Virus record (IMG/VR): IMGVR_UViG_3300027833_000025
Coordinates: 1-64,000 of that record
Length of the DNA stretch: 64,000 bases
Reading direction: 5' to 3' (one strand)
Source: a virus
Within the stretch, counting starts at the first letter, position 1. The number at the start of each line of letters is the position of its first letter. Of the stretch, positions 1-64,000 are shown piece after piece. Under the pieces are notes generated by a model that saw only the letters and a list, made by a program, of their open reading frames with translations, was not told the DNA's origin and did no database searches. The position numbers and the translations under genes are program-made.

Positions 1-4
1 TCGT

Positions 5-3000
5 ATGGATTCTTCGTTAGATATGCAAGCGACAATCGACATGAATGGTGATAAAATCACTAGCGTAGGTACTCCTACAGTAGACACAGATGCAGCGAAC
101 AAGACATATGTAGATACAGCGATAAGTAGCAGTGGTTCAAGTGGTACAGATTTTGTTGCATCAGGCACATTGCCAAATGGCGTACCAGTTATTTTAAATT
201 CTGATGGTACAGTATCACATATTAATACTATAGGATCACTCGAAAGTATACCTAAAGGTACTGAAACTGATGCGGGATTTGGTAATATAACTTATCCATC
301 TGTTGCTTATGATCCGCATACGGCTGCTAGAGTTGTTTTAACTTGGAGAGATAATGGACTATTTGCAGCAGTAGGTACTATATCAGGAACGACAGTAACA
401 TTCGGCACTAAAGTTAGGGCATCAAGCGGCTCTACAGGCTATTATAGTCAAGTACATTTTGACCCAGTGACACCTAACAGTTTCGCGGTAATCTATAGAG
501 GTGGTAGTAATTACGGAACTATGATTGCTGGTACTATATCAGGAACTACAGTAACATTCGGTAGTCAAACTGTGTTCCTTTCGACTACAACTAATGATTT
601 TGATTTTGCGTTTGACCCTAGCACATCAGGATCATTTGTTGTTTCAGCCTCTAGTTCTACTGGTCTTAAAGTTTATGCGGGTACGTTATCTGGTACTACA
701 TTGACGTTTGGAACACCAGTTACAGCTAAAACTGGTGATGATTTTAGAGATATTAGTGTTGCATTTGATAGTAGCATTGCTGGTAATTATGTTTTGTCAT
801 ATGAAAACATGTCTACTTACCCCAATGTTAATTTTGAAATACTGGCGGGCACTGTATCTGGAACAACAGCAACGACAGGCGCAGTAACATTAGTGCAGTC
901 CATTGGAAATGGTGGACTTTTTGATGGAAATCAGATATTCTCTGATTCAAATGTCCCTGGCAAGTTTATAATGGCGTACCGATATGGACCTTCGTATGCT
1001 AGAGTCTGTACGGTGTCTGGAAACACGTTTACGTTTGGCACAGCAGTACAGATAAGCACCGCTACTCCTATAGGGGGTTCGATGTTTAGTTCGTACAACT
1101 CTAGTTTATCTAGTCTTATTTCGACTGCTTATTACAATTCCAACTTTGAGATGACAGTAAGCACAGTGTCAGGTATGACTATAACGCCGGCTACGCCCAT
1201 CATTGTTGCTGCTGGAAATCATGCCAATTTTAGTTTGTCGTTTGATACATATACATCGGGTCGCTTTATAGCGTTTTATAGAAATAGAACTGGCAGTCCA
1301 AATTATGGTGCTACACTTTTCGGTCAATTAGCAACAGTAGCCGCACCAAACTTAACGACAGAAACAGCATCTAATTTCATAGGTATATCTTCTGCGTCAT
1401 ACGCTGATGGAGAAACGGCAACTGTTACATTAGCAGGTTCTGTTTCAGACAACCAAACAGGTTTAACTACTAACTCAACTTACTATGTACAAACAGACGG
1501 CACGTTAACCACTACTGCTGGAACACCTAGCGTAGAAGCAGGACGAGCAATTTCATCTACTTCATTACTATTAACTAGTGATACAGGTCCGACTGGAGCA
1601 ACTGGAGCAACTGGTGGTTTCACCGAAGACTATGTACTAGCCGAAGATATGGCAGCAGGCAGCGTAGCAGTCATAAATTCATTGGGTAAAGTAGAATCTG
1701 TTACTGGTGTTGCTGCTATCACAGCAAGTTATTACGAAAATGCTACCCACACATTATCGACAAACATCTATGCTCAAAGAGGCGACATAGAATCGGATCC
1801 TTTAAATGATAATCGATTTGCTATTGTCCAGGCCAATGACACAGGCTGTAGGATTACAGTTGCAACAGTAAGTGGTACTACCATCACTTGGGGCACGACA
1901 CTACTGCTTAAAGGTGGCTCCTATCAACACATTACTCCTAGAATTTCTTGGGATTCCAATACTGCATCAGGTAGATTAGCTGTATATTATACTGATTATA
2001 CAGGTGGAGTATTTTCTGCATATCTGAGTGTTGTTACTGTATCCGGTACTACATGCACTGAGCAATCTCAGAACATGGTAGGTACTGGCATTGAATTTGG
2101 TGATTTGAAATGGGTTCCAGGAGTAGCAGGGCGACTTGTGTACACACAACGAGATGCTAAAACTCTTGTTATGTACAATGTTTCTGCAACTCATCAGACA
2201 ACATACAATAGCCAAGTTGCTTTTGGCGGATTAGATAGTAATCCCGCTCGTATAATGTTCTTTCCAGATGATGGCACCAAAGTTGTTCTCATGTATGGTA
2301 CTTCAAGTGGCATTGCTGTTCGTATCGCAACTATTTCAAGTTCTGCAATTACGCTTGGTACTGAACAAGTTATCACAGGGGCATCAAGTTCACAGGGTTT
2401 ATATAATCGTCATGGTGCTATAGCTTTTCCATATAACGATTCGTCAAAAGTAGTGTTTGCTTCTGAAGGAATAATGGCTTATAATCAATACAGTGCTGTA
2501 GCGGCAACTATATCTGGTGATACTTTTACTTTTGGAGACATTGTACTGATAGACACTGGTGGTAGCGATTATTCAAGCGAAGGTCTAGTCATGTTTAACC
2601 CGTTTGACTCAACTAATATAATTGTTAGTACAAATATAAGTGCGGCTGCATCCAACTTTCAAGTACTTGAACTAACAGGTACAACACTTGTTAAGCAATT
2701 GGCAACTGTAGTTGCTACTCAGGGATACTCGTTATTAGCTAACCTTAATGACAGTGGAAAGTTTGTGATGTTCAGAATGGATGCTGGCAGCGCCCAAATT
2801 AGTTCTTATGGAGTAACAGGTTCAACCACCCTCACGTCCGGAAAAGTAGCTGGACTCTTAACGACTACGGGAACTGCTGGACAAACAAAGCCAGTTCAAT
2901 TTATCGGAAGACTAGATGGATTTACAGGATTAACCATAGGTGCTGAATATTATGCGCAGCCTGTTGGTGGAATATCTACTGTAAATTCTATAGGATCTGT

Positions 3001-3046
3001 ACTTATTGGCTTTGCAGCTAGCGAAACTGCTATACAAATTAAGTAA
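5..3046 (+). CDS. Virion fibre/structural protein with two tandem beta-repeat units (probably 5' truncated)
   Basis: Thr/Gly/Ser-rich; recurrent GTISGTTVTFG-like repeats; DAANKTYVD fibre motif; short collagen-like linker GPTGATGATG; frame is open to the window start. Confidence 0.7.
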   Translation: MDSSLDMQATIDMNGDKITSVGTPTVDTDAANKTYVDTAISSSGSSGTDFVASGTLPNGVPVILNSDGTVSHINTIGSLESIPKGTETDAGFGNITYPSVAYDPHTAARVVLTWRDNGLFAAVGTISGTTVTFGTKVRASSGSTGYYSQVHFDPVTPNSFAVIYRGGSNYGTMIAGTISGTTVTFGSQTVFLSTTTNDFDFAFDPSTSGSFVVSASSSTGLKVYAGTLSGTTLTFGTPVTAKTGDDFRDISVAFDSSIAGNYVLSYENMSTYPNVNFEILAGTVSGTTATTGAVTLVQSIGNGGLFDGNQIFSDSNVPGKFIMAYRYGPSYARVCTVSGNTFTFGTAVQISTATPIGGSMFSSYNSSLSSLISTAYYNSNFEMTVSTVSGMTITPATPIIVAAGNHANFSLSFDTYTSGRFIAFYRNRTGSPNYGATLFGQLATVAAPNLTTETASNFIGISSASYADGETATVTLAGSVSDNQTGLTTNSTYYVQTDGTLTTTAGTPSVEAGRAISSTSLLLTSDTGPTGATGATGGFTEDYVLAEDMAAGSVAVINSLGKVESVTGVAAITASYYENATHTLSTNIYAQRGDIESDPLNDNRFAIVQANDTGCRITVATVSGTTITWGTTLLLKGGSYQHITPRISWDSNTASGRLAVYYTDYTGGVFSAYLSVVTVSGTTCTEQSQNMVGTGIEFGDLKWVPGVAGRLVYTQRDAKTLVMYNVSATHQTTYNSQVAFGGLDSNPARIMFFPDDGTKVVLMYGTSSGIAVRIATISSSAITLGTEQVITGASSSQGLYNRHGAIAFPYNDSSKVVFASEGIMAYNQYSAVAATISGDTFTFGDIVLIDTGGSDYSSEGLVMFNPFDSTNIIVSTNISAAASNFQVLELTGTTLVKQLATVVATQGYSLLANLNDSGKFVMFRMDAGSAQISSYGVTGSTTLTSGKVAGLLTTTGTAGQTKPVQFIGRLDGFTGLTIGAEYYAQPVGGISTVNSIGSVLIGFAASETAIQIK

Positions 3047-3105
3047 AAGAATTTTACTTAAAGCAATCGATGTTGTTATTGAAAATACAATAATATAAAC
3101 TAGGT

Positions 3106-3132
3106 AAAAAACCCACAAATGTGGGTTTTTTT
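3106..3132 (+). terminator. Rho-independent terminator (bidirectional form)
   Basis: AAAAAACCCAC-AAAT-GTGGGTTTTTTT after the fibre gene. Confidence 0.8.
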
Positions 3133-3144
3133 GTGGATAGACAC

Positions 3145-3173
3145 TTGACAAAAGTAATGATCCTTGCTATAAT
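3145..3173 (+). promoter_or_regulatory. Sigma70-type early promoter
   Basis: TTGACA-17-TATAAT with TGn extension. Confidence 0.85.
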
Positions 3174-3208
3174 AGTTAAGTAAGTTAATAAAGAAGAGCG
3201 AGAAAATT

Positions 3209-3427
3209 ATGACACAACTTGATTCAATATTGCAGATTTTTGAAACATCACCCAACGAGAGAAGTTTTGCAAAGGGCATCCCAATGATGTATGTAGATGA
3301 TGTGCAGCGTCAATATCCTGGGAAGTTTAGATATAAGTATCGTGGTCCTTCAAATGCAGAATATACTCGACCACAGTCGTACATCGTTAAACATTATGCA
3401 ACATCATTTGCATTATATCTTAAATAA
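3209..3427 (+). CDS. Small early hypothetical protein
   Basis: 72-aa ORF directly after an early promoter. Confidence 0.65.
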   Translation: MTQLDSILQIFETSPNERSFAKGIPMMYVDDVQRQYPGKFRYKYRGPSNAEYTRPQSYIVKHYATSFALYLK

Positions 3428-3430
3428 CCC

Positions 3431-3460
3431 TTGACAAACCAATACATCTTACTGTATAAT
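3431..3460 (+). promoter_or_regulatory. Sigma70-type early promoter
   Basis: TTGACA-18-TATAAT. Confidence 0.75.
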
Positions 3461-3496
3461 AGAACTTCATTAATTAATTAGATAGGAATCTAAAAC

Positions 3497-4381
3497 ATGA
3501 CTACTCAAACAATCAAATTAACCACTACAAAACGCAAAGCAGGTCGTCCTCGTAAGAACGCAGCAGCATCTATCATTGAAGTAGATACTACTGAGTCGGT
3601 TACTACTGAAACTGATAATGAGATTGTTGAGCGTCTACGTGAACGATTCAGTATCTTAGATGAAATGACTCAAATGTCAGTAGATGGTGATATTCGCGGA
3701 ATGGTAGTAACAGGTCCTCCTGGAGTTGGTAAGTCATTCGGTGTTGAGAATGTTATTGAAAAGAATTCATTGTTTGATAAGTTACGTGGTGCAGTATCGC
3801 GATTTGGCATTGAGAAAGGAGCGGCGTCTGCAATCGGTTTATATAAGTTGTTATATCGTTATGCTGATGCTAACAATGTACTTGTATTAGACGATTGTGA
3901 TTCGGTGTTGTATGATGAATTATCATTAAACCTATTAAAAGCAGCGTTAGATAGTTCTAAGAAGCGTAGGATTTCTTGGAACACTGAAAGTTCAGCACTC
4001 CGTCGTGAAGGAATTCCTGAGTCATTTGAATTTAAAGGATCTGTAATTTTCATTACTAACTTGAAATTTGACAAAGTACGTGGTAAGATCAAAGATCACT
4101 TAGATGCAATTATGTCGCGTTGTCACTATCTTGATCTGACTATGAACAGTACACGTGAGCGTCTATTGCGTTGTCGTCAAGTTGTTAAGGATGGTATGCT
4201 AGAAGATTATGGTTTTTCAGAAGCAGAGCAAACCGAAATCGTTGATTTTGTAGATAATAACAAAGATCGTATGCGCGAGATTAGTCTACGTATGGTATGT
4301 AAAATTGCAGACTTGCGTAAAACCAAAAGTGACAAATGGCAGCGTATGGCAGAAATCACTTGTATGCGATCAACTGCATAA
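3497..4381 (+). CDS. P-loop (AAA-like) ATPase with AT-hook-like N-terminus
   Basis: Walker A GPPGVGKS, Walker B VLVLDD, sensor FITN, SR arginine finger; KRKAGRPRK near the N-terminus. Confidence 0.8.
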   Translation: MTTQTIKLTTTKRKAGRPRKNAAASIIEVDTTESVTTETDNEIVERLRERFSILDEMTQMSVDGDIRGMVVTGPPGVGKSFGVENVIEKNSLFDKLRGAVSRFGIEKGAASAIGLYKLLYRYADANNVLVLDDCDSVLYDELSLNLLKAALDSSKKRRISWNTESSALRREGIPESFEFKGSVIFITNLKFDKVRGKIKDHLDAIMSRCHYLDLTMNSTRERLLRCRQVVKDGMLEDYGFSEAEQTEIVDFVDNNKDRMREISLRMVCKIADLRKTKSDKWQRMAEITCMRSTA

Positions 4382-4401
4382 TAGTTTATTGACTGTTATA
4401 T

Positions 4402-4425
4402 AAGACCCAGGAATCCTGGGTCTTT
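4402..4425 (+). terminator. Terminator-like hairpin
   Basis: AAGACCCAGG-AAT-CCTGGGTCTTT. Confidence 0.65.
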
Positions 4426-4459
4426 GGTTATAATAAGTAAAACAAATTGGAGAACAACA

Positions 4460-5917
4460 ATTAAAACTGCAACAATTATATTGAAAGACGAAGTCAATGC
4501 AAAGATAGAAGGACTTGAACTTACCACTAGAAAAAAACTAGAGGCAAAGTTTAAGTTTTTCTTGCCTTATGCGCGACATGTTCCTTCCTATAAATTAGGT
4601 AGATGGGATGGGTGTGAGCGATATTTTACCATTGGTGGTATTACATTTGTCAGTCTATTAGAGACAGCGATTCCTATTATCATCGAAGATGGTTATCAGA
4701 TTGAACTAGACGATCTTAGAACCCATAATAAACTTGAGTTTGATTTGGTAGATGAATCTACGTTTCAACATAAAGTATGGCCCGCGAAGCATCGTTTTGA
4801 AGGACAACCTGTAACACTACGTGATTATCAAATTGAAATTGTCAACAAGTTTGTAGAAACACCTCAGTGTCTACAAGAGATTGCAACAGGTGCTGGTAAA
4901 ACATTGATTACAGCAGCGTTAAGTTATAAAGCAGAGAAGTATGGTCGTTCTATTGTTATCGTCCCAAATAAAGATTTGGTGAATCAAACATGTGCAGATT
5001 ATATTAATCTTGGACTTGATGTTGGTGTGTACTTTGGTGATAAAAAAGAATTTGGACGAACTCATACAATTTGTACATGGCAGAGTCTTAACGTAATTCG
5101 TAAACGATTCAAGAATGGTGAGCAAGATTGGGGATTGCAAGACTTTGCAGAGGATGTAGTCTGTATCATAGTAGACGAAGTTCACCAAGCAAAGGCGGAT
5201 GTACTAAAAGATATGCTTACTAAGGAATTTGCTAATGTACCTTTACGATGGGGATTGACAGGTACAATACCAAAAGCAGAAAACGAACAAATGACATTGC
5301 AAGTTAGTTTGGGCAATGTAGTAAATCGTTTAGCAGCATCAGAATTACAAGACATGGGTGTACTAAGTAATTGTCATGTTAATATTGTACAAATGAAAGA
5401 AATCACTGACTATACTAATTATCAAAGTGAATTGACATTTTTGACAACGAATGCACATCGTATTAGTTACATGGGTGATTTAATAAAGACAATATCACAA
5501 TCTGGTAATACTCTGGTATTGGTTGATCGCATTAAAGCAGGCGAAATGTTAGTTGATCATATTGGCGGTGATACTACTTTCGTTAAGGGAGCAATGAAGT
5601 CTACAGATCGTAAAGACACATACGATGAAATTAATGAAGCGACTAATAGTATTACTATTGCGACATATGGTGTAGCAGCAGTTGGATTAAACATCCCACG
5701 CATATTTAACATGGTATTGATTGAGCCTGGTAAGAGTTTTGTGCGTGTAATACAATCAATTGGACGTGGTGTTCGTAGAGCAGATGATAAGGACTTTGTA
5801 GAGATATATGATTTCACGAGTACAGCAAAGTTTAGTAAGCGTCATTTGACTGAACGTAAGAAATTTTATAAAGAAGCAAATTATCCTTTTTCAATAGAGA
5901 AAGTAGATTACAAGTAA
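4460..5917 (+). CDS. uvsW: UvsW-like superfamily 2 DNA helicase (probable ATT start)
   Basis: LRDYQ Q-motif, ATGAGKT, DEVH, GLTGT, QSIGRGVR; GGAG 7 nt before ATT 4460. Confidence 0.85.
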   Translation: MKTATIILKDEVNAKIEGLELTTRKKLEAKFKFFLPYARHVPSYKLGRWDGCERYFTIGGITFVSLLETAIPIIIEDGYQIELDDLRTHNKLEFDLVDESTFQHKVWPAKHRFEGQPVTLRDYQIEIVNKFVETPQCLQEIATGAGKTLITAALSYKAEKYGRSIVIVPNKDLVNQTCADYINLGLDVGVYFGDKKEFGRTHTICTWQSLNVIRKRFKNGEQDWGLQDFAEDVVCIIVDEVHQAKADVLKDMLTKEFANVPLRWGLTGTIPKAENEQMTLQVSLGNVVNRLAASELQDMGVLSNCHVNIVQMKEITDYTNYQSELTFLTTNAHRISYMGDLIKTISQSGNTLVLVDRIKAGEMLVDHIGGDTTFVKGAMKSTDRKDTYDEINEATNSITIATYGVAAVGLNIPRIFNMVLIEPGKSFVRVIQSIGRGVRRADDKDFVEIYDFTSTAKFSKRHLTERKKFYKEANYPFSIEKVDYK

Positions 5918-5923
5918 AACCTA

Positions 5924-5952
5924 TTGACTCGTATGATATAATGTGATATAAT
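5924..5952 (+). promoter_or_regulatory. Sigma70-type promoter
   Basis: TTGACT-17-TATAAT with TGn. Confidence 0.75.
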
Positions 5953-5981
5953 GTATTACATTAATAATAAGGAACCAAATT

Positions 5982-6482
5982 ATGAAAATCCTAACGGTTG
6001 AGAATAAGACCTACGAATTGGATGATGTGCCAGAATTAGTAGATGATCTACGATATGGCGTATTAGATTACAGTGACCCAAAGAACGTGGATTATTATTT
6101 TATTCCATTAATCTTTTTAGAAAGTTTTTATAGTCCCGCAGCAGTGTTGCAAGTTGGTGAATATACGATCAATGTACCTTTGGATTGGAGTATTGTTATT
6201 TGCGACCCAGAAGTAGGAAATCCTGAAGTAATTAGTTTGATGGGATTAAATGATAGAGGTTTCACTACAATTGCGATGAACCCAATGACTGGCTATAGCC
6301 CAAAATATCTTGATGTGAATATTGTTAATGTGTTTACAGATGTAAAATGGCATGCCCCAAAACTGAAGTTTGGTCATATTCTGTCAGTACCATTGTGTGA
6401 TGGTGATAATCCAGAATGTATCTATCTTATAAAAGAAGTAAATAAGATACCAGAAGTATTAGACATTAGTGAGTTGATTTAG
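5982..6482 (+). CDS. Hypothetical protein
   Basis: 166-aa ORF with AAGGA RBS, first gene of the operon. Confidence 0.75.
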   Translation: MKILTVENKTYELDDVPELVDDLRYGVLDYSDPKNVDYYFIPLIFLESFYSPAAVLQVGEYTINVPLDWSIVICDPEVGNPEVISLMGLNDRGFTTIAMNPMTGYSPKYLDVNIVNVFTDVKWHAPKLKFGHILSVPLCDGDNPECIYLIKEVNKIPEVLDISELI

Positions 6483-6491
6483 GAATAAATT

Positions 6492-7211
6492 ATGACTCAA
6501 GATCATCATGTAAGAATAGTGAAACACGATATGTGGGACATGACTACTAAATTGTGTTATGGTTATGACTCATGTATGTATATATGCACGACTAAATTAT
6601 CTGATTCTCACATGAGTACTCATCGAAGACTAATGGCACTTAAACCAATTATCAAAAATAATACAACTGATGTAAAAATAGTGATTGGGGATAATTATTA
6701 TTATCGTATGAATGGATGCACACTGCGCGTATACTTTAATATGCTTAACGACGAAGCAGTTAAGTTCTTATTGCATGTCACAGATAAAAATACTAATCTT
6801 TTTGATATAGTGCAAGTAAAGTCCCCAAAAGATGAAGCACATAGAGAGTTGCTTAATAACAAAGAAATAACGCAGATTATAAGAAAGCAGAACTACTATG
6901 ATAAGTATGTATACAGTGTAACTATTCGAATGAATGCTATTACAGTTAAGCAGCCTCAGCATCAATATCAATGGAGTAGGAGTAATCCTGAATCACATAA
7001 ACGTATGCTTGATATGAGAAAATGGTTAAAAGACACAATGCCAAATAGTATGACCACTGCTTATTATGATGATGTAAAAATATATACTAATGATATTAGT
7101 GCTTTGATGATGTTTAGGTTGTCATTTGACGTATCTACGTGTATAATAAAAGAAGCAATCATAGTTAAAGAAGATAAAAAGCAACCCCTAGAATTGAAAA
7201 TAGTGTTTTAA
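6492..7211 (+). CDS. Hypothetical protein
   Basis: 239-aa ORF, AGGA RBS. Confidence 0.7.
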   Translation: MTQDHHVRIVKHDMWDMTTKLCYGYDSCMYICTTKLSDSHMSTHRRLMALKPIIKNNTTDVKIVIGDNYYYRMNGCTLRVYFNMLNDEAVKFLLHVTDKNTNLFDIVQVKSPKDEAHRELLNNKEITQIIRKQNYYDKYVYSVTIRMNAITVKQPQHQYQWSRSNPESHKRMLDMRKWLKDTMPNSMTTAYYDDVKIYTNDISALMMFRLSFDVSTCIIKEAIIVKEDKKQPLELKIVF

Positions 7212-7213
7212 AT

Positions 7214-7672
7214 ATGAGTAAATTAAATATTAAAAATGAGATGCGTGCAATTGATACACGTGATCGCAATTGGTATGATAGTCTAACTGATGAAGAGACT
7301 GTGAAATATAATAAGAATATGTGGACACAGCAACGGTTCATAAGTTCATGTAAAGGTAAATTGGCAGAGCATTATTTAGAGTGGACAAACGAATTAGTAA
7401 ATATTCACTTTAATACTCTTAGACATCATCCCAAGTTACAGTTTCAGTTATTACAAGCGTTGTCATTAGGAACTAGTCAATATCATGAGTGGATTTCTCC
7501 TGGCAAGAAGGGAACAGATACGAAGATATTTAAATTCATTAAAGAAAACTACCCTAATTTAAACGATGATGAAGTAGAATTGTTTATTGGTATGCATGAC
7601 AAGAATGATCTAAGAGAATTGCTATTTGATTTTGGATTAAGTAAAAAAGAAACAACTGCTCTTCTTAAATGA
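7214..7672 (+). CDS. Possible clamp-loader small subunit (gp62-like)
   Basis: Size and pattern (QRFIS...LQFQLL...HEWI.PGKK...IKENY) loosely resemble T4 gp62; replication context. Confidence 0.4.
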   Translation: MSKLNIKNEMRAIDTRDRNWYDSLTDEETVKYNKNMWTQQRFISSCKGKLAEHYLEWTNELVNIHFNTLRHHPKLQFQLLQALSLGTSQYHEWISPGKKGTDTKIFKFIKENYPNLNDDEVELFIGMHDKNDLRELLFDFGLSKKETTALLK

Positions 7673-7692
7673 GAATAACAAGTTTATAAATT

Positions 7693-8385
7693 ATGCAACA
7701 AAAATCGTATAAATGTGAATACTGCAATAAAGACTTTAAGCGTGAAAACACGCTTATCGTACATCTATGTGTACAGAAAAAACGACATATGCAAGAGACA
7801 GATAAAGATGTTCAATTAGGATATCGTGCATATCAGTTATTTTATCGTATTGGGACAAATTCAAAGAAAGACAAATCTTATACCGAATTTGCAAAAAGTT
7901 CGTATTATGGTGCGTTCATAAAGTTTGGCAAATATTGCATTGAGGTTAAGATAGATGATGTAATTGGATTCACCACTTGGTTACTAAAGAATCAAGTAAA
8001 ACTAGATCACTGGACACATGATGCGAGATTTAGTGGGTGGGTAAAAGAGCGATTGAAAGTTGAGAGTGTTGATAGAGCAGTCGAGCGAACAATACTAGCA
8101 ATGCAAGATTGGGCAGAAGATAGAGAAAGTGATTGGAATACATATTTCAAAACAGTAGCGCCTAGTCTAGCAGTTTTTCATATATGTTCTGGTAGAATCA
8201 GTCCTTGGGTTATATATGCAAGTAATGATGCACAGGGATTATTGGATATGTTGAATAATAAACAGATTGAAATGATTGTAGATTATATTGATCCTCAATA
8301 TTGGCAGATACGATTAAAGCGTAAAAATGAAGTTAAAGATTTACAATGGGTAGAAACTATTTTGAAACAAGCGAGTATAGGATAA
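7693..8385 (+). CDS. Protein with N-terminal C2H2/C2HC-like zinc finger
   Basis: YKCEYCNKDFKRENTLIVHLC. Confidence 0.7.
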   Translation: MQQKSYKCEYCNKDFKRENTLIVHLCVQKKRHMQETDKDVQLGYRAYQLFYRIGTNSKKDKSYTEFAKSSYYGAFIKFGKYCIEVKIDDVIGFTTWLLKNQVKLDHWTHDARFSGWVKERLKVESVDRAVERTILAMQDWAEDRESDWNTYFKTVAPSLAVFHICSGRISPWVIYASNDAQGLLDMLNNKQIEMIVDYIDPQYWQIRLKRKNEVKDLQWVETILKQASIG

Positions 8386-8391
8386 ATTAGT

Positions 8392-8970
8392 ATGATAGTT
8401 AATACAGATATTGACATAGATATTGCGAATAGAGATAAATTACTTGCTCTAATTGAAAATACGCCTGCAATGATAAAGCGAGAACATACTGAAAAAAAGC
8501 ACAACACAGGTGTATATTTTCATGAGATTCCTACTAATCCATATAATGGTTTAGCGACAATAGATCATAAAGATGCCGAAAAGATGGGTTACTTTAAAAT
8601 GGATTTGTTGAATGTATCAGTATATAATGATATCAATAACAAAGCAGAACTTGATGAATTACTTGAAATGGAACCCATGTGGGATCTATTAGAGCATAGG
8701 GAAATTGTTGAGAAATGTTTCCATATACATTCACATTATGGAATTGTTCAACAAATGAAGCCTAAAAGTGTTGGTCAATTGGCAGCAGTATTGGCAATGA
8801 TACGACCAGCAAAGAGTCACCTAATTGGCAAAGATTGGGATACTGTGATGAACGACATTTGGGTTAAGCCAGAAGATGATTCTTATTACTTTAAGAAAAG
8901 TCACGCTCACTCATACGCAATGGTAGTGGTTATGCAATTAAACAAGATCGTTAAAGACTCTTTTTCATAA
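8392..8970 (+). CDS. Miniature DnaE (Pol III alpha)-like catalytic-core protein
   Basis: Collinear DnaE motifs DIDID, HNTGV, GYFKMDLL, LAMIRP, FKKSHAHSY in 192 aa. Confidence 0.75.
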   Translation: MIVNTDIDIDIANRDKLLALIENTPAMIKREHTEKKHNTGVYFHEIPTNPYNGLATIDHKDAEKMGYFKMDLLNVSVYNDINNKAELDELLEMEPMWDLLEHREIVEKCFHIHSHYGIVQQMKPKSVGQLAAVLAMIRPAKSHLIGKDWDTVMNDIWVKPEDDSYYFKKSHAHSYAMVVVMQLNKIVKDSFS

Positions 8971-9322
8971 GATTAATACTTCTACGTTTTATTCTTTTTG
9001 TAATGGAATTGCTGAGTCTAACTTCGGGACCAGCGATTATTTCCATTTGCTTTACATTAAAACTTTGTATACAGTGTTGAAAATGCCACCTATTGATCAA
9101 GGCAATGTTGATCGGTAACTGTCTATTAGTTTCCCACCACCATTCTTCTCCTAGCATAAGAAATAATTGCTTTTCATCTACTGATTCCAATCGTTCAAAC
9201 ATATACATGCTTGCGATTTGAGTGTCAATGTTCTGCATGACACCAACATATTCGTTGCCGGCGTAAGATAGCACTGTCAGAAATGGATATTGGTCGAGTA
9301 ATTCTTCATATTGTTTTTGCAT
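8951..9322 (-). CDS. Hypothetical late protein
   Basis: 123-aa ORF; TATAAATA 6 nt upstream of the ATG. Confidence 0.7.
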   Translation of the reverse strand: MQKQYEELLDQYPFLTVLSYAGNEYVGVMQNIDTQIASMYMFERLESVDEKQLFLMLGEEWWWETNRQLPINIALINRWHFQHCIQSFNVKQMEIIAGPEVRLSNSITKRIKRRSINLMKKSL

Positions 9323-9328
9323 TACTAT

Positions 9329-9367
9329 TATTTATACTAAAATATTTTCATCATTTCTGCATAAATA
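9329..9367. promoter_or_regulatory. Divergent pair of T4-type late promoters
   Basis: TATAAATA on minus (9329-9336) and CATAAATA on plus (9360-9367). Confidence 0.7.
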
Positions 9368-9392
9368 CAAGATATAATCAGGGACTTATAAA

Positions 9393-10214
9393 ATGAGCAA
9401 TTACAGCACAAGTTACAATATAAATCAATCTGGTGATCTATACATATTAAAAGATCACGGCACAGCCACAGGTTCATCGCAATACAATAGTACACGTGGT
9501 ACAACGATCAATGCGCCCGTTAATTTCAATCGTCTTAAATTATTTAAGGGACTTGACAATGAGTTGCATTTCTTCATAAAGAATCAAGATCGCAAACCAA
9601 TTTCATTATTTAATATGAATATTAATGCATCATTAGTATACAGGGAATCTAATAGTACGATATTAAGTACAACATGTACAATTACCGATTATGATCTAGG
9701 TAGTGTGAAATTAGTAGTACGTGCATCTCACTTATCAAATATAGATACTGGTCTATGTGATTTAGTATTAACATATACTAATGAACTAGGACTTGTATTG
9801 CCTATGTATGTAGATCAGAATATGCGCCCTAATTTCACAGTAGAGATATCAGATGAAGCACATGCAATACCGTTAACTTCTCAAATCGTAACCGAATTTA
9901 CATCAGAAGGTATATTTGACTATAGTTCAATTATTGTAGGACCTTCTTACTATAATAAACCAAATGGGTTGATTACATTTGGCGTATATTGCACTGACTA
10001 CACAGGTGATTTTTATATGCAGGGAACAACTGCACAGTCACCTGGACCAAGTGATTGGTTTGATTTAGATTTGTCACCATTCGCTGATTATCACGAGTTC
10101 AATAATTTCACTGGTATTGAGCCGTTTTCAGTACAATCTAACTTGTCATATATGAGAGCGAAGATTGATAATACATTTAGTGGTACTGTGGATAAAATCG
10201 TAATAAGAGTGTAA
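9393..10214 (+). CDS. Virion structural protein (baseplate/fibre-like)
   Basis: Late promoter; beta-rich; C-terminal domain paralogous to 46649-47020. Confidence 0.55.
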   Translation: MSNYSTSYNINQSGDLYILKDHGTATGSSQYNSTRGTTINAPVNFNRLKLFKGLDNELHFFIKNQDRKPISLFNMNINASLVYRESNSTILSTTCTITDYDLGSVKLVVRASHLSNIDTGLCDLVLTYTNELGLVLPMYVDQNMRPNFTVEISDEAHAIPLTSQIVTEFTSEGIFDYSSIIVGPSYYNKPNGLITFGVYCTDYTGDFYMQGTTAQSPGPSDWFDLDLSPFADYHEFNNFTGIEPFSVQSNLSYMRAKIDNTFSGTVDKIVIRV

Positions 10215-10221
10215 CATTCTA

Positions 10222-10250
10222 TTGACAAAATCACATTAATCGTGTAGAAT
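10222..10250 (+). promoter_or_regulatory. Sigma70-type promoter of primase
   Basis: TTGACA-17-TAGAAT, ATG 7 nt downstream. Confidence 0.7.
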
Positions 10251-10257
10251 GTATAAC

Positions 10258-11271
10258 ATGAGATTAATAATAGATTTTACAAGAGCGCATATACCACCTA
10301 ACTGGAAGATAAATCCGTCTGGATGGGTTTCTGGTAATTGCCCTGTATGTGCTACTAGGGGTCATTCTCACGACACAAAAGGTCGTGGTGGTTTCTATTT
10401 CCCAGAGCAAGATACCTTTCAATACAATTGCTTCAACTGTAATTTCACAGCAGGCTGGCCCACGCTAGACAATAAAATAGACGACCGTCTGAAAGCATTA
10501 TATACAGCATTTGGTGCAGATTCAAGTGATATTCAACGATTACAATTAAGATTACTTGAAGATCGCGATATTGAGACTATTCTTTTAAAGAAAGTATCAA
10601 ACGATGATGCGGTAGAGATCAATTGGAAACCAGTAGAATTGCCGCAAGGTGCGAAGCCTATATCCGAGTACACCGAGGTAACTCCTGAACTTGAGAGAGT
10701 ATTGGAATACATGGTGTCAAGAGGATTAGATCCTATGGATTCTCGTTTCTATTATTCACCATCTATGTCACCAGCACGAATGAAGAATAGATTTATTCAT
10801 GTATTCTTTTATAAAGGTGTGATAGTAGGATACACTGCACGATGGGTAGGAACAATTACTAAAGAAATACCAAAATATTTCACTAAGCAACCAAAACTAG
10901 ATTTCGTATATGGATTAGATAAGCAATCTAATAAAAAGATTGTGATCGTAACAGAAGGACAACTGGATGCATACTTCACTGATGGAATAGCAGTTGGTTC
11001 AAATAATATAAATATCGAACAAGGAAATATAATCGATAGTTTGAAGAAAAAAATTATATTATTACCCGATGCTGATTCTGCAAGTAAGTCATTAGTAGAT
11101 ACAGCAATCAATCGCGGATGGTACGTATCATTCCCAGAATGGGATGAATGTAAAGACGCAGCAGATGCGGCACTAAAATATGGTGAATTATTCACCATAC
11201 AGACTATACTAGATAGTGCGATACACAATCCACTAAAAATACAAGTAATGATGAATAAATATTGCAAATAG
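10258..11271 (+). CDS. DNA primase (gp61-like)
   Basis: Zn ribbon CPVC...CFNC; TOPRIM VTEGQLDA, PDAD, KDAAD. Confidence 0.9.
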   Translation: MRLIIDFTRAHIPPNWKINPSGWVSGNCPVCATRGHSHDTKGRGGFYFPEQDTFQYNCFNCNFTAGWPTLDNKIDDRLKALYTAFGADSSDIQRLQLRLLEDRDIETILLKKVSNDDAVEINWKPVELPQGAKPISEYTEVTPELERVLEYMVSRGLDPMDSRFYYSPSMSPARMKNRFIHVFFYKGVIVGYTARWVGTITKEIPKYFTKQPKLDFVYGLDKQSNKKIVIVTEGQLDAYFTDGIAVGSNNINIEQGNIIDSLKKKIILLPDADSASKSLVDTAINRGWYVSFPEWDECKDAADAALKYGELFTIQTILDSAIHNPLKIQVMMNKYCK

Positions 11272-11290
11272 CAATTCAGTATGTTATAAT
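11262..11290 (+). promoter_or_regulatory. Sigma70-type promoter of helicase
   Basis: TTGCAA-17-TATAAT. Confidence 0.6.
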
Positions 11291-11318
11291 ACAGCACAAT
11301 AACTAAATGAGAAACTAA

Positions 11319-12713
11319 ATGAGTGAAACAAAAGAATACACTGTAGAATTGCAGCAACTTTTTATTGAGTTCCTAGCACAAGACAAAGATTTATTTCTAC
11401 GAGTGAATAATATTTTAGAAGCGAGTTACTTCGACAGAACACTTAGAAAGGCAGTTCAATTACTACAAGATCATGTAGCATCTTACGGTGCTTTGCCTAC
11501 ACCAGATCAGATAAAAGCACTAACTAATGTAAAGTTGGCTGGTATTGGTGATACAGTTGATGATAGGCATAAGAGTTGGTTTATCGATGAATTTGAAGCA
11601 TTTTGTAAACATAAAGCATTAGAGGCTGCTATACTTAAAAGTGCTGATCTTGTAGAAAAGGGTGAGTTTGGTGAAGTAGAACGCATTATCAAAGAAGCAG
11701 TGCAAGTGGGTCTTGCAAAGCACATGGGTATTAACTATTGGGATGATCCTAAAGAGCGTATTGAAGCGGCGAGACATTCACGAGCAGGAACAAGCACTGG
11801 CTGGAAGTCAGTTGATTACAAATTGTTTGGTGGATTCAACCCAGGCGAGTTGAATATATTTGCAGCAGCATCAGGTGGTGGTAAAAGTTTATTCTTGCAA
11901 AACCTAGCACTTAATTGGTCGTTAATGGGTAAGAATGTTTTATATGTTTCACTAGAATTAAGTGAATCTTTGTCAGGTCTGCGACTTGACGGCATGCTAA
12001 CTGGTATGAATACGAAATCAATATTCAATGATGTAGAAGGTACTGCGTTAAAAGTAGGAATGCAGGGTAAGTCTGCGGGCAAACTACAGATAATTCAAGT
12101 TCCTAACGGTATCACTGCAAATGATTTGACAAGTTATATGCGAGAATTTGAAGTTCAGAATGGTGTGCGCATTGATGCTATGTTAGTTGACTACTTAGAT
12201 TTAATGACTCCTGCTGGACGGAAGATCAATGCGAGTGACTTGTTCATTAAAGACAAATATGTATCTGAAGAATTACGTAACTTTGCAGTAGAAAATGACG
12301 TATTGTTTGCAACTGCGTCACAGTTAAATAGATCAGCAGTTGAAGAAGTAGAATTTGATCATAGTCATATTTCTGGTGGTCTGAGTAAGATTCAAACAGC
12401 AGACAACGTAATTGGTATATTCACAAGTCAAGCGATGCGAGAGCGCGGTAGGTATCAAATTCAATTTATGAAGACACGTAGTTCATCTGGTGTAGGACAA
12501 AAAGTTGATTTAGCGTTTGATATTGAAGGATTGCGTATAACTGACTTGCCTGATGATGAACAAGATACCATAACTAATCAATCTAGTACAATATATGATA
12601 AATTGAAGAAGAAAAACACAATAGTTGATAGTCCGAATGAACCTGCTCCCGAAGCAACTAGTACAGAAGATCAAGCAGCACGTCTACGTAGTATTTTAAG
12701 AAAACAAGATTAA
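11319..12713 (+). CDS. Replicative DnaB-like helicase (gp41-like)
   Basis: ASGGGKS Walker A, SLEL, VDYLDL, ASQLNR, KTR. Confidence 0.92.
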   Translation: MSETKEYTVELQQLFIEFLAQDKDLFLRVNNILEASYFDRTLRKAVQLLQDHVASYGALPTPDQIKALTNVKLAGIGDTVDDRHKSWFIDEFEAFCKHKALEAAILKSADLVEKGEFGEVERIIKEAVQVGLAKHMGINYWDDPKERIEAARHSRAGTSTGWKSVDYKLFGGFNPGELNIFAAASGGGKSLFLQNLALNWSLMGKNVLYVSLELSESLSGLRLDGMLTGMNTKSIFNDVEGTALKVGMQGKSAGKLQIIQVPNGITANDLTSYMREFEVQNGVRIDAMLVDYLDLMTPAGRKINASDLFIKDKYVSEELRNFAVENDVLFATASQLNRSAVEEVEFDHSHISGGLSKIQTADNVIGIFTSQAMRERGRYQIQFMKTRSSSGVGQKVDLAFDIEGLRITDLPDDEQDTITNQSSTIYDKLKKKNTIVDSPNEPAPEATSTEDQAARLRSILRKQD

Positions 12714-12716
12714 AAG

Positions 12717-12724
12717 TATAAATA
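12717..12724 (+). promoter_or_regulatory. T4-type late promoter
   Basis: TATAAATA heading the 12748-15326 operon. Confidence 0.75.
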
Positions 12725-12747
12725 CACATAAGCATGGAGATATCGAC

Positions 12748-12996
12748 GTGAAGAAACGAACCAAATCATTATTGCAAGAAATTAACAATATTGCACCAAA
12801 CAGAGATAACGCACAATTAATAGAAACGCGCGGAGTAAATGTATTGAGTAGTATGATCAATCTTCTTGAAATGATAGAACAGACGTATGATGCTGAGATA
12901 GCGCAAGATTTGCAAAAGCGCATGATCTTGGATCTTAAAAATAGAGAACCTGTTCGTTTTGCACGAGGTGTAAAAAAACTACGAGACAATAAATGA
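12748..12996 (+). CDS. Hypothetical late protein
   Basis: GTG start with GGAG RBS. Confidence 0.7.
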   Translation: MKKRTKSLLQEINNIAPNRDNAQLIETRGVNVLSSMINLLEMIEQTYDAEIAQDLQKRMILDLKNREPVRFARGVKKLRDNK

Positions 12997-14225
12997 AAAT
13001 TTCAGAAATTATTAATATTACAGGAAGAAAGAAGCGCGAAGACAGAGATGCACGAAAACGCAGATTGAAACATGGCGCTGATTTATACGATGTTGATGTA
13101 TCCAAGTTAGGTGAATCAACACTATCAGAAAGTCGCATACAGCATATAGAAGACTTAATATTCTTCCAAGGTAGTAGCGGTGCTATGAGAGCAGTTGCAG
13201 CCCTTCGCAGTATGTCAGGAGATGATCATAAAGCAGTAACGCTTAAATGGGATGGAAGTCCTGCAATGGTATTTGGTCGTGATCAAAACGGTGAGTTTAT
13301 ATTCACAGACAAGTCAGGTTTTGTAGCAGTGAAAACAGATGGTAAAGCAAAGAGTGCTGAACAACTACAAGATATTATGCTTAATCGTAGTGGTGGAATA
13401 AACCGAGAAGACCCAGAGCGTGTAGCATTCGCCAAACAGTTATCAAGTCTGTTTCCTATATATGAAAAAACAGTACCAACAGACTTTAGAGGATTTTTTA
13501 AAGGTGATCTATTATATCAATCAACACCACCCGTTGTTGGAAATAACTATGTTTTCAAGCCACAGATTGTTGATTATGCAGTAGATGTAGAAAGCGACTT
13601 AGGCAAACGCATTGGCGCAAGTAAATCTGGTATTGTAATACATAGAGAAGAAGATGCTAATGGAAAAGAAGGTCCTTTCACGCATATGGAAATGTTTAAC
13701 AACCAAAAAGATGTATTGGTAGTACCAAGTGTGACAACCGAAAAACCTGTTGAAGTTGATACAAGCGCAATTGATCAACTTGAGCAAATAATTAAAAAGA
13801 ATGCGGCGGGCGTAGATGAGTTATTAAATGATAACACACTAACTACGCAGAAAATGAAGGCATTGCCAGAATTATTATACGCATATATGAATAGTAAAGT
13901 AGACACTGGTCTAACTAATTTAGGTGCAGATTTTCCAACTTGGTTAGAGAATAGAAAGCAAGTGTCAGATAAAATGAAAGTCAAAGTATTAGAATATATT
14001 GGTCAACATAAAGTTGCATTCGTTGCATTATGGAATGTAGTAGCAGCAGTTATGGCTACGAAAGACGATATCATTGCTAAATTCGACAGTCAAGGTGGTC
14101 AAGTGAAGCAAAGCATTAATGGTCAACCTGGAGGCGAGGGGTATGTACTTGCTAGTCCTAAAGGTGATATGAAGTTAGTACCAAGAGCAACGTTTAGTGC
14201 AGCAAATAGAGGGGCGGTAAGATAA
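12993..14225 (+). CDS. ATP-dependent ligase-superfamily (RNA-ligase-like) protein with CTS-like leader
   Basis: KWDG (motif I), FKGDLL (III), EGYV (IV), MKLV (V); N-terminus MKISEII. Confidence 0.65.
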   Translation: MKISEIINITGRKKREDRDARKRRLKHGADLYDVDVSKLGESTLSESRIQHIEDLIFFQGSSGAMRAVAALRSMSGDDHKAVTLKWDGSPAMVFGRDQNGEFIFTDKSGFVAVKTDGKAKSAEQLQDIMLNRSGGINREDPERVAFAKQLSSLFPIYEKTVPTDFRGFFKGDLLYQSTPPVVGNNYVFKPQIVDYAVDVESDLGKRIGASKSGIVIHREEDANGKEGPFTHMEMFNNQKDVLVVPSVTTEKPVEVDTSAIDQLEQIIKKNAAGVDELLNDNTLTTQKMKALPELLYAYMNSKVDTGLTNLGADFPTWLENRKQVSDKMKVKVLEYIGQHKVAFVALWNVVAAVMATKDDIIAKFDSQGGQVKQSINGQPGGEGYVLASPKGDMKLVPRATFSAANRGAVR

Positions 14226-14917
14226 TGTCAAATGAATTAGAATTTATGCAAACACTAGGTGAAGCAAGAATGTTCAGAACAAGAGATCAAATTGCAAATA
14301 CAGGAGCAAGAGGTCTAACTGATCATTTGTTCGTTAGTCTTATGAGTTTATATGCAATGAGCAATGATTATAATTATGCACCAGTTGCAAAGGCCTACGC
14401 ACAGCGTGCTACTGCAATGGGAAATTTCAATAGACCAAGTCCCAGCAGTCCTGATTTGTATCAAACAATTTTCAGTATACAGCGTCCAGGCGAAATGTTC
14501 ACTGATGAAAGAGATACTATGTTGATGGGTAAAGTAAAGATTGATACCCCGAAGATAAAGCAATTTTTGCAAAAGATAAAATCTGGTAACATGAGTCCAG
14601 CGGTGGCGCAGCAGTTCTTTTTTAAGTTAGAAAAAGATTTAAAAATTCAAGATCCTAAGTTACGTGCAGCACGTAGACTAACACAGGACTGGACTAAATT
14701 ATCAACACAACAACAGCAATTGGTTACAACTCAATTAATGAGATATTTCAGAATAAACGCTAGACGCAGTGATTTGATGCCACTATATGCAAAGTTTGCA
14801 AAAGACAAGGGTCTTGAGATTAGCGACAAGAAAAAATCAAGTATTGGCAATACATTGGCAAAAGGTGCCGCTGCATTTGCAGTAGGGTATGCCGCTGGTA
14901 AAGCGTTAGAACTCTAA
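14225..14917 (+). CDS. Late protein with C-terminal Gly/Ala-rich hydrophobic tail
   Basis: 230 aa; LGE-A site near N-terminus; tail shared with 36140-36430. Confidence 0.75.
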   Translation: MSNELEFMQTLGEARMFRTRDQIANTGARGLTDHLFVSLMSLYAMSNDYNYAPVAKAYAQRATAMGNFNRPSPSSPDLYQTIFSIQRPGEMFTDERDTMLMGKVKIDTPKIKQFLQKIKSGNMSPAVAQQFFFKLEKDLKIQDPKLRAARRLTQDWTKLSTQQQQLVTTQLMRYFRINARRSDLMPLYAKFAKDKGLEISDKKKSSIGNTLAKGAAAFAVGYAAGKALEL

Positions 14918-14918
14918 C

Positions 14919-15326
14919 ATGAACGCAGAGCATGTATTATACACGCTAGTTGATATCACTGATACTGGCGTTAATAATCCCAAGGGTTCAACTATGGAAT
15001 TTCGTCAAGCCCAGAATTTAAATTCATTGATACAAGTTCTTAGTATGCGCACTCAGCCATTAAATCCAATCGTAACAAAACTTGAAAAAGCGACTATGGA
15101 TGAATATAAATTCGGTTCAAAGTTCAAAGATACGCATTCTGTTTGGAAAATGACATTTACAACAGATATACAAGATGCATATAAATCTGGTGACGAAAAA
15201 TACACGCATTTAATAAATGACTGTAATAATGTACCAGTGCACACCGATTTGTCAGAAACAATTAAATTAAATCCTAGTAGTTTATCTACTCAGAATAAAA
15301 AAATCAAAAACATATATTTTATATAG
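14919..15326 (+). CDS. Hypothetical late protein
   Basis: 135-aa ORF in operon. Confidence 0.7.
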   Translation: MNAEHVLYTLVDITDTGVNNPKGSTMEFRQAQNLNSLIQVLSMRTQPLNPIVTKLEKATMDEYKFGSKFKDTHSVWKMTFTTDIQDAYKSGDEKYTHLINDCNNVPVHTDLSETIKLNPSSLSTQNKKIKNIYFI

Positions 15327-15337
15327 TAGACACTTTG

Positions 15338-15345
15338 CATAAATA
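15338..15345 (+). promoter_or_regulatory. T4-type late promoter
   Basis: CATAAATA. Confidence 0.65.
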
Positions 15346-15418
15346 CTTATAAGAGGCGAAGATCGTCCCAAGAATGAAAATCAGCTCTTTTGAAGACGCG
15401 GTTAGTATGGAATAAATT

Positions 15419-15772
15419 ATGTCAATACGTCAGTCAAGATTAGAGCGTGAAAATCTCGAAGCCCATGTGGATTTATGTGCAGAGAGGTATCGCGTGTTAG
15501 AAGAAAAATTTACTAATTTGGAAGATAGAGTTAATAATTCCAATAAAAGAATAGAAGAAAAAATAGATAATAATAATGAACGATTAGAAAAGAAAATTGA
15601 CCAAATATCAAATGATATGTCTGAAATGGTTGATAGAAATAGACTTGGCAAAGATAACAATATGAGATTGATTGTCGGAGCAGCAGGAACAATTATTATA
15701 GGTTTAGTATCAGTTGTCGTTATGCTGATGATAGATTTACAGTCGATGGGACCTATGGTAGGGATCGGATAA
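15419..15772 (+). CDS. Coiled-coil protein with C-terminal TM helix (holin/XhlA-like topology)
   Basis: Heptad-rich N-half; hydrophobic LIVGAAGTIIIGLVSVVVMLMI. Confidence 0.6.
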   Translation: MSIRQSRLERENLEAHVDLCAERYRVLEEKFTNLEDRVNNSNKRIEEKIDNNNERLEKKIDQISNDMSEMVDRNRLGKDNNMRLIVGAAGTIIIGLVSVVVMLMIDLQSMGPMVGIG

Positions 15773-15775
15773 AAG

Positions 15776-16063
15776 ATGATAATTAATGAAGCATACAATA
15801 CAGTTATTTCCGAATCAAAAGTAGTTTTTGCTAAGAGAGGAAATAAGGTTGTTAAGAAATTTAGATGTACAGTTGGAAAGAGAAAAGGCAGAGTTGTGGC
15901 AAGTCCACAGCAATGCGCAGCACCAATTGATATTAAAAAACGTTTCTTAATGAAAAAAACAAAAGCGTCGAAAGGTGCTAGGATGACAAAGAAAGCGCAA
16001 AAAACAAAGCGAGTCAATCCAACGAGTAAAATCGTAAAACAATTAAATAAGTCGAGAAGATAA
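15776..16063 (+). CDS. Highly basic small protein with CTS-like leader (putative internal head protein)
   Basis: MIINEAYNTVISE then Lys/Arg-rich body. Confidence 0.65.
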   Translation: MIINEAYNTVISESKVVFAKRGNKVVKKFRCTVGKRKGRVVASPQQCAAPIDIKKRFLMKKTKASKGARMTKKAQKTKRVNPTSKIVKQLNKSRR

Positions 16064-16842
16064 TGGAAATCAAGAATAATAGTATTATACATACAGTACG
16101 CGATTTTGCACTTGAGAATTTTGGTGTAGAATTAACCGATGAACAGATTAGTGCAGAACTTAGAGAATTAAATTTTTCTGGTACATTGCAGTTAACTAAT
16201 GCACTAAAGAATGATGATAAAGACTTATTTTCTAAGTATATCACACTAGACCTAGAAGAAGGATACACTATTCTTCCACCAATGGATAGAGAGCGTTATC
16301 AAGAGCGTGAAGGATTAGAAGGTCCATTTCCATTACGTTCTGGTAAAGTAGTATATTATGATCCAAAAGAAGGTATGTATTATGATCCAGATACTGATTA
16401 CTATTTGTCTTATGACGAATATATGCAGTATGACAAAGATGACAGCATGCAAGAGATGCAGTCTCCTGGCGTTGTAGCAGATTTAAAAGATAAGCGTGAT
16501 GAAGAAGATACTGTTGATGAAGCAGCCGACGAAGCATTTGAACCGCATATGATGTACAGCAAAGATGGTAAAGAAGAAAAGTATGCAGACACAGAAGAAT
16601 TACATTTAGAACTAAAAGATAAAGGATGGGGACACGAACTTGAAGAGCGTAGAGTAGCAGGCGCAGCAGGCGGGAACGCAGCATACGGCAGTGACACAGT
16701 CTCTACAGGAAGCACGACATCTACTGATCCTGATGATGTACAACAGAATGCAAATTCAGATGCAGCAGAAAAGAATTCAAATTCAGCCGCTGCTAATGCA
16801 AGTGCTATTGATAGATTAAAGAAACTCGCAGGTCTAAAGTAA
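16063..16842 (+). CDS. Acidic modular head/core protein
   Basis: Modules separated by LEE/VDE; ends IDRLKKLAGLK. Confidence 0.6.
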   Translation: MEIKNNSIIHTVRDFALENFGVELTDEQISAELRELNFSGTLQLTNALKNDDKDLFSKYITLDLEEGYTILPPMDRERYQEREGLEGPFPLRSGKVVYYDPKEGMYYDPDTDYYLSYDEYMQYDKDDSMQEMQSPGVVADLKDKRDEEDTVDEAADEAFEPHMMYSKDGKEEKYADTEELHLELKDKGWGHELEERRVAGAAGGNAAYGSDTVSTGSTTSTDPDDVQQNANSDAAEKNSNSAAANASAIDRLKKLAGLK

Positions 16843-17051
16843 TGAAACTTGTTGAGTGTCCGGGTGGTATTTCAATCATACTATCAAATACAGAATATAA
16901 AGTATATGATAAAATAGTTGAAGAAACATGCAAATCAGATTTTACCGAGCGTGAAGCATTTGTTGCTAAATCATTAGTATCAAAAGGCGTACTTACTAGA
17001 GTGGTTAAGGAAGGCAAGGTATATTTTAAGAGACTTAGAGGCAGTTTATAA
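16842..17051 (+). CDS. Small winged-helix-like protein
   Basis: 69 aa; AKSLVSKGVLTR wHTH-like ending. Confidence 0.5.
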   Translation: MKLVECPGGISIILSNTEYKVYDKIVEETCKSDFTEREAFVAKSLVSKGVLTRVVKEGKVYFKRLRGSL

Positions 17052-17650
17052 TGAATCAAGAATCGCAGGACATGCTTAAAATATTGCAAAATTTAGAAAA
17101 TGCAACAAATAATAAAACAGCACCAGTAGTTGATGCAACTGGAAATCAAGTACCTAGTAATATTAGTCAAGATGCTACAGAAATGTATAATATCTTGGCT
17201 AAGTTACATAAAGTACAAGATGCAACTGATTCAGCAGCAACCAATATTGTAACTGAATCGGAACAATTCGTTGAATCAGTCAATAAGGTAACAGAAAGTG
17301 TAGGTATTGATAAATTTAATATTTTATTAGAAAAGCACAATATATCTGGTTATCTAAAAACCTATTATACAGTAGCAGAAAATGGTATTCGTAGATATGA
17401 AAATTTAGCATTATTTGAGTCAGCAATGGCAATTATAAAGAATGAACTATTCAAGAATGATGCAGTCAAATCCAAAGCTATTATTGAGTATGATTCACGA
17501 TATGCATCTGCACTAGAAGAAGCAGCAGCGCAAAAAAGACGACAGAAGACATTAACTGAAAGTATTGAGTCTGATATCGCAGCCGCAAAGCATAGTGTTG
17601 CAACTGAGAAGATGCACAAGATGAAGATTGCAATAAAAAAGTTATTGTAA
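17051..17650 (+). CDS. Helical late protein (putative prohead core)
   Basis: Multiple VTE-S/LTE-S/LFE-S sites; coiled-coil C-terminus. Confidence 0.55.
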   Translation: MNQESQDMLKILQNLENATNNKTAPVVDATGNQVPSNISQDATEMYNILAKLHKVQDATDSAATNIVTESEQFVESVNKVTESVGIDKFNILLEKHNISGYLKTYYTVAENGIRRYENLALFESAMAIIKNELFKNDAVKSKAIIEYDSRYASALEEAAAQKRRQKTLTESIESDIAAAKHSVATEKMHKMKIAIKKLL

Positions 17651-17705
17651 TCAAACAACTAATACACTTCTTCATTGCAATATTTAAATAGTAATTTAGT
17701 TTTTG

Positions 17706-17713
17706 TATAAATA
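17706..17713 (+). promoter_or_regulatory. T4-type late promoter
   Basis: TATAAATA. Confidence 0.75.
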
Positions 17714-17745
17714 CATTATAATATAATTTTTAATGGAGCCCTAAC

Positions 17746-18543
17746 ATGATTTTACACGATTTGCAAGAAGACAAATTTACCAAGTTAACAAAAGCCTTGA
17801 ATGAAGTTTTTGATATTAAATTCAATTTCAGCATGGAGACAAAAAAACTTGTCAAGATTCAAGAAACAACTAACTCTCGTATTACAGCATTGCGCGAATC
17901 TGGCGTAGATGTTAGTGCGAAAGATTTCCAAAAATTACTTCTAATATCAGAAGGTATCAATATGGTACTGAACGAAGTAGAAAAAACAACTCAGGATACT
18001 AACATGAAATTACAAGAAAATCAAGATTTAGATCAAGCAGAAGTATTGCTTGCTGCTAAACAAATGGCAGACGATTTACAGAAAATGGCTGAAAACTTAG
18101 CAAGTATGCAAGTTGAGGACCTTATGTCTATCACTAATGCTATGAAAGAAGAAGTAGGTACAGCAGAAGCAGAAGCATTCACAATGTCAGCAGAAGCAGC
18201 AATTGGCGCAGCACTAGACGCAGTTAAATCTGCTAATAGTGAAGTTACTGATGCATTATTAGTTGCACAGGGACAGCCTGTTGAAAGCGGTGGATCAATG
18301 GATACATTAGATACTGATGTCAGTGACGAGTTAGGCATGGGCGATGATTTCGCTGATGATGAGTTAGAAATTGGTGATGACTTTGAAGGCGTTGATGCAG
18401 CATCAGGTGCAGAAAATCCAATTGGTCGCGAAATGAAAGAAGATAAGTATCTTTCTGCAATGCGCATGGTTAAAGAAGCACAACAAGACGGAAAAATCAG
18501 CAAAGATTTGCTAAAGCAAGCATTTGCTACGTTGAGAAACTAA
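17746..18543 (+). CDS. Putative prohead scaffold/core protein
   Basis: Acidic, Ala/Glu-rich helices, LxE sites, CTS-like MILHDLQE. Confidence 0.55.
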   Translation: MILHDLQEDKFTKLTKALNEVFDIKFNFSMETKKLVKIQETTNSRITALRESGVDVSAKDFQKLLLISEGINMVLNEVEKTTQDTNMKLQENQDLDQAEVLLAAKQMADDLQKMAENLASMQVEDLMSITNAMKEEVGTAEAEAFTMSAEAAIGAALDAVKSANSEVTDALLVAQGQPVESGGSMDTLDTDVSDELGMGDDFADDELEIGDDFEGVDAASGAENPIGREMKEDKYLSAMRMVKEAQQDGKISKDLLKQAFATLRN

Positions 18544-18544
18544 A

Positions 18545-18862
18545 ATGCGTTTTTCTGAGATTGTCGTTGAAGACACAAGTGATATTAAATCAATTATTAT
18601 TGATATTATTTCAGTGGCAGCAGCAGAAGGTATGTCTAGTTTGAGTATTGATACATTGGCAAAATCTCTTGCAGAAATGGGAAATGAGATAGATCATTCA
18701 ATATTGTTTGATATACTAGATTCTATTCCCATAGTTGATAATATTAAAGATGATGTCATCTTTTTTGGCAGAGATGGAAAATCATCTTCTGAACCAAGTC
18801 GTGATCAACAAGATAAGCGCATAGATAAAATGGCAAGAAAGCAAGTTAAAAAGGACATATAA
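18545..18862 (+). CDS. Hypothetical protein with CTS-like leader
   Basis: MRFSEIVVE. Confidence 0.65.
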   Translation: MRFSEIVVEDTSDIKSIIIDIISVAAAEGMSSLSIDTLAKSLAEMGNEIDHSILFDILDSIPIVDNIKDDVIFFGRDGKSSSEPSRDQQDKRIDKMARKQVKKDI

Positions 18863-18863
18863 C

Positions 18864-19481
18864 ATGAGTGTAGGATTAAACGCATCCCAGGCAAGAGCAA
18901 ACAGCAATCAAGATTTAACTATCTTTAATGAAACTCAAGAAATAATGAAAGCAATTATTGCAGATTCCGTATCGGGACTCTATGAAACAACTGTTTCTGA
19001 TGGTACAGTCATGACAGAATCTACGCCTGATGCAGTTGTGTCGGGAACAGTTACTACTCCCACCATTGTTAATTCTACCACTGTTATCATTGAGGGAGTA
19101 ACTGTTGTATTAGGTACAACTGGAACAAGTCTCAATGCGGTAATCGCTGATATAAATGATGCAGCAATTCCAAATGTTCTTGCATATAAAGAACTTGATC
19201 AACTACGATTAAAGATAACCACATCTGGTACTAATAGTTACCAGTATGTAATTGGTGCTGGTACAGCGAATGCTAGTTTGGGATTAGTAGCAGGAACTTC
19301 AACAGCAACTCTCCCTTCAAGCGTTAGTTACTTTAATACATGGCAAGGAACTGAAACAAATCGTGCAAAATATTCAGATATGGATTCAGTCATGAAGCAC
19401 TTTTCCAATCTTGGTTACAAGATTGAGCGTATCACAAATACTGTAACAAGTAACACATTTTCATGGTACATTTACTGGTAA
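18864..19481 (+). CDS. Virion structural protein
   Basis: Thr/Gly-rich; LNAVIADIN..IP.V.A sheath/flagellin-insert-like segment. Confidence 0.55.
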   Translation: MSVGLNASQARANSNQDLTIFNETQEIMKAIIADSVSGLYETTVSDGTVMTESTPDAVVSGTVTTPTIVNSTTVIIEGVTVVLGTTGTSLNAVIADINDAAIPNVLAYKELDQLRLKITTSGTNSYQYVIGAGTANASLGLVAGTSTATLPSSVSYFNTWQGTETNRAKYSDMDSVMKHFSNLGYKIERITNTVTSNTFSWYIYW

Positions 19482-19495
19482 TTAGTAAATAACAC

Positions 19496-19524
19496 TTGAC
19501 ATAGGGGTATTATAATAGTATAAT
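19496..19524 (+). promoter_or_regulatory. Sigma70-type promoter
   Basis: TTGACA-17-TATAAT, ATG 6 nt downstream. Confidence 0.8.
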
Positions 19525-19530
19525 ATCTTT

Positions 19531-20220
19531 ATGGTAAATATTAAAACTCCTTACGCTTATAGCGAATTAACACGAACTTCTGTAAATGGTCAACGTTTAT
19601 ATAAGAACCCCTATGGTGAACCTGTTCCTAGTGTCACCACCGTACTGTCGGCTACGAAGCCTGCACGAGATCGGAAAATCTTAGCAGATTGGAAGAAACG
19701 TGTAGGTGATGAAGCCGCCCAACAAATAGTGACAGAGGCATCAAGGGTTGGAACTCAAATGCACGCGATGCTAGAGTCATATGTCAAAAACGAAGAATAT
19801 GTAGGCAATGAAGAAACTGGTAAAACATTACTTCAATCTCGTATGATGGCTGATATAGTAATCAAGAATATTGATGCTGAACTGAATGAAGTATGGGGAG
19901 CAGAAGTTAGTTTATGCTATCCTGACTTATATGCAGGCACAGCAGACTTATTAGGCATGTGGAAAGGCAAACCAACTGTGATGGATTTCAAGCAGACGAA
20001 TAAGCCTAAGAAACGTGAATGGATTGGCGATTACTTCTTACAGGGCACTGCGTATGCGTTAGCACATAATGAACTATATGGAACTGACATAAAAGACGTT
20101 GCTATTTTCATGTGCAGCAGAGAAGGACTTTGGCAATTGTTTGAAATGCAGATTGGTGAGTTTTCAGAATGGGAACTAAAATGGGCAAAAAGATTGGAAG
20201 AATACTATAATATCGCATAA
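19531..20220 (+). CDS. PD-(D/E)XK exonuclease (Cas4/RecB-like)
   Basis: PSVTTVL, GTQMH, AGTAD, DFKQ, LQGTAY. Confidence 0.85.
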   Translation: MVNIKTPYAYSELTRTSVNGQRLYKNPYGEPVPSVTTVLSATKPARDRKILADWKKRVGDEAAQQIVTEASRVGTQMHAMLESYVKNEEYVGNEETGKTLLQSRMMADIVIKNIDAELNEVWGAEVSLCYPDLYAGTADLLGMWKGKPTVMDFKQTNKPKKREWIGDYFLQGTAYALAHNELYGTDIKDVAIFMCSREGLWQLFEMQIGEFSEWELKWAKRLEEYYNIA

Positions 20221-20268
20221 TTTGCTACCAGAATTTAATAAATACATATACTAAAAAGGGTGATTAAC

Positions 20269-20988
20269 ATGACAACTGAAATAAAATTACAAAAACAACG
20301 AAGTGGTACTCTAGCGCAACTTCCTATATTACTGGAAGGTGAATTAGGATATGCATTAGATGCAAAACGATTATTCATTGGTAATACGCAAGCAGCACTT
20401 GATGGTAATAACACAGATACCGAATTTAATTTTGGTGTTGATTTAGATACTGCGCCAGGTGTATCATATAATGTATATGTAGATACTGTATTGCAAGTAG
20501 AGTCTGTTGACTATACCAAAAATAATTTTGTTTTTACATTTGCTACTGCGCCCGGCGTAGGAACTGGAAATGTTGTATTAAAGTATAATTCAGAAATCTT
20601 TCTATTCGAACCAGATGTAGGATTAGATGATCCTAGTATTGTCGGACTTACGGGTCCAGCAACCAATGCGAATATCGCTAGTATTTCGTTTGATGGAACT
20701 AGATATGATAACGTAGACATACGATATTCATTAAGAAATCCGACAGGACATATACGAAAGGGAGTATTAAGCATTGCAGTCAATGTTGATACTGGTTTAG
20801 TGGGCGAACATAATACGCACACCATCTCTGACAATCACACAACTAATGCGACTACAGCAGGTAGTTTATTAGATCATGTATTCTCTGGTAGCATGGTTGC
20901 TGGTATATTCACACTACAATATACTACGACAGATACCGAAACTGCAAACTTGGCATGGTTGGCTAATAACTTTAAAGCAACACTGTAG
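20269..20988 (+). CDS. Fibre/baseplate protein with Mtd-N-like domain
   Basis: RSG..LP.L.EGELGYALD.KRLFIG; AATAAATA box at 20237-20244. Confidence 0.6.
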   Translation: MTTEIKLQKQRSGTLAQLPILLEGELGYALDAKRLFIGNTQAALDGNNTDTEFNFGVDLDTAPGVSYNVYVDTVLQVESVDYTKNNFVFTFATAPGVGTGNVVLKYNSEIFLFEPDVGLDDPSIVGLTGPATNANIASISFDGTRYDNVDIRYSLRNPTGHIRKGVLSIAVNVDTGLVGEHNTHTISDNHTTNATTAGSLLDHVFSGSMVAGIFTLQYTTTDTETANLAWLANNFKATL

Positions 20989-21428
20989 TGCATACAATAT
21001 GGCAACTAATGCCCAAGGAACGACTGACGGAATGGAAGTCATTTCGTACAGAATTAGACTCATTAGAAGATTTATCTGATGAAGAATACTTACAAACACT
21101 CGTAGATTGGTGGCGCCTAGCACCACTATCTAATAGAGTTATAGATGTATATAACTCTGAAGAGTGGCCCAATCCATGGGACTTGTTATGGAATGGTGCA
21201 TACGATGAAAATGTGATTGCGCTTGGAATGGCATACACACTAGAATTATGCGATTGGTCTTGTGATATACTATTAGTACAAGATGCAGGTAAATCGAGTG
21301 TAGCACTTGTAATACGATTAGACAACAAATATATATTAAATCATAATTATGGTATAGTAGATAAAGTGTCCGTATTAGATAAATGTGAAATTTTGAATAC
21401 ATGGTATTCAGACGACTTAGTAAAATAA
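20988..21428 (+). CDS. Hypothetical protein
   Basis: 146 aa, GTG start overlapping the upstream stop. Confidence 0.65.
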   Translation: MHTIWQLMPKERLTEWKSFRTELDSLEDLSDEEYLQTLVDWWRLAPLSNRVIDVYNSEEWPNPWDLLWNGAYDENVIALGMAYTLELCDWSCDILLVQDAGKSSVALVIRLDNKYILNHNYGIVDKVSVLDKCEILNTWYSDDLVK

Positions 21429-21456
21429 TATTGAAACCAAACAGGTAAGGATATAA

Positions 21457-23757
21457 ATGAAGGAAATAATGGTAAAAAAGCGCAACGGCGCTAGAGAACC
21501 ACTTGACTTAGATAAATTACACAAAGTTGTTTTTTATGCTTGCAATGATATTGCAGGCGTCAGCCCGTCAGAAGTGGAAATTAAAAGTAGTATTCAGTTT
21601 TATAATGGAATAACAACTGATGAAATTCAAGAAACATTAATTAAAGCAGCAGCAGATTTAATCACTGAGGAAACTCCAAACTATCAATGGGTAGCGGGTC
21701 GATTAATTAATTATCATTTGCGAAAGCAAGTGTATAATGCATTTGAGCCTGATCATTTAGTTAAGGTGATTGAAGATAACATAGGTCGTGGTTATTATGA
21801 TGATGAAATTCTTTCATTATATTCATCATATGAACTTGATCAATTAAACAATTACATTAAACATGATCGTGATCAAAGCATTGCATATGTTGGAATGGAA
21901 CAATTTCGTGGAAAATACTTGGTACAAAACCGAGTGACAGGTCAGATTTTTGAAACACCTCAAATCGCGTATATGATGATTGCTGCAACTTTGTTTGGTA
22001 GTTACACAGTCAATCGTATGAAATGGGTTAAAGATTACTATGATGCAATCAGTAATTTTGACATCTCATTACCTACTCCCGTTATGGCTGGTGTTCGTAC
22101 AAATGTACGTCAGTTTAGTTCATGTGTTTTAATTGAGTCAGATGATAGTCTAGATAGTATTAACGCAACATCAAATGCGATTGTAAAATATGTATCACAA
22201 AAAGCAGGTATTGGAATTGGCGCAGGACGTATTCGTGCTATCAATTCTCCTATTCGTAATGGTGATGCAGCACACACAGGCGTTATCCCGTTCTATAAGA
22301 TGTTCCAATCATCAGTTAAAAGTTGTTCACAAGGTGGTGTACGAGGTGGAGCAGCAACATTGTACTATCCGTTATGGCATCTTGAAGTAGAAGATATGCT
22401 GGTGTTAAAGAACAATAAAGGTACTGAAGACAATCGTGTAAGGCATTTAGATTTTGGTGTTCAAGTCAATAAACTTATGTATGAGCGTTTGATTTCTGGT
22501 GGTGATATTACATTATTCAGTCCTAGTGATGTTCCTGGATTGTATGACGCATACTTTGAAGATCAAGATAAATTTAAAGAGTTGTATGAAAAAGCAGAGC
22601 GTAATACAAAAATCCGTAAGAAGTCAATGCCTGCGATTGAATTGTTTTCTACTTTCATGCACGAGAGAAAGAATACGGGTCGCATCTATTTGATGAATGT
22701 AGACAACGTAAATGAGCATAGTTCATTCAAGCAAGAATTAGCACCTGTAAGAATGAGCAATCTATGTGCAGAGATTACATTACCTACATCTCCTATGACA
22801 GATATATTCAATGGTGATGGTGAAGTTGCTACTTGCACATTGTCAGCAGTGAATTGGGGCAATATCAAAGTACTAGAAGATTTTCAGAAGCCATGTGAAT
22901 TAGCAGTGAGAGGACTTGATGCATTATTGAGTTATCAGAATTATCCAGTTCTAGCAGCAGAACTAGGTACACAGAAGCGCAGACCACTTGGTGTTGGTAT
23001 TATTAACTTTGCATATTGGCTTGCAAAGAACGATACTAATTATAGTAATCCTGATCTTGAACTAGTAGACGAATGGACAGAAGCATGGTCATACTATTTG
23101 ATTAAAGCATCTGCTGATTTAGCAGTAGAACAAGGACATTGTTCTGGTTTCAATGAAACTAAGTATAGTGATGGTATTTTACCAATCGATACTCGTAAAA
23201 AAGAAGTAGATGAATTAGTAGCGTATAAAGAGCGTATGCCTTGGGAAGCGTTACGAACACAGATAAAGAAAACTGGTGTACGTAATAGCACATTAATGGC
23301 ATTGATGCCAGCCGAGACATCCGCGCAAATAAGTAATAGCACAAACGGAATTGAACCACCACGTTCTTTGGTAAGTGTAAAGCAATCAAAGCATGGTATA
23401 CTCAAGCAAGTAGTTCCGGGAATACATCGATTAAAGAATAAGTATGAATTATTATGGGATCAAGAGTCACCAGAAGGTTATTTAAAGATTATGGCAGTAT
23501 TACAGAAATATATTGATCAAGCGATCAGCGTAAATACTAGTTATAATCCTATCTACTTTGAAGATGAAAAGATTCCAATGAGTACCATGATGAAGCACTT
23601 ACTAATGTTCTACAAATATGGTGGTAAAAATCTTTACTACTTTAACACGTATGATGGACAAGGTGAGATTGACATTAATAAAATGAATGCAGAGCCGTTA
23701 GCACAAACGGGACTGAGTGAAATTGAAGGCGAAGACTGCGACAGTTGTGTCTTATAA
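21457..23757 (+). CDS. nrdA: Ribonucleotide reductase class Ia alpha subunit
   Basis: N-terminal ATP cone, FSSC, SNLCAEI, C-terminal CDSC. Confidence 0.97.
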   Translation: MKEIMVKKRNGAREPLDLDKLHKVVFYACNDIAGVSPSEVEIKSSIQFYNGITTDEIQETLIKAAADLITEETPNYQWVAGRLINYHLRKQVYNAFEPDHLVKVIEDNIGRGYYDDEILSLYSSYELDQLNNYIKHDRDQSIAYVGMEQFRGKYLVQNRVTGQIFETPQIAYMMIAATLFGSYTVNRMKWVKDYYDAISNFDISLPTPVMAGVRTNVRQFSSCVLIESDDSLDSINATSNAIVKYVSQKAGIGIGAGRIRAINSPIRNGDAAHTGVIPFYKMFQSSVKSCSQGGVRGGAATLYYPLWHLEVEDMLVLKNNKGTEDNRVRHLDFGVQVNKLMYERLISGGDITLFSPSDVPGLYDAYFEDQDKFKELYEKAERNTKIRKKSMPAIELFSTFMHERKNTGRIYLMNVDNVNEHSSFKQELAPVRMSNLCAEITLPTSPMTDIFNGDGEVATCTLSAVNWGNIKVLEDFQKPCELAVRGLDALLSYQNYPVLAAELGTQKRRPLGVGIINFAYWLAKNDTNYSNPDLELVDEWTEAWSYYLIKASADLAVEQGHCSGFNETKYSDGILPIDTRKKEVDELVAYKERMPWEALRTQIKKTGVRNSTLMALMPAETSAQISNSTNGIEPPRSLVSVKQSKHGILKQVVPGIHRLKNKYELLWDQESPEGYLKIMAVLQKYIDQAISVNTSYNPIYFEDEKIPMSTMMKHLLMFYKYGGKNLYYFNTYDGQGEIDINKMNAEPLAQTGLSEIEGEDCDSCVL

Positions 23758-23773
23758 AGGAATATAAATAAAC

Positions 23774-24904
23774 ATGAGCATTTTTAATATAACAAAAAAA
23801 GAAGATCATACGAAATCATTAGCATTTCTTGATCCCGAAGGACGAGTAAGTTTACAGAGATACGATATTCTCAAGTACAAGCAGTTTGATAAATTAACAG
23901 AGAAGCAGTTGGGATTCTTTTGGATCCCAGATGAAGTTGATGTTACAAAAGATTCTAATGATTTTAAGCAACTAACTGCAAACGAACAACATATATTCAC
24001 ATCTAATTTAAAGCGTCAAATACTGCTAGATAGTGTACAAGGACGCGCACCTAGTGAAGCATTTGGTTCTATCGTTAGTTTGCCAGAATTAGAAACATGG
24101 ATTCAAACGTGGACATTTAATGAAACTATTCATAGTAAATCATATACACATATTATTCGTAATGTATATTCTGATCCATCTATTGTATTTGATGAAATTT
24201 TGGAAATTGAGGAAATTGTCGATTGTGCATCTGCTATTTCGGTAAATTATGATAATCTAATTGATAAAGCAGCATGGTACAATTTACTAGGTGAAGGCGT
24301 ACATAAGGTTAATGGTAGAGAAATCACTGTTGACTTGTACGAGTTGAAGAAGTCGTTATACAAGGCAGTAATGGGTGTAAACATACTAGAAGGTGTTCGC
24401 TTCTATGTGTCGTTTGCATGTAGTTGGGCGTTTGCAGAACTTAAAAAGATGGAAGGTAATGCAAAAATTATCAAGTTTATTGCACGTGATGAAAATCTAC
24501 ATTTGGCGTTCACGCAATCACTATTAAAGATATTGCCAAAAGATGATCCAGATTATATTAAAATCGCAAAAGAAACAGAAGAAGAATGCATTCAAATGTT
24601 TGTAGATGCAATTGAACAAGAAAAGCAATGGGCAGAATATCTATTTAAAGATGGTTCAATGATTGGGTTAAATGCTCAACTATTGTGCGAATATGTAGAA
24701 TGGATCGGATGCAAGCGAATGGTAGCAGTGGGCTTATCTTGTCCATACAAAGTACCCCAAGCAAACCCATTACCTTGGACACAAAAATGGATTGCTGGTG
24801 CAGATGTACAAGTAGCACCACAAGAAGTTCAACTATCGTCATATATTATAGGCGGTGTAACATCGGACGTTACGAAGGATACCTTTTCTGGTATGTCATT
24901 ATAA
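23774..24904 (+). CDS. nrdB: Ribonucleotide reductase class Ia beta subunit
   Basis: LLDSVQ, ETIHSKSY, LEGVRF, RDENLH, VAPQE. Confidence 0.97.
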   Translation: MSIFNITKKEDHTKSLAFLDPEGRVSLQRYDILKYKQFDKLTEKQLGFFWIPDEVDVTKDSNDFKQLTANEQHIFTSNLKRQILLDSVQGRAPSEAFGSIVSLPELETWIQTWTFNETIHSKSYTHIIRNVYSDPSIVFDEILEIEEIVDCASAISVNYDNLIDKAAWYNLLGEGVHKVNGREITVDLYELKKSLYKAVMGVNILEGVRFYVSFACSWAFAELKKMEGNAKIIKFIARDENLHLAFTQSLLKILPKDDPDYIKIAKETEEECIQMFVDAIEQEKQWAEYLFKDGSMIGLNAQLLCEYVEWIGCKRMVAVGLSCPYKVPQANPLPWTQKWIAGADVQVAPQEVQLSSYIIGGVTSDVTKDTFSGMSL

Positions 24905-24932
24905 TACAATAATAATTAAAGGAGGAGAAAGT

Positions 24933-25166
24933 ATGGTAGAAGTTTATTCAAAAGAAAATTGTGCATATTGCATTAAAGCAAAGATACTGCTTGAAACTCA
25001 GCATATGGAGTTTATTGAAAGAAAGATTGGTGTTGATGTAACTCGTGAGCAATTATTAGAAATTGCACCACAAGCACGCACAGTACCACAAATTGTAATT
25101 GATGGAAACGTAATAGGCGGATACGATCAATTAGCCCAATACATTAAAGGAAGTGAAGAATGTTAA
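24933..25166 (+). CDS. Glutaredoxin
   Basis: CAYC, RTVPQI, IGGYD. Confidence 0.92.
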   Translation: MVEVYSKENCAYCIKAKILLETQHMEFIERKIGVDVTREQLLEIAPQARTVPQIVIDGNVIGGYDQLAQYIKGSEEC

Positions 25167-25456
25167 TAGAAGTACCTTACAGAGATGGCGATGTCATCAG
25201 TATTAAACTAGCCAGCGGTGAAGAAATGGTAGCACGTCTTGAAAAAGAGACAGCCGACACATTGGTTTTATCTAAGCCTACTATGCTTATCGCAAATGAT
25301 GGTGGAATGGGAATGGCTCCATTCATGTTTACTTCGTCAATGGACGCGAAATACACAATGAGACTTAATGGTGTTATTTGCATTGTTAAGACAGAAGAAG
25401 AAACTGCTAAGATGTATAGCGAGAAAACTTCTGGCATTGTAATGGCAGGCGCATAA
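25160..25456 (+). CDS. Small beta-rich (Sm/SH3-like) hypothetical protein
   Basis: KLASGEEMVA pattern. Confidence 0.6.
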   Translation: MLIEVPYRDGDVISIKLASGEEMVARLEKETADTLVLSKPTMLIANDGGMGMAPFMFTSSMDAKYTMRLNGVICIVKTEEETAKMYSEKTSGIVMAGA

Positions 25457-25457
25457 T

Positions 25458-25760
25458 ATGGCTAGGGGTGTAGCAAGAGTAGGAGATCGCACATATGGAA
25501 CTTGTACTGCGCATATAACCCCAATAACGACCGGAGGTACAATTACTTCTGGTTCGCCAACCATTGTTGTCAATGACAAGCCTTGTGCAAGACTAGGCGA
25601 TACTGTTACAGCAGATTGTGGTCACACTAGTGTGATTACATCTGCAAGCAGTGATGTAATTGGTGATGAACCACCTGTAGCAAGAATCGATGATTCAGTG
25701 GGCAGTGGCCCATATACTGCTACAATCATATCGGCATCGACTGATGTGTTCGCAAATTAA
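25458..25760 (+). CDS. PAAR-repeat spike-tip protein (gp5.4-like)
   Basis: VARVGD, CARLGD, VARIDD repeats; CGH. Confidence 0.88.
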   Translation: MARGVARVGDRTYGTCTAHITPITTGGTITSGSPTIVVNDKPCARLGDTVTADCGHTSVITSASSDVIGDEPPVARIDDSVGSGPYTATIISASTDVFAN

Positions 25761-25784
25761 ATTCAATTATTTTCATAAAACTCA

Positions 25785-25813
25785 TTGACAAGTAAGGCTT
25801 ATCGTTGTATAAT
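25785..25813 (+). promoter_or_regulatory. Early promoter (AGTAAGG family)
   Basis: TTGACA-AGTAAGGCTTATCGTTG-TATAAT. Confidence 0.85.
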
Positions 25814-25846
25814 AGTAACATAAGTTAATCAGAGAGTAAAACTATT

Positions 25847-26062
25847 ATGAATACTAAAACTGAAACATTTATCTCATACCTTCTTGATTTTTACGGACCG
25901 GGTGGAATCTACGATATCGGTGTAACTCGTGACGATATTCTGTTGGCATTAGGAATACGTTTGGCGCGTAATGCTATGCTGCCGTTTCAGGGTGATTCAA
26001 TTGACCGTGAAATGGTTCGTGATATTATCTTAGAAGCAAAACCTCAACTAGAAACAATTTAG
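25847..26062 (+). CDS. Small early hypothetical protein
   Basis: 71 aa after early promoter. Confidence 0.7.
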   Translation: MNTKTETFISYLLDFYGPGGIYDIGVTRDDILLALGIRLARNAMLPFQGDSIDREMVRDIILEAKPQLETI

Positions 26063-26070
26063 GTAATTCT

Positions 26071-26307
26071 ATGACTATTATTCAAAAACAGTTAAAAGAA
26101 AAAATGACAATTGATCTTGATGGACCAGAAGGCAATGCATTCTGTCTACTTGGAAATGCCTCGAAATTAGCAACACGATTAGGTTATGATGGTGATGCAA
26201 TTTTAAGTGAAATGAAGAGTGGTGACTACGCTAATTTGGTTCAAACGTTTGAATCTTACTTTGGTAGTTTTGTCATTTTAGAAACAACTAATAAAGAGTT
26301 GTTATGA
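26071..26307 (+). CDS. Small early protein, paralog of 35910-36116
   Basis: GPEGNAF...MKSGDY. Confidence 0.7.
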   Translation: MTIIQKQLKEKMTIDLDGPEGNAFCLLGNASKLATRLGYDGDAILSEMKSGDYANLVQTFESYFGSFVILETTNKELL

Positions 26308-26447
26308 AGACCTCAAGATTAGACTGGTCTATTGTAAAAAGTGGCAGTTCATGGACTGCTACATATAAACCAGATGGAACTGTATTAACAGCAAAAACGA
26401 AGAAGGCACTAATGCCTGAAATTATTAAATTTGAACAACAACTATAG
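26304..26447 (+). CDS. 47-aa hypothetical protein (not in ORF track)
   Basis: ATGA overlap; MKTSRLDWSIV...EQQL. Confidence 0.5.
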   Translation: MKTSRLDWSIVKSGSSWTATYKPDGTVLTAKTKKALMPEIIKFEQQL

Positions 26448-26460
26448 GAAGTAACATTTT

Positions 26461-26748
26461 ATGCGGGCTGAATTATACGAAGATGGAATTAAGCGTATCA
26501 ACACAAAAATTGTAGTACCAATGGATATAACCGATGTGGCAGATTATATACTAAGTGCGGTACAATCAGGAACGGTACGACCGTATGCGGTAACTAGTCT
26601 CAATAAACGACAATTGCTGCAAGTGGCGAAAGATGCAGTTGAGAGTGATGGAATTCATCGACCTAAAGAGAATCTAATTGATATTGATGCACTCGTGGAA
26701 GCAAGAGTACGAACTTATGTTGGGGATATGTTCCCTGAGTTGATGTAG
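26461..26748 (+). CDS. Hypothetical protein
   Basis: 95-aa ORF in early operon. Confidence 0.65.
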   Translation: MRAELYEDGIKRINTKIVVPMDITDVADYILSAVQSGTVRPYAVTSLNKRQLLQVAKDAVESDGIHRPKENLIDIDALVEARVRTYVGDMFPELM

Positions 26749-26757
26749 GATTTAATT

Positions 26758-26928
26758 ATGCATGATTATGATCAAGATTATGATGTCTATGACGAAATAG
26801 TTGAGAGATTTAAAAACGACATGAAAAGCGTAACAGAAAATGAACGCAAACAAACTAAACTGAAAGTACTAAAAGGTACATTGGGAATCGATGTACTACA
26901 AAGTATTAATAAAATTGGAGAACAATAA
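26758..26928 (+). CDS. 56-aa hypothetical protein (not in ORF track)
   Basis: AGGA RBS; TAATG coupling to the next gene. Confidence 0.55.
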   Translation: MHDYDQDYDVYDEIVERFKNDMKSVTENERKQTKLKVLKGTLGIDVLQSINKIGEQ

Positions 26929-27452
26929 TGAAAAGTTATAAACGATCAATCGCATTAGGTGGTGCATTACTATTAACCACAGTAGCGGCAACAATGGCAT
27001 CAGCAGAGACATACATGCAGAACGCAGTGGTGAAATCAGTGCAGAAAGTGTATAGTAACATTAGTGTGCAAACCCCTGTAGAAGTATGTACAAATGTTAA
27101 TGTACCCATCTACGGAGACACAAATGATGCAAGTACTGCCGATGTCCTCGCAGGCGCGATATTTGGAGGTCTGATAGGGAATAGTGTAGGTGGCGGAAAA
27201 GGAAAAGATGCAGCGACATTACTTGGTGCTATTGCTGGTGCAGATATTGCTAATAAGAAGTCCTCTAAGAAGCAGATTATTGGTTATCAAAGTCAGCGAC
27301 AATGTAATACTAATTACACTACAGAAGTTATTCGACAGTATGATGGAAATATTGTTATGGCTGAATATAACAATATGCAGTTATCATTCAAAACAAATAA
27401 ATTCTTCAATGTAGGCGATAGTGTATCTATTCAAGTATCTCTTTCACTTTGA
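26928..27452 (+). CDS. Exported glycine-zipper protein (YcfJ-like)
   Basis: Signal peptide; GAIFGGLIGNSVGGGKGKDAATLLGAIAG flanked by two Cys. Confidence 0.8.
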   Translation: MKSYKRSIALGGALLLTTVAATMASAETYMQNAVVKSVQKVYSNISVQTPVEVCTNVNVPIYGDTNDASTADVLAGAIFGGLIGNSVGGGKGKDAATLLGAIAGADIANKKSSKKQIIGYQSQRQCNTNYTTEVIRQYDGNIVMAEYNNMQLSFKTNKFFNVGDSVSIQVSLSL

Positions 27453-27470
27453 ACCAAGTAATACTTGGTA

Positions 27471-27478
27471 ACTAAATA
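27471..27478 (+). promoter_or_regulatory. Late-type promoter variant
   Basis: ACTAAATA just after hairpin ACCAAGTA-A-TACTTGGT. Confidence 0.5.
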
Positions 27479-27505
27479 GTATTACACTATAAAAGGACAA
27501 TCAAA

Positions 27506-28414
27506 GTGACAAAGTATTATGAATTACCCACAAGTCAAAATGAATTTAAAACTCTATCGATTCAAACAACGTACAAGTGTCAACAGACTTGTGCAAATTG
27601 TTATCTTGGGGAAATGCTGAATAATGATAGTATACCAGATGTTGATCTTGTAAGATTTGAAGAAGCAATCAAGGCATTGCCCAAAAGAACTGATATTAGA
27701 TTTATTGGCGCTGAACCAACGATGAATACTGACCTTATTAAGTTAATAAAGATTGTGAGAACCAGTGGTCACAGGCCATCTCTTCTAACCAACGGATTAA
27801 AACTAAGACGTGAACCTTATGCACAAGAACTAAAAGATGCTGGTCTAAACTTATTAGGTATCTCAATGAATGGCGGATTGGAAGACAAAGTGTATATGGA
27901 CTTTGACAATGGTAAGTATGCTAAATCAAAGATGATTGCGCTAGAAAATATATTTAAAGTTAAGATGCTGCCTCACATTAATGTCATTCTTGATCCGAGT
28001 AATGTACACGTAGTTGCTCCTCTTATAGAATATATTGTAGAGATGGCGCTGAAACATAATGTAAAGTTTAGTCCTACTAAGTTCCCAGTTATGATTAGAT
28101 TAAAATCTGTTGGTAAAATAGGGTTCTTTAAAGATACCCATACATTCACAATACACGAACTTAAAAAAATTGTAACCGATCTGCATGGAAATGGGATAGA
28201 GTTTATAGATACTATAGACGGTCATGTAGAGAAGAGATCATTAACTTACAAATTTGAAACAGCCGCTGGCGTAATGCTAGGAAAGATAACAGATTGGACA
28301 GTGGATGATGATGGAATACCAGATTCAGGATCATCCAGACGTGGTATATTAACTGATGATTACAAAGTTGCTCCATTTTTCGAATACTATGCTAAGACCC
28401 AGTCGAAATTATGA
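27506..28414 (+). CDS. Radical SAM protein
   Basis: CQQTCANC, GAEPT, TNG, ISMNG. Confidence 0.88.
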   Translation: MTKYYELPTSQNEFKTLSIQTTYKCQQTCANCYLGEMLNNDSIPDVDLVRFEEAIKALPKRTDIRFIGAEPTMNTDLIKLIKIVRTSGHRPSLLTNGLKLRREPYAQELKDAGLNLLGISMNGGLEDKVYMDFDNGKYAKSKMIALENIFKVKMLPHINVILDPSNVHVVAPLIEYIVEMALKHNVKFSPTKFPVMIRLKSVGKIGFFKDTHTFTIHELKKIVTDLHGNGIEFIDTIDGHVEKRSLTYKFETAAGVMLGKITDWTVDDDGIPDSGSSRRGILTDDYKVAPFFEYYAKTQSKL

Positions 28415-29166
28415 AACACTTTGATAGAACATGGCATCTAAGAATTGATACTGATATAGTCCGTAATATAATTGATAAGAATCAAGATAAGTTTTTTTGT
28501 CCATTCTCTAATACAGAGAGTTATCTTAACATATACAAAGATAGGGAATGTGCAGTACAGTTTTTAAATTTGCATGAATGTGATTACAGTCGAGAATCAA
28601 ATAGAGATGGGTCTAAGTATATTAGATACCTAACAAGTGTGGAACGCAAATTGGGCAATACCGACATTGTAGATTTTCTTAACACGAATCACGATAAGTT
28701 CACAGTTGAAACTAATGAAGAAAACTTTGTTATACCTTCAGATGATCCAGATGTGAAAAAATTATTATCTGATCTAAATTCAATGTGGGCGTTTGATGCT
28801 GACAGAACACCTACAGTTGATATATGTCGAGCCCGTATTGTTAAACTTCCAGCAGGAGGCACAATGCCGTATCATAGAGATGAAACTGCATCTAAAAACA
28901 TGCGTGTCATATGTCCTATTATAACACATTACGATATTAAGAATGCGTTTAGAGATAGTGATGGTGAAGCGTTATATAATTTTAAGTCAACCGGACATTT
29001 CTATACGTTTGAAGAAGATAAAATAGAACATGCTGTTTTTAATAATTCAGATGTAGACAGATATGCTCTAGTATTTACTGTCGTCAATGTAAAAAATTTA
29101 AAAGAATGGGATAGAGCATTCAAACGATACCGGATGTATTGGGAGGCATGGGGACGTGCATTTTAA
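28411..29166 (+). CDS. AspH-like 2OG-Fe(II) oxygenase
   Basis: RARIVKLPAGGTMPYHRD ... EHAVFN..DVDRYAL. Confidence 0.8.
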   Translation: MKHFDRTWHLRIDTDIVRNIIDKNQDKFFCPFSNTESYLNIYKDRECAVQFLNLHECDYSRESNRDGSKYIRYLTSVERKLGNTDIVDFLNTNHDKFTVETNEENFVIPSDDPDVKKLLSDLNSMWAFDADRTPTVDICRARIVKLPAGGTMPYHRDETASKNMRVICPIITHYDIKNAFRDSDGEALYNFKSTGHFYTFEEDKIEHAVFNNSDVDRYALVFTVVNVKNLKEWDRAFKRYRMYWEAWGRAF

Positions 29167-29683
29167 ATTAATTACTGATAAAGAACTTGCAAAGTATACC
29201 TTTAGGCAAGCACATTTAACTGAGGATGATAACAGAAATAACTACACCTTGGATCAGTTTGAAAAAGCATGGACAAAGTGGATTGGATTTTATGTATTGT
29301 ATGACGAGGTTAATGTTGTAGCATTTTGCGGAATTAGAAAGTTCGACAATCAAGAAGCACGTATATTTGACCGATATTTCGTAACGCCAACCTACAGAAG
29401 CAGTTCTCTTGCCCACACAGAATGGGCATCTATCATGGTCAACAAATTGGTTGATGATTGCATTAAAAATGGATACCAACCATTTTTTTCAATACAAACA
29501 GCAAAAAAACGCAACTCCATTCAAAAGGCAGTGTCTACATTTAACAAGTATATCATATCCGAATTTAGAGTGTTGGATGGATTATATTGCACAGTTCCAA
29601 CAAGTAGAAATGATCCCAATTGTTGGCAAAATATAGCAACAATATCGCCGTACTCAATATCATTGGAGAAGGAAAATGAGTAA
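29156..29683 (+). CDS. GNAT-like acyltransferase
   Basis: VVAFCGI...RIFDRYFVTPTYR. Confidence 0.55.
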   Translation: MHFKLITDKELAKYTFRQAHLTEDDNRNNYTLDQFEKAWTKWIGFYVLYDEVNVVAFCGIRKFDNQEARIFDRYFVTPTYRSSSLAHTEWASIMVNKLVDDCIKNGYQPFFSIQTAKKRNSIQKAVSTFNKYIISEFRVLDGLYCTVPTSRNDPNCWQNIATISPYSISLEKENE

Positions 29684-30350
29684 AAAACAGATTGATTTTT
29701 CAAATCTAATATCAATGCCATTAGACATACCATCCCCACCTGATATATCACAGGTGCTAGATAGTGAAACTGAAATGGTTTCAGATGATTATAGAGTTAG
29801 TCCTTCAATCGTATTAATGTCTCCTGAGGGAAGATGGATGCCAATTACAGACAAATTACCAGAATTTGTTGATTGGGCAGAAATGCACTTATTTCCATGG
29901 ACTATGCGTAGTCAGATGGTGGTCATAACTACACCTATAGGTAAAGCAATGGCCCCGCATATCGATTGCGCTCCAGATAAATTCAACACAGTTCAGCATA
30001 AATTTAGATATGTGTTCCGAGGCAACGTAACAGACCTTAGATGGATAACATCTAACGGATACGTTGTAAACCACGATACAAACAAACCGTATATTATTAG
30101 TGGTAGATGGCCTCATGATATGGTTAATACACATAGTGAAACAAAGTATACATTGTGTCTTGGCGCACCATGGGAAGCTAATCTCAATAATGAAATCTAC
30201 ACTGCGATGTTGCAAAAATCTTATTTAAAATACGGAGAAGATATGATGTCGTTTGATGATTGGGAATTACCAACTAATTGGAGGGAGTTTTTCAATCAGG
30301 AAAGATACGGAATTCCCCATGATCTAATTGCAAACTTCGACCAAACGTAA
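29676..30350 (+). CDS. Cupin/2OG-Fe(II) oxygenase-like protein
   Basis: MAPHID ... WPHDMVN ... KYTLCLG. Confidence 0.65.
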   Translation: MSKKQIDFSNLISMPLDIPSPPDISQVLDSETEMVSDDYRVSPSIVLMSPEGRWMPITDKLPEFVDWAEMHLFPWTMRSQMVVITTPIGKAMAPHIDCAPDKFNTVQHKFRYVFRGNVTDLRWITSNGYVVNHDTNKPYIISGRWPHDMVNTHSETKYTLCLGAPWEANLNNEIYTAMLQKSYLKYGEDMMSFDDWELPTNWREFFNQERYGIPHDLIANFDQT

Positions 30351-30378
30351 CATGATTAAAATAATTAGTTAAAAACTA

Positions 30379-30407
30379 TTGACAAGTGATGTTCATTATT
30401 GTATAAT
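30379..30407 (+). promoter_or_regulatory. Sigma70-type early promoter
   Basis: TTGACA-17-TATAAT. Confidence 0.85.
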
Positions 30408-30438
30408 AGGTCTTACATTAATCTAAGTGAGAAATATT

Positions 30439-30663
30439 ATGAATGCTGTAGAAATTGCAAAAATGGTTATCGATAATGGTTATTTGTCAGACGATGAAAA
30501 TAGATACGAAGATAATTCTATAAACTGGAATTTTGTGTCTGCTGATTTACATATTGATTCCCCGTTAGAAATTTCACGTGATGCAGAAGAAGAAGCATAT
30601 GATCTATTACAAGAATGCATCAATAAATTATGTGAGTCTGCTAATTCGCCGGTAGTACACTAA
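30439..30663 (+). CDS. Small acidic early protein
   Basis: INWNFVSADL motif; ATG 30439 preferred over GTG 30427. Confidence 0.65.
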   Translation: MNAVEIAKMVIDNGYLSDDENRYEDNSINWNFVSADLHIDSPLEISRDAEEEAYDLLQECINKLCESANSPVVH

Positions 30664-31211
30664 TGAATTTATTCATACTTGATAATGACCCAATAAAAGC
30701 AGCCCAACTACAATGTGATAAGCACGTAGTTAAAATGATTTTAGAGTCAGCACAGATGTTATCTACAGTTCATCGTATGTTAGATGGTAAGTTATACACA
30801 GCGCCTTCTAATTCAGGCAAGCGTATGGTAAAGAAATGGTCACATCCAGTACATGACGATGTATTGTACAAAGCGGTACATATGTATCATCCTTGTACTG
30901 AATGGACATTCGAATCAGATACCAACTATAAATGGCATTACACTCACTTTATAGCATTATGTGATGAATATACATATCGCTATGGAAAAGTACATGCATC
31001 AGATACTAAATTACGCAAAGTACTCAAAGCAATACCCACCAATATAGTAAGAAAATCAAAAACTGAATTCAGACTTGCAATGGGATCAAATCCAGAATGT
31101 ATGCATCCTGGCGATGCAGTTAGATCATATCGCGAGTTCTATATGACTAAGCAATCTAGATTTAAAATGACATGGACAGGTCGTTCAATACCTAAATGGT
31201 TTATATCTTAA
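30663..31211 (+). CDS. Pyrimidine-dimer glycosylase (DenV/Pyr_excise)-like protein
   Basis: MNLFILD.DP..AA...CDKHVVKMILESAQMLST, HPCT.W, EY.YRYGK.H. Confidence 0.75.
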   Translation: MNLFILDNDPIKAAQLQCDKHVVKMILESAQMLSTVHRMLDGKLYTAPSNSGKRMVKKWSHPVHDDVLYKAVHMYHPCTEWTFESDTNYKWHYTHFIALCDEYTYRYGKVHASDTKLRKVLKAIPTNIVRKSKTEFRLAMGSNPECMHPGDAVRSYREFYMTKQSRFKMTWTGRSIPKWFIS

Positions 31212-31218
31212 CTAATAC

Positions 31219-31247
31219 TTGACATGAAAGGCTTATTGTTGTATAAT
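31219..31247 (+). promoter_or_regulatory. Sigma70-type early promoter
   Basis: TTGACA-TGAAAGGCTTATTGTTG-TATAAT. Confidence 0.85.
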
Positions 31248-31302
31248 AGATAAGTGAATTAATAAAAGAATACTGATAAGTATATGTACAATTGGGTATT
31301 AG

Positions 31303-31692
31303 ATGAAAATAAGTGATGCATTAATGGATGCAGTACAAGAATTCTATGCAGTTTGTAAGACCGAACTTGGTGAAGAATTTGGTGGTGATCAGGCAATAGC
31401 GATGTTTGACGCACTAGACCCATCTATACGTGGTGGCATGTTAATGACTATGTTTGCTGGTGACAGCACTAAACATGCACTATTGCAGTATGATGTGACA
31501 GGCGATCAAGACACTTATATTGCTGCAATAAAGACGCTTCGTATAGTATTTGGATGGGAATTGAGAACTGCGAAAAGCGCAGTAGACACAGCAAGAGATC
31601 ATGGACAATACGATTTGGGTGTAACAGATCGTGCACAGAGAACGAAGTTAACAACAGCGTTATCAGGTTCTTCATGGCATATCAGGGATTGA
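31303..31692 (+). CDS. Protein with ribosomal L7/L12 C-terminal-like domain
   Basis: IAAIKTLRIVFGWELRTAKSAVD resembles the bL12 I.VIK.VR...GLGLKEAK..VE helix pair. Confidence 0.55.
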   Translation: MKISDALMDAVQEFYAVCKTELGEEFGGDQAIAMFDALDPSIRGGMLMTMFAGDSTKHALLQYDVTGDQDTYIAAIKTLRIVFGWELRTAKSAVDTARDHGQYDLGVTDRAQRTKLTTALSGSSWHIRD

Positions 31693-31717
31693 CAAATATA
31701 TACAATCATAGTATAAT
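31689..31717 (+). promoter_or_regulatory. Sigma70-type promoter of queC
   Basis: TTGACA-17-TATAAT. Confidence 0.8.
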
Positions 31718-31740
31718 GATTTAATAATTAAGAGGAATTT

Positions 31741-32481
31741 ATGACATTAAACGAAGTAATGAATACATTACCTGATACAGACAAAGTAGTTATTACACAT
31801 AGTGGCGGACTTGATAGTTCAACGGCTGTTATTATTGCAGCACACAAATATGGTGCTGACAATGTATACTCAGTTGGTTATGATTACGGACAAAAGCAGC
31901 GAGTAGAACTTGAACGTGCAGAACAATTATGTGATAAACTTGGTGTTCATCGTAAATTGTTTGATCTTTCTATTCTAGGAGAAATTGCAAAACCTATGAG
32001 TGCAAACATTGCGGGCACTGATATTGATATGCCTACTATTCAAGATGTATTAGGTGAACCGCAGCCTTCTACATATGTACCATATCGTAATATGATCTTA
32101 TTTTCATTGACTGCTGCGTATGCAGAAGCGATGGGTGCAGAGTATGTGTTTGCTGGTATTCAAGCAACCGATGCATATGGTTATTGGGATACTACGCCTA
32201 GTTTCGCAAACGCATTGAATGATGTAATGAGTATGAATCGCAACTGTCCTGTACAAATAGTAGCACCATTTAATACATTGACAAAGGATGAAGAGATTGC
32301 GCTATTAGAGGAACTTGATTTGGTACATTTATATGAGCATACATTGACATGTTATGATCCTGATATTGATGGTAAGTCTTGTGGTGTATGTCCGAGTTGT
32401 GCAGAACGTATCAAAGCATTCATGGATAGGTCTATTGCAGATCCTATTGAATATCAGATTACTATACCTTGGCGATTGTAG
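31741..32481 (+). CDS. queC: 7-cyano-7-deazaguanine synthase QueC-like
   Basis: SGGLDS PP-loop, YGQ, TYVPYRN, TCY...CGVCPSC. Confidence 0.9.
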   Translation: MTLNEVMNTLPDTDKVVITHSGGLDSSTAVIIAAHKYGADNVYSVGYDYGQKQRVELERAEQLCDKLGVHRKLFDLSILGEIAKPMSANIAGTDIDMPTIQDVLGEPQPSTYVPYRNMILFSLTAAYAEAMGAEYVFAGIQATDAYGYWDTTPSFANALNDVMSMNRNCPVQIVAPFNTLTKDEEIALLEELDLVHLYEHTLTCYDPDIDGKSCGVCPSCAERIKAFMDRSIADPIEYQITIPWRL

Positions 32482-32484
32482 GCG

Positions 32485-33081
32485 ATGTGTAGTATATTTG
32501 GTAGTTATTATGTTGGTGAGTTTAATGAGTTAGCAGAATTGAATTCACATAGAGGAAACCATTCATTTTCAACAGCAATGTATGATGGAAAATCATTAGA
32601 AATAATTGATAAAAGTTTGGGTAAGTTTGAACTTAGTGAAACCCGATCTGGTTCATTGCATGTCGGACATGTGCAAGCACCTACTACATCTGAAAGGACT
32701 ATTTCATCTGTTCACCCATCTGAACTAGACGAAACATTATTATGGCACAATGGTATTATAAAAGAAGAACAATTGAAGAAATGGAATTATCATTCAAATT
32801 GGGATACTGCATGTTTGCACAAACACATTGTTAGTAATATATTAAAGTTGAGCGAAGTAGATGGTTCATTCGCATGTATATATTTTAAAGAAGAAACATT
32901 ATATATGTGGAGAAATGAAAACTGTCCTATGTTTGTGAGAGGTGCTAGTTTCTCGTCAGTTAAATTTAAAGGTGCTGATAAGATTGATGCGAATGTTATA
33001 TATAAATTAGAAAATAAGAAATGGGTAAAAACAAATAATAAATTTAATACAAATAAAACTTTTTTCTGGATTCCGGGTTGA
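32485..33081 (+). CDS. Class II (Ntn) glutamine amidotransferase
   Basis: N-terminal MCSIFG, HRG, HNGII, WDT, GSFA. Confidence 0.8.
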   Translation: MCSIFGSYYVGEFNELAELNSHRGNHSFSTAMYDGKSLEIIDKSLGKFELSETRSGSLHVGHVQAPTTSERTISSVHPSELDETLLWHNGIIKEEQLKKWNYHSNWDTACLHKHIVSNILKLSEVDGSFACIYFKEETLYMWRNENCPMFVRGASFSSVKFKGADKIDANVIYKLENKKWVKTNNKFNTNKTFFWIPG

Positions 33082-33125
33082 TAAATAGAAACTCATAAGC
33101 AAAGAGCAATAGTAGTGTATATTGG

Positions 33126-33202
33126 GGGTCTATAGCTCAGTTGGTTAGAGCATCCGACTCATAATCGGCAGGTCCTCAGTTCAAGTCTGAGTAGACCCAC
33201 CA
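33126..33202 (+). tRNA. tRNA-Ile2 (CAT, lysidine type) most likely
   Basis: Full cloverleaf GGGTCTA/TAGACCC, CCGA-CTCATAA-TCGG arm as in ileX, encoded CCA; GATAAATA at 33080-33087. Confidence 0.85.
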
Positions 33203-33236
33203 ATATACATTAATGTCAAATTAAATCAAAAAAAGG

Positions 33237-33265
33237 TTGACAAGTAAGGCTCCTTGTTGTATAAT
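33237..33265 (+). promoter_or_regulatory. Early promoter (AGTAAGG family)
   Basis: TTGACA-AGTAAGGCTCCTTGTTG-TATAAT. Confidence 0.85.
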
Positions 33266-33297
33266 TAGTATAGTTAATGAGTTAAGGAGAGTATGAA

Positions 33298-33423
33298 ATG
33301 AAAGCAAGAAATTTAGTATCAAAGAATGCACGCACATTCAATAAGAGTGCAGTAATGGTTGATCGTAAAAAATCTTTAAAGCGTGGTGTTGTTAAGCATA
33401 AGCATCATATCAATAATGCATAA
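33298..33423 (+). CDS. 41-aa basic peptide (not in ORF track)
   Basis: AAGGAG RBS; MKARNLVSKNARTFNKSAVMVDRKKSLKRGVVKHKHHINNA. Confidence 0.7.
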   Translation: MKARNLVSKNARTFNKSAVMVDRKKSLKRGVVKHKHHINNA

Positions 33424-33461
33424 AGAACATATCAAAATAAATTAAATAGAGTAATATTATT

Positions 33462-33686
33462 ATGGAAGGTTTATTAGAAATCACAGGTGGTGAATTTCCA
33501 CCTCACACATATTTTTTGAATCCTGAAGGAAAGTTGTTTGCTTATATACGTGTACATGATGATACACTTATTGAATTCAAGAAACCTCTATCATTCTATA
33601 AGTCAAGACGTAAATTTAAAAAAGTAACGCACGACACATTTACAGAAAATTATTCAGAAAACTTTCGTAAAAAGGAAAAGGTATGA
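33462..33686 (+). CDS. Small hypothetical protein
   Basis: 74 aa. Confidence 0.65.
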   Translation: MEGLLEITGGEFPPHTYFLNPEGKLFAYIRVHDDTLIEFKKPLSFYKSRRKFKKVTHDTFTENYSENFRKKEKV

Positions 33687-33898
33687 TTTTATTCAGTGGA
33701 CGCTCGAAAAAAAATATTGGGTGGGAAGTTGCAGCATTGCGCAAATATAAAAATTTCTCAGATGGGGTATCATTAGTTGACTTCAAGTTAAGTGTCATGC
33801 GTGGTGACTTCACGCTATATACTCCCATCTTTCAATTATACATTGAATTACTAAACATCACAATATTAGAGTTCAATATTGTAAAAATTGAACATTAA
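33683..33898 (+). CDS. Small hypothetical protein
   Basis: 71 aa, ATGA overlap. Confidence 0.55.
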   Translation: MILFSGRSKKNIGWEVAALRKYKNFSDGVSLVDFKLSVMRGDFTLYTPIFQLYIELLNITILEFNIVKIEH

Positions 33899-33907
33899 AC
33901 CGAATAT

Positions 33908-33984
33908 CTCCACTTAGCTCAGTTGGATAGAGCAAGTGCCTTCTAAGCACTAGGTCAGGGGTTCGAATCCTCTAGTGGAGGCCA
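33908..33984 (+). tRNA. tRNA-Arg (TCT)
   Basis: CTCCACT/AGTGGAG acceptor, AGTGC-CTTCTAA-GCACT, GGTTCGAATCC, encoded CCA. Confidence 0.93.
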
Positions 33985-34003
33985 CCATTAACGAGATTGT
34001 ATT

Positions 34004-34807
34004 ATGTCTACCGCAAATATTTACCCACAAGTCACATTAAATACTCTACTAAAACATGATGAAATTGAAGAAATGCACAAGTACTATGACGAACGGGCAT
34101 CAAGCAGTCTTTTATCAGTTAGCATAGAAGGTGCATTGGCTGTATTACTCTATATGAATAGAACTCATGTATTCCCTGAGTCCATGAGTCTGTTCACAAA
34201 CTGCTGCGACGGCAATACACTTAATGCAACAATTCCTCTTGCAGAAGATTACGCAAACGCTGCTGATATATTTTCATATTGGGAAAATAAGTTCTTCATG
34301 TCAAAATTAAGTGATGATATTACACTTACTTCCTGGAGGAAAAAACTGCTGCATATGTGTAGTAATCGAAATACACCAATGATGGAATCGTACAAGAAGT
34401 TATTAATGACGTTGCCGCGAATCACTTCGTATGAAAAACGCACTGATGCTATTGCTGAAAAATATGTGTCTCATGATTATAATCATCGCTCTCATTGTGA
34501 ATTTGAGGGATTACAGTTACGTCTTATCGAAAAATATAGACATGATACAATGCGACAAAAAGCATTTGTATATAGGTTGACAGACAATCACAATAAGGTA
34601 TATGAATTGTCCGTTTCAAGAAACCGCGATAGTGAGCATACTATGGCTGACTTGGTTAGCGCAGCATCGGCATTTGATGCAATCTTTGCCATAACAGGTA
34701 GTGTGAGATTGGATGGTAGAGGACAATTAAAACCACTTAACAATGTTCTTCATGATAAGTTTCTTTATAAGACGCTAGAGAATATTACTTCAATTACTCC
34801 TATATGA
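34004..34807 (+). CDS. Hypothetical protein
   Basis: 267-aa ORF. Confidence 0.7.
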   Translation: MSTANIYPQVTLNTLLKHDEIEEMHKYYDERASSSLLSVSIEGALAVLLYMNRTHVFPESMSLFTNCCDGNTLNATIPLAEDYANAADIFSYWENKFFMSKLSDDITLTSWRKKLLHMCSNRNTPMMESYKKLLMTLPRITSYEKRTDAIAEKYVSHDYNHRSHCEFEGLQLRLIEKYRHDTMRQKAFVYRLTDNHNKVYELSVSRNRDSEHTMADLVSAASAFDAIFAITGSVRLDGRGQLKPLNNVLHDKFLYKTLENITSITPI

Positions 34808-35565
34808 TTGATTTGATACATGGTGACAATATTGAAATAATGAAGGAAATGCCAGATGGTTCGGTTGATCTAACAGTCACGAGTCCTCCATATGATAATT
34901 TGCGCACCTACAATGGAAATAATGATCAATGGGGAGAACAAGTATGGAAAGACGTATTAACTGATCTATTTCGAGTCACAACTGATGGTGGTGTAATAGT
35001 TTGGATAGTTGCAGACGCGACAATTGAAGGAAGCGAAACTGGCACATCGTTTAAGCAAGCATTATGGGCTAAAGAGTGTGGGTTTCGCTTACATGATACA
35101 ATGATCTATCAAAAGTCACAGTCGTTTACTGGATCAAAATATGCATACTTTAATAGTTTTGAGTATATGTTTGTATTCAGTAAAGGTAGACCAAAAACAT
35201 TTAATGCGATCAAGGATAGAAAAAATGTTAGAGGCGGTATGACTGAAAGCACCGCTAAGTCTGGCATGAAAAAAGATGGAACTATCCCTGATAGAGTGTA
35301 CAAAACAGCAGCAGAATATGGCAAACGAAAAAACATTTGGGAATATGGTGTTGGTGGTGGTAAGATTCCGCATCCTGCTGTGTTTCCACTAAAGATGGCC
35401 CAAGATCATATACTCTCATGGAGTAATGAGGGTGATGTTGTGTTTGACCCGTTCATGGGAAGTGGCACAACAGGATTAGCTGCAATTAATCTAAATCGTG
35501 ATTTCATTGGCATTGAGTTAGATACGAACTACTTTAAAATATGTAAGGAACGTATTGTAAAATAA
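34804..35565 (+). CDS. DNA amino-methyltransferase, beta class (probably m4C)
   Basis: TSPPY precedes HPAVFP and DPFMGSGTTG. Confidence 0.92.
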   Translation: MIDLIHGDNIEIMKEMPDGSVDLTVTSPPYDNLRTYNGNNDQWGEQVWKDVLTDLFRVTTDGGVIVWIVADATIEGSETGTSFKQALWAKECGFRLHDTMIYQKSQSFTGSKYAYFNSFEYMFVFSKGRPKTFNAIKDRKNVRGGMTESTAKSGMKKDGTIPDRVYKTAAEYGKRKNIWEYGVGGGKIPHPAVFPLKMAQDHILSWSNEGDVVFDPFMGSGTTGLAAINLNRDFIGIELDTNYFKICKERIVK

Positions 35566-35568
35566 GTG

Positions 35569-35597
35569 TTGACAAGTAAGGATCCTTGTGTTATAAT
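35569..35597 (+). promoter_or_regulatory. Early promoter (AGTAAGG family)
   Basis: TTGACA-AGTAAGGATCCTTGTGT-TATAAT. Confidence 0.88.
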
Positions 35598-35633
35598 TAT
35601 TGTATAAGTTAATTAATTAAAGAGAGAAAGACT

Positions 35634-35906
35634 ATGATTAAAACAGCAAAAGGTATGAAAGTTTACGAGCAGTGGTCACATGCATACGTGCGCGACCTTG
35701 ATGGTGTCGTATTATGGAAGTCTAATGATCGTAGTCCATTCGCGGATGTGCTAGGTGATTTCCTAGCATTCGGTTACATTAGTCAGGTATCTTATGATAA
35801 CACTGTCATTGCAAAAGAAGAGCAGGATATGGTGGCAGTAGAAGCATACCTTAATCGCAAGCCTACTGGTGAGCAATTATTTGAACGCAACGCTAATCGG
35901 TTTTAA
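35634..35906 (+). CDS. Small early hypothetical protein
   Basis: 90 aa. Confidence 0.7.
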   Translation: MIKTAKGMKVYEQWSHAYVRDLDGVVLWKSNDRSPFADVLGDFLAFGYISQVSYDNTVIAKEEQDMVAVEAYLNRKPTGEQLFERNANRF

Positions 35907-35909
35907 ATC

Positions 35910-36116
35910 ATGAACACATCTAGTCATTTTAGAGAAAGTATTGTTGTAGACATATCAGGTGAGCAAGGTTCTGAGCAGAATCTAATCGCATTGGCAACTA
36001 GTTTTGCCAAGCCTGATCACGAAGATATCGTAAGAGATATGAAGAGTGGTGACTACGAGCATTTAGTAAATGTATTCGATGAACATTTCAGTGATATCGT
36101 TACATTAGTAGCATAG
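35910..36116 (+). CDS. Small early protein, paralog of 26071-26307
   Basis: MKSGDYEHLVNVFDEHF. Confidence 0.65.
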   Translation: MNTSSHFRESIVVDISGEQGSEQNLIALATSFAKPDHEDIVRDMKSGDYEHLVNVFDEHFSDIVTLVA

Positions 36117-36127
36117 AATATTTAAAT

Positions 36128-36454
36128 AGGAGATAGAAGATGTCTAACAAAACTGATGATACAGAAATCTACGTATACGCATGGTTGATTGTTACTGCGG
36201 TTATTCTCATTCCTGCGTTGCTGCTTGGTGGTGGTCCAGGTTGGATTTTTGGTGCCCCGATATTGGCAGCAGTGTCTATGCTGGTAGGTAACAGTGGCAA
36301 CAACAATGATGATGATGATGATGATGATGATAGCGGACCTAGACGTAAATCCTCTATAGGAAAAACAGTTCTTATAGGTGGCGGCGCAGCAGCAGCAGGA
36401 TATGCGTTAGGTAAGAAATTAGAACTTTAAAAGTTTAAGGAGATAGAAGATGTC
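36128..36454 (+). repeat. 17-bp direct repeat (RBS + start) flanking gene 36140-36430
   Basis: AGGAGATAGAAGATGTC at 36128-36144 and 36438-36454. Confidence 0.85.
36140..36430 (+). CDS. Early membrane protein (2 TM, poly-Asp linker, Gly/Ala tail)
   Basis: Hydrophobic hairpin; (GAT)8 at 36308-36331; tail shared with 14225-14917. Confidence 0.75.
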   Translation: MSNKTDDTEIYVYAWLIVTAVILIPALLLGGGPGWIFGAPILAAVSMLVGNSGNNNDDDDDDDDSGPRRKSSIGKTVLIGGGAAAAGYALGKKLEL

Positions 36455-36692
36455 GTTTGAAGTAACTAAACAAGGTAAACTATGTGATCAATTAGAGTCA
36501 CTTGCCTATGATTGGGTATTATATAGTATTGAGGAGCAGTATGGTGTTGAAAGTACTGACGATTTAGGTGTTGAACAGATTAATGAGATTGAAGATTATC
36601 TGGAAGACGAAGAAAATTATATTGAGGGTTACTGTAGGATGGTACTACGAGGTATGATTGACAATCACGAATCACGAGAGGAGATTGAATAA
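36450..36692 (+). CDS. Small acidic early protein
   Basis: 80 aa. Confidence 0.65.
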   Translation: MSFEVTKQGKLCDQLESLAYDWVLYSIEEQYGVESTDDLGVEQINEIEDYLEDEENYIEGYCRMVLRGMIDNHESREEIE

Positions 36693-37336
36693 TGGCAAAT
36701 CATGTACACTTTTATGTGCAATTTCATCAAATCAATAATGATGCACGCACAAAACTGAAAGAGATGTTTGGACGTATTCGTGATGATGCACCGCACAAAT
36801 GGTTTTCTGATATCTTTGTTGAGGGCGACTTGACATATGAAGAGACAGAAAAGTATGAGTGGACTACCTCTAACATAGGCCCTAAGTGGAGTTATTTTGA
36901 GGATTTTTCTGCCGAAGAGGATGATGTATATTTCTCTGGAGAATCTGCATGGAGTTCCCCAGAACAGGGGTTGGAGAAATTACTAGGTATTCTGGTAGAA
37001 TATGATCCTAAAATCATTACATCTATTTCATATGAGGATGAAGGGCCAAACTTCTTTGGTGCAGATATCTATGAAGGTGAGGAAATGTATGATGGTATTG
37101 AACATGATTATGAAGAAACCATTGATCTTGTTATTAATGATTCTGAACGATTGACAGAAGAGTCTTACGTTGATGATGAATGGGTTGACGATGAAGCAGA
37201 AGATGCTTTCCATGAAGAAATGTGGGAAACAATCAATAATACTCAAGCCAGTCTAATTGGTGAATGTCTTGAAGCAATTAAGAGGGATCAAGAAGAGCAG
37301 ATAAAGAATGAGAATTGGCAAACTTATTGTAATTAG
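36692..37336 (+). CDS. Acidic protein, YubB/DUF1281 ferredoxin-like
   Basis: MANHV, YEW...NIGPKW, ESAWSSP, YEDEG. Confidence 0.55.
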   Translation: MANHVHFYVQFHQINNDARTKLKEMFGRIRDDAPHKWFSDIFVEGDLTYEETEKYEWTTSNIGPKWSYFEDFSAEEDDVYFSGESAWSSPEQGLEKLLGILVEYDPKIITSISYEDEGPNFFGADIYEGEEMYDGIEHDYEETIDLVINDSERLTEESYVDDEWVDDEAEDAFHEEMWETINNTQASLIGECLEAIKRDQEEQIKNENWQTYCN

Positions 37337-37339
37337 GGG

Positions 37340-37368
37340 TTGACAAGTAAGGCGCCTTGTGTTATAAT
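37340..37368 (+). promoter_or_regulatory. Early promoter (AGTAAGG family)
   Basis: TTGACA-AGTAAGGCGCCTTGTGT-TATAAT; near-identical to the 35569 copy. Confidence 0.88.
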
Positions 37369-37405
37369 TATTGTATAAGTTAATTAAAGCAAGGAAGTAA
37401 AGAGT

Positions 37406-37978
37406 ATGAACGAAAAGATTATATTGACTGATTGTGACGGAGTGTGTCTAGATTGGGAAGCAGGATTTAATGATTGGATGTCAACGAAAGGTTATGTAGT
37501 TGTTGTGTCTGGAGTATATGATATTTCTGTCATGTATGGTATTGAGAAAGCAAAAGGAAAGAGTTTAATACGTGAGTTTAACAACAGTGCTTGGATGAGT
37601 TCATTGCCAGCGTTGCGTGATTCTCGTTCTGGTATGGCTAAGTTGGTTGAAGCAGGATATAAGTTTCTAGCGATCACTAGTCTAAGTTTAGATGTAAAAG
37701 CAAAGGCGTTACGTGTTAGTAACTTGAAAGAGTTATATGGTGATGTGTTTGTTGATGTAATCTGTCTTGATACTGGTGCTGACAAAGATGATGCATTAGA
37801 GTATTATCGTGGTAGTGGTATGTATTGGCTTGAAGATAAATGGGAAAATGCTGTGTTGGGTGCAGATTTGGGATTGAAATCAATTTTAGTTGATCATCCT
37901 CATAATGCAGAATACAGTGATGAACGGATAGTACGAGCAAGTACTTGGGCAGATATAGTCGAGAAAATTCTCGGCTAA
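37406..37978 (+). CDS. HAD-family phosphatase (5'(3')-nucleotidase-like)
   Basis: DCDGV, ITS, K, WLEDK.EN. Confidence 0.8.
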   Translation: MNEKIILTDCDGVCLDWEAGFNDWMSTKGYVVVVSGVYDISVMYGIEKAKGKSLIREFNNSAWMSSLPALRDSRSGMAKLVEAGYKFLAITSLSLDVKAKALRVSNLKELYGDVFVDVICLDTGADKDDALEYYRGSGMYWLEDKWENAVLGADLGLKSILVDHPHNAEYSDERIVRASTWADIVEKILG

Positions 37979-38719
37979 TTAGTCTTCATCACCATATATG
38001 TTTAATATGGCTTCTACTACGATATGTCTTTCAATGTCTTGTTTTTCAAATTCAATGACTCCGATCATATCACTTTTTTGTTCTTTTAGTCGTACTAAAA
38101 AGTCTTTTAGACCATTCGCTTCAAATCCCCTATCGTGTTGAGCGAGATCGCCTGTTACGAATATGCGACTATTAGTTCCGATACGGGTTAGTAGCATTTT
38201 CATTTGACTTGGTGTGGCGTTTTGCATTTCATCACCTATTATCCATGCATTTTTAAATGTACGTCCTCTCATGTATGCGAGTGGTGCGACTTCTATAACA
38301 CCATCTTCAACCATATTTTCGATTTCTTGTGGTGTCCAATATTCTTCAAATACGTCAAATATTGGTCGAGTCCATGGCGCCATTTTTTCTACTAGGCTGC
38401 CTGGAAGAAATCCGTGTTGTTCGTCCACACTTACTGCTGGTCGTGTTATGACTATTTTTTCACAGATACCTTCTTTGAATGCTCGTATAGCGGCTAAAAC
38501 CGCTAACATTGTTTTTCCTGTGCCCGCTGGTCCCATTGCGAATACTATGTGTCGATTGTTATCATCTAGTAATTCTATGTAGTCTTCTTGTCTGCGGTTT
38601 TTTGGAATCATGGTAACGAATCGCTCTCGGCGCTTCATCCCATTAAGTTGGATAACGTCCTTTTTTACATCATGATCTTGACGTTGTTGGTTTTTTGTTT
38701 TTCTTGCTCGTCTGGCCAT
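37979..38719 (-). CDS. phoH: PhoH-like ATPase
   Basis: GPAGTGKT, RPAV, GFLPG, YMRGRT, DEMQN, GDLAQ. Confidence 0.95.
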   Translation of the reverse strand: MARRARKTKNQQRQDHDVKKDVIQLNGMKRRERFVTMIPKNRRQEDYIELLDDNNRHIVFAMGPAGTGKTMLAVLAAIRAFKEGICEKIVITRPAVSVDEQHGFLPGSLVEKMAPWTRPIFDVFEEYWTPQEIENMVEDGVIEVAPLAYMRGRTFKNAWIIGDEMQNATPSQMKMLLTRIGTNSRIFVTGDLAQHDRGFEANGLKDFLVRLKEQKSDMIGVIEFEKQDIERHIVVEAILNIYGDED

Positions 38720-38772
38720 TAAAAACTCCTTTTAAGTTTTATGAGTGTGCCTCGTACTTGCTCGTACAATAT

Positions 38773-38852
38773 TATTTAGCATTAATACAATAACTCGTTA
38801 ACATATACTATTAACTATTACAGTAAGTCAATTAATAAAGAAAGGCTAAATA
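38773..38852. promoter_or_regulatory. Divergent late-type promoters
   Basis: GCTAAATA on minus (38773-38780) and plus (38845-38852). Confidence 0.6.
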
Positions 38853-38880
38853 CTGTTATATTAATAGTTAGGAGAATACT

Positions 38881-39402
38881 ATGGAACAAACAGACATCAT
38901 TGCCCAATTAGGTAAGAACATAAAGAGAAATTCGGCATTGGAAACATTGATGCAAATTGATGGTGTATTAGAATCATTAAACGTATATGCATACAAGAAC
39001 TGGATTGAAGGTGAGATTGTAGATGGTCCACAAATTGAGCGTTATTGGGTAACAGTGACTTTGTTATATCCACATAAGATGATGCCAGATCCAGATGGTG
39101 CAGATAGATTGCTTAAAAATGGCTGCAAAGTATTCTATGCAAAAGACACACTTACCACCGCAGCAAAGTTAATTGAGCCAGAAGATTCTGAGATTGATCC
39201 AGAACGTCCAAACAAGCGTAGAGCAAAGAAGATACTACGACCAGTATGGTTGGTTACACTTGAAGTCCCACGTGGTTTAATAGACACCATTGAATCAAGT
39301 CGTGTGAAAGTAGATGATATGCAGTTTGACAGTGCAGCAGTTGAACAAGCATACGATGATAATCTAGGAGCAAGTGATGAAATCATATCAGACGACACTT
39401 AA
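38881..39402 (+). CDS. Hypothetical late protein
   Basis: 173 aa, AGGAG RBS. Confidence 0.75.
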   Translation: MEQTDIIAQLGKNIKRNSALETLMQIDGVLESLNVYAYKNWIEGEIVDGPQIERYWVTVTLLYPHKMMPDPDGADRLLKNGCKVFYAKDTLTTAAKLIEPEDSEIDPERPNKRRAKKILRPVWLVTLEVPRGLIDTIESSRVKVDDMQFDSAAVEQAYDDNLGASDEIISDDT

Positions 39403-39874
39403 TGAAGCAGTGCAACACAATGATCTACGTGGTCTTGTGAGCAATGTAGTTAGTATTGATCAATACAAAAGTAAGATTGGATATGATAAGAACATCGTTG
39501 TAGTCGCAATTGAAGTAAATCACATCGAAGCAGCGTCAGACCTTAGTCAATTCATCGAAACTGGACACAAAGATGCACTAGATGTTGATGTATCAGTAGG
39601 ACCCACTCCAGAAGGAAAATATACAGTGTTTATTGAATACACACGTAGTAATTTTTTATTTAGGTTAATTGATGTTATGTTACAAGATATTTTAAATATT
39701 GACAATGAAGTAGAATCTTGGAAATTTGTAGCATACAAGGACACTATTCCAAAAGATTGGACTTCGGAAGAGTTTGAACAATCAGTACACACATCCAGTT
39801 ATGAATATGTTATTGCACATGACCCAGATGCTAAAGTGATATCAGAAAGAATTAAGTTTTTGAATAGTTACTAA
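39374..39874 (+). CDS. Hypothetical protein with T4 CTS-like leader
   Basis: [11 protein letters not shown] resembles T4 internal-protein leader MKTYQEFIAE. Confidence 0.7.
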
Positions 39875-40095
39875 TGTCTAAAGAAGATACAATAAAAACA
39901 ACTGGAATTATAACAGAGTGTCTACCAAACGCTAAATTCAGAGTTAAGTTAGACATGAATGAACATGTTCTATTAGCGCACTTGAGTGGAAAGATGCGAA
40001 AAATGAATATTAATGTACTTCTTGCAGATCAGGTTGAGGTAGAAATATCACCTTATGATTTGACAAAATGCAGAATCATATATAGGAACAAATAA
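39874..40095 (+). CDS. infA: Translation initiation factor IF-1
   Basis: MSKED.I...G...[11 protein letters not shown]...LAHLSGKMR...SPYDLTK.RI.YR. Confidence 0.95.
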
Positions 40096-40565
40096 TGTTT
40101 TCACGTATTAAACTATATCTAATAGCAGCAGTGATCTTTGGAGCAGTTGGTTATGGTGCTTGGCAATATTACAAATACACCCAAAACCAAATTCAAATAT
40201 TCGCAGTCAACGCAGCACAAGCAGAACAAGCACAACAAGCAACAGATGTCGCATTAAAATTAGTACAAGCAGATTTAGTAAGAGTGCAAGATGAGTATTT
40301 GCGTGTATCTAATAAATTTGAAGCAGCAAATTCACGAGTTAAAGATTTACAGTCTAAGTTAAGTAGACATGAACTAGGTGCATTAGCAGAATCAAAGCCT
40401 GTATTAGTTGAAAAAATAGTTGACAAAGGTACTAAAGATGTGTTAAGATGTTTTGAGATAGTAAGTGGTTCACCACTAACAGAGGAAGAATTAAATGCAG
40501 TTAAAAAGAGTCAAACGAATAGCAGTTGTTATGACATTGCTAATCCCAACTATATTCCTAAGTAG
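40095..40565 (+). CDS. Inner-membrane spanin (Rz-like)
   Basis: N-terminal TM, coiled coil, C-terminal Cys; overlapped by a lipoprotein gene. Confidence 0.6.
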   Translation: MFSRIKLYLIAAVIFGAVGYGAWQYYKYTQNQIQIFAVNAAQAEQAQQATDVALKLVQADLVRVQDEYLRVSNKFEAANSRVKDLQSKLSRHELGALAESKPVLVEKIVDKGTKDVLRCFEIVSGSPLTEEELNAVKKSQTNSSCYDIANPNYIPK

Positions 40566-40962
40566 TTGTTCATCTGTACCAAAAGTAGTTACATATAAAT
40601 CAGCGCCCATAGATAAGCCTGATTTAATATTGCCAGATACTTCTGTATTAGCATTGCGTGACGTAGATTTTATTATAGTCACAATAGATAATATGGATGA
40701 AGTAATGAAAGAGTTACAAAAAGTAAATAGTAATATTGCATTATTTGCATTAACTGATATTGGATATGAAAATCTAAGTCTGAATAATTCTGAAATATTA
40801 AAATTGTTATCACAGCAGCAATCTATTATAGCAGCATACAAATCATACTATGAAGGTGTTCAAATCAATATTGATAATCACAATGATAATCGTGATGTAA
40901 CTATTCCCGTCCCTGTAGAGCCAGGAATTACTGATAAAGTACTAAAGATATTTAAAGACTAG
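40495..40962 (+). CDS. Outer-membrane lipoprotein spanin (Rz1-like); start may be 40531
   Basis: Lipobox FLSSC, Pro-rich segment after the Cys. Confidence 0.6.
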   Translation: MQLKRVKRIAVVMTLLIPTIFLSSCSSVPKVVTYKSAPIDKPDLILPDTSVLALRDVDFIIVTIDNMDEVMKELQKVNSNIALFALTDIGYENLSLNNSEILKLLSQQQSIIAAYKSYYEGVQINIDNHNDNRDVTIPVPVEPGITDKVLKIFKD

Positions 40963-41122
40963 CAAAAAATCAGTTCATATATAGTGTCATATAATTCATA
41001 TAAAAAAATAAGTAAATACAACTACACGAGAAGTGTGATTGTTCGTTGTCGAGCAATGAAATATATGGTAACGATGTTGAGGCAGTTTATAGGAACAAAC
41101 TAATTCAGCAGTATGAAATAAT

Positions 41123-41815
41123 ATGAAACAAACAAATAGTAACCCTTGGGACATTTTAAATATAGCGACATCTTCATCCCAAGAAGAAATAAAGCAAGCA
41201 TTTAAAAAACTTGCAATGAAGCATCACCCAGATAGAGGCGGCAAATCAGTCGAATTTAATCGTGTTGTTCAAGCATACGAACAACTACGAAAGAGTACTA
41301 TCGTGCCTATTATTGTAACTTCACATACACATTTAGTAAATGTAAAATTAACAATCAAGCAGCAGATAGAAGGTGTAGATGATTACATTGAGACAGATAC
41401 TGGTGAGATATTGAAAGTAGCAATACCAGCAGGATCTAGGTTAGATGATAAGTATAAAGTAAACACTCCTATTGACAAATATATTGTTAATATCAAAGAA
41501 TTATCACATAAAGTATTGACAAGACAGGGATTATCGCTTATAATGAATATCACAATTGATATCGTAGATGCGATGCAAGGAAGTGTAATCCCAATTATAG
41601 GTCCATGTGACGAGCATTTAGAAATAGAAATCCCAGCGGGAGCGCAAGATGGGTTAGTCATTCTAGTACCTAACAAGGGCTTGATGAATAAACTAACAAA
41701 GAAGCGTGCAGGATTGCACATTATTGTGAATACTGAAATCCCAAAATTAGATACTGATACTAGTATCGATCAATTTATATTAAGGTTAAGAGAATGTCAG
41801 AAATTGAAAACATAG
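41123..41815 (+). CDS. DnaJ/CbpA-like co-chaperone
   Basis: J domain with HHPD; DnaJ C-terminal IPAG repeats; no Zn finger. Confidence 0.88.
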   Translation: MKQTNSNPWDILNIATSSSQEEIKQAFKKLAMKHHPDRGGKSVEFNRVVQAYEQLRKSTIVPIIVTSHTHLVNVKLTIKQQIEGVDDYIETDTGEILKVAIPAGSRLDDKYKVNTPIDKYIVNIKELSHKVLTRQGLSLIMNITIDIVDAMQGSVIPIIGPCDEHLEIEIPAGAQDGLVILVPNKGLMNKLTKKRAGLHIIVNTEIPKLDTDTSIDQFILRLRECQKLKT

Positions 41816-44070
41816 TAGTTCGCGCTATTGATCTAGCAAAAAGTCATAATCATGAATACGTGACGCTAGAGCATTTATCGTTGGTAATTTTAGACGATAC
41901 CGCAGTACGTATTATGTGTTACGAAATTCAAGCAGATTGTGAAAGTATACAACTCGCGATTGAGGATTACCTAGCAGCAGAATGTGATGAATTAGTTATG
42001 TCATCTGATGAAGAAATTACTCCACGTAAGACACAAATGTTAGAGCGCGTATTCAATCGTGCAATGACACAGGCTGTATTTTACGGAAAGCAATCAATCA
42101 ACAATGTTGATTTGCTATTAAGTATTCTCTCAGAAGAGCAATCAGTAACAGCACATTTCGCATACGAATGTGGACTAGATAAGCATTCACTATCAGCGTG
42201 GTTGCATGATGTGAATTCAGTAATAAGTGAAGACTTTCGTGATGAAACAACAGGAACCAAACAGAAGCAAATACCTCGTAGTAATACAGCACCTTCGGCA
42301 TTAGCACAATTCACTGTCAATATGAATGAAGAGTCAAGTAATTATGATGATGTAATTGGTCGCCGTGATGAATTACGTGATCTAGTACAGACACTTGCAC
42401 GTAAGAAGAAATCTAATGCAGTGTTAGTAGGAGGTAGTGGTGTTGGTAAAACTGCTATTGTGGAAGGATTGGCAAAACTCATCGTAGAAGATGAAGTACC
42501 AGATGTTATCAAAGGTAAAACTGTATTAATGCTTGACATGGCAAAATTAGTCGCTGGTACTAAGTATCGTGGTGATTTCGAAGAGCGTATGAAGGCACTA
42601 GTTGAAGAATTAGAAAAGCGTGACGATATCATATTGTTCATTGATGAAATTCATATGGTAATTGGAGCAGGCTCAACTAGTGGTGGTTCTGGCGGTATGG
42701 ATGCAGGAAACTTACTCAAACCCTCATTGTCAAGTGGTAAATTAAAAGTAATTGGTGCAACAACTGATCAAGAATATCGTAAATTATTTGAAAAAGAAGC
42801 AGCGTTAGCAAGAAGATTCACTAAGATTAATATCGAAGAGCCTACTTCCGAAGAAGCAAAGAAGATTATTCGTAATGCTGCTATGTCATATGAGATACAT
42901 TATGGATTTGAAATTGAACCATCTGCATGTGACTTAGCAGTTGATTTAAGTGCAGAGTATGTATTTAATAAGAAATTGCCAGATAAGGCATTCGATGTAA
43001 TTGATCGTGCATGTGCATTTAATAAGATTCAGCCTATCAATGAGCAAGTCACATTGATTACTGACGAAGCGATTCGTGCAGAATTATCTCGCTACACTGG
43101 TATACCAGCAGAGCATTTAGGAACTAAAGCAGAAGAACAAACAAACAACAAGCATATTCAAGTAGAGAATTTCTTGCGTAATAATGTATTTGGACAAGAC
43201 GAAGCGATCAATCGTGTAATCAATTCAATTACCATTAGTTTAGCAGGATTAAAAGAACCAAATAAGCCTATCGCAAGTTATTTATTCACTGGTCCAACTG
43301 GTGTTGGCAAAACGGAAACAGCAAAGCGACTATCAGAGTCTATGGATATGAAACTCGTGCGATTTGATATGAGTGAGTATCAAGAAGCACATTCTGTATC
43401 GAAGTTGATTGGTTCACCTCCTGGTTATGTAGGTCATGGTGACGGAAAAGCAGGAGATGGTTTATTGATCACTGCATTGGAAGATTCACCAAATTGTGTG
43501 TTATTGTTAGACGAAGTAGAAAAAGCACATCCAGATATTATGTCAGTATTATTGGCATTATTAGACGATGGTGTGATCACATCAAGTACAGGAAAAAAAG
43601 TATCAGGTAAGAATTCAATTATCATTATGACATCTAACTTAGGTGCGCGTGAAGGTTCAAAGAAAGCGATTGGATTTGGTGATCAAGCATATAACGCAGT
43701 AGCCGTTAATGAAGCAATTAACAAATTCTTTGCACCAGAATTCCGAAATCGATTAGATGGTATTGTACAATTTAATGCATTAAAATTAAAATATATGCGC
43801 AGTATCGTTCTAAAGTTCTTAGGACAATTAGAAGGTTATATCGCATCACGTGGTGTTGAGATTGAATGGGACGAGAGTATATTAGTTTTCCTTGAAACAG
43901 AAGGTTATGATCCAGCAATGGGCGCACGTCCTCTTTCACGACTAATCAACGAGCGTATTAAATTACCATTAGCAAAGCATATTATGAATGATACAATCAC
44001 TGAAAAACTGATTATCAGTTATACAGATGGTGAAGTATTAATAACAACGAAAGAACTGGAGGCAGTGTGA
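41794..44070 (+). CDS. clpA: ATP-dependent Clp protease ATPase ClpA
   Basis: Clp-N domain, two AAA modules (GVGKT twice), IGF loop, GARPL, no ClpB middle domain. Confidence 0.92.
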   Translation: MSEIENIVVRAIDLAKSHNHEYVTLEHLSLVILDDTAVRIMCYEIQADCESIQLAIEDYLAAECDELVMSSDEEITPRKTQMLERVFNRAMTQAVFYGKQSINNVDLLLSILSEEQSVTAHFAYECGLDKHSLSAWLHDVNSVISEDFRDETTGTKQKQIPRSNTAPSALAQFTVNMNEESSNYDDVIGRRDELRDLVQTLARKKKSNAVLVGGSGVGKTAIVEGLAKLIVEDEVPDVIKGKTVLMLDMAKLVAGTKYRGDFEERMKALVEELEKRDDIILFIDEIHMVIGAGSTSGGSGGMDAGNLLKPSLSSGKLKVIGATTDQEYRKLFEKEAALARRFTKINIEEPTSEEAKKIIRNAAMSYEIHYGFEIEPSACDLAVDLSAEYVFNKKLPDKAFDVIDRACAFNKIQPINEQVTLITDEAIRAELSRYTGIPAEHLGTKAEEQTNNKHIQVENFLRNNVFGQDEAINRVINSITISLAGLKEPNKPIASYLFTGPTGVGKTETAKRLSESMDMKLVRFDMSEYQEAHSVSKLIGSPPGYVGHGDGKAGDGLLITALEDSPNCVLLLDEVEKAHPDIMSVLLALLDDGVITSSTGKKVSGKNSIIIMTSNLGAREGSKKAIGFGDQAYNAVAVNEAINKFFAPEFRNRLDGIVQFNALKLKYMRSIVLKFLGQLEGYIASRGVEIEWDESILVFLETEGYDPAMGARPLSRLINERIKLPLAKHIMNDTITEKLIISYTDGEVLITTKELEAV

Positions 44071-45488
44071 GTGAATATGAAAATAATTCAGCAATTGTAG
44101 TTGAATATAAATCAAAGTATTACAAAGTATTAGACAAAACAACGAAAGGACAGTTACAAGCAGCATGGGATATGAATGATTCAAGTAAAGATGATGATAT
44201 GATTGAAGTAACATATCCATCTGGTATGTCTGTTCATGCAGTACTCATTGTAAAAACAACAGCATCTACCGATACCGATTACCGCAATCTTGGTGGTAAA
44301 TGCTTTTCCAAATATAATAAAAAGTGCAATCATGTTTATTTTGAGTTTAATGATAAGACATCAGCGTTTATCATTGAAGGTGCACGACTTGCTGCATACT
44401 CATTCAGTAAGTACAAGACAGATACAGAAAGTACTACGTTTACATATATTCATGGTACAGATTCAGTCAAAACCATTGAAGAAAGTGTGTTCTTGGCACG
44501 TGACCTAGTTACTGAGCCGGGTAACGAATTGTATCCAGAAGAGTACGCAGATCGTATCAACCAAATGTTAACACCTTTGGGTGTAACAGTAAAGATTATG
44601 CATGAGAAATTTCTACGTAAACTAGGATTTGATTTGCTATTGAGTGTTGGTGAAGGTTCTGATCGTGACAGTTATGTTGTTGTGATGGAACACATGAATG
44701 CTGATACAGACGCAGCACCACTTGCTCTAGTAGGAAAGGGTGTTACATTTGATTCTGGCGGCATCTCACTAAAGCCTGGAAAGGGTATGGGAGATATGAA
44801 GACTGACATGGGTGGTTCAGCAGCAGTAGTTGGTGCTATGCACGCAATTGCTTCTCAGAATGTAAAAGCCAATGTAGTAGGAATCGTAGGACTTGTAGAA
44901 AACATGCCGTCTGGTGGTGCAACTCGCCCAGGTGATGTTATCGGGTCATTAAATGGTCAAACAGTCGAGAACTTGAATACAGATGCAGAAGGTCGCTTGG
45001 TACTTGCAGATATTCTAACGTATGTACAAAATGAATACAAGCCAGCACAGATTATTGATTTAGCAACATTAACTGGTGCTATTTTGGTAACACTAGGTCA
45101 CGAAGCAGCAGGTTTGTTTAGTAATTCTACTGGGTTCGCTAGTCATATTTCATCAGTTGGTTCAGATGCAGGAGAGAATTATTTCCGTATGCCAATGGGT
45201 AAAGTATGGAATAAGATGATAGATTCCCCTATTGCTGATATGCAGAACATTGGCGGTCCGTATGGTGGTTCCACCACAGCAGCAGAGTTCTTGTATCGGT
45301 TCGTTGATAGTGATACTCCGTGGGCACATTTGGATATTGCAGGAATGGCATGGGCTGATAGTCCTAAAGATACCACACCTAAAGGTGCAGTAGGATTTGG
45401 TGTACGTACCCTGTACGATATCGCCTGTGGTTTAAATCACGATCCAGCAACAACTCACTGGGCTATCGATCTAGATATGCAATACTAA
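44067..45488 (+). CDS. pepA: Leucyl aminopeptidase (M17)
   Basis: GKGVTFDSGG, NTDAEGRL, DLATLTGA, WAHLDIAG. Confidence 0.93.
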   Translation: MSEYENNSAIVVEYKSKYYKVLDKTTKGQLQAAWDMNDSSKDDDMIEVTYPSGMSVHAVLIVKTTASTDTDYRNLGGKCFSKYNKKCNHVYFEFNDKTSAFIIEGARLAAYSFSKYKTDTESTTFTYIHGTDSVKTIEESVFLARDLVTEPGNELYPEEYADRINQMLTPLGVTVKIMHEKFLRKLGFDLLLSVGEGSDRDSYVVVMEHMNADTDAAPLALVGKGVTFDSGGISLKPGKGMGDMKTDMGGSAAVVGAMHAIASQNVKANVVGIVGLVENMPSGGATRPGDVIGSLNGQTVENLNTDAEGRLVLADILTYVQNEYKPAQIIDLATLTGAILVTLGHEAAGLFSNSTGFASHISSVGSDAGENYFRMPMGKVWNKMIDSPIADMQNIGGPYGGSTTAAEFLYRFVDSDTPWAHLDIAGMAWADSPKDTTPKGAVGFGVRTLYDIACGLNHDPATTHWAIDLDMQY

Positions 45489-45503
45489 TTTGATTGTTGT
45501 GTA

Positions 45504-45542
45504 CTCTCTTTATAATGATAAATAGTATTGTTATAAAGAGAG
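45504..45542 (+). promoter_or_regulatory. Late promoter embedded in an RBS-sequestering hairpin
   Basis: CTCTCTTTATAA / TTATAAAGAGAG arms around GATAAATA (45517-45524). Confidence 0.7.
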
Positions 45543-45551
45543 ATAAACCCA

Positions 45552-46409
45552 ATGGCATATAGAGGTATTCAAGCAACAAACTTAATAAGTGTAGACGCAG
45601 CATTTGATGATGCGTTGCTTATATTAAATAAATCAGGTACAACTCCAGTAGATGTGGGATTCTTAGGAAGAATTGGTCCGTCATCTTACTCTGGTCTTGT
45701 TAAAGATTCAGAAACAGATTCGTTCATTCTAATTAACTCAATTAATTTAAGTTCACAATCTATTAATGATATCAGTCCATTAGATACAAGTATAGTAAAA
45801 GGCAATATTACAGTAGCAACGATTACAGCAGATTCATTTGTTGGTAATATTAAAGGTAACATTTTAAATCCAACTACTGGTGCAATGGTAGTAAACGCCT
45901 CCGGAGGTATTTACACATTAACAGGTAATGTAGCAGGCAACTTATATGGCGATGTACTTTCACCTACCCAAAATACGCCAATTATTACTACTGGTCCAGT
46001 AAGAGACACATTAACAATCCATGATGCACATATTGAAAAAATAAAAGCACCTGCAAGTAGTGGCGGTGCAACAATACTTAACACTTCTGGAGCAACTACA
46101 CTATCAGGACATAACGTTCATCTAACAGGATCACTATATGGTGATATCGGTGATACACTAGCAAATGATCCAGTGCTTACAGTTGGTACTGGCAATAATG
46201 ATTCGCAAATAGCAGTAACAGTAGCATCAATAGATGAATTGCAAGTTAATGACTCGTTTGTGTTACCAAAAGGTACAGCAGCACAGCATCCAGCCAATCC
46301 AGTTGAAGGACAGATGTTTTTCAATACAGAAACGAAACTGTTTGAAGGTTATGACGGAACATCATGGATACAATTCCTACCAACTACATTCTCAATGGCA
46401 ACTCCTTAA
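45552..46409 (+). CDS. Fibre-like virion protein
   Basis: G.V.G.L.GD repeats; LPKGT..P.NP.EGQMFFNT...FEGYDG..W. Confidence 0.7.
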   Translation: MAYRGIQATNLISVDAAFDDALLILNKSGTTPVDVGFLGRIGPSSYSGLVKDSETDSFILINSINLSSQSINDISPLDTSIVKGNITVATITADSFVGNIKGNILNPTTGAMVVNASGGIYTLTGNVAGNLYGDVLSPTQNTPIITTGPVRDTLTIHDAHIEKIKAPASSGGATILNTSGATTLSGHNVHLTGSLYGDIGDTLANDPVLTVGTGNNDSQIAVTVASIDELQVNDSFVLPKGTAAQHPANPVEGQMFFNTETKLFEGYDGTSWIQFLPTTFSMATP

Positions 46410-46470
46410 TACATCATAGTTAACATAGTTCCTATAATGATAAATACTATTATATTAATAGGAGTATCTT

Positions 46471-46644
46471 ATGGCTAAGATAGCAGAAACGGTCATCGTG
46501 ATTAAGGCAAGCAAATTGCTAAAAGATGGTGACGAATCAATAGACGTATTAGATAGTGATTCACTCGCTCAACTTACAGCAGTAATTGAAGAATTGACTG
46601 GCACTGGCGTGTTGATTGAAATTGAAACATTAGACGGACAATAA
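46471..46644 (+). CDS. 57-aa late protein (not in ORF track)
   Basis: GATAAATA 46439-46446, AGGAG RBS; MAKIAETVIVIKASKLLKD... Confidence 0.7.
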   Translation: MAKIAETVIVIKASKLLKDGDESIDVLDSDSLAQLTAVIEELTGTGVLIEIETLDGQ

Positions 46645-46648
46645 TAAA

Positions 46649-47020
46649 ATGGCTAGTTCAACAGTAATTTTAACAAACAAAGCAGAAATGTCATACACAG
46701 GTGAAAAAGCCAGAGGTGATGGATTTTATGGATACAGCGACGGTCTACATACTGTTAGTTTTCATGTAAATAATTTCACTGGTCGTATTTGGTTAGAAGC
46801 AACATTACTTGAGTCACCAACAGAAGCAGATTGGTTTAATATTGCATTATCAAGCGGTACTGCATATTTACCATACGATGCACAATCAACAACATACGGA
46901 GCAACATTCACTGGTAATTTTGTATATGTTCGTGCAAGAATAGACAGATCGTACTTGGTTGATCAAACATATGATGCATCAACGCACGGCGTGGTAAACA
47001 AAATAGTACTAATGATTTAA
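46649..47020 (+). CDS. Virion protein, paralog of the 9393-10214 C-terminal domain
   Basis: GLHTV...FTG...DWF...FTGNFVYVRARID...G.V.KIV. Confidence 0.65.
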   Translation: MASSTVILTNKAEMSYTGEKARGDGFYGYSDGLHTVSFHVNNFTGRIWLEATLLESPTEADWFNIALSSGTAYLPYDAQSTTYGATFTGNFVYVRARIDRSYLVDQTYDASTHGVVNKIVLMI

Positions 47021-47031
47021 GGAACTAAACA

Positions 47032-49545
47032 ATGGCAATTAACGCAGTAAGACCTCGTGCGACCCTTGATGGTTCACAGCAAGGTATCGTAGATACTACG
47101 ATGCCTGTAACTACTGGTGACATGTTAGTATATGATTCATTAAAGAACATGTACGTACCATCAACGACCTCGGCATTAACACTTGGTAGTTTTAACAATG
47201 ACCTTGGTTTTCTTTCACTAGAGGAAGTTAATGCAGCGATTGATGCCAATGCGGTAGCATCTGTGGGTGGTGTTATTGATCTAGCAGCATACATAAAAAC
47301 AGTAGAAGTAGAAGCATTATTCACTGCATATGTACCTCCTCTAGTAGATTATGCAAACATACTAAACACTCCATCACTAACACCATATGCAACAAGCGTA
47401 TACGTAGATCAACAAATAGCAGCAGTTGACGTATTTAGTGGTGATTATACTGATTTGATTAATAAACCAAGTTTATTCAGTGGTGATTATGCTGATTTGA
47501 CAAGTCAACCAATCATTCCAAGTATCGATGGATTAGCAAGTATTGCATATGTAGATCAACAAATAGCAGCAGTTGTACATCCAGCAACTGATTTATCAGC
47601 ACATGCATTGATAAGCAGTTTGCCAACTGATATAAATGATTTAACAGACACCGATTCATTATTAGTAACCGATCTAACTGAATATTCAACCATTACATAC
47701 GTTGATCAGCAAATTGCAAATGTCAGTGCTGGTAATCTTAGTGAATTCATAACCACATCTTCATTAGCGACTTCATTGGCTGCATATACATTAACTACTG
47801 CGTTATTCAGTGGTAGTTATGATGATTTAACTAACAAACCAGTAGATTTTGTTACAACTGGTTATCTTACGAATACATTGGCTTCTTATCAGCCTATAAC
47901 TGATTTAAGTGTTTATGCATTAACAACTTCATTGTTTAGTGGTGATTATGCAGATTTAACTAATACACCTACATTGTTCAGTGGTGAATTTGCAGATTTG
48001 ATTAATACACCTACCATCTTTAGTGGTAGTTATTCTGACTTGACTAATCAACCAATTATTCCAAGTATCGATGGATTAGCAACGATTGCATCGCTGCCAA
48101 CAGATGTAAGTGACTTAACTGACACCAACAGCCTATTAGGTAGTGGTGGAACAACTAATTACAACAACTTAACTAACAAGCCCACCATACCAACAGATGT
48201 AAGTGACTTAACTGACACCACTAGTTTATTAGGACAAGGCGGAACCACACTTGATGGTCTGTCAAGTGATGTAAACACGAACACACTAACTATAGAAGCA
48301 GGTTGGGACTTAATTCCTGCAACTGACGGATTGCAATCACTTGGTAGTGCCACAAACCGCTTTACAGAAATTTATATCGATGATAGTACCATCAATATCG
48401 GTGGAAATGCCATAGAATCTGATGGTTATGGTAATCTATTATGGAACACAAAACCACTTGCAACACAAGAGTATGTAACAAATGCGATAAGCGTTGCTGA
48501 TTTTGGAACTCTCAGTTCAACATCTGATTTAAATGATGTTGCAATATCTGGTGTATCAACCAACCATATACTTATGTATAACGCATTAAGTTCGATGTGG
48601 GAAAATATAGACTTAGACGTTAGTTGGGCAAGTAAAGATTATGTTACGGCACAATTAGTAGGACTGCAAACAGATGGTGTAATCGACTTAGAAGGCTATG
48701 CAAGTGAATCTTGGGTAACACAAAAATTAGTAGAACGTGGCGATCACTTTAGTGCTGACTACAACGATCTTGTTAACCGACCTACCTTGTTTAGTGGAAA
48801 TTATAACGACTTATCCAATATACCAGCAAGTAGTTTACCAAACTTATCGTTTATATTAACACAGAACGTACTTTCATTAAATAATGGAAATGAAATTGAC
48901 TTATCTACACTTGCATTAGATTACAGCACGTTAGTAAATAGTCCAACAGTCTTCAGTGGTAGTTACAGCGATTTATCTAACGCACCAGTATTGTTCAGTG
49001 GTAATTATTTAGATTTGGCTAATAAGCCTTATATACCAAGTGTTGCGGGATTAGCAACAGAGAGTTATGTTAACAATAAACATGCAGAGCCAGATGTTAT
49101 TGGTGATAGAAATTTCACTAATAATATTGAGTTTAGAGCAGATATTAAGCAAGTAGTATCTGGTGTGTCAACAACAGCACAAAGACGTGACTTAGTGTTT
49201 GCAATAGAGACTACTGATGCAGTGGAAACAGAGGTATCATTTAGTGATAGCACTTACGTTACATTAGCAGATAATACTACTGCTAAGTTTTCTGCTACTT
49301 ATGTTGCTACTAGTGGTACAGCACATGATAGTTTTAAAGTAACTGGTATTGTTCACAAGATGTCAGGAACTATGGTCGCCATTGGAAATAACAGTTATGA
49401 AGTAACACAGGATAGTGATTCAGGATGTACAGGATTTGTATCAGTAGATGTAGCAAATGATAGAATCAAAGTATCAGTACAAGGTCCAGCAGCAACATCA
49501 ACTGATTGGGTTGTATTTTTAGAACTGATAGAGGTCACACGTTAA
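47032..49545 (+). CDS. Long fibre protein with FSGxYxDLxNxP repeats
   Basis: About ten full repeats plus YVDQQIA units; exact internal DNA repeats. Confidence 0.75.
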   Translation: MAINAVRPRATLDGSQQGIVDTTMPVTTGDMLVYDSLKNMYVPSTTSALTLGSFNNDLGFLSLEEVNAAIDANAVASVGGVIDLAAYIKTVEVEALFTAYVPPLVDYANILNTPSLTPYATSVYVDQQIAAVDVFSGDYTDLINKPSLFSGDYADLTSQPIIPSIDGLASIAYVDQQIAAVVHPATDLSAHALISSLPTDINDLTDTDSLLVTDLTEYSTITYVDQQIANVSAGNLSEFITTSSLATSLAAYTLTTALFSGSYDDLTNKPVDFVTTGYLTNTLASYQPITDLSVYALTTSLFSGDYADLTNTPTLFSGEFADLINTPTIFSGSYSDLTNQPIIPSIDGLATIASLPTDVSDLTDTNSLLGSGGTTNYNNLTNKPTIPTDVSDLTDTTSLLGQGGTTLDGLSSDVNTNTLTIEAGWDLIPATDGLQSLGSATNRFTEIYIDDSTINIGGNAIESDGYGNLLWNTKPLATQEYVTNAISVADFGTLSSTSDLNDVAISGVSTNHILMYNALSSMWENIDLDVSWASKDYVTAQLVGLQTDGVIDLEGYASESWVTQKLVERGDHFSADYNDLVNRPTLFSGNYNDLSNIPASSLPNLSFILTQNVLSLNNGNEIDLSTLALDYSTLVNSPTVFSGSYSDLSNAPVLFSGNYLDLANKPYIPSVAGLATESYVNNKHAEPDVIGDRNFTNNIEFRADIKQVVSGVSTTAQRRDLVFAIETTDAVETEVSFSDSTYVTLADNTTAKFSATYVATSGTAHDSFKVTGIVHKMSGTMVAIGNNSYEVTQDSDSGCTGFVSVDVANDRIKVSVQGPAATSTDWVVFLELIEVTR

Positions 49546-49555
49546 TTATTTTACA

Positions 49556-50140
49556 ATAAAAGATAAATACAAATAGTGCAAAAGCACACAAATTAAAATT
49601 AAAGGAGTCAAATTATGACAACTAAAGTAAATGACGTATACGAAGTAGATAGCCAGTTCCTAACAGGTTCACTTGCTCACTTTACAACAACATGCGCAGA
49701 CATGGACGAAGCAGCAGCGGGCGCATATGCTCAAGATGTAGTAGATACAGCAGCAGCAAAGGCAGCAACTATCGCAGCGAAAGCAGCATGGGATGCAGAT
49801 CCAGGCAACGCTGGTTTAGAAACAGCATATGATAATGCAGTAATTGCAGAAGCAGCAGCAGTTGCAGCAGAAGCAGTTACACTAACTGCTCTTAACGAAC
49901 ACAAAGCAGCAGTAAAGCGTGCAGTTCACATTGTAGAAGGACGTGCAACACTTGTTGTTATGGGTGCAGTCGCTACTCCTGATCTTCGTGTAGCAGTTGA
50001 AAACAATGGTACATGGACAGCAGTTTCACTAGCAGCAGAATTAAACGCTGGCTGGGCTGGATCGGCTTGGACAGTAGCAGATTTTGCATACTAAAATTTA
50101 GTATAAAAGATAAATACAATTAGTGCATAAGCACACAAAT
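49556..50140 (+). repeat. Duplicated 38-bp late promoter/leader
   Basis: 49556-49593 and 50103-50140 match at 36/38 positions. Confidence 0.85.
49615..50094 (+). CDS. Ala-rich late protein (putative abundant virion/decoration protein)
   Basis: Own late promoter, AAGGAG RBS, GCA-dominated codons. Confidence 0.7.
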   Translation: MTTKVNDVYEVDSQFLTGSLAHFTTTCADMDEAAAGAYAQDVVDTAAAKAATIAAKAAWDADPGNAGLETAYDNAVIAEAAAVAAEAVTLTALNEHKAAVKRAVHIVEGRATLVVMGAVATPDLRVAVENNGTWTAVSLAAELNAGWAGSAWTVADFAY

Positions 50141-50162
50141 AACAAATTAAGGAGTCATAAAA

Positions 50163-50468
50163 ATGGCAACACGTAACCCAGCAAACGTAATTGAATTCGG
50201 TAAATTCAACTACGGACCAACAATCACAGATTATACAATCACAGCAGCAGCAGATGTTTCAGCAGAAGTTAATCCAGGCGAAGAAATGGAAGCAATTTTA
50301 GAGAGTATCGCAATGCGTGGTACAATTATTGGTCTTTCTGATCACAGCGCAGGTGGAACGGTATTCACCGTATCAGTTGAAGGAAGCGCATGGGCTGATG
50401 CAGCCGCTATGCAAACAGCACTACAGGCATTAGCACTAACAATCGCAGGTGCAATGACAGTAGCATAA
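50163..50468 (+). CDS. Ala-rich late protein, distant paralog of 49615-50094
   Basis: RGTII/RATLV, VSVEG..W/VAVEN..W, TVA ending. Confidence 0.7.
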   Translation: MATRNPANVIEFGKFNYGPTITDYTITAAADVSAEVNPGEEMEAILESIAMRGTIIGLSDHSAGGTVFTVSVEGSAWADAAAMQTALQALALTIAGAMTVA

Positions 50469-50498
50469 GTTTAACATTTAACGTAAGTTAATGTAATT

Positions 50499-50537
50499 AA
50501 AAAACCGAGTATGTTTTCCTGCATGCTTGGTTTTTTT
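50499..50537 (+). terminator. Rho-independent terminator
   Basis: CCGAGTATG / CATGCTTGG stem followed by T7. Confidence 0.75.
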
Positions 50538-50542
50538 ACGGC

Positions 50543-50571
50543 TTGACTTTGTATAAATACTATCATATAAT
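50543..50571 (+). promoter_or_regulatory. Nested sigma70 and late promoters
   Basis: TTGACT-17-TATAAT with TATAAATA (50552-50559) in the spacer. Confidence 0.65.
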
Positions 50572-50584
50572 GGAGAAAGTAAAT

Positions 50585-50914
50585 ATGTCAGATACAGATT
50601 TAAATGAAGATGGAAAAATAAGTATGCTAGAAGCATTTCCATATTGGTTTGATAAATTAAGATTATTTCCAAGAGCATTCATAACTGTTTACATTTATTT
50701 GCTATATGATGTATCACAGTGGTTTATGTTATTAGAAGAGCCTAATATGGCACAAGCAGGATTGGTATCAGTTATAGTAGGCGCAGGCGCAGCATGGTTT
50801 GGTCTATATGTAAACTCTGGTAGCAACCATACAACAACACCAGTACAGGTTGCGACCACGAAGTCATCGCCTCGTTCAGTATCACGTTATTCATCAGACG
50901 AACAAATAGGATAG
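50585..50914 (+). CDS. Two-TM membrane protein (holin-like)
   Basis: Two hydrophobic helices, charged tail, GGAG RBS. Confidence 0.6.
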   Translation: MSDTDLNEDGKISMLEAFPYWFDKLRLFPRAFITVYIYLLYDVSQWFMLLEEPNMAQAGLVSVIVGAGAAWFGLYVNSGSNHTTTPVQVATTKSSPRSVSRYSSDEQIG

Positions 50915-50919
50915 ATATT

Positions 50920-51486
50920 ATGTATTATCAACATCACATTCAATTAAAAACAGCAGAGCCATTAACGCAAGAGCAAGCATTAACTTGGTACAGTGCAGTT
51001 AAAGAATTTTCACCAGTTGAAACAGTATTAAAGTATCAATTAGGTGAAGACCACATAGGTATGGAATATGGTCATTGCGCAGATTGCGATATGACTCATA
51101 CATATGTTATCCCGTTAACACGTGATATTACCGCAGATGAGGCATTGTTTATTGTTAATGTATGGGAGTATCATTTTGATGATGACTTCGATATTGAATT
51201 ATCTAGTCAATATGATGTAGCAGCAATGGGAAATTTTGAGAATTCAATCCACATTGATGAAGATGTAAAAAATCAAGCATTGTTTGATATGAAGAAATGG
51301 CATCACAATAGATGGGTTAGTGAGAAAGTATCTGAAGGTTGGAGACATGGGTCTTACTTTAATTCGGCAGATAAAACTCATCCAGCATTACGAGATTGGG
51401 ATAGTCTTACAGAAACTCATCGTAGATCGCCAGATTTTGATGACAATGAAATATTAGAATGGTTGTCAAAAAGAGGAATTGTTTAA
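50920..51486 (+). CDS. RyR-domain protein
   Basis: HNRWVSEKVSEGWRHG...KTHPALRDWDSL. Confidence 0.8.
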   Translation: MYYQHHIQLKTAEPLTQEQALTWYSAVKEFSPVETVLKYQLGEDHIGMEYGHCADCDMTHTYVIPLTRDITADEALFIVNVWEYHFDDDFDIELSSQYDVAAMGNFENSIHIDEDVKNQALFDMKKWHHNRWVSEKVSEGWRHGSYFNSADKTHPALRDWDSLTETHRRSPDFDDNEILEWLSKRGIV

Positions 51487-51522
51487 TTGACATAAGTGTA
51501 TGATTATGTTATCATATTGGTT

Positions 51523-51867
51523 ATGATAGAATTATTAAATATGCACGTGCACACTATAACAATTGATTCTTGGGATTTACAAAAAAAGATACCTAATGAC
51601 ATCTTGCCTCAAAATATTGAACATTGGATTAACCAAACTGTTGTATATCAGTGGTATCTAGAATCTGATTTAGGTAATTACCTAGCAAATTTATGTGATA
51701 TAGATAATAACGAAATAGATGTTCATAAACAATATAATACACACGAAGACTATATCCACATAAGCGCATGGTTGACACAAGCACAAATCGATAGAATTGA
51801 ATTAGCATTCTTTATTAAGTTGAAAAGAAAAAATCCAAGGAGCAGTAAGTTGTATGAATCATTATGA
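51523..51867 (+). CDS. Hypothetical protein (probable leaderless start)
   Basis: TTGACA(51487)-17-TATCAT, ATG 7 nt downstream. Confidence 0.55.
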   Translation: MIELLNMHVHTITIDSWDLQKKIPNDILPQNIEHWINQTVVYQWYLESDLGNYLANLCDIDNNEIDVHKQYNTHEDYIHISAWLTQAQIDRIELAFFIKLKRKNPRSSKLYESL

Positions 51868-52109
51868 ATAATAAAATACCTACAGTAGAGCAATTAGTGG
51901 AAATCGCACGAGAAGTAGAACTTGAGGATCCTATTGATTGGGAAGAGTTAAATGTAAGTGAAGATTCCGCATACAATCTCATAGCGAATCAAGTATTGTC
52001 AGATCATATGATGCGAAGTCCAGATGATCACGAAGTAGTTTTACTTGCAACTGTTACGAAGTTGATTGTTGAAAATTTCATATTAAACATAAAGTTGTTG
52101 CAGAAATAA
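51864..52109 (+). CDS. Hypothetical protein
   Basis: 81 aa, ATGA overlap. Confidence 0.7.
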   Translation: MNNKIPTVEQLVEIAREVELEDPIDWEELNVSEDSAYNLIANQVLSDHMMRSPDDHEVVLLATVTKLIVENFILNIKLLQK

Positions 52110-52130
52110 CACGGAAGTAGAAGAAATAAC

Positions 52131-52493
52131 ATGGAAGTAGAAGCAGTAATATTGTTCTTGTTAATGTGTAAACATTCAGTTGCAGATTTAGCATTACAGT
52201 CACTTAGAAAACCAACCACAAAGCGACTTTATTTTAATAAAGGATTGCACATACATGCATTAGATCATGCGACACTAACACTAGTCGTATTGGTATTTTT
52301 TATTAATCCATGGCTTGCACTTGCATTTGCTGTATTGGATTATGTAGCACACTGGCACATTGATTGTTTAAAATCAAAACTGCTATGGACATTTGGAATA
52401 CCAAGAGATGGTTCAGTATTTTGGTGCATACAAACATGCGATCAAATATCTCATTATGCAACATATGCATTAATCGTGTATTTAATATGCTAA
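52131..52493 (+). CDS. DUF3307-like membrane protein
   Basis: KH.VAD..LQ, H...H, HWHID..K, DQ..H. Confidence 0.75.
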   Translation: MEVEAVILFLLMCKHSVADLALQSLRKPTTKRLYFNKGLHIHALDHATLTLVVLVFFINPWLALAFAVLDYVAHWHIDCLKSKLLWTFGIPRDGSVFWCIQTCDQISHYATYALIVYLIC

Positions 52494-52903
52494 TTGGATT
52501 TGATTTAGTTAGATGCTTGAGCGACATATTAGAAAAAAAAGTAGAATATAATGACGTGTTACTCGTAATAACATGTGTTGAAATTGATTTTAGAGATGAA
52601 GATCAATGGAATATATTCTGGAAGAGTACGATTGACCCAATACATTTGATGCTGGGCAATAATAGACATAAATTACATCTTCACGATAAATCAGAAGTTC
52701 ACAATTTGATAGATGATTTATTATATGATGGAAAATTAGTAAAACGAGAACGCACACATGTGCTAGATTCAATAAGTAGTCTGCCAGGACATTGGCACGA
52801 TATTATCCCATTAGAAGAACATATGACACCCGCTGTACAAGACGCTTGGAATTATTTTAAGATGCTTGAGGCATTATGTCGCACAGGCAAAAACCCAACT
52901 TAA
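52487..52903 (+). CDS. Hypothetical protein
   Basis: MLIGFDLVRCLSDI start preferred over 52364. Confidence 0.65.
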   Translation: MLIGFDLVRCLSDILEKKVEYNDVLLVITCVEIDFRDEDQWNIFWKSTIDPIHLMLGNNRHKLHLHDKSEVHNLIDDLLYDGKLVKRERTHVLDSISSLPGHWHDIIPLEEHMTPAVQDAWNYFKMLEALCRTGKNPT

Positions 52904-52915
52904 ATTAAACAACAG

Positions 52916-52923
52916 CATAAATA
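52916..52923 (+). promoter_or_regulatory. T4-type late promoter
   Basis: CATAAATA heading the 52954-57366 operon. Confidence 0.7.
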
Positions 52924-52953
52924 CTACTAATATAAATTAATAGAGGTATTTTC

Positions 52954-53178
52954 ATGTCATTAGAAGAAGAAATTGAACAATTAAAGAAATTAGCAGGCAT
53001 ATACGATAAGGATAAAGATATCGTAGATGGTGATGATGAATCTAATATATCAATAACAGGTTCAGAAAAGCGTAAAATTGAACGAGATAATAATATACAG
53101 CCAGGAACACCAGAATGGTTTAAGTTATGGTTTTCGTTGCCAAAAATGACAGGCGAAAAGCCGTTTGAAAAGGAATAG
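52954..53178 (+). CDS. Small late protein with LKKLAGI motif
   Basis: EIEQLKKLAGI; IQPGTPEWFKLWF. Confidence 0.7.
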   Translation: MSLEEEIEQLKKLAGIYDKDKDIVDGDDESNISITGSEKRKIERDNNIQPGTPEWFKLWFSLPKMTGEKPFEKE

Positions 53179-53181
53179 ATT

Positions 53182-54402
53182 ATGAGATTAAATGAATTTG
53201 ATGATTCACTGAGTAGAGCAGACTTAGATGCGTTAGAAGTTTTTGCAGACAAAGTATTTGGTAAAGTAGGCATTGATGTAAACTTCACACGACACTTCTT
53301 AGATAGAGTAAATGACGAGCGCAACATTAAGCAGATCACCAAAGGTGAATTGACTCGCTTGTTCAAGCAAGAAGCAAAACGTTGGGCAAAGCCTATTGCT
53401 AGATTGGGACCAGATGCAGAAGGTACTATGAAGGATTTACAGACACAGATAAATCTACCATTTGTATTAGTATGGGATCATAATAATCAAGAACTTGATT
53501 TGATTGCTAAGACTGTTATGCGCAAAAAAGATTTTAAGACTCATAACACAGAATTTCCAGTAGAATCAATCACCGAAGGCGACTCTGCTCCGGGCGCTGG
53601 TGCTATACATCATTCAGAAATTGCTCCAACTCTACAGAATCTAGAACAGAAATTGGGTATACCTTTAATGAAAAATGCACTAGGTAGTGTTGGCAAAAAA
53701 GAGTTTAGTGGAGACATTGATATTGCAGTGCAACTAACTAAAGAAGAGCAAGATGATTTTCAAAAGAAACTACAATCAACACCTGGACTTACATTTGTGC
53801 AAAAAACAGGTGTATTCATTACAAGTGCCGATATTGTTGGATACGATGATAGTAAGCAAGCAGATGGAAAGCAACGCACTGGCAAAGTACAAATTGACTT
53901 TATGCCGGGCGACATAGACTTCATGAAGCACTACTATCATTCTCCACACTCAAAAGAGATGAGCCAAGATGGTAAAAGTAGTAACTACAAAGGTGTTCAC
54001 CGTAATCTTATGGTTAGTGCAATGATTGACAAAATTGACGTTAAATCAAGTGATGAAACTACACCAGATGGTAGACCACTTGAAATAGAACGCTGGATGT
54101 TCTCACCGACACAGGGCATGGTGCGTGTAATTCGTAGACCAGTAGAAAAGAAGAATGGTACTGGTTATACAAAAGCAAATACTAATGAAGTAATCAAGGG
54201 TCCATTTAAAAATCCAGCAGAGTGGGCAAAAATATTAAAGTTAGACAATGCTGATGATCTATACAGTTTTGAATCGTTATATGCTGCTGCTAAGAAAAAT
54301 TACCCATCAGATTTAGTTCAGAAGGTAGTTAGTGATTTTAAATCTAATCCTACTATTATAAAGCAAGGTATACCAACCGAATTAGAGGAACAAGTAAAAT
54401 GA
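53182..54402 (+). CDS. Two-module protein: BECR-like domain + Pol-beta-family nucleotidyltransferase
   Basis: FTRHFLDR...KTVMRK; ITE-G junction; GSVGKK..SGDID...QIDF. Confidence 0.65.
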   Translation: MRLNEFDDSLSRADLDALEVFADKVFGKVGIDVNFTRHFLDRVNDERNIKQITKGELTRLFKQEAKRWAKPIARLGPDAEGTMKDLQTQINLPFVLVWDHNNQELDLIAKTVMRKKDFKTHNTEFPVESITEGDSAPGAGAIHHSEIAPTLQNLEQKLGIPLMKNALGSVGKKEFSGDIDIAVQLTKEEQDDFQKKLQSTPGLTFVQKTGVFITSADIVGYDDSKQADGKQRTGKVQIDFMPGDIDFMKHYYHSPHSKEMSQDGKSSNYKGVHRNLMVSAMIDKIDVKSSDETTPDGRPLEIERWMFSPTQGMVRVIRRPVEKKNGTGYTKANTNEVIKGPFKNPAEWAKILKLDNADDLYSFESLYAAAKKNYPSDLVQKVVSDFKSNPTIIKQGIPTELEEQVK

Positions 54403-54839
54403 GAATACAAGATTTATATGAAGCAAAAAAGAAGAAAACAAAAAGATTAGATCCTGAATGTTGGGATGGTTATAAAAAAGATGGTACAAAAATAGACAAT
54501 GGTGTTCGTGTAAACAATTGTGTCATAGAGGTTAGTGAAGACGAATACACATACGAAGGTGAATTAAGTATGTTGTATGATGAATTAGAAATCTTAGACG
54601 AAGCAGAATACCAAGGTCGTAAAGTTAAACTAGGCAAGCCTTCACGAGGTGATGTTAAGAAGTTCAAAGTGTATGTAAAGAATGACAAAGGTAACGTAGT
54701 TAAAGTTAACTTTGGTGATCCTGATATGCGCATTAGAAAGTCTAATCCAGCAGCAAGAAAGAGTTTTCGTGCACGTCATAAGTGTGCTGATAAAAAAGAT
54801 AGAACCACAGCAGGATATTGGTCTTGTAAAAAATGGTAA
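54399..54839 (+). CDS. Modular basic head protein
   Basis: MRIQDLYE; CW.GYK...NC module; LDE-AEYQGRKV...YWSCKKW module. Confidence 0.65.
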   Translation: MRIQDLYEAKKKKTKRLDPECWDGYKKDGTKIDNGVRVNNCVIEVSEDEYTYEGELSMLYDELEILDEAEYQGRKVKLGKPSRGDVKKFKVYVKNDKGNVVKVNFGDPDMRIRKSNPAARKSFRARHKCADKKDRTTAGYWSCKKW

Positions 54840-54847
54840 TATAGTAT

Positions 54848-55846
54848 ATGAAAATTAGTGAAATAGTAGAACCAACGAAACTAACATTACCTACGATAGA
54901 AGTAGGTGATGAAGTGCTGGTTGGTAAATTCAAGAACAGTAAAGCAACTGTAAAGGGGTTTACAAAAGATGCTTACAATCAACCTGTAATGAAGACTACA
55001 AAGGGTGATAAGAAGGTATTCAAAGATAGACATAGTAAATTGGTACAAGAAGATCAATCGCCAGCATTGCCAGTTACATCAGTAAAAAATTTATATCATG
55101 TTGGCACATTAGATGCGTCAAAGAAGCGTGATGGATATGAGGGCGCAGGGTTGAGCGTAAGTACCCATCCAGATGATTGGAAAAAGATTGCTAGAGGACA
55201 TGTAACTGGGGATACATATAGTGCTACTAAAGATGGAAACAGATTCCTAAATGCACATGCACTTACAGATTCGCATGACGAAGTAATCAAACAATGGGCA
55301 ATTGAAAATGGATACTTAGAACAGCAAGAAACTGTTACAGTATGTTACTATGATGATGAAATGGAAGATGACCTTTGTTCAACTTTCAATTCAATGGCAG
55401 ATGCAGAATATGAATATGATGGTGAATTAGAACACTATGACGTTGAAGTAGACAAGGGTGGTATTGTTCCAACTGATAAACTGAAAAAAGCAGCAAGACA
55501 GAAACGCATGGAATCAACTGGCGTACTAGACTTTGTTCTACCCTTATATGCAGAGCAAGCAGGACTTGATGGGGTATGGTGGCAAGATACGCTAGATGTA
55601 AGTAGATATTCAGCACCTCGTGGTGTTATTGTTCCTAGCAAAATTGACTCTTGGGAGTTTAAAGTAAACGAATCAATAGTAGAAGATGGTAAGATTGTGC
55701 AAGGTGTTAATACCACAGTAGATGTAAAGCCGGGTGAAACTGAGCGACAAGCAGCAAAGTTCGGAAACAAAATGACAAAGAAAGGTCCGCCTATATTGGG
55801 TGGCAGTTCATCTCATAAATTATTTAATATGGGACTAGGAGAATAA
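54848..55846 (+). CDS. Three-module protein with central ART-like domain
   Basis: MKISEIVE; LYHVG...GLSVS...GLDGV; junctions VQE and VNE/IVE. Confidence 0.55.
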   Translation: MKISEIVEPTKLTLPTIEVGDEVLVGKFKNSKATVKGFTKDAYNQPVMKTTKGDKKVFKDRHSKLVQEDQSPALPVTSVKNLYHVGTLDASKKRDGYEGAGLSVSTHPDDWKKIARGHVTGDTYSATKDGNRFLNAHALTDSHDEVIKQWAIENGYLEQQETVTVCYYDDEMEDDLCSTFNSMADAEYEYDGELEHYDVEVDKGGIVPTDKLKKAARQKRMESTGVLDFVLPLYAEQAGLDGVWWQDTLDVSRYSAPRGVIVPSKIDSWEFKVNESIVEDGKIVQGVNTTVDVKPGETERQAAKFGNKMTKKGPPILGGSSSHKLFNMGLGE

Positions 55847-55848
55847 TA

Positions 55849-56979
55849 ATGAAAATTAATGAAGTTGTTACCATTAAAGAAGATGCTATGGAAATAGCGA
55901 AGACATTGATGTCATTGTCTGGTGAAGAGATAGTAGCATTAAGCGCAGCACTGACTATGACAGTTCCCGTATTGAAAGGATTGTTTAAAACTGGTAAAGG
56001 CATCATGAAAGTGAAGCGTATGATGGATAGAGCAAGTGTGCGTATCGCTAATGGCATTGTTAAAGAAGATCGTATTAATGAAATAGAGTATTCATCAGAT
56101 GTTCAAAAAGATGATATGTCAAAGTATGATCTAGATGACATGATAGGATCAACTGAATCAACTGGTAAGAAGATAAACGGATATGAGATTCATACAATTG
56201 ATGAAGGTGATGTATCATTCTTGGTAAAAGAGCCATACGGTGACGGATTTTTAGGTGAGTTACGATTAAAACCTGAACACAAGTATGAAGGAATGCATAA
56301 GAGTGTTGTGTTCTTTGATGAAGTGATTCAAGGAAAAGGTATAGCACCATTATTGTATAAAATGGCGATAGTTGATTATGGTCATACTATTGTTAGTGAT
56401 TATAAGCAGTCCAAAGGTAGCAAGACCTTATGGGAACGATTAGCAAAGATGTCTGGTGTGTTTGTGTATGGATGGAATCCAAGAGCAAAGGGTGATAAAG
56501 AATTTTTTCAATGGGATCCTACTGAAGACTCCGACAGTGTAATTTATCATGGTGATTCATCAACTGATGTATTAAGAGATGAATTAGATGCATTAATGAA
56601 AGATATTGGTAGTCGTAAGCAATCAGGTGAATTGTCAGCAGAACAAGCACAGGTAGAGTGGAACGAAGGTAAAAAAGAAATCAGTGCTGAATTAAAAGAT
56701 GCAGACTTAGTTAGATACAATGACATTAGACTAATTGCAACAGCAGATAATAACTTAGACGAGTCTATAGGAGCATTAATGGGTATGATATTACCAACAC
56801 ACGCAGCAATGTACAAAAAAGCAGCAGCAATGATGTCAGAATTTCATGATGAATATCCATCATATGGATTGAACAAACTTGCAGCATTAGTATCAAGACG
56901 CACCGCAAAAGATTTTGACAGACGTGCTTTGGTACAAACTTACAAAAAGCAGTATCCTTCATCAAATATAGAAGAATGA
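55849..56979 (+). CDS. Modular protein with GNAT-like domain
   Basis: MKINEV; QGKGIA..LY...SD..QS..S..LW..L. Confidence 0.65.
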   Translation: MKINEVVTIKEDAMEIAKTLMSLSGEEIVALSAALTMTVPVLKGLFKTGKGIMKVKRMMDRASVRIANGIVKEDRINEIEYSSDVQKDDMSKYDLDDMIGSTESTGKKINGYEIHTIDEGDVSFLVKEPYGDGFLGELRLKPEHKYEGMHKSVVFFDEVIQGKGIAPLLYKMAIVDYGHTIVSDYKQSKGSKTLWERLAKMSGVFVYGWNPRAKGDKEFFQWDPTEDSDSVIYHGDSSTDVLRDELDALMKDIGSRKQSGELSAEQAQVEWNEGKKEISAELKDADLVRYNDIRLIATADNNLDESIGALMGMILPTHAAMYKKAAAMMSEFHDEYPSYGLNKLAALVSRRTAKDFDRRALVQTYKKQYPSSNIEE

Positions 56980-56985
56980 GTAATA

Positions 56986-57366
56986 ATGGATATTACAGTA
57001 CGTAGACTAACGCCTGCTGATGTTTATAAACTGCAAAGTATAGTAAAGGAAGATATAGCAAAAAACGCATATATCACTTGGCCCTTTACTAGAGAGATAG
57101 CATTGTCGTTTATTACTGAATACAACACATGGGGTATTTGGCTCAATGATGGTATACTTGCTGGTGCGATTGAGATAAAAGATACGCATGAAACTGCATA
57201 TTTGGTTGCTACAATATATCAAAATAATGGTATTGCTACAGCAGCAATTGAGCAGATAAAAGAAATATATCATTATAGACAATTATGGTGCAAGATAAAT
57301 CCAAATAATAAAGCGAGTTTAAAAGTTGCAAACAAAACACATATGAGAGTTCAGTTTTATAGATAA
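56986..57366 (+). CDS. RimJ/RimL-type GNAT acetyltransferase
   Basis: YQNNGIAT, NPNNKASLKV. Confidence 0.8.
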   Translation: MDITVRRLTPADVYKLQSIVKEDIAKNAYITWPFTREIALSFITEYNTWGIWLNDGILAGAIEIKDTHETAYLVATIYQNNGIATAAIEQIKEIYHYRQLWCKINPNNKASLKVANKTHMRVQFYR

Positions 57367-57388
57367 ATAGTAATGCAGGAGGCAGATT

Positions 57389-57643
57389 ATGGCGAACAAG
57401 AAAGTAGAGAATCATGATATCGAAGATTTACATGGTCCCATGAATAGTGTTGCAAAAGAAGATGCAAAAATATGGACAGGTCTAGAAAATAAAAAAGAAT
57501 CAGAATATGAATTACATGAACATAGGACAGTAGTCGCAAAAAAGCAGAAAGCGAAGAAATCTAGTAAAAAGCAAGATAGGCGAATATCGAAGCAATTAGT
57601 CAAACAAACTGACAATGGACAAAGTGCATTATTGCATAAATAA
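57389..57643 (+). CDS. Small basic late protein
   Basis: GATAAATA 57362-57369, AGGAGG RBS. Confidence 0.65.
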   Translation: MANKKVENHDIEDLHGPMNSVAKEDAKIWTGLENKKESEYELHEHRTVVAKKQKAKKSSKKQDRRISKQLVKQTDNGQSALLHK

Positions 57644-57647
57644 TATT

Positions 57648-57857
57648 ATGAAAATAAATGAAATTATAAGTGAAGAGGCAGCAACAGGTGATACGATGTC
57701 TGGCAATTTTGGTGCTGTTTCGTTCCCAATGACACCTGGAACTACGAAAATGGCTGCTAGAAAGGCAGTTGATCCTAAAGGACATTTAGGTTTAGGTAAA
57801 TCAAATAAATCTTTTAAAGGATTTAGACAATACAAGTTGGATAAAAAAGATAAATGA
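57648..57857 (+). CDS. Small protein with CTS-like leader (leaderless late start)
   Basis: CATAAATA 57635-57642 five nt before ATG; MKINEIISE. Confidence 0.65.
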   Translation: MKINEIISEEAATGDTMSGNFGAVSFPMTPGTTKMAARKAVDPKGHLGLGKSNKSFKGFRQYKLDKKDK

Positions 57858-59035
57858 AATTCGAACAATTAAATGAGAAGTCAACATTACCATTATCACA
57901 AGAAGTTTCTAACTTACTTGGACGTGGTGATACAGTTTATATTCAAATTGATGATGCTAATGTAGCAGAAATAGTAGGAGTCAATCTTGACAAAGATAAG
58001 CGAACCGTAATTGTAGGATTTGGTAAATCTAGAAAATCTATCCCAGTACATAACGACACATACAGAATTGATGATAGCGAGGGCTATAACGTAATTCGTA
58101 AAATTAAAGAATCAAACATACAGGAAATTCCCATGACAAACAAAAAAATTAACGAAGGCGCATTTGGCGACTTAGCCAACGTAGCAGAACGTGATCACGA
58201 AGTGCAAATGGCACGTGCTGATCTATATAAGATAGCAAAATATGCTATGAAACTTCATGATATGTTAAAATCTGTATCAGAAGTAGAAGGTATTCAAGGT
58301 TGGCAGCAAGCTAAAATTACTATAGCAGCAGACGATATATCAAGTGTGTACCATGCAATGGATTACGATATGATGGATCTAGATGCAGACTATGACGTAG
58401 ATGAAGGAATTTCGTCTAGACCAGGCTTGAGTGCTCCATTGAAGCGTACCATTGAAAATTTACCACATTTGGTAGGCGATAAAGTTGCTGATGAACGATG
58501 GGAAGCGAAAAGAGCAGCAAAGAAAGCAGCAGTCGAAAAGCGTGGTTTAAATGCATTATTTGCTGGTGCTGGAGATACCAACTCTGTTATCACACGTCAG
58601 CGTACAGAAATGGACAATGAAGGTAGCGCAGGCAACATATATAAAGATGGTGTTGATCAAGGTATGTATGAAATTGACACAAACGCAGATACTTTATTTT
58701 TTAATAATCAAGGGTTTGATTCGTTTGAAGATGTAGCAGCAGCATTGGGTGGTGAATTCTCTTGGGATGAATCTGCAAAATTAAACAATGTGACCGAAGC
58801 AACTGGAACACAAGAAGGAGATCGTATGTACAAAGTTGTACACGCAAAGAAAAATCCAATTGAAGTTTCAGCATCAACTAGTTACGAAGCAGCAACAAAA
58901 GCAGCAGCGATTTGGAAATTAAAATCAACAGCAGGTATTTCCCCGTATCTATTAGATATGAAACATGTTTCAGAACAAGCATCATCTATGTTTGAATCTG
59001 CTAGAAAGAAAGCAAAATTAAAAGCGAAAAAATAA
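57854..59035 (+). CDS. Multi-module head protein
   Basis: MKFEQLNE; modules bounded by IKE/INE/VDE/VTE/VSE. Confidence 0.65.
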   Translation: MKFEQLNEKSTLPLSQEVSNLLGRGDTVYIQIDDANVAEIVGVNLDKDKRTVIVGFGKSRKSIPVHNDTYRIDDSEGYNVIRKIKESNIQEIPMTNKKINEGAFGDLANVAERDHEVQMARADLYKIAKYAMKLHDMLKSVSEVEGIQGWQQAKITIAADDISSVYHAMDYDMMDLDADYDVDEGISSRPGLSAPLKRTIENLPHLVGDKVADERWEAKRAAKKAAVEKRGLNALFAGAGDTNSVITRQRTEMDNEGSAGNIYKDGVDQGMYEIDTNADTLFFNNQGFDSFEDVAAALGGEFSWDESAKLNNVTEATGTQEGDRMYKVVHAKKNPIEVSASTSYEAATKAAAIWKLKSTAGISPYLLDMKHVSEQASSMFESARKKAKLKAKK

Positions 59036-59199
59036 TGTTTGAACCATCACTAGAAAGTAGAAATGAATGTAATCAATGCGGTGGAGTTTGTCATGGCAAA
59101 GCCGCAAGATATCGCACACTAACAATATTGGGCGAAATACCAAGACGAATCAAAGTGTGTGATTCATGTCAGTGCAAGAAGTGTATACCAGAAGACTAA
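59035..59199 (+). CDS. 54-aa Cys-rich zinc-binding peptide (not in ORF track)
   Basis: TAATG coupling; CNQCGGVCH...CDSCQCKKC. Confidence 0.6.
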   Translation: MFEPSLESRNECNQCGGVCHGKAARYRTLTILGEIPRRIKVCDSCQCKKCIPED

Positions 59200-59209
59200 G
59201 AGAACTATT

Positions 59210-60211
59210 ATGAAAGCAACTCAATTTTTACAAGAAGGATCCCTGACCAATCAAGAATTACGCAAGTATGGTGGTAAGCGGTTGGATTTATTCATAGCAA
59301 AGATTCAATCAGGTTCTCCATTTGTAAAAGCAGGAGAAACTGAACCTTCTATTGTGTTAGTTAATGACCCAGATATTATTGAGCGTTTAAAGAATAACGA
59401 TATCCCTGCGATGTTTGATATGGAAGAAGGCGGTTCAATTCGTCTTACTCAATTACAAAAAACTAAAGAATTCGGTAGCACAGGTAGTAAGAAAGACACC
59501 TCTGAAAAGCAAGAACATGGTTTAATAGAAATAATCAATAATAATCCAGGTTGTATGATTAGCAAAATGGGTATTACCGCACAATCAGCGCGTGGCAATG
59601 AAGGTTTGAATGCCATGAAGAAAGAACGATACATTGATATATTCATAACTGACAGTAAAGGAAAAGATCACGGTATCTCTATGAAAGGAACAACTGCTCC
59701 ATCATTAGGTGGCGGTGGCGCAGCAGGAATCAATTCTGTAGCCCCAGATTTATTCAAAAAGATATTCGCAAGAATTGAACAGTTCATGAAGAATGAATTA
59801 CAATTAACCAATGGTGATATTATTGCATCAAAGCATATCCCAGATATATTTGTTCGTGTACCAGATGATTATGTGGAAGTCATAATGAAGGGTAACGAAG
59901 CAATGGGTGGCCCTATTGATTATATGTATGTAGGTCCTATGGATGCTATCGGAGAAGTTGATAATAATAATATGTTGAATTTAAATGGAAAATTCTATAC
60001 AATAGAAGAGTACATTAATAAAATCGGTAATTTCTACTTTAGAATACGTAAGCGTGACATAGCAGATAATAAGACAGTTCAAGTGGCGTATGATGAAAAG
60101 AATACACTCGGTCTGCCTAAGTTATTAAAAAATCCTGAAACTCATAAAAACAATTTAAGACTAGTTGTTACTAATAAACCTTCTACAACAGGTATTATCT
60201 TAGACTTGTAA
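59210..60211 (+). CDS. PD-(D/E)XK nuclease-like protein with CTS-like leader
   Basis: MKATQFLQE; EKQE helix, YIDIFI...GISMK. Confidence 0.55.
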   Translation: MKATQFLQEGSLTNQELRKYGGKRLDLFIAKIQSGSPFVKAGETEPSIVLVNDPDIIERLKNNDIPAMFDMEEGGSIRLTQLQKTKEFGSTGSKKDTSEKQEHGLIEIINNNPGCMISKMGITAQSARGNEGLNAMKKERYIDIFITDSKGKDHGISMKGTTAPSLGGGGAAGINSVAPDLFKKIFARIEQFMKNELQLTNGDIIASKHIPDIFVRVPDDYVEVIMKGNEAMGGPIDYMYVGPMDAIGEVDNNNMLNLNGKFYTIEEYINKIGNFYFRIRKRDIADNKTVQVAYDEKNTLGLPKLLKNPETHKNNLRLVVTNKPSTTGIILDL

Positions 60212-60274
60212 TATGTCACGATTGCACTACTCAGTGCAATTATCATTACCTTTGTAAATAACCTAAAAAATCAA

Positions 60275-60303
60275 TTGACAACTCTGTGTTTATAGTGTAT
60301 TAT
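60275..60303 (+). promoter_or_regulatory. Sigma70-type promoter of the dsbA-like/polymerase operon
   Basis: TTGACA-17-TATTAT; hairpin ATTGCACT/AGTGCAAT upstream at 60221-60240. Confidence 0.7.
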
Positions 60304-60354
60304 AGTTAAATGCATTATCTAATGCATATTCATTAATTTTAGGAGAACATCACA

Positions 60355-60609
60355 ATGGCTCATTTTTCACCAGAAGACGTAAATAAATTAAAGCAGATCA
60401 TCACAGAAGGCATTCACATCACAGAAGAAGTGAATGTATTAAAAGAAGGTCTTAAAGACACAGTAACCGCAATTGCAGAAGAACTTGATATTAAGCCTGC
60501 GATTCTAAACAAAGCAATTCGTGTTGCATATAAATCAGAATTCCAAAAAACGAGTGAAGACTTCAGCGAACTTGAAGATATCCTTGAGAAAGTGGGGCGT
60601 ACTCTATAG
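60355..60609 (+). CDS. T4 DsbA/GapR-like dsDNA-binding protein
   Basis: 84-aa helical; LKD....IAEELDIKP..LNKAIR.AYK..F pattern. Confidence 0.65.
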   Translation: MAHFSPEDVNKLKQIITEGIHITEEVNVLKEGLKDTVTAIAEELDIKPAILNKAIRVAYKSEFQKTSEDFSELEDILEKVGRTL

Positions 60610-63252
60610 ATGAGTTATGTCGATGGATTAATTGATCGTGACAGAGACATCATTCATGTGGTTGAACGTGTGAATGGTGTCCGTCGTTACTTAGAATATC
60701 CTGCACATCATACATTGTACTATCCGTCACCGAAGGGAAAATATACTTCTATCTTTGGTGACACGTTAGAGCGAGTAGTGTGTAATTCTGGTCGCAAGTT
60801 TGCCGCAGAGAAAAAGTTACACCATCGCAAAGGTTTATTTGAGAGCGACACAAACCCAGTGTTTCGTTGTCTCGCAGATAATTATCTTGATGCTGAACCA
60901 CCAACACTCAATGTGGCATTATTCGATATTGAAACAGACTTTAATAGAGAGATAGGTTATGCACCACCAGATGATCCGTTTAACGCGATCACTGCTATAT
61001 CAGTGCATATGAGTTGGATGAAGCAAACAGTGTGTTTGGTAATCAAGCCTAGTTCAATGACTGAGGAAGATGCACAAGCGATTGTTGATAGGTTTGACAA
61101 TGCTATCTTGTGTGATAGCGAAGAAGCAATGTTGACTTCATTCTTAGAGTTGATAGACGATGCCGATATATTGACAGGTTGGAATAGTGAAGGATTTGAT
61201 ATACCATACACAGTAAATCGTGTATCGCGTGTATTGAGCAAGAGTCACACACGACAGTTCTGTCTCTGGGATAAATTTCCGAAGCAAAAAGAAGTTGTTA
61301 AATTCGGCAAAGAAACACAAACTTATGACTTGATTGGTCGTATACATCTTGATTATCTTGAATTGTATCGTAAATACACATATCATGAAATGCACTCATA
61401 CTCACTTGATGCTATCTGTGAATATGAACTAGGTGATCAAAAAGTTGAATACGAAGGAACACTTGATCAGTTATACAATAATGACTTTTTTAAGTTCATT
61501 CAGTATAGTATACAAGATGTTGACTTGATGGTTCGGTTAGATGAAAAACTTCAATTTATTGATTTGGCAAATCTTATTGCACACTCAAACACCGTACTAT
61601 TACCAACTACCATGGGATCAGTGGCACAGATTGATCAGGCAATAATCAATGAAGCACATTCACAAGGTTTAATTGTGCCTGACAAGAAGCGTGGTGAAAA
61701 ACCTATTGCAGCAGCAGGCGCGTATGTAGCAACACCGATCAAAGGTGTTCATAGAGACATCGCATCAATTGACTTGAATTCATTATACCCATCTATCTTA
61801 CGTGCATGTAATATGTCTACTGAGACAGTTATCGGTCAGATAAAGCACGTGCACACTAGAAAGATGCTTGAAGATCATGACTTTAACGTACCGAAGGCGT
61901 GGGAAGGTAGATTCGCTTGTATAGAATATGAAATGGTCATGGAAAAGAATACCACATCATTACTTACACTTGAATTTGTAGACGGAACTGCTCATACCTT
62001 ATCTGGTGCTGAGATATACGAACTTGTATTTGAAAGCGATCAGCCTTGGATACTTACTGCTAATGGTACATTGTTCACACACGAAAAGAAAGGAATTGTA
62101 CCTAAATTACTTGAAACTTGGTATGCTGAACGTAAAATATTACAAACAAAAGCACGAGATGCGCGTGATGAAGGTGGTGATAAGTTTGCATATTGGGATA
62201 AGCGACAGTTAGTTAAAAAGATTTTGCTTAACTCATTGTATGGTGCTTTATTGAATCCTGGAAGTCGTTTCTTTGACGAGCGATTAGGACAGTCTACTAC
62301 CTTAACAGGTCGTTGTATTGCACGACATATGGCAGCATCATTAAATGAAGTCATTACTGGTGAGTATGATCACAAAGGTAAATCCATTGTATATGGTGAT
62401 ACTGACTCTACTTATTTTAGTGCATATCCTATTTTAAAAGATCAGATTGCAGCAGGTTCAATTAATTGGGATAATGACACAATGATTTCATATTATGATG
62501 CAGTGTGTGGAGAAGTAGATACTACGTTTGCAAAATTCATGATGGACACCTTTCATACCACCCATGAGTTAGGAGTAATTATTGCAGCAGCACGTGAAGT
62601 GGTGGCTACTTCGGGTCTGTTTGTAATAAAGAAGCGTTATGCACTTATGGTGATTGATAACGAAGGCAAGCGCGAAGATGTAGAAGGTAAGCCTGGCAAG
62701 ATCAAAGCAATGGGACTTGACTTGAAGCGAAGTGATACACCTAAGTTCATGCAGGAGTTCTTGAAAGAGATTCTTGGAATGGTACTAACTGGTATTGAAG
62801 AATCCATAGTAATAGATCGTATTGTGAAATTTCGCAGCGAGTTTAGAGCAATGGATAGTTGGCAGAAGGGTACACCTAAACGTGTAAACAACTTGACTAA
62901 TCATACAAAGAAATATAATAAGATTGGCAAGTGTGGCGTTGGTCATGCAATGGCAGCAATCAATTGGAATCGTTTGAAGAAGATAAACGATGATGCATAT
63001 AGCATGGATATCACTGATGGTATGAAAACTATTGTATGTAAGTTGAAGAAAAACCCAATGGGTATGACTAGTATTGGTTATCCGACTGACGCGAAGCGTA
63101 TACCTGATTGGTTTAAAGAACTACCATTTGACGACGGCTTAATGGAAGAAACTATCATCACAAAGAAGATTGAAAATCTAATCGGTGTTTTGAAATGGGA
63201 TTTACAATCAGCAGCAGCGAATAATACATTCTCTGATTTATTTGAGTTTTGA
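60610..63252 (+). CDS. Family B DNA polymerase (gp43-like)
   Basis: Exo DIET, WNSEGFD, YSIQD; pol DLNSLYPS, KILLNSLYG, YGDTDS, KKRY. Confidence 0.96.
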   Translation: MSYVDGLIDRDRDIIHVVERVNGVRRYLEYPAHHTLYYPSPKGKYTSIFGDTLERVVCNSGRKFAAEKKLHHRKGLFESDTNPVFRCLADNYLDAEPPTLNVALFDIETDFNREIGYAPPDDPFNAITAISVHMSWMKQTVCLVIKPSSMTEEDAQAIVDRFDNAILCDSEEAMLTSFLELIDDADILTGWNSEGFDIPYTVNRVSRVLSKSHTRQFCLWDKFPKQKEVVKFGKETQTYDLIGRIHLDYLELYRKYTYHEMHSYSLDAICEYELGDQKVEYEGTLDQLYNNDFFKFIQYSIQDVDLMVRLDEKLQFIDLANLIAHSNTVLLPTTMGSVAQIDQAIINEAHSQGLIVPDKKRGEKPIAAAGAYVATPIKGVHRDIASIDLNSLYPSILRACNMSTETVIGQIKHVHTRKMLEDHDFNVPKAWEGRFACIEYEMVMEKNTTSLLTLEFVDGTAHTLSGAEIYELVFESDQPWILTANGTLFTHEKKGIVPKLLETWYAERKILQTKARDARDEGGDKFAYWDKRQLVKKILLNSLYGALLNPGSRFFDERLGQSTTLTGRCIARHMAASLNEVITGEYDHKGKSIVYGDTDSTYFSAYPILKDQIAAGSINWDNDTMISYYDAVCGEVDTTFAKFMMDTFHTTHELGVIIAAAREVVATSGLFVIKKRYALMVIDNEGKREDVEGKPGKIKAMGLDLKRSDTPKFMQEFLKEILGMVLTGIEESIVIDRIVKFRSEFRAMDSWQKGTPKRVNNLTNHTKKYNKIGKCGVGHAMAAINWNRLKKINDDAYSMDITDGMKTIVCKLKKNPMGMTSIGYPTDAKRIPDWFKELPFDDGLMEETIITKKIENLIGVLKWDLQSAAANNTFSDLFEF

Positions 63253-63367
63253 TAATGTTTCCTAAACACGAACAATATAGGTATCTTTATATTCTACGCT
63301 CCCGTTGGTGGAATATTCAGATTACTTGTTGGTTATACAAATACAATGCAATTAAAAAGGTGAAGAG

Positions 63368-64000
63368 ATGGAAAGAACAATTTTTGAAACAGAACACAAT
63401 TTAATACGAGATGCAGTACGCAGTTTTGCGACTGAGCATATTTCTCCATTCTATGAGCAATGGGAAGAAGATGGTCAAGTAGATCGTGATATGTGGCGTA
63501 AGGCTGGCGAAGCGGGATTACTGTCACCCAATGTACCAGCAGAGTTTGGTGGGATGGAAGCAGATTTCCTAGTCAATGCTGTCATAGGCGAAGAACTATC
63601 AGCGATGGGATTCATTAGTCAAGCGGTAGGTTTTAGTATTCATTCCGATATCACTGTTCCTTATATAATGAATTATGGTACACAAGAACAAAAAGAAAAA
63701 TATCTTCCTGCATGTATCACGGGCGATATTGTATTAGCCCTCGCTATGTCAGAACCAGCAGCCGGATCAGATTTGCAAGGTATTAAAACGACAGCAGTAA
63801 AAGATGGCAACGATTATATATTGAATGGTTCTAAGGTATTCATTACTAATGGACAACATGCCGATCTAGTATTAGTAGTAGCAAAGACCGATCCGACAGC
63901 GGGCGCTAAAGGCATTTCTCTATTCTTAGTAGAAGCAGATAGTGTTGGATTCACTCGTGGTCAGAACTTGAAGAAGATTGGATTACATTCACAAGATACT
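63368..64000 (+). CDS. Acyl-CoA dehydrogenase (3' truncated; not in ORF track)
   Basis: Manual translation: MERTIFETEH...YGTQEQKEKYLP...AMSEPAAGSDLQGIKT...LNGSKVFITNG...KIGLHSQDT. Confidence 0.9.
   Translation, partial: MERTIFETEHNLIRDAVRSFATEHISPFYEQWEEDGQVDRDMWRKAGEAGLLSPNVPAEFGGMEADFLVNAVIGEELSAMGFISQAVGFSIHSDITVPYIMNYGTQEQKEKYLPACITGDIVLALAMSEPAAGSDLQGIKTTAVKDGNDYILNGSKVFITNGQHADLVLVVAKTDPTAGAKGISLFLVEADSVGFTRGQNLKKIGLHSQDT

Follow-up and report, generated by a model that had tools for sequence, protein, structure and literature searches.

The gene at positions 8392-8970 of the window, by which is meant the whole 64-kb stretch of DNA analysed here (it opens a 97.8-kb viral record of IMG/VR with an estimated completeness of 27%), most probably encodes the C-terminal unit of a two-piece minimal DNA polymerase III (Pol III) alpha of the jumbo phages of group 2.2 (RaK2/PA5oct-like). 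Iyer, Anantharaman, Krishnan, Burroughs and Aravind described this split minimal enzyme from genome comparisons (Viruses 2021, section 3.4.1; PMC7824862), with the C-terminal unit as the Mg2+- and template-binding piece. The protein studied here, hereafter the C-half, is a further member of this family already described by comparative genomics. Because the family is in the literature and some GenBank records already annotate it as DNA polymerase III alpha or DnaE-like, this window adds just one further member. A full-text literature search found no paper on the split mini-Pol III besides that of Iyer et al., and neither the PA5oct omics paper nor a 2026 jumbo-phage review mentions the C-half gene. 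The same literature yielded no enzymatic, genetic or expression data for any member of the family.

The C-half gene and its replication neighbourhood

The ORF at 8392-8970 on the plus strand is open and intact, running from ATG to TAA over 192 codons. An initial annotation, made from the letters of the window, had picked out six DnaE-like strings in its product, and all of them are present in the order given: TDIDID (residues 5-10), KHNTGVY (36-42), GYFKMDLL (66-73), FHIHS (110-114), MKPKSVGQLAAVLAMIRP (122-139) and YYFKKSHAHSYA (165-176). The gene is the last of a closely packed run of plus-strand ORFs separated by gaps of 3-21 nt. The features of the region are as follows:

4424-5917, helicase homologous to annotated UvsW, preceding the run
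5982-6482, plus strand, conserved small protein (PHROG 11279), opening the run downstream of the UvsW-like helicase
6492-7211, plus strand, second ORF of the run
7214-7672, plus strand, conserved small protein (PHROG 11758), in the same run
7693-8385, plus strand, C2H2 zinc-finger protein (PHROG 11058), 7 nt upstream of the C-half gene
8392-8970, plus strand, C-half gene, putative C-terminal (metal-/template-binding) half of a split minimal Pol III alpha, 192 aa
8951-9322, minus strand, convergent gene of 123 aa (PHROG 11637, function unknown), overlapping the last 20 nt of the C-half gene
10249-11271, DnaG-type primase, downstream of the C-half gene
11319-12713, DnaB-like helicase, downstream, after the primase
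60610-63252, plus strand, family-B DNA polymerase (PolB), 880-aa ORF (PF00136, E 7.2e-33, above the cut-off)

The genes after the C-half also include one resembling a virion protein, together with the primase and the DnaB-like helicase. The initial annotation had placed the C-half at the end of an operon near primase and helicase genes, which agrees with this arrangement, but its gp62-like label for 7214-7672 found no support. The product of that ORF has no Pfam match and shows a weak HMG-box/TFAM likeness (E about 0.07). Since Iyer et al. noted an HMG-related domain in helicase loaders of the gp59 type from these phages (PMC7824862), this product may be such a loader and not a subunit of the clamp loader. 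As for the zinc-finger protein at 7693-8385, its Pfam zf-C2H2 scores lie under the curated cut-off, and zinc fingers in the PDB were matched at E 4e-5. A PolB in the same phage had likewise been claimed and was found at 60610-63252; it is presumably the main replicase of the phage.

Several other ORFs of the region were recorded. The ORF with which the window opens (5-3046, plus strand; 1013 aa) has no Pfam match. Directly upstream of the UvsW-like helicase lies a 294-aa AAA+ protein (3497-4381, plus strand; PHROG 1250, function unknown) with weak matches to DnaC-like loaders and AAA proteins. Just downstream of the DnaB-like helicase, a 410-aa product (12993-14225, plus strand) has DUF6267 as its sole match (E 1.8e-36) and contains a KWDG string similar to the KxDG that forms motif I in capping enzymes and ATP-dependent ligases.

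The C-half gene is widespread. It occurs in 96 records of isolated jumbo phages, including RaK2, PA5oct, Atu_ph07, Phosso, XacN1 and SCTP-2, the family comprises more than 7,900 database proteins of near length, and 409 clusters at 50% identity match the C-half; the relatives listed are mostly about 185-215 aa long. The C-half of this window is 38-50% identical to the proteins of isolates, and a near-identity DNA search against isolated phages gave no match. One relative (P0005), encoded on a 318-kb contig, is 93% identical. Synteny in relatives, one of the checks proposed at the outset, showed that the replication block around the gene is conserved. The order UvsW, 5982, 7214, C2H2, C-half, antisense ORF, virion protein, primase and DnaB is found whole in PAC2 and the marine relative G003; RaK2 is short of only a detectable virion-protein match, and Phosso keeps part of the block. 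Among the six relatives' loci examined, the C2H2 gene stands upstream of the C-half in five (Phosso, PAC2, RaK2, G003 and G010) and the convergent PHROG 11637 gene has the same arrangement in all six, including RaK2, PAC2, Phosso and marine relatives. A homologue of 7214 (PHROG 11758) was detected in the loci of PAC2, RaK2 and G003. The products of 5982, 7214 and 7693 are conserved companions of the C-half, not a missing half of the polymerase.

Likeness to C-family polymerases

Searches of Pfam and NCBIfam with the C-half alone returned nothing significant, and a single-sequence search of the PDB gave only a chance match to an antibody. The HMM search against Pfam DNA_pol3_alpha (PF07733) that had been proposed as a check had a divided outcome: the C-half fails the gathering score of this model, which the partner half (35.5 bits) and a fused form described below (59.6 bits) both pass, whereas phage and family profiles do connect it with Pol III alpha. 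The closest of these, PHROG 11778 ('DNA polymerase', 197 positions), aligns its positions 6-195 with residues 4-190 (E 7.5e-65), and the DnaE-sized family PHROG 405 matches residues 53-141 (E 1e-7). A profile was also built from an alignment of 90 relatives that are 31-93% identical to the query. Searched against the whole PDB, it found Pol III alpha chains only (nine distinct sequences, E 1e-5 to 1e-4). In the HMMER alignments with the same profile, residues 55-140 correspond to 539-641 of E. coli and residues 152-180 to 740-769, with K69 and D71 on the KFD of 2hnh.

Structure prediction, also proposed at the outset, pointed to the same family. The AlphaFold2 model of the C-half computed with the alignment of 90 relatives is very confident (mean pLDDT 95.9, pTM 0.87), and the best 13 Foldseek matches are all Pol III alpha. 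By VIA-align, 190 of the 192 residues fall on residues 458-838 of Thermus aquaticus Pol III alpha (3E0D; Z 10.0, rmsd 3.8), 186 on E. coli 397-781 (Z 8.6) and 189 on residues 968-1296 of the Geobacillus PolC (3F2C; Z 9.8). Z ranges from 6.4 to 10.0 across 13 DnaE/PolC entries, and the next, unrelated fold reaches 3.5. Taken from profile and model comparisons, the C-half is a genuine fragment of a C-family polymerase whose likeness to DnaE is not due to chance, and its predicted fold is the second half of the DnaE palm together with the fingers core.

The motif equivalences to DnaE drawn by the initial annotation are correct when the protein is aligned to E. coli numbering. They are listed below (all on the plus strand):

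8407-8421, D6-I-D8-I-D10, DxDxD strand; E. coli D401, D403, D405
8500-8511, H37-N-T-G40, strand motif; E. coli H511-A-G-G514
8596-8604, K69-M-D71, strand with the third catalytic Asp; E. coli K553-F-D555
8803-8808, R138-P139, fingers; E. coli R639-P640
8890-8919, F167-K-K-S-H171...Y175-A176, finger helix; E. coli F756-N-K-S-H760...Y-A

D401, D403 and D555 are metal-binding residues conserved throughout the C family (PMC3919608). Retention of all three catalytic aspartates, as claimed initially, holds for the whole alignment, in which D6, D8 and D71, as well as K69 and P139, are found in 90 of the 90 relatives, down to 31% identity. D10 is present in 88 (one Asn and one Glu elsewhere), H37 and R138 in 89 each, and G40 in 88; in the finger helix, the counts are 83 for K168, 89 for H171 and 79 for Y175. 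The dN/dS of the C-half against close relatives is about 0.06 (dS 0.50 and 0.85), which denotes strong purifying selection. Loss of the aspartates, relaxed selection and a fold other than that of DnaE, which the initial annotation had named as grounds against its proposal, are all contradicted.

In the structural alignment to E. coli 397-781, the thumb and part of the fingers have no counterpart in the model. Between D10 and H37 there are 26 residues, compared with 105 in E. coli, which indicates that the thumb has been excised (about 80 aa); between P139 and F167 there are 27, compared with 115, so a large part of the fingers (about 88 aa) has been excised as well. These boundaries of the thumb and finger-insert deletions are reported here for the first time. 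The C-half is without PHP, thumb, clamp-binding and OB domains, and the earlier description of a stripped C-family piece that has lost these domains is borne out by the size of 192 aa and by the alignment gaps.

Compared with known polymerases, the C-half shares with bacterial DnaE (E. coli 2HNH, Taq 3E0D) the palm strands and the H511..G514, R639-P640 and F756NKSH760 motifs over 186-190 residues (Z 8.6-10.0). It differs in spanning only about E. coli 397-781, minus the thumb and about 88 finger residues, and in being one of two genes; with PHP, the GRGS half of the palm, clamp-binding, HhH and OB all absent, it has about one sixth of the length of DnaE. In fold, it resembles the Firmicutes PolC (Geobacillus kaustophilus 3F2C) just as closely (Z 9.8 over 189 residues, 968-1296). 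However, profile searches with the C-half match DnaE chains and not PolC, and D10 is an Asp, as is the D405 conserved in DnaE, whereas PolC has Asn at that position (PMC3919608).

Beyond the C family, Foldseek returned minimal nucleotidyltransferases (Cid1, JHP933) at E 0.28 or worse with probability below 0.1. These enzymes rely on the same basic catalytic elements, namely a G-S loop, a DxD strand and another strand bearing the third carboxylate, and the assembled two-piece protein would be about as large as they are. The halves could in principle form an active Pol-beta-fold nucleotidyltransferase that is not a template-directed DNA polymerase, adding nucleotides to DNA or RNA ends without a template, or nucleotidylating or synthesizing small molecules, for example in conflict with host defence. 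Such a role would suit the absence of the thumb, clamp-binding and OB domains and of about 88 finger residues, the place of Cid1 and JHP933 (weak as these matches are) directly after the C family, and the fact that the phage already has PolB. It is nevertheless unlikely, because the DnaE-specific finger motifs RP and FxKSHxxYA are strongly constrained, the whole C-half aligns to the fingers of DnaE/PolC as well as to the palm, and the gene resides in a replication/recombination module and not in a defence island. Moreover, the helical module of the C-half corresponds to DnaE fingers and is not of the PAP/OAS type found in Cid1 and JHP933.

A separate partner in relatives for the missing half of the palm

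The C-half begins at the position of E. coli residue 397, with four residues ahead of its DxD strand. It therefore lacks the initial half of the palm and, with it, the G-S loop that binds the triphosphate (GRGS 361-364 in E. coli). An active site of the Pol-beta fold also requires such a loop, which in DnaE lies upstream of the DxD strand. A complete palm with the GRGS segment in one polypeptide is not what the C-half contains.

In relatives, the GRGS segment is carried by a separate protein (hereafter the N-half). In Phosso, PAC2, RaK2 and G003, positions 19-102 of PF07733 match an ORF of about 170 aa that is distinct from the C-half gene, and both halves are also present in G009 (a complete IMG/VR genome of 322 kb) and G010. 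The two genes lie far apart: more than 200 kb in Phosso, 44 kb in PAC2 and 34 kb in RaK2, while in G003 the N-half is 117 kb downstream of the C-half on the same strand. The C-terminal end of the N-half family reads nearly invariantly GVGRGSSV.S..L...G.H.....KY.LDIKEF, in which the GVGRGSS loop is invariant. Profile positions 95-167 of the N-half fall on E. coli 320-392 without a gap, and residues 76-161 of its predicted structure (pLDDT 81.6) align with E. coli 279-386 (Z 7.3-8.1) and with M. tuberculosis DnaE1 307-406 (Z 8.5). Since the N-half ends at about E. coli 393 and the C-half starts at about 397, one fold appears to be cleanly split between two genes. Residues 1-75 of the G003 N-half (L089:1522-2025, minus strand) form a sequence-variable alpha/beta region with no solved-structure match in a single search. 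In bacterial DnaE, the PHP domain precedes the part of the palm that the N-half covers.

Both halves were detected together in 92 of the 96 isolate records, as separate genes, an observation that is new here. The two halves were also found fused in one metagenomic protein of 375 aa (P0176), in which PF07733 spans the junction (residues 97-207, E 4.8e-16). This single case, also new, is suggestive of a natural fusion of the mini-Pol III halves, and suggestive only, because P0176 is an ENA singleton on a 2.4-kb contig and may be a chimeric assembly; it was not found in IMG/VR. A tblastn search of 50,697 phage records with P0176 gave matches at 188 places, distributed over 96 records; no place covers at least 80% of the query, indicating that isolated phages carry both halves but never fused or adjacent. 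Searches for longer relatives with C-half and N-half queries found no fused or full-length form, which by the type of search is weak evidence.

In the phage studied here, no N-half was found in the 97.8-kb record (27% complete) with PF07733, with two N-half proteins or by tblastn with three N-halves, and a six-frame scan of the record found no GRGS motif. The genes that follow the N-half in relatives, including a GroES-like gene, are absent from the record as well. A weak tblastn match to an N-half at 67505-67831 (E 0.84) was rejected as an unrelated ORF without GRGS. The neighbours 5982, 6492, 7214 and 7693 were rejected as candidates for the missing half since none matches PF07733. If the partner were spaced here as in G003 (+117 kb), it would fall past the end of the recovered fragment, and with no N-half in the record, the two-piece architecture of this phage is inferred from relatives; the C-half of the closest of these is 65% identical to the present one.

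The comparison with the group 2.2 phages shows no essential difference. The C-half shares with the C-unit of their split Pol III alpha its length, its motifs and a full-length match to PHROG 11778; the genome type is that of this group (PolB, DnaG-type primase, DnaB, UvsW), and the gene order matches that in RaK2, PA5oct-like phages and Phosso. What sets the present case apart is that it comes from a fragment of an uncultured phage on which the partner gene is not located.

The initial annotation had offered two suggestions. According to the first, the C-half would be a minimal, self-sufficient DnaE of 192 aa, acting alone or with 5982/7214/7693 as a primer extender between primase and PolB. 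The invariance of the three catalytic aspartates and K69, the compact single domain of the very confident model, and the position in a close run of genes with conserved neighbours, adjoining primase and helicase, all accord with this proposal. It is very improbable all the same, given that the required G-S loop is missing from a polypeptide that starts immediately before the DxD strand, that this loop is invariant on a separate protein co-detected in nearly all isolate records with the C-half, and that no neighbour matches PF07733. The second suggestion, the catalytic subunit of a split enzyme, proved the right idea in view of the GRGS-bearing partner of the relatives, although the completing subunit was sought in the wrong place: none of 5982, 7214 and 7693 matches DNA_pol3_alpha, and GRGS is found in no frame of the 97.8-kb record. 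Least credible is a catalytically dead remnant that has a structural or regulatory part in the replisome. The extreme loss of domains and the lack of any demonstrated activity could be cited in its favour, but dead enzymes usually lose their catalytic residues, whereas here the invariant residues are the catalytic ones (D6, D8, K69 and D71 in 90 sequences), the GVGRGSS loop of the partner is invariant too and the C-half evolves at a dN/dS of 0.06.

Proposed mechanism and implications

In the two-piece polymerase favoured here, the N- and C-halves would come together in trans as a nucleotidyltransferase of the Pol-beta fold, about 360 aa in size. The GRGS of the N-half would hold the triphosphate, D6, D8 and D71 of the C-half would hold the two metals, and the finger helices remaining in the C-half would position the template. 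The assembled enzyme would then most likely extend a 3' end on a template, with direction by the template being an assumption in view of the missing thumb and DNA-binding surfaces. With thumb, clamp-binding and OB domains all missing, the enzyme would be expected to act distributively and to make short stretches, and a short-patch role therefore fits better than bulk synthesis, which is presumably the task of PolB. Its place would be beside PolB, for example in primer extension, gap filling or recombination-dependent replication, and the C-half gene is located within the conserved UvsW/primase/DnaB module; the more specific proposal of a primer extender between primase and PolB is a guess. In the phage of this window, the partner gene would lie outside the recovered 27% of the genome. 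Together, the two small proteins may make up an autonomous DNA polymerase of some 360 residues that is directed by a template and dedicated to short-patch synthesis or primer extension beside PolB; this is put forward tentatively, as a real possibility that falls somewhat short of being probable.

If this is true, the two-protein enzyme of about 360 residues would be by far the smallest C-family polymerase, and it might be taken as a model for the ancestral core of Pol III, an idea proposed for the split mini-Pol III by Iyer et al. (PMC7824862). If a pair of proteins, each about 170-190 aa long, does work as a polymerase, it would establish what the catalytic core of the bacterial replicase family minimally requires and would provide a tractable system for examining what the thumb, PHP and clamp-binding domains contribute. 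Moreover, such a split mini-Pol III, if it works, would explain the presence of a second polymerase beside PolB across a large clade of jumbo phages.

Follow-up and report, generated by a model that had tools for sequence, protein, structure and literature searches.

A shared N-terminal leader resembling T4 capsid-targeting propeptides on a tandem array of modular proteins from an uncultured jumbo phage

The 64,000-nucleotide window analysed here comes from a 98-kb contig that covers ~27% of the genome of a jumbo myovirus, an uncultured phage from an aquatic habitat, and contains, adjoining polB, an array of genes (52954-60211) in which seven tandem members (53182-60211) encode proteins with the same type of short N-terminal leader (Table 1). 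On the sequence evidence we consider it fairly probable that this shared N-terminus is a T4-type capsid (prohead-core) targeting propeptide carried by swappable, injected modular cargo. The array would then represent an exchangeable protein repertoire, including several enzymes, that is probably delivered to the host alongside the DNA, and we read the system as a variant of the T4 capsid-targeting/internal-protein route combined with the polyvalent-protein theme. A preceding sequence-only reading had proposed injected polyproteins of T4 type; the computational tests that it suggested, on leader specificity, junction enrichment and module variation, all gave the anticipated results and uphold this framework in part, but its ligase, nucleotidyltransferase and ART assignments are weak.

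Table 1. Leader genes, neighbouring ORFs and promoter-like elements, in window coordinates; a slash follows the last Glu of a leader.
Feature	Position	Strand	Remarks
410-aa leader protein	12993..14225	+	downstream of late box at 12717
95-aa ORF (MIINEA..ISE/S)	15776..16063	+	
265-aa leader protein (MILHDLQE/D)	17746..18543	+	behind TATAAATA box at 17706; homologue of PA5oct gp237
105-aa leader protein (MRFSEIVVE/D)	18545..18862	+	phrog_15050 'virion structural protein'
165-aa ORF, T4-IP-like start followed by Ala	39377..39874	+	
T4-type late-promoter-like box CATAAATA	52916..52923	+	31 nt upstream of array's first gene
74-aa ORF, leaderless	52954..53178	+	conserved in close relatives
406-aa leader protein (MRLNEF)	53182..54402	+	
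146-aa leader protein (MRIQDLYE)	54399..54839	+	CWxGYKK mini-module and C-terminal phrog_7595 module
332-aa leader protein (MKISEIVE/P)	54848..55846	+	
376-aa leader protein (MKINEV..IKE/D)	55849..56979	+	
126-aa GNAT acetyltransferase, leaderless	56986..57366	+	PF13302, E=1e-9
Second late-type box GATAAATA	57362..57369	+	20 nt upstream of 57389
84-aa basic ORF, leaderless	57389..57643	+	conserved
69-aa small leader protein (MKINEIISE/E)	57648..57857	+	conserved in both clades
393-aa leader protein (MKFEQLNE/K)	57854..59035	+	
54-aa Cys-rich ORF, leaderless	59035..59199	+	
333-aa leader protein (MKATQFLQE/G)	59210..60211	+	N domain and PD-(D/E)xK restriction-endonuclease-like core
Hairpin, then strong sigma70-like promoter (TTGACA-17-TATTAT)	60221..60303	+	divides array from polB unit

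Leader motif and its distribution

The leader has the consensus M-[KR]-[LI]-x-E-[LI]-x-E and a length of 8-11 residues, in agreement with the gp21-removed propeptides in the T4 records of gp24 (MAKINELLRE/S), gp22 (MLKEQLIAE/A), IPII/III (MKTYQEFIAE/A) and Alt (MELITELFDE/D). Every leader N-terminus listed in the sequence-only reading was found at its coordinate; for 39377, 57648 and 59210 the start is an in-frame ATG lying a few codons into a longer GTG/ATG ORF. A regular expression defined post hoc matched 10 of 144 ORFs of at least 60 aa, against 0.39 expected from column shuffling. This post-hoc bias is sidestepped by an independent PSSM trained exclusively on 35 leaders of sister-clade contigs, for which the top nine of 156 ORFs were 54399, 57648, 53182, 54848, 12993, 17746, 18545, 55849 and 57854; six of these nine leader genes scored above 5, compared with 0 of 626 internal Met positions. 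Complete leader-type motifs show no internal enrichment. One regex match absent from the earlier list, 31303, scored -1.6 with the PSSM and is a weak or mistaken member. ORF 14225, listed earlier as a loose member, does not fit, and 15776 has a leader-type start but fits marginally. A second, T4-IP-like leader subtype, M-K-x-[TSY]-Q-..-L-x-E, is found on 59210 and 39377 and is missed by the PSSM; the 59210 leader is supported by alignment of its family, and 39377 is a probable member of the leader set.

Relatives collected with polB as anchor yielded 56 distinct leaders, 28 of which have Glu at position 8, a residue that the regex does not demand. Conservation lies at the amino-acid level: the conserved Glu and Leu/Ile have varied codons, the motif is retained, with differing codons, across clades sharing only 56-59% polB identity, and unrelated modules carry the leader in hundreds of environmental homologues.

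The predicted bias towards late genes is borne out in that the leader is confined to a gene subset behind T4-type late boxes and absent from recognised replication genes, early-looking ORFs and the minus-strand ORFs at 77-98 kb. Late-type boxes precede 12748, 15419, 17746, 52954 and 57389, and in the relative G001 the same box family stands in front of the head and tail operons; polB has its own sigma70-like promoter, apart from the array. These promoter-like sequences suggest that the leader genes are probably transcribed late.

Modules, junctions and cargo

Comparison with related genomes agrees with the proposal of exchangeable modules, as content and order vary among close relatives. Near-identical genomes differ by whole-module indels within leader proteins, with flanks 94-100% identical, and in P0172 the module order is permuted and the leader aligns with an internal junction of 54848. 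The 54399 gene is missing from L007-type relatives. Junction motifs of the type described earlier are present between modules: ITE/G in 53182, VQE/D and IVE/D in 54848, LDE/S in 55849, INE/G and VTE/A in 57854, and LSE/S in 12993. Across the clade, 15 of 59 homology breakpoints, only about a quarter, lie within 1 aa of an [ILV]xE site, with 4.4 expected (p<0.0005), and four control motifs were flat at breakpoints, with no enrichment of [AGST]xE or [ILV]x[DQ]. [ILV]xE is not depleted within leader proteins overall (15.0 vs 15.8 per 1000), and the two-domain protein 59210 has none at its module junction. Leader proteins are denser in GVxE (8-fold) and QGVxE (21-fold), and in sister-clade proteins of 726-813 aa repeated QGVxE divides unrelated cassettes of 58-294 aa.

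The modules include, with moderate confidence in the fold assignments, an ART fold, a HinP1I-like nuclease fold, GNAT, nucleotidyltransferase and DUF6267; no peptidase domain was found in the leader proteins. In 53182, an inserted module (aa 8-129) with 62% identity to a stand-alone Melnitz protein is followed by ITE/G (aa 130-132) and a module (aa 133-406) resembling Pol-beta-type nucleotidyltransferases, an assignment based on a motif and language-model neighbours. The order in 54848 is a small N module, VQE/D, an ART-fold module (aa 69-279), IVE/D and a C module, and the AlphaFold domain limits (~70-277) agree with both junctions; the fold match for the ART-like effector proposed earlier (Z 7.7) is under the safe threshold. 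A GNAT-like module occupies ~aa 100-290 of 55849 and is missing from the L007 orthologue; the Pfam-supported GNAT gene, 56986, is leaderless. In 57854 the N module extends to INE/G, the variable middle is swapped in L007, and the C module restarts near VTE/A. The PD-(D/E)xK-like core of 59210 has a moderate nuclease-fold match (Foldseek E=1e-3), and what was proposed as a ligase is just a DUF6267 domain carrying a KxDG-like motif.

In two module families, leaderless homologues begin exactly past the last Glu of the leader. The 59210 family aligns M-R-A-F-E-I-F-N-E/A-G... with leaderless M-A-T..., and M-K-T-F-R-Q-Y-I-T-E/A-G-S-S with leaderless M-A-G-A-S; the ART family behaves likewise, with the leader on 46 of its best 120 matches. 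In 12993 the leader and a basic stretch ending in LSE/S (aa 45-47) precede DUF6267 (aa 49-405), and cyanophage homologues have no N-terminal extension. As judged from these alignments, the leader is a detachable add-on. Since leaderless family members are also found in T4-like genomes having gp21, head type by itself does not predict whether the leader is present.

Relation to known systems

The T4 system comprises the capsid targeting sequence (CTS) with IPI/IPII/IPIII and Alt (Mullaney & Black 1996; reviews PMC9026906, PMC3012670, PMC9958956), and these reviews already suggest that the CTS serves, in evolutionary terms, as a way of loading proteins of many kinds. In both systems, proteins that are otherwise unrelated begin with a short propeptide ending in [LI]-x-E, the lineage encodes a gp21-family protease, gene content is hypervariable and the cargo includes an ART-fold enzyme. 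The phage described here differs in that its consensus comes closest to T4 gp24 and not to the IP leader, its clade of uncultured jumbo phages has 6-9 tandem genes beside polB, and its cargo, known from sequence alone, is mostly enzyme-sized and multi-module, with extra protease-type sites at junctions. Head genes and a prohead protease were not found in the 98-kb contig, and the protease link depends on relatives with polB identity of at most 58%: Peptidase_S77 (gp21-type) is encoded by G001, inside a T4-order head module, and by PA5oct and Melnitz.

The polyvalent proteins of phages and conjugative elements (Iyer, Burroughs, Anand, de Souza, Aravind 2017; PMC5512222) likewise bring together ART, nuclease, acetyltransferase and further conflict domains, and their predicted fate is to accompany the DNA and be split into single domains; their processing is ascribed to embedded peptidase domains such as MPTase and their entry to MuF-, relaxase- or portal-associated domains, whereas here a prohead protease motif lies at the junctions and entry would be through the N-terminal leader. 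The jumbo phages phiKZ, 201phi2-1 and SPN3US also pack many head proteins, with inner-body/ejection proteins processed by gp175/gp245 and cut behind Glu at several positions, among them propeptides whose sites are redundant (PMC5694885, PMC7411985, PMC9026906). They belong to another lineage, however, their motif is S/A/G-x-E, in contrast to the unenriched [AGST]xE at our breakpoints, and no shared short leader is described in these sources.

In PA5oct, the block gp226-gp238 (MK797984; PMC7318152) contains homologues of 59210 (gp229), the 53182 C module (gp231) and 17746 (gp237), and 10 of its 13 listed genes are annotated as virion proteins by mass spectrometry ('structural protein, ESI-MS/MS'), among them gp230, gp231 and gp237. 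Leader-like starts occur on gp230 (MRLDEIQ) and gp237 (MFLKDVKITE), but here the modules are separate genes, some leaderless, and the searched passages of PMC7318152 do not discuss a leader or processing. Mass spectrometry of virions did not pick up the leaderless gp229, but did pick up gp231, which has no leader of its own.

Proposed route and alternative readings

From these data we infer the targeting, packaging, cleavage, injection and effector roles of the leader proteins. Expressed from genes that are probably transcribed late, they would be guided by the leader to the scaffolding core of a head under assembly, where a gp21-family (Peptidase_S77) prohead protease would cut after the Glu of [ILV]-x-E and free the mature protein in the head. 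Further [ILV]xE sites (QGVxE in the sister clade) would lie exactly where unrelated modules meet, and one leader could therefore load several cassettes, later separated in the head. The freed proteins, with ART fold, HinP1I/MspI-like nuclease fold, GNAT, Pol-beta-type nucleotidyltransferase, DUF6267 and several unknowns among them, would leave alongside the DNA and do their work in the cell just infected; the earlier reading placed this action before any phage gene expression.

The same propeptide could instead direct structural or scaffolding head contents (inner-body, DNA-condensing or assembly factors), with internal [ILV]xE serving degradation and clearance, as with T4 gp22, gp67 and gp68, which are reduced to peptides (PMC9958956). 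This is unlikely; in its favour are the propeptides of the same kind on the T4 core proteins gp22 and gp24, the many array members of small size or lacking an identifiable enzyme domain, and the leader on a 68-aa ORF beside the G001 portal gene; against it stand the enzyme folds or motifs of several modules, the distance between head genes and array, and genome-to-genome content variation of the sort typical for arms-race cargo rather than assembly factors.

We give little credence to an N-terminal motif unrelated to the capsid, acting as a tag for the phage's own ClpA/ClpP-DnaJ-aminopeptidase module or as a helix aiding initiation without a Shine-Dalgarno sequence. The contig does encode DnaJ, a ClpA-like ATPase and an M17 aminopeptidase, and the ribosome-binding sites of several leader genes are poor and their first codons rich in A/U, but the codon variation at the conserved residues, the motif's end in the gp21 cleavage consensus and its match to four T4 propeptides, the leaderless homologues starting exactly past the Glu, the homologues among virion proteins and the [ILV]xE common to leader end and junctions all argue against it. 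About as improbable is that start and junction motifs are recombination scars only, left by illegitimate or homologous exchange at a conserved short sequence encoding a functionless peptide. T4-type genomes shuffle genes in hyperplastic regions, and the module indels have sharp ends flanked by short repeats, for instance an E-D to either side of the 54848 insertion; retention of the motif at protein level between the clades, its presence on unrelated environmental modules and the flat [ILV]x[DQ]-type controls at breakpoints speak against this reading.

Leader sequences and their T4 counterparts

About 13 late genes had been proposed, in a sequence-only reading, to begin with a common leader, and all of the N-termini listed there are present in the sequence. 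Nine of these genes, named here by their start coordinates, are borne out by a PSSM, while 15776 is marginal and 14225 does not fit; 14225 and a further gene, 31303, were dropped. A regular expression, written after seeing the data and thus post hoc, matches 10/144 ORFs against 0.39 expected. In order to avoid circularity, polB-anchored relatives were taken from IMG/VR; these fall into two clades, with polB identities of 93-98% and 56-59%. The 6-9 genes directly upstream of polB in both clades all begin M-[KR]-[LI]-x-E-[LI]-x-E, and the 56 distinct leaders gathered from them are carried by unrelated proteins of 58-813 aa. When trained on 35 sister-clade leaders only, with no window leaders, the PSSM gives the nine window leader genes the nine highest ranks among 156 ORFs; scores above 5 are reached by six of the nine and by none of 626 internal Met positions. 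The leader is found on none of the helicases, primase-type genes, ribonucleotide reductase or polB, in keeping with the proposed bias away from replication genes, and on none of the minus-strand ORFs at 77-98 kb. Genes 59210 and 39377 carry a second, IP-like leader subtype.

The leader has the form of a short N-terminal propeptide (about 10-19 aa in the T4 type), common to proteins whose downstream sequences are unrelated, and ends in the cleavage consensus of the T4 prohead protease gp21, [LI]-x-E, with a small residue or an acidic one next to it; in T4, replacing this Glu by Asp blocks cutting. Column shuffles, the independent PSSM and the internal-Met control all rule out chance or composition as its origin. 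A nucleotide-level element is likewise ruled out by the varied leader codons, which place the conservation at the protein level. The leader is real and specific and is conserved; a T4-type capsid-targeting propeptide is the best explanation for it. In the T4 record (↓ marks the predicted cut after Glu), the internal proteins IPII and IPIII begin MKTYQEFIAE↓A, Alt begins MELITELFDE↓D and the scaffold gp22 begins MLKEQLIAE↓A; the propeptide of the vertex protein gp24, MAKINELLRE↓S, is almost identical to the window consensus. The T4 propeptides are taken off by gp21, which cuts after Glu, and packaging needs no more than the first 10 residues of IPIII (PMC9958956, PMC9026906, PMC3012670). We regard targeting to the capsid and removal of the propeptide as probable for the window proteins.

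Homologues show that the leader behaves as a detachable unit. Among the 103 matches to the 59210 family, full-length members read leader-E↓A-G-L-S, and a 353-aa class begins M-A-T-L-S exactly where the leader of the full-length members ends. Most members of a 240-aa core-only class begin M-A-G-A-S-A-E-R-Q-E, and in some a T4-like leader of ten residues precedes A-G-S-S-A-E-R-Q-E. The central module of 54848 has 619 matches, with a leader directly before the domain in 46 of the best 120; other homologues begin at the domain itself. In 12993 the Pfam domain DUF6267 begins at residue 49, just past LSE↓S, and the cyanophage homologues are without this 48-residue N-terminal extension. Leader presence does not discriminate phages with a gp21-type head, as leaderless members of the 59210 family are also found in T4-like contigs with gp21 and gp23.

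Gene 183 of cyanophage P-TIM40, a cytidylyltransferase, has a leader-like start, M-R-F-L-D-F-I-K-E, followed by a low-complexity linker, while its P-HM1 homologue begins directly at the enzyme domain; this pair points to the same add-on logic in cultured cyanophages. A mini-module, C-W-x-G-[YF]-[RK]-K, recurs behind the leader in the window and in relatives, in many cases together with a conserved module at the C-terminus (phrog_7595), which Pelagibacter podophages have as well.

Genome setting and virion evidence from relatives

A linear viral contig of 97.8 kb, of which the window makes up the first 64 kb, is rated by CheckV at 27% completeness, giving a whole genome of roughly 360 kb. Its family B DNA polymerase is closest to those of the jumbo myoviruses Rak2/121Q, Atu_ph07, Phosso and Vibrio 2.275.O (43-49% identity), and the plus strand carries nearly all of the genes in the first 77 kb. 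Neither the gp21 protease nor the gp23 capsid gene was found on the 97.8-kb, 27%-complete contig, so the head module must be on the missing part of the genome. Peptidase_S77 or gp23-type head genes were found in the relatives G001, PA5oct, Melnitz, G010, G016 and G021, with PA5oct and Melnitz each encoding Peptidase_S77. In G001, a 233-kb sister-clade contig, the head genes follow the order of T4: a leader-bearing 68-aa ORF and then a 301-aa ORF come between the portal gene and Peptidase_S77 (G001:C1:123044-123682; E=1e-22), and the scaffold gene and gp23 (E=4e-80) come after it. A scan of the whole of G001 gave four clear leader genes only, the polB-proximal array being cut off by the contig end.

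Boxes of the form [GTC]ATAAATA stand 20-55 nt before 12748, 15419, 17746, 45552, 46471, 49615, 50163, 52954 and 57389, and the window boxes lie mostly in the small intergenic fraction. In G001, 20/28 such boxes are at most 80 nt upstream of gene starts, including those of the head operon and of tail-like genes. The leader array has one box at its start, a second at 57362 and a hairpin at its end. Taken together, the box before the array, the head and tail boxes in G001 and the separate promoter of the polB unit make late expression of the array likely, judging by these sequence signals. In two genomes the ATG of a leader gene follows a late-type box by only 4-5 nt, which may reflect leaderless late mRNAs or chance. 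The window also carries a proteostasis block, and a ClpP-like ORF starts near the far end of the contig.

Locations of the leader array and of accompanying features in the window and in related contigs
Feature	Location	Details
Leader-gene array	52954-60211	seven leader genes at 53182-60211
Hairpin, then strong sigma70-like promoter	60221-60303	TTGACA-17-TATTAT; separates leader array from 84-aa gene and polB
Family B DNA polymerase	60610-63252	
Late-type box before leader-gene ATG, window	57635-57650	
Late-type box before leader-gene ATG, G001	G001:C1:197589-197603	
Proteostasis block	39874-45488	IF-1 homologue (PF01176); DnaJ (PF00226 and PF01556); ClpA-like ATPase (phrog_4871, E=8e-231); M17 leucyl aminopeptidase (PF00883, E=6e-116)
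ClpP-like ORF start	97418-97798, minus strand	judged by eye
C-W-x-G-[YF]-[RK]-K mini-module	54399-54839	also in leader proteins of relatives' contigs L011, L012, L015 and L016/L017
Internal Tat-type motif	L027:6232-8670	aa about 128-155
Internal Tat-type motif	L012:6379-7287	aa about 86-118
P-TIM40 gene 183	L054:2704-3777	

Virion evidence comes by homology. A single block of PA5oct holds homologues of three window leader proteins: gp229 (59210), gp231 (the C module of 53182) and gp237 (17746). Both gp231 and gp237 are annotated 'structural protein, ESI-MS/MS', as are 10/13 of the genes listed for the block (PMC7318152); gp230, immediately before gp231, begins MRLDEIQ and was also detected in virions by ESI-MS/MS. 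Two proteins do not fit neatly: gp229 is leaderless and not among the virion-detected proteins, and gp231 is without a leader of its own yet is virion-detected. In the window, 12748, 17746 and 18545 match PHROGs annotated as virion structural protein.

Module exchange and junction sites

The multi-module leader proteins combine two or more unrelated conflict-type domains in one polypeptide, in variable combinations. The sequence-only reading had called them swappable polyproteins, and comparison of module order in relatives agrees: whole modules are gained, lost, swapped and reordered, and near-identical genomes differ by whole modules inside leader proteins with flanks 94-100% identical. Residues 8-129 of 53182, between MRLNEFD and ITE↓G, are absent in one relative (L007); the T4-like phage Melnitz has this module, at 62% identity, as a stand-alone protein of 150 aa with an IP-like leader start of its own. 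Residues 69-279 of 54848, bounded by VQE↓D and IVE↓D, are absent in another (L005); the AlphaFold model of this protein is confidently folded only from about 70 to 277. Gene 55849 gains a GNAT-like module, and the middle part of 57854 is swapped after INE↓G. In P0172, a relative's protein, the C module of 54848 comes first, directly behind the leader, with the ART-like module later; the P0172 leader aligns with the internal junction of 54848, the one case in which a junction is a leader-like copy. Full internal leader copies are not a general feature of junctions (1.14 vs 1.01 PSSM matches per 1000 residues).

An all-against-all comparison of 60 leader proteins gave 59 non-redundant breakpoints, or ends of homology. 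The earlier proposal that modules meet at [ILV]xE applies to a quarter of them only: 15/59 lie within one residue of such a site, against 4.4 expected (p<0.0005). None of the control motifs [ILV]x[DQ], [AGST]xE, [ILV]xK and [FYWM]xE is enriched at these breakpoints ([AGST]xE, 8/59 vs 5.2 expected, p=0.14). The leader proteins overall show no depletion of [ILV]xE (15.0 vs 15.8 per 1000), and 59210 has no such site between its two domains. The junction point is plainer in the sister clade, where three orthologous proteins of 726-813 aa have common end modules and differing numbers of unrelated internal cassettes; each cassette, of 58-294 aa, is closed by (K/E)-Q-G-V-x-E and then A, G, E or D, and the density of QGVxE is 21-fold higher in leader proteins than in other ORFs. 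The junction signal is real and is consistent with multi-cassette proteins being processed by the prohead protease; cleavage at the junctions falls, in our estimate, slightly short of an even chance.

In 53182 and 54848, [ILV]xE sites are confined to the leader, the module junctions and the very end of the C-terminus, with none in ~700 interior residues against about 11 expected; this count is post hoc, and other leader proteins differ. Two sister-clade proteins have internal twin-arginine (Tat)-type motifs 4-5 residues past a VxE site, each made up of R-R-G-F-L, a hydrophobic segment and a closing A-x-A; these could direct export only once the part upstream of them had been removed.

Identity of the modules and comparison with known systems

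Residues from about 100 to 333 of 59210 form a HinP1I/MspI-like PD-(D/E)xK restriction-endonuclease-fold core (model pLDDT 90; Foldseek HinP1I, E=1e-3, probability 0.97, then MspI and HhaI). Across 39 sequences E139, D143, S157 and K159 do not vary, in line with the acidic residue and the (S/Q/E)-x-K motif of such a core. For residues 69-279 of 54848, a candidate ADP-ribosyltransferase (ART) fold, the top 13 VIA matches are all ART/RES/diphtheria-toxin-type chains, at Z 5.0-7.7 and so below the caution line of Z 8, and a cyanophage pre-ejectosome protein contributes one of the 13 as a domain. This module has an invariant Y-H-x-G strand, including H84 and G86, and Foldseek on the 54848 model gave nothing clear. 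The leaderless 56986 is a GNAT by Pfam (PF13302, E=1e-9). The insert in 55849 has no Pfam match and has GNAT neighbours by language model (score 0.95) and by structure (TM 0.58-0.63). The C module of 53182 (aa 133-406) shows in translation the G-S-x(9-13)-D-x-D motif of Pol-beta-type nucleotidyltransferases; its atlas neighbours are named nucleotidyltransferase, with PF01909 on 33% of one cluster, and it has no match in Pfam or in a PDB sequence search. DUF6267 in 12993 (PF19782, aa 49-405) is above the gathering score, with E=1.8e-36. Pfam and PHROGs give almost no matches and no assignment for the rest of the array, the sister-clade polyproteins have no Pfam match, and PDB sequence searches gave no significant match. 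No peptidase or MuF domain was found in Pfam and PHROGs searches of the array or of the sister-clade polyproteins.

As a kind, such an arrangement is not without precedent, given the CTS and internal proteins of T4, polyvalent proteins and the processed ejection proteins of phiKZ type. A propeptide common to unrelated proteins and ending in the gp21 consensus is found both in T4 CTS-type proteins and here. Multi-domain proteins in variable combinations are shared with polyvalent proteins, but the embedded peptidase (MPTase etc.), MuF or relaxase-type delivery domain of the latter was not found here (PMC5512222). The S/A/G-x-E cleavage motif of phiKZ-type inner-body and ejection proteins is not enriched at the breakpoints. 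New here are the distinct leader consensus, the tandem arrays adjoining polB in an uncultured jumbo clade, enzyme-sized cargo, protease-site-delimited cassettes with no embedded peptidase, and the leader's use as a tag for mining.

Proteins that a phage injects are at work before it expresses any gene and are thus prime candidates for countering restriction, CRISPR and abortive infection; to our knowledge, very few are established outside T4, P1, N4 and the phiKZ group. For the window proteins, we hold injection with effector roles to be an evenly balanced proposition. It seems unlikely that aquatic T4-superfamily phages use the leader and its [ILV]xE- or QGVxE-delimited cassettes as a general plug-and-play delivery system; in such a system any module behind the leader or between protease sites would be injected, and cleavage could also unmask new N-terminal signals, for example the Tat signals past VxE, which would send an injected cassette to the host periplasm. 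It would also allow injected proteins for counter-defence and takeover to be mined from metagenomes directly, with the leader as sequence handle. If the leader marks head cargo, it would provide a simple tag for such proteins in uncultured phages, and, with protease sites where they join, several unrelated cassettes would be loaded by one targeting peptide. Leader-bearing and leaderless homologues would then form natural pairs in which to probe the contribution of packaging to the role of an enzyme, and the leader variants suggest themselves for protein packaging in T4-like vectors. Hundreds of leader-bearing homologues are already present in two of the module families.
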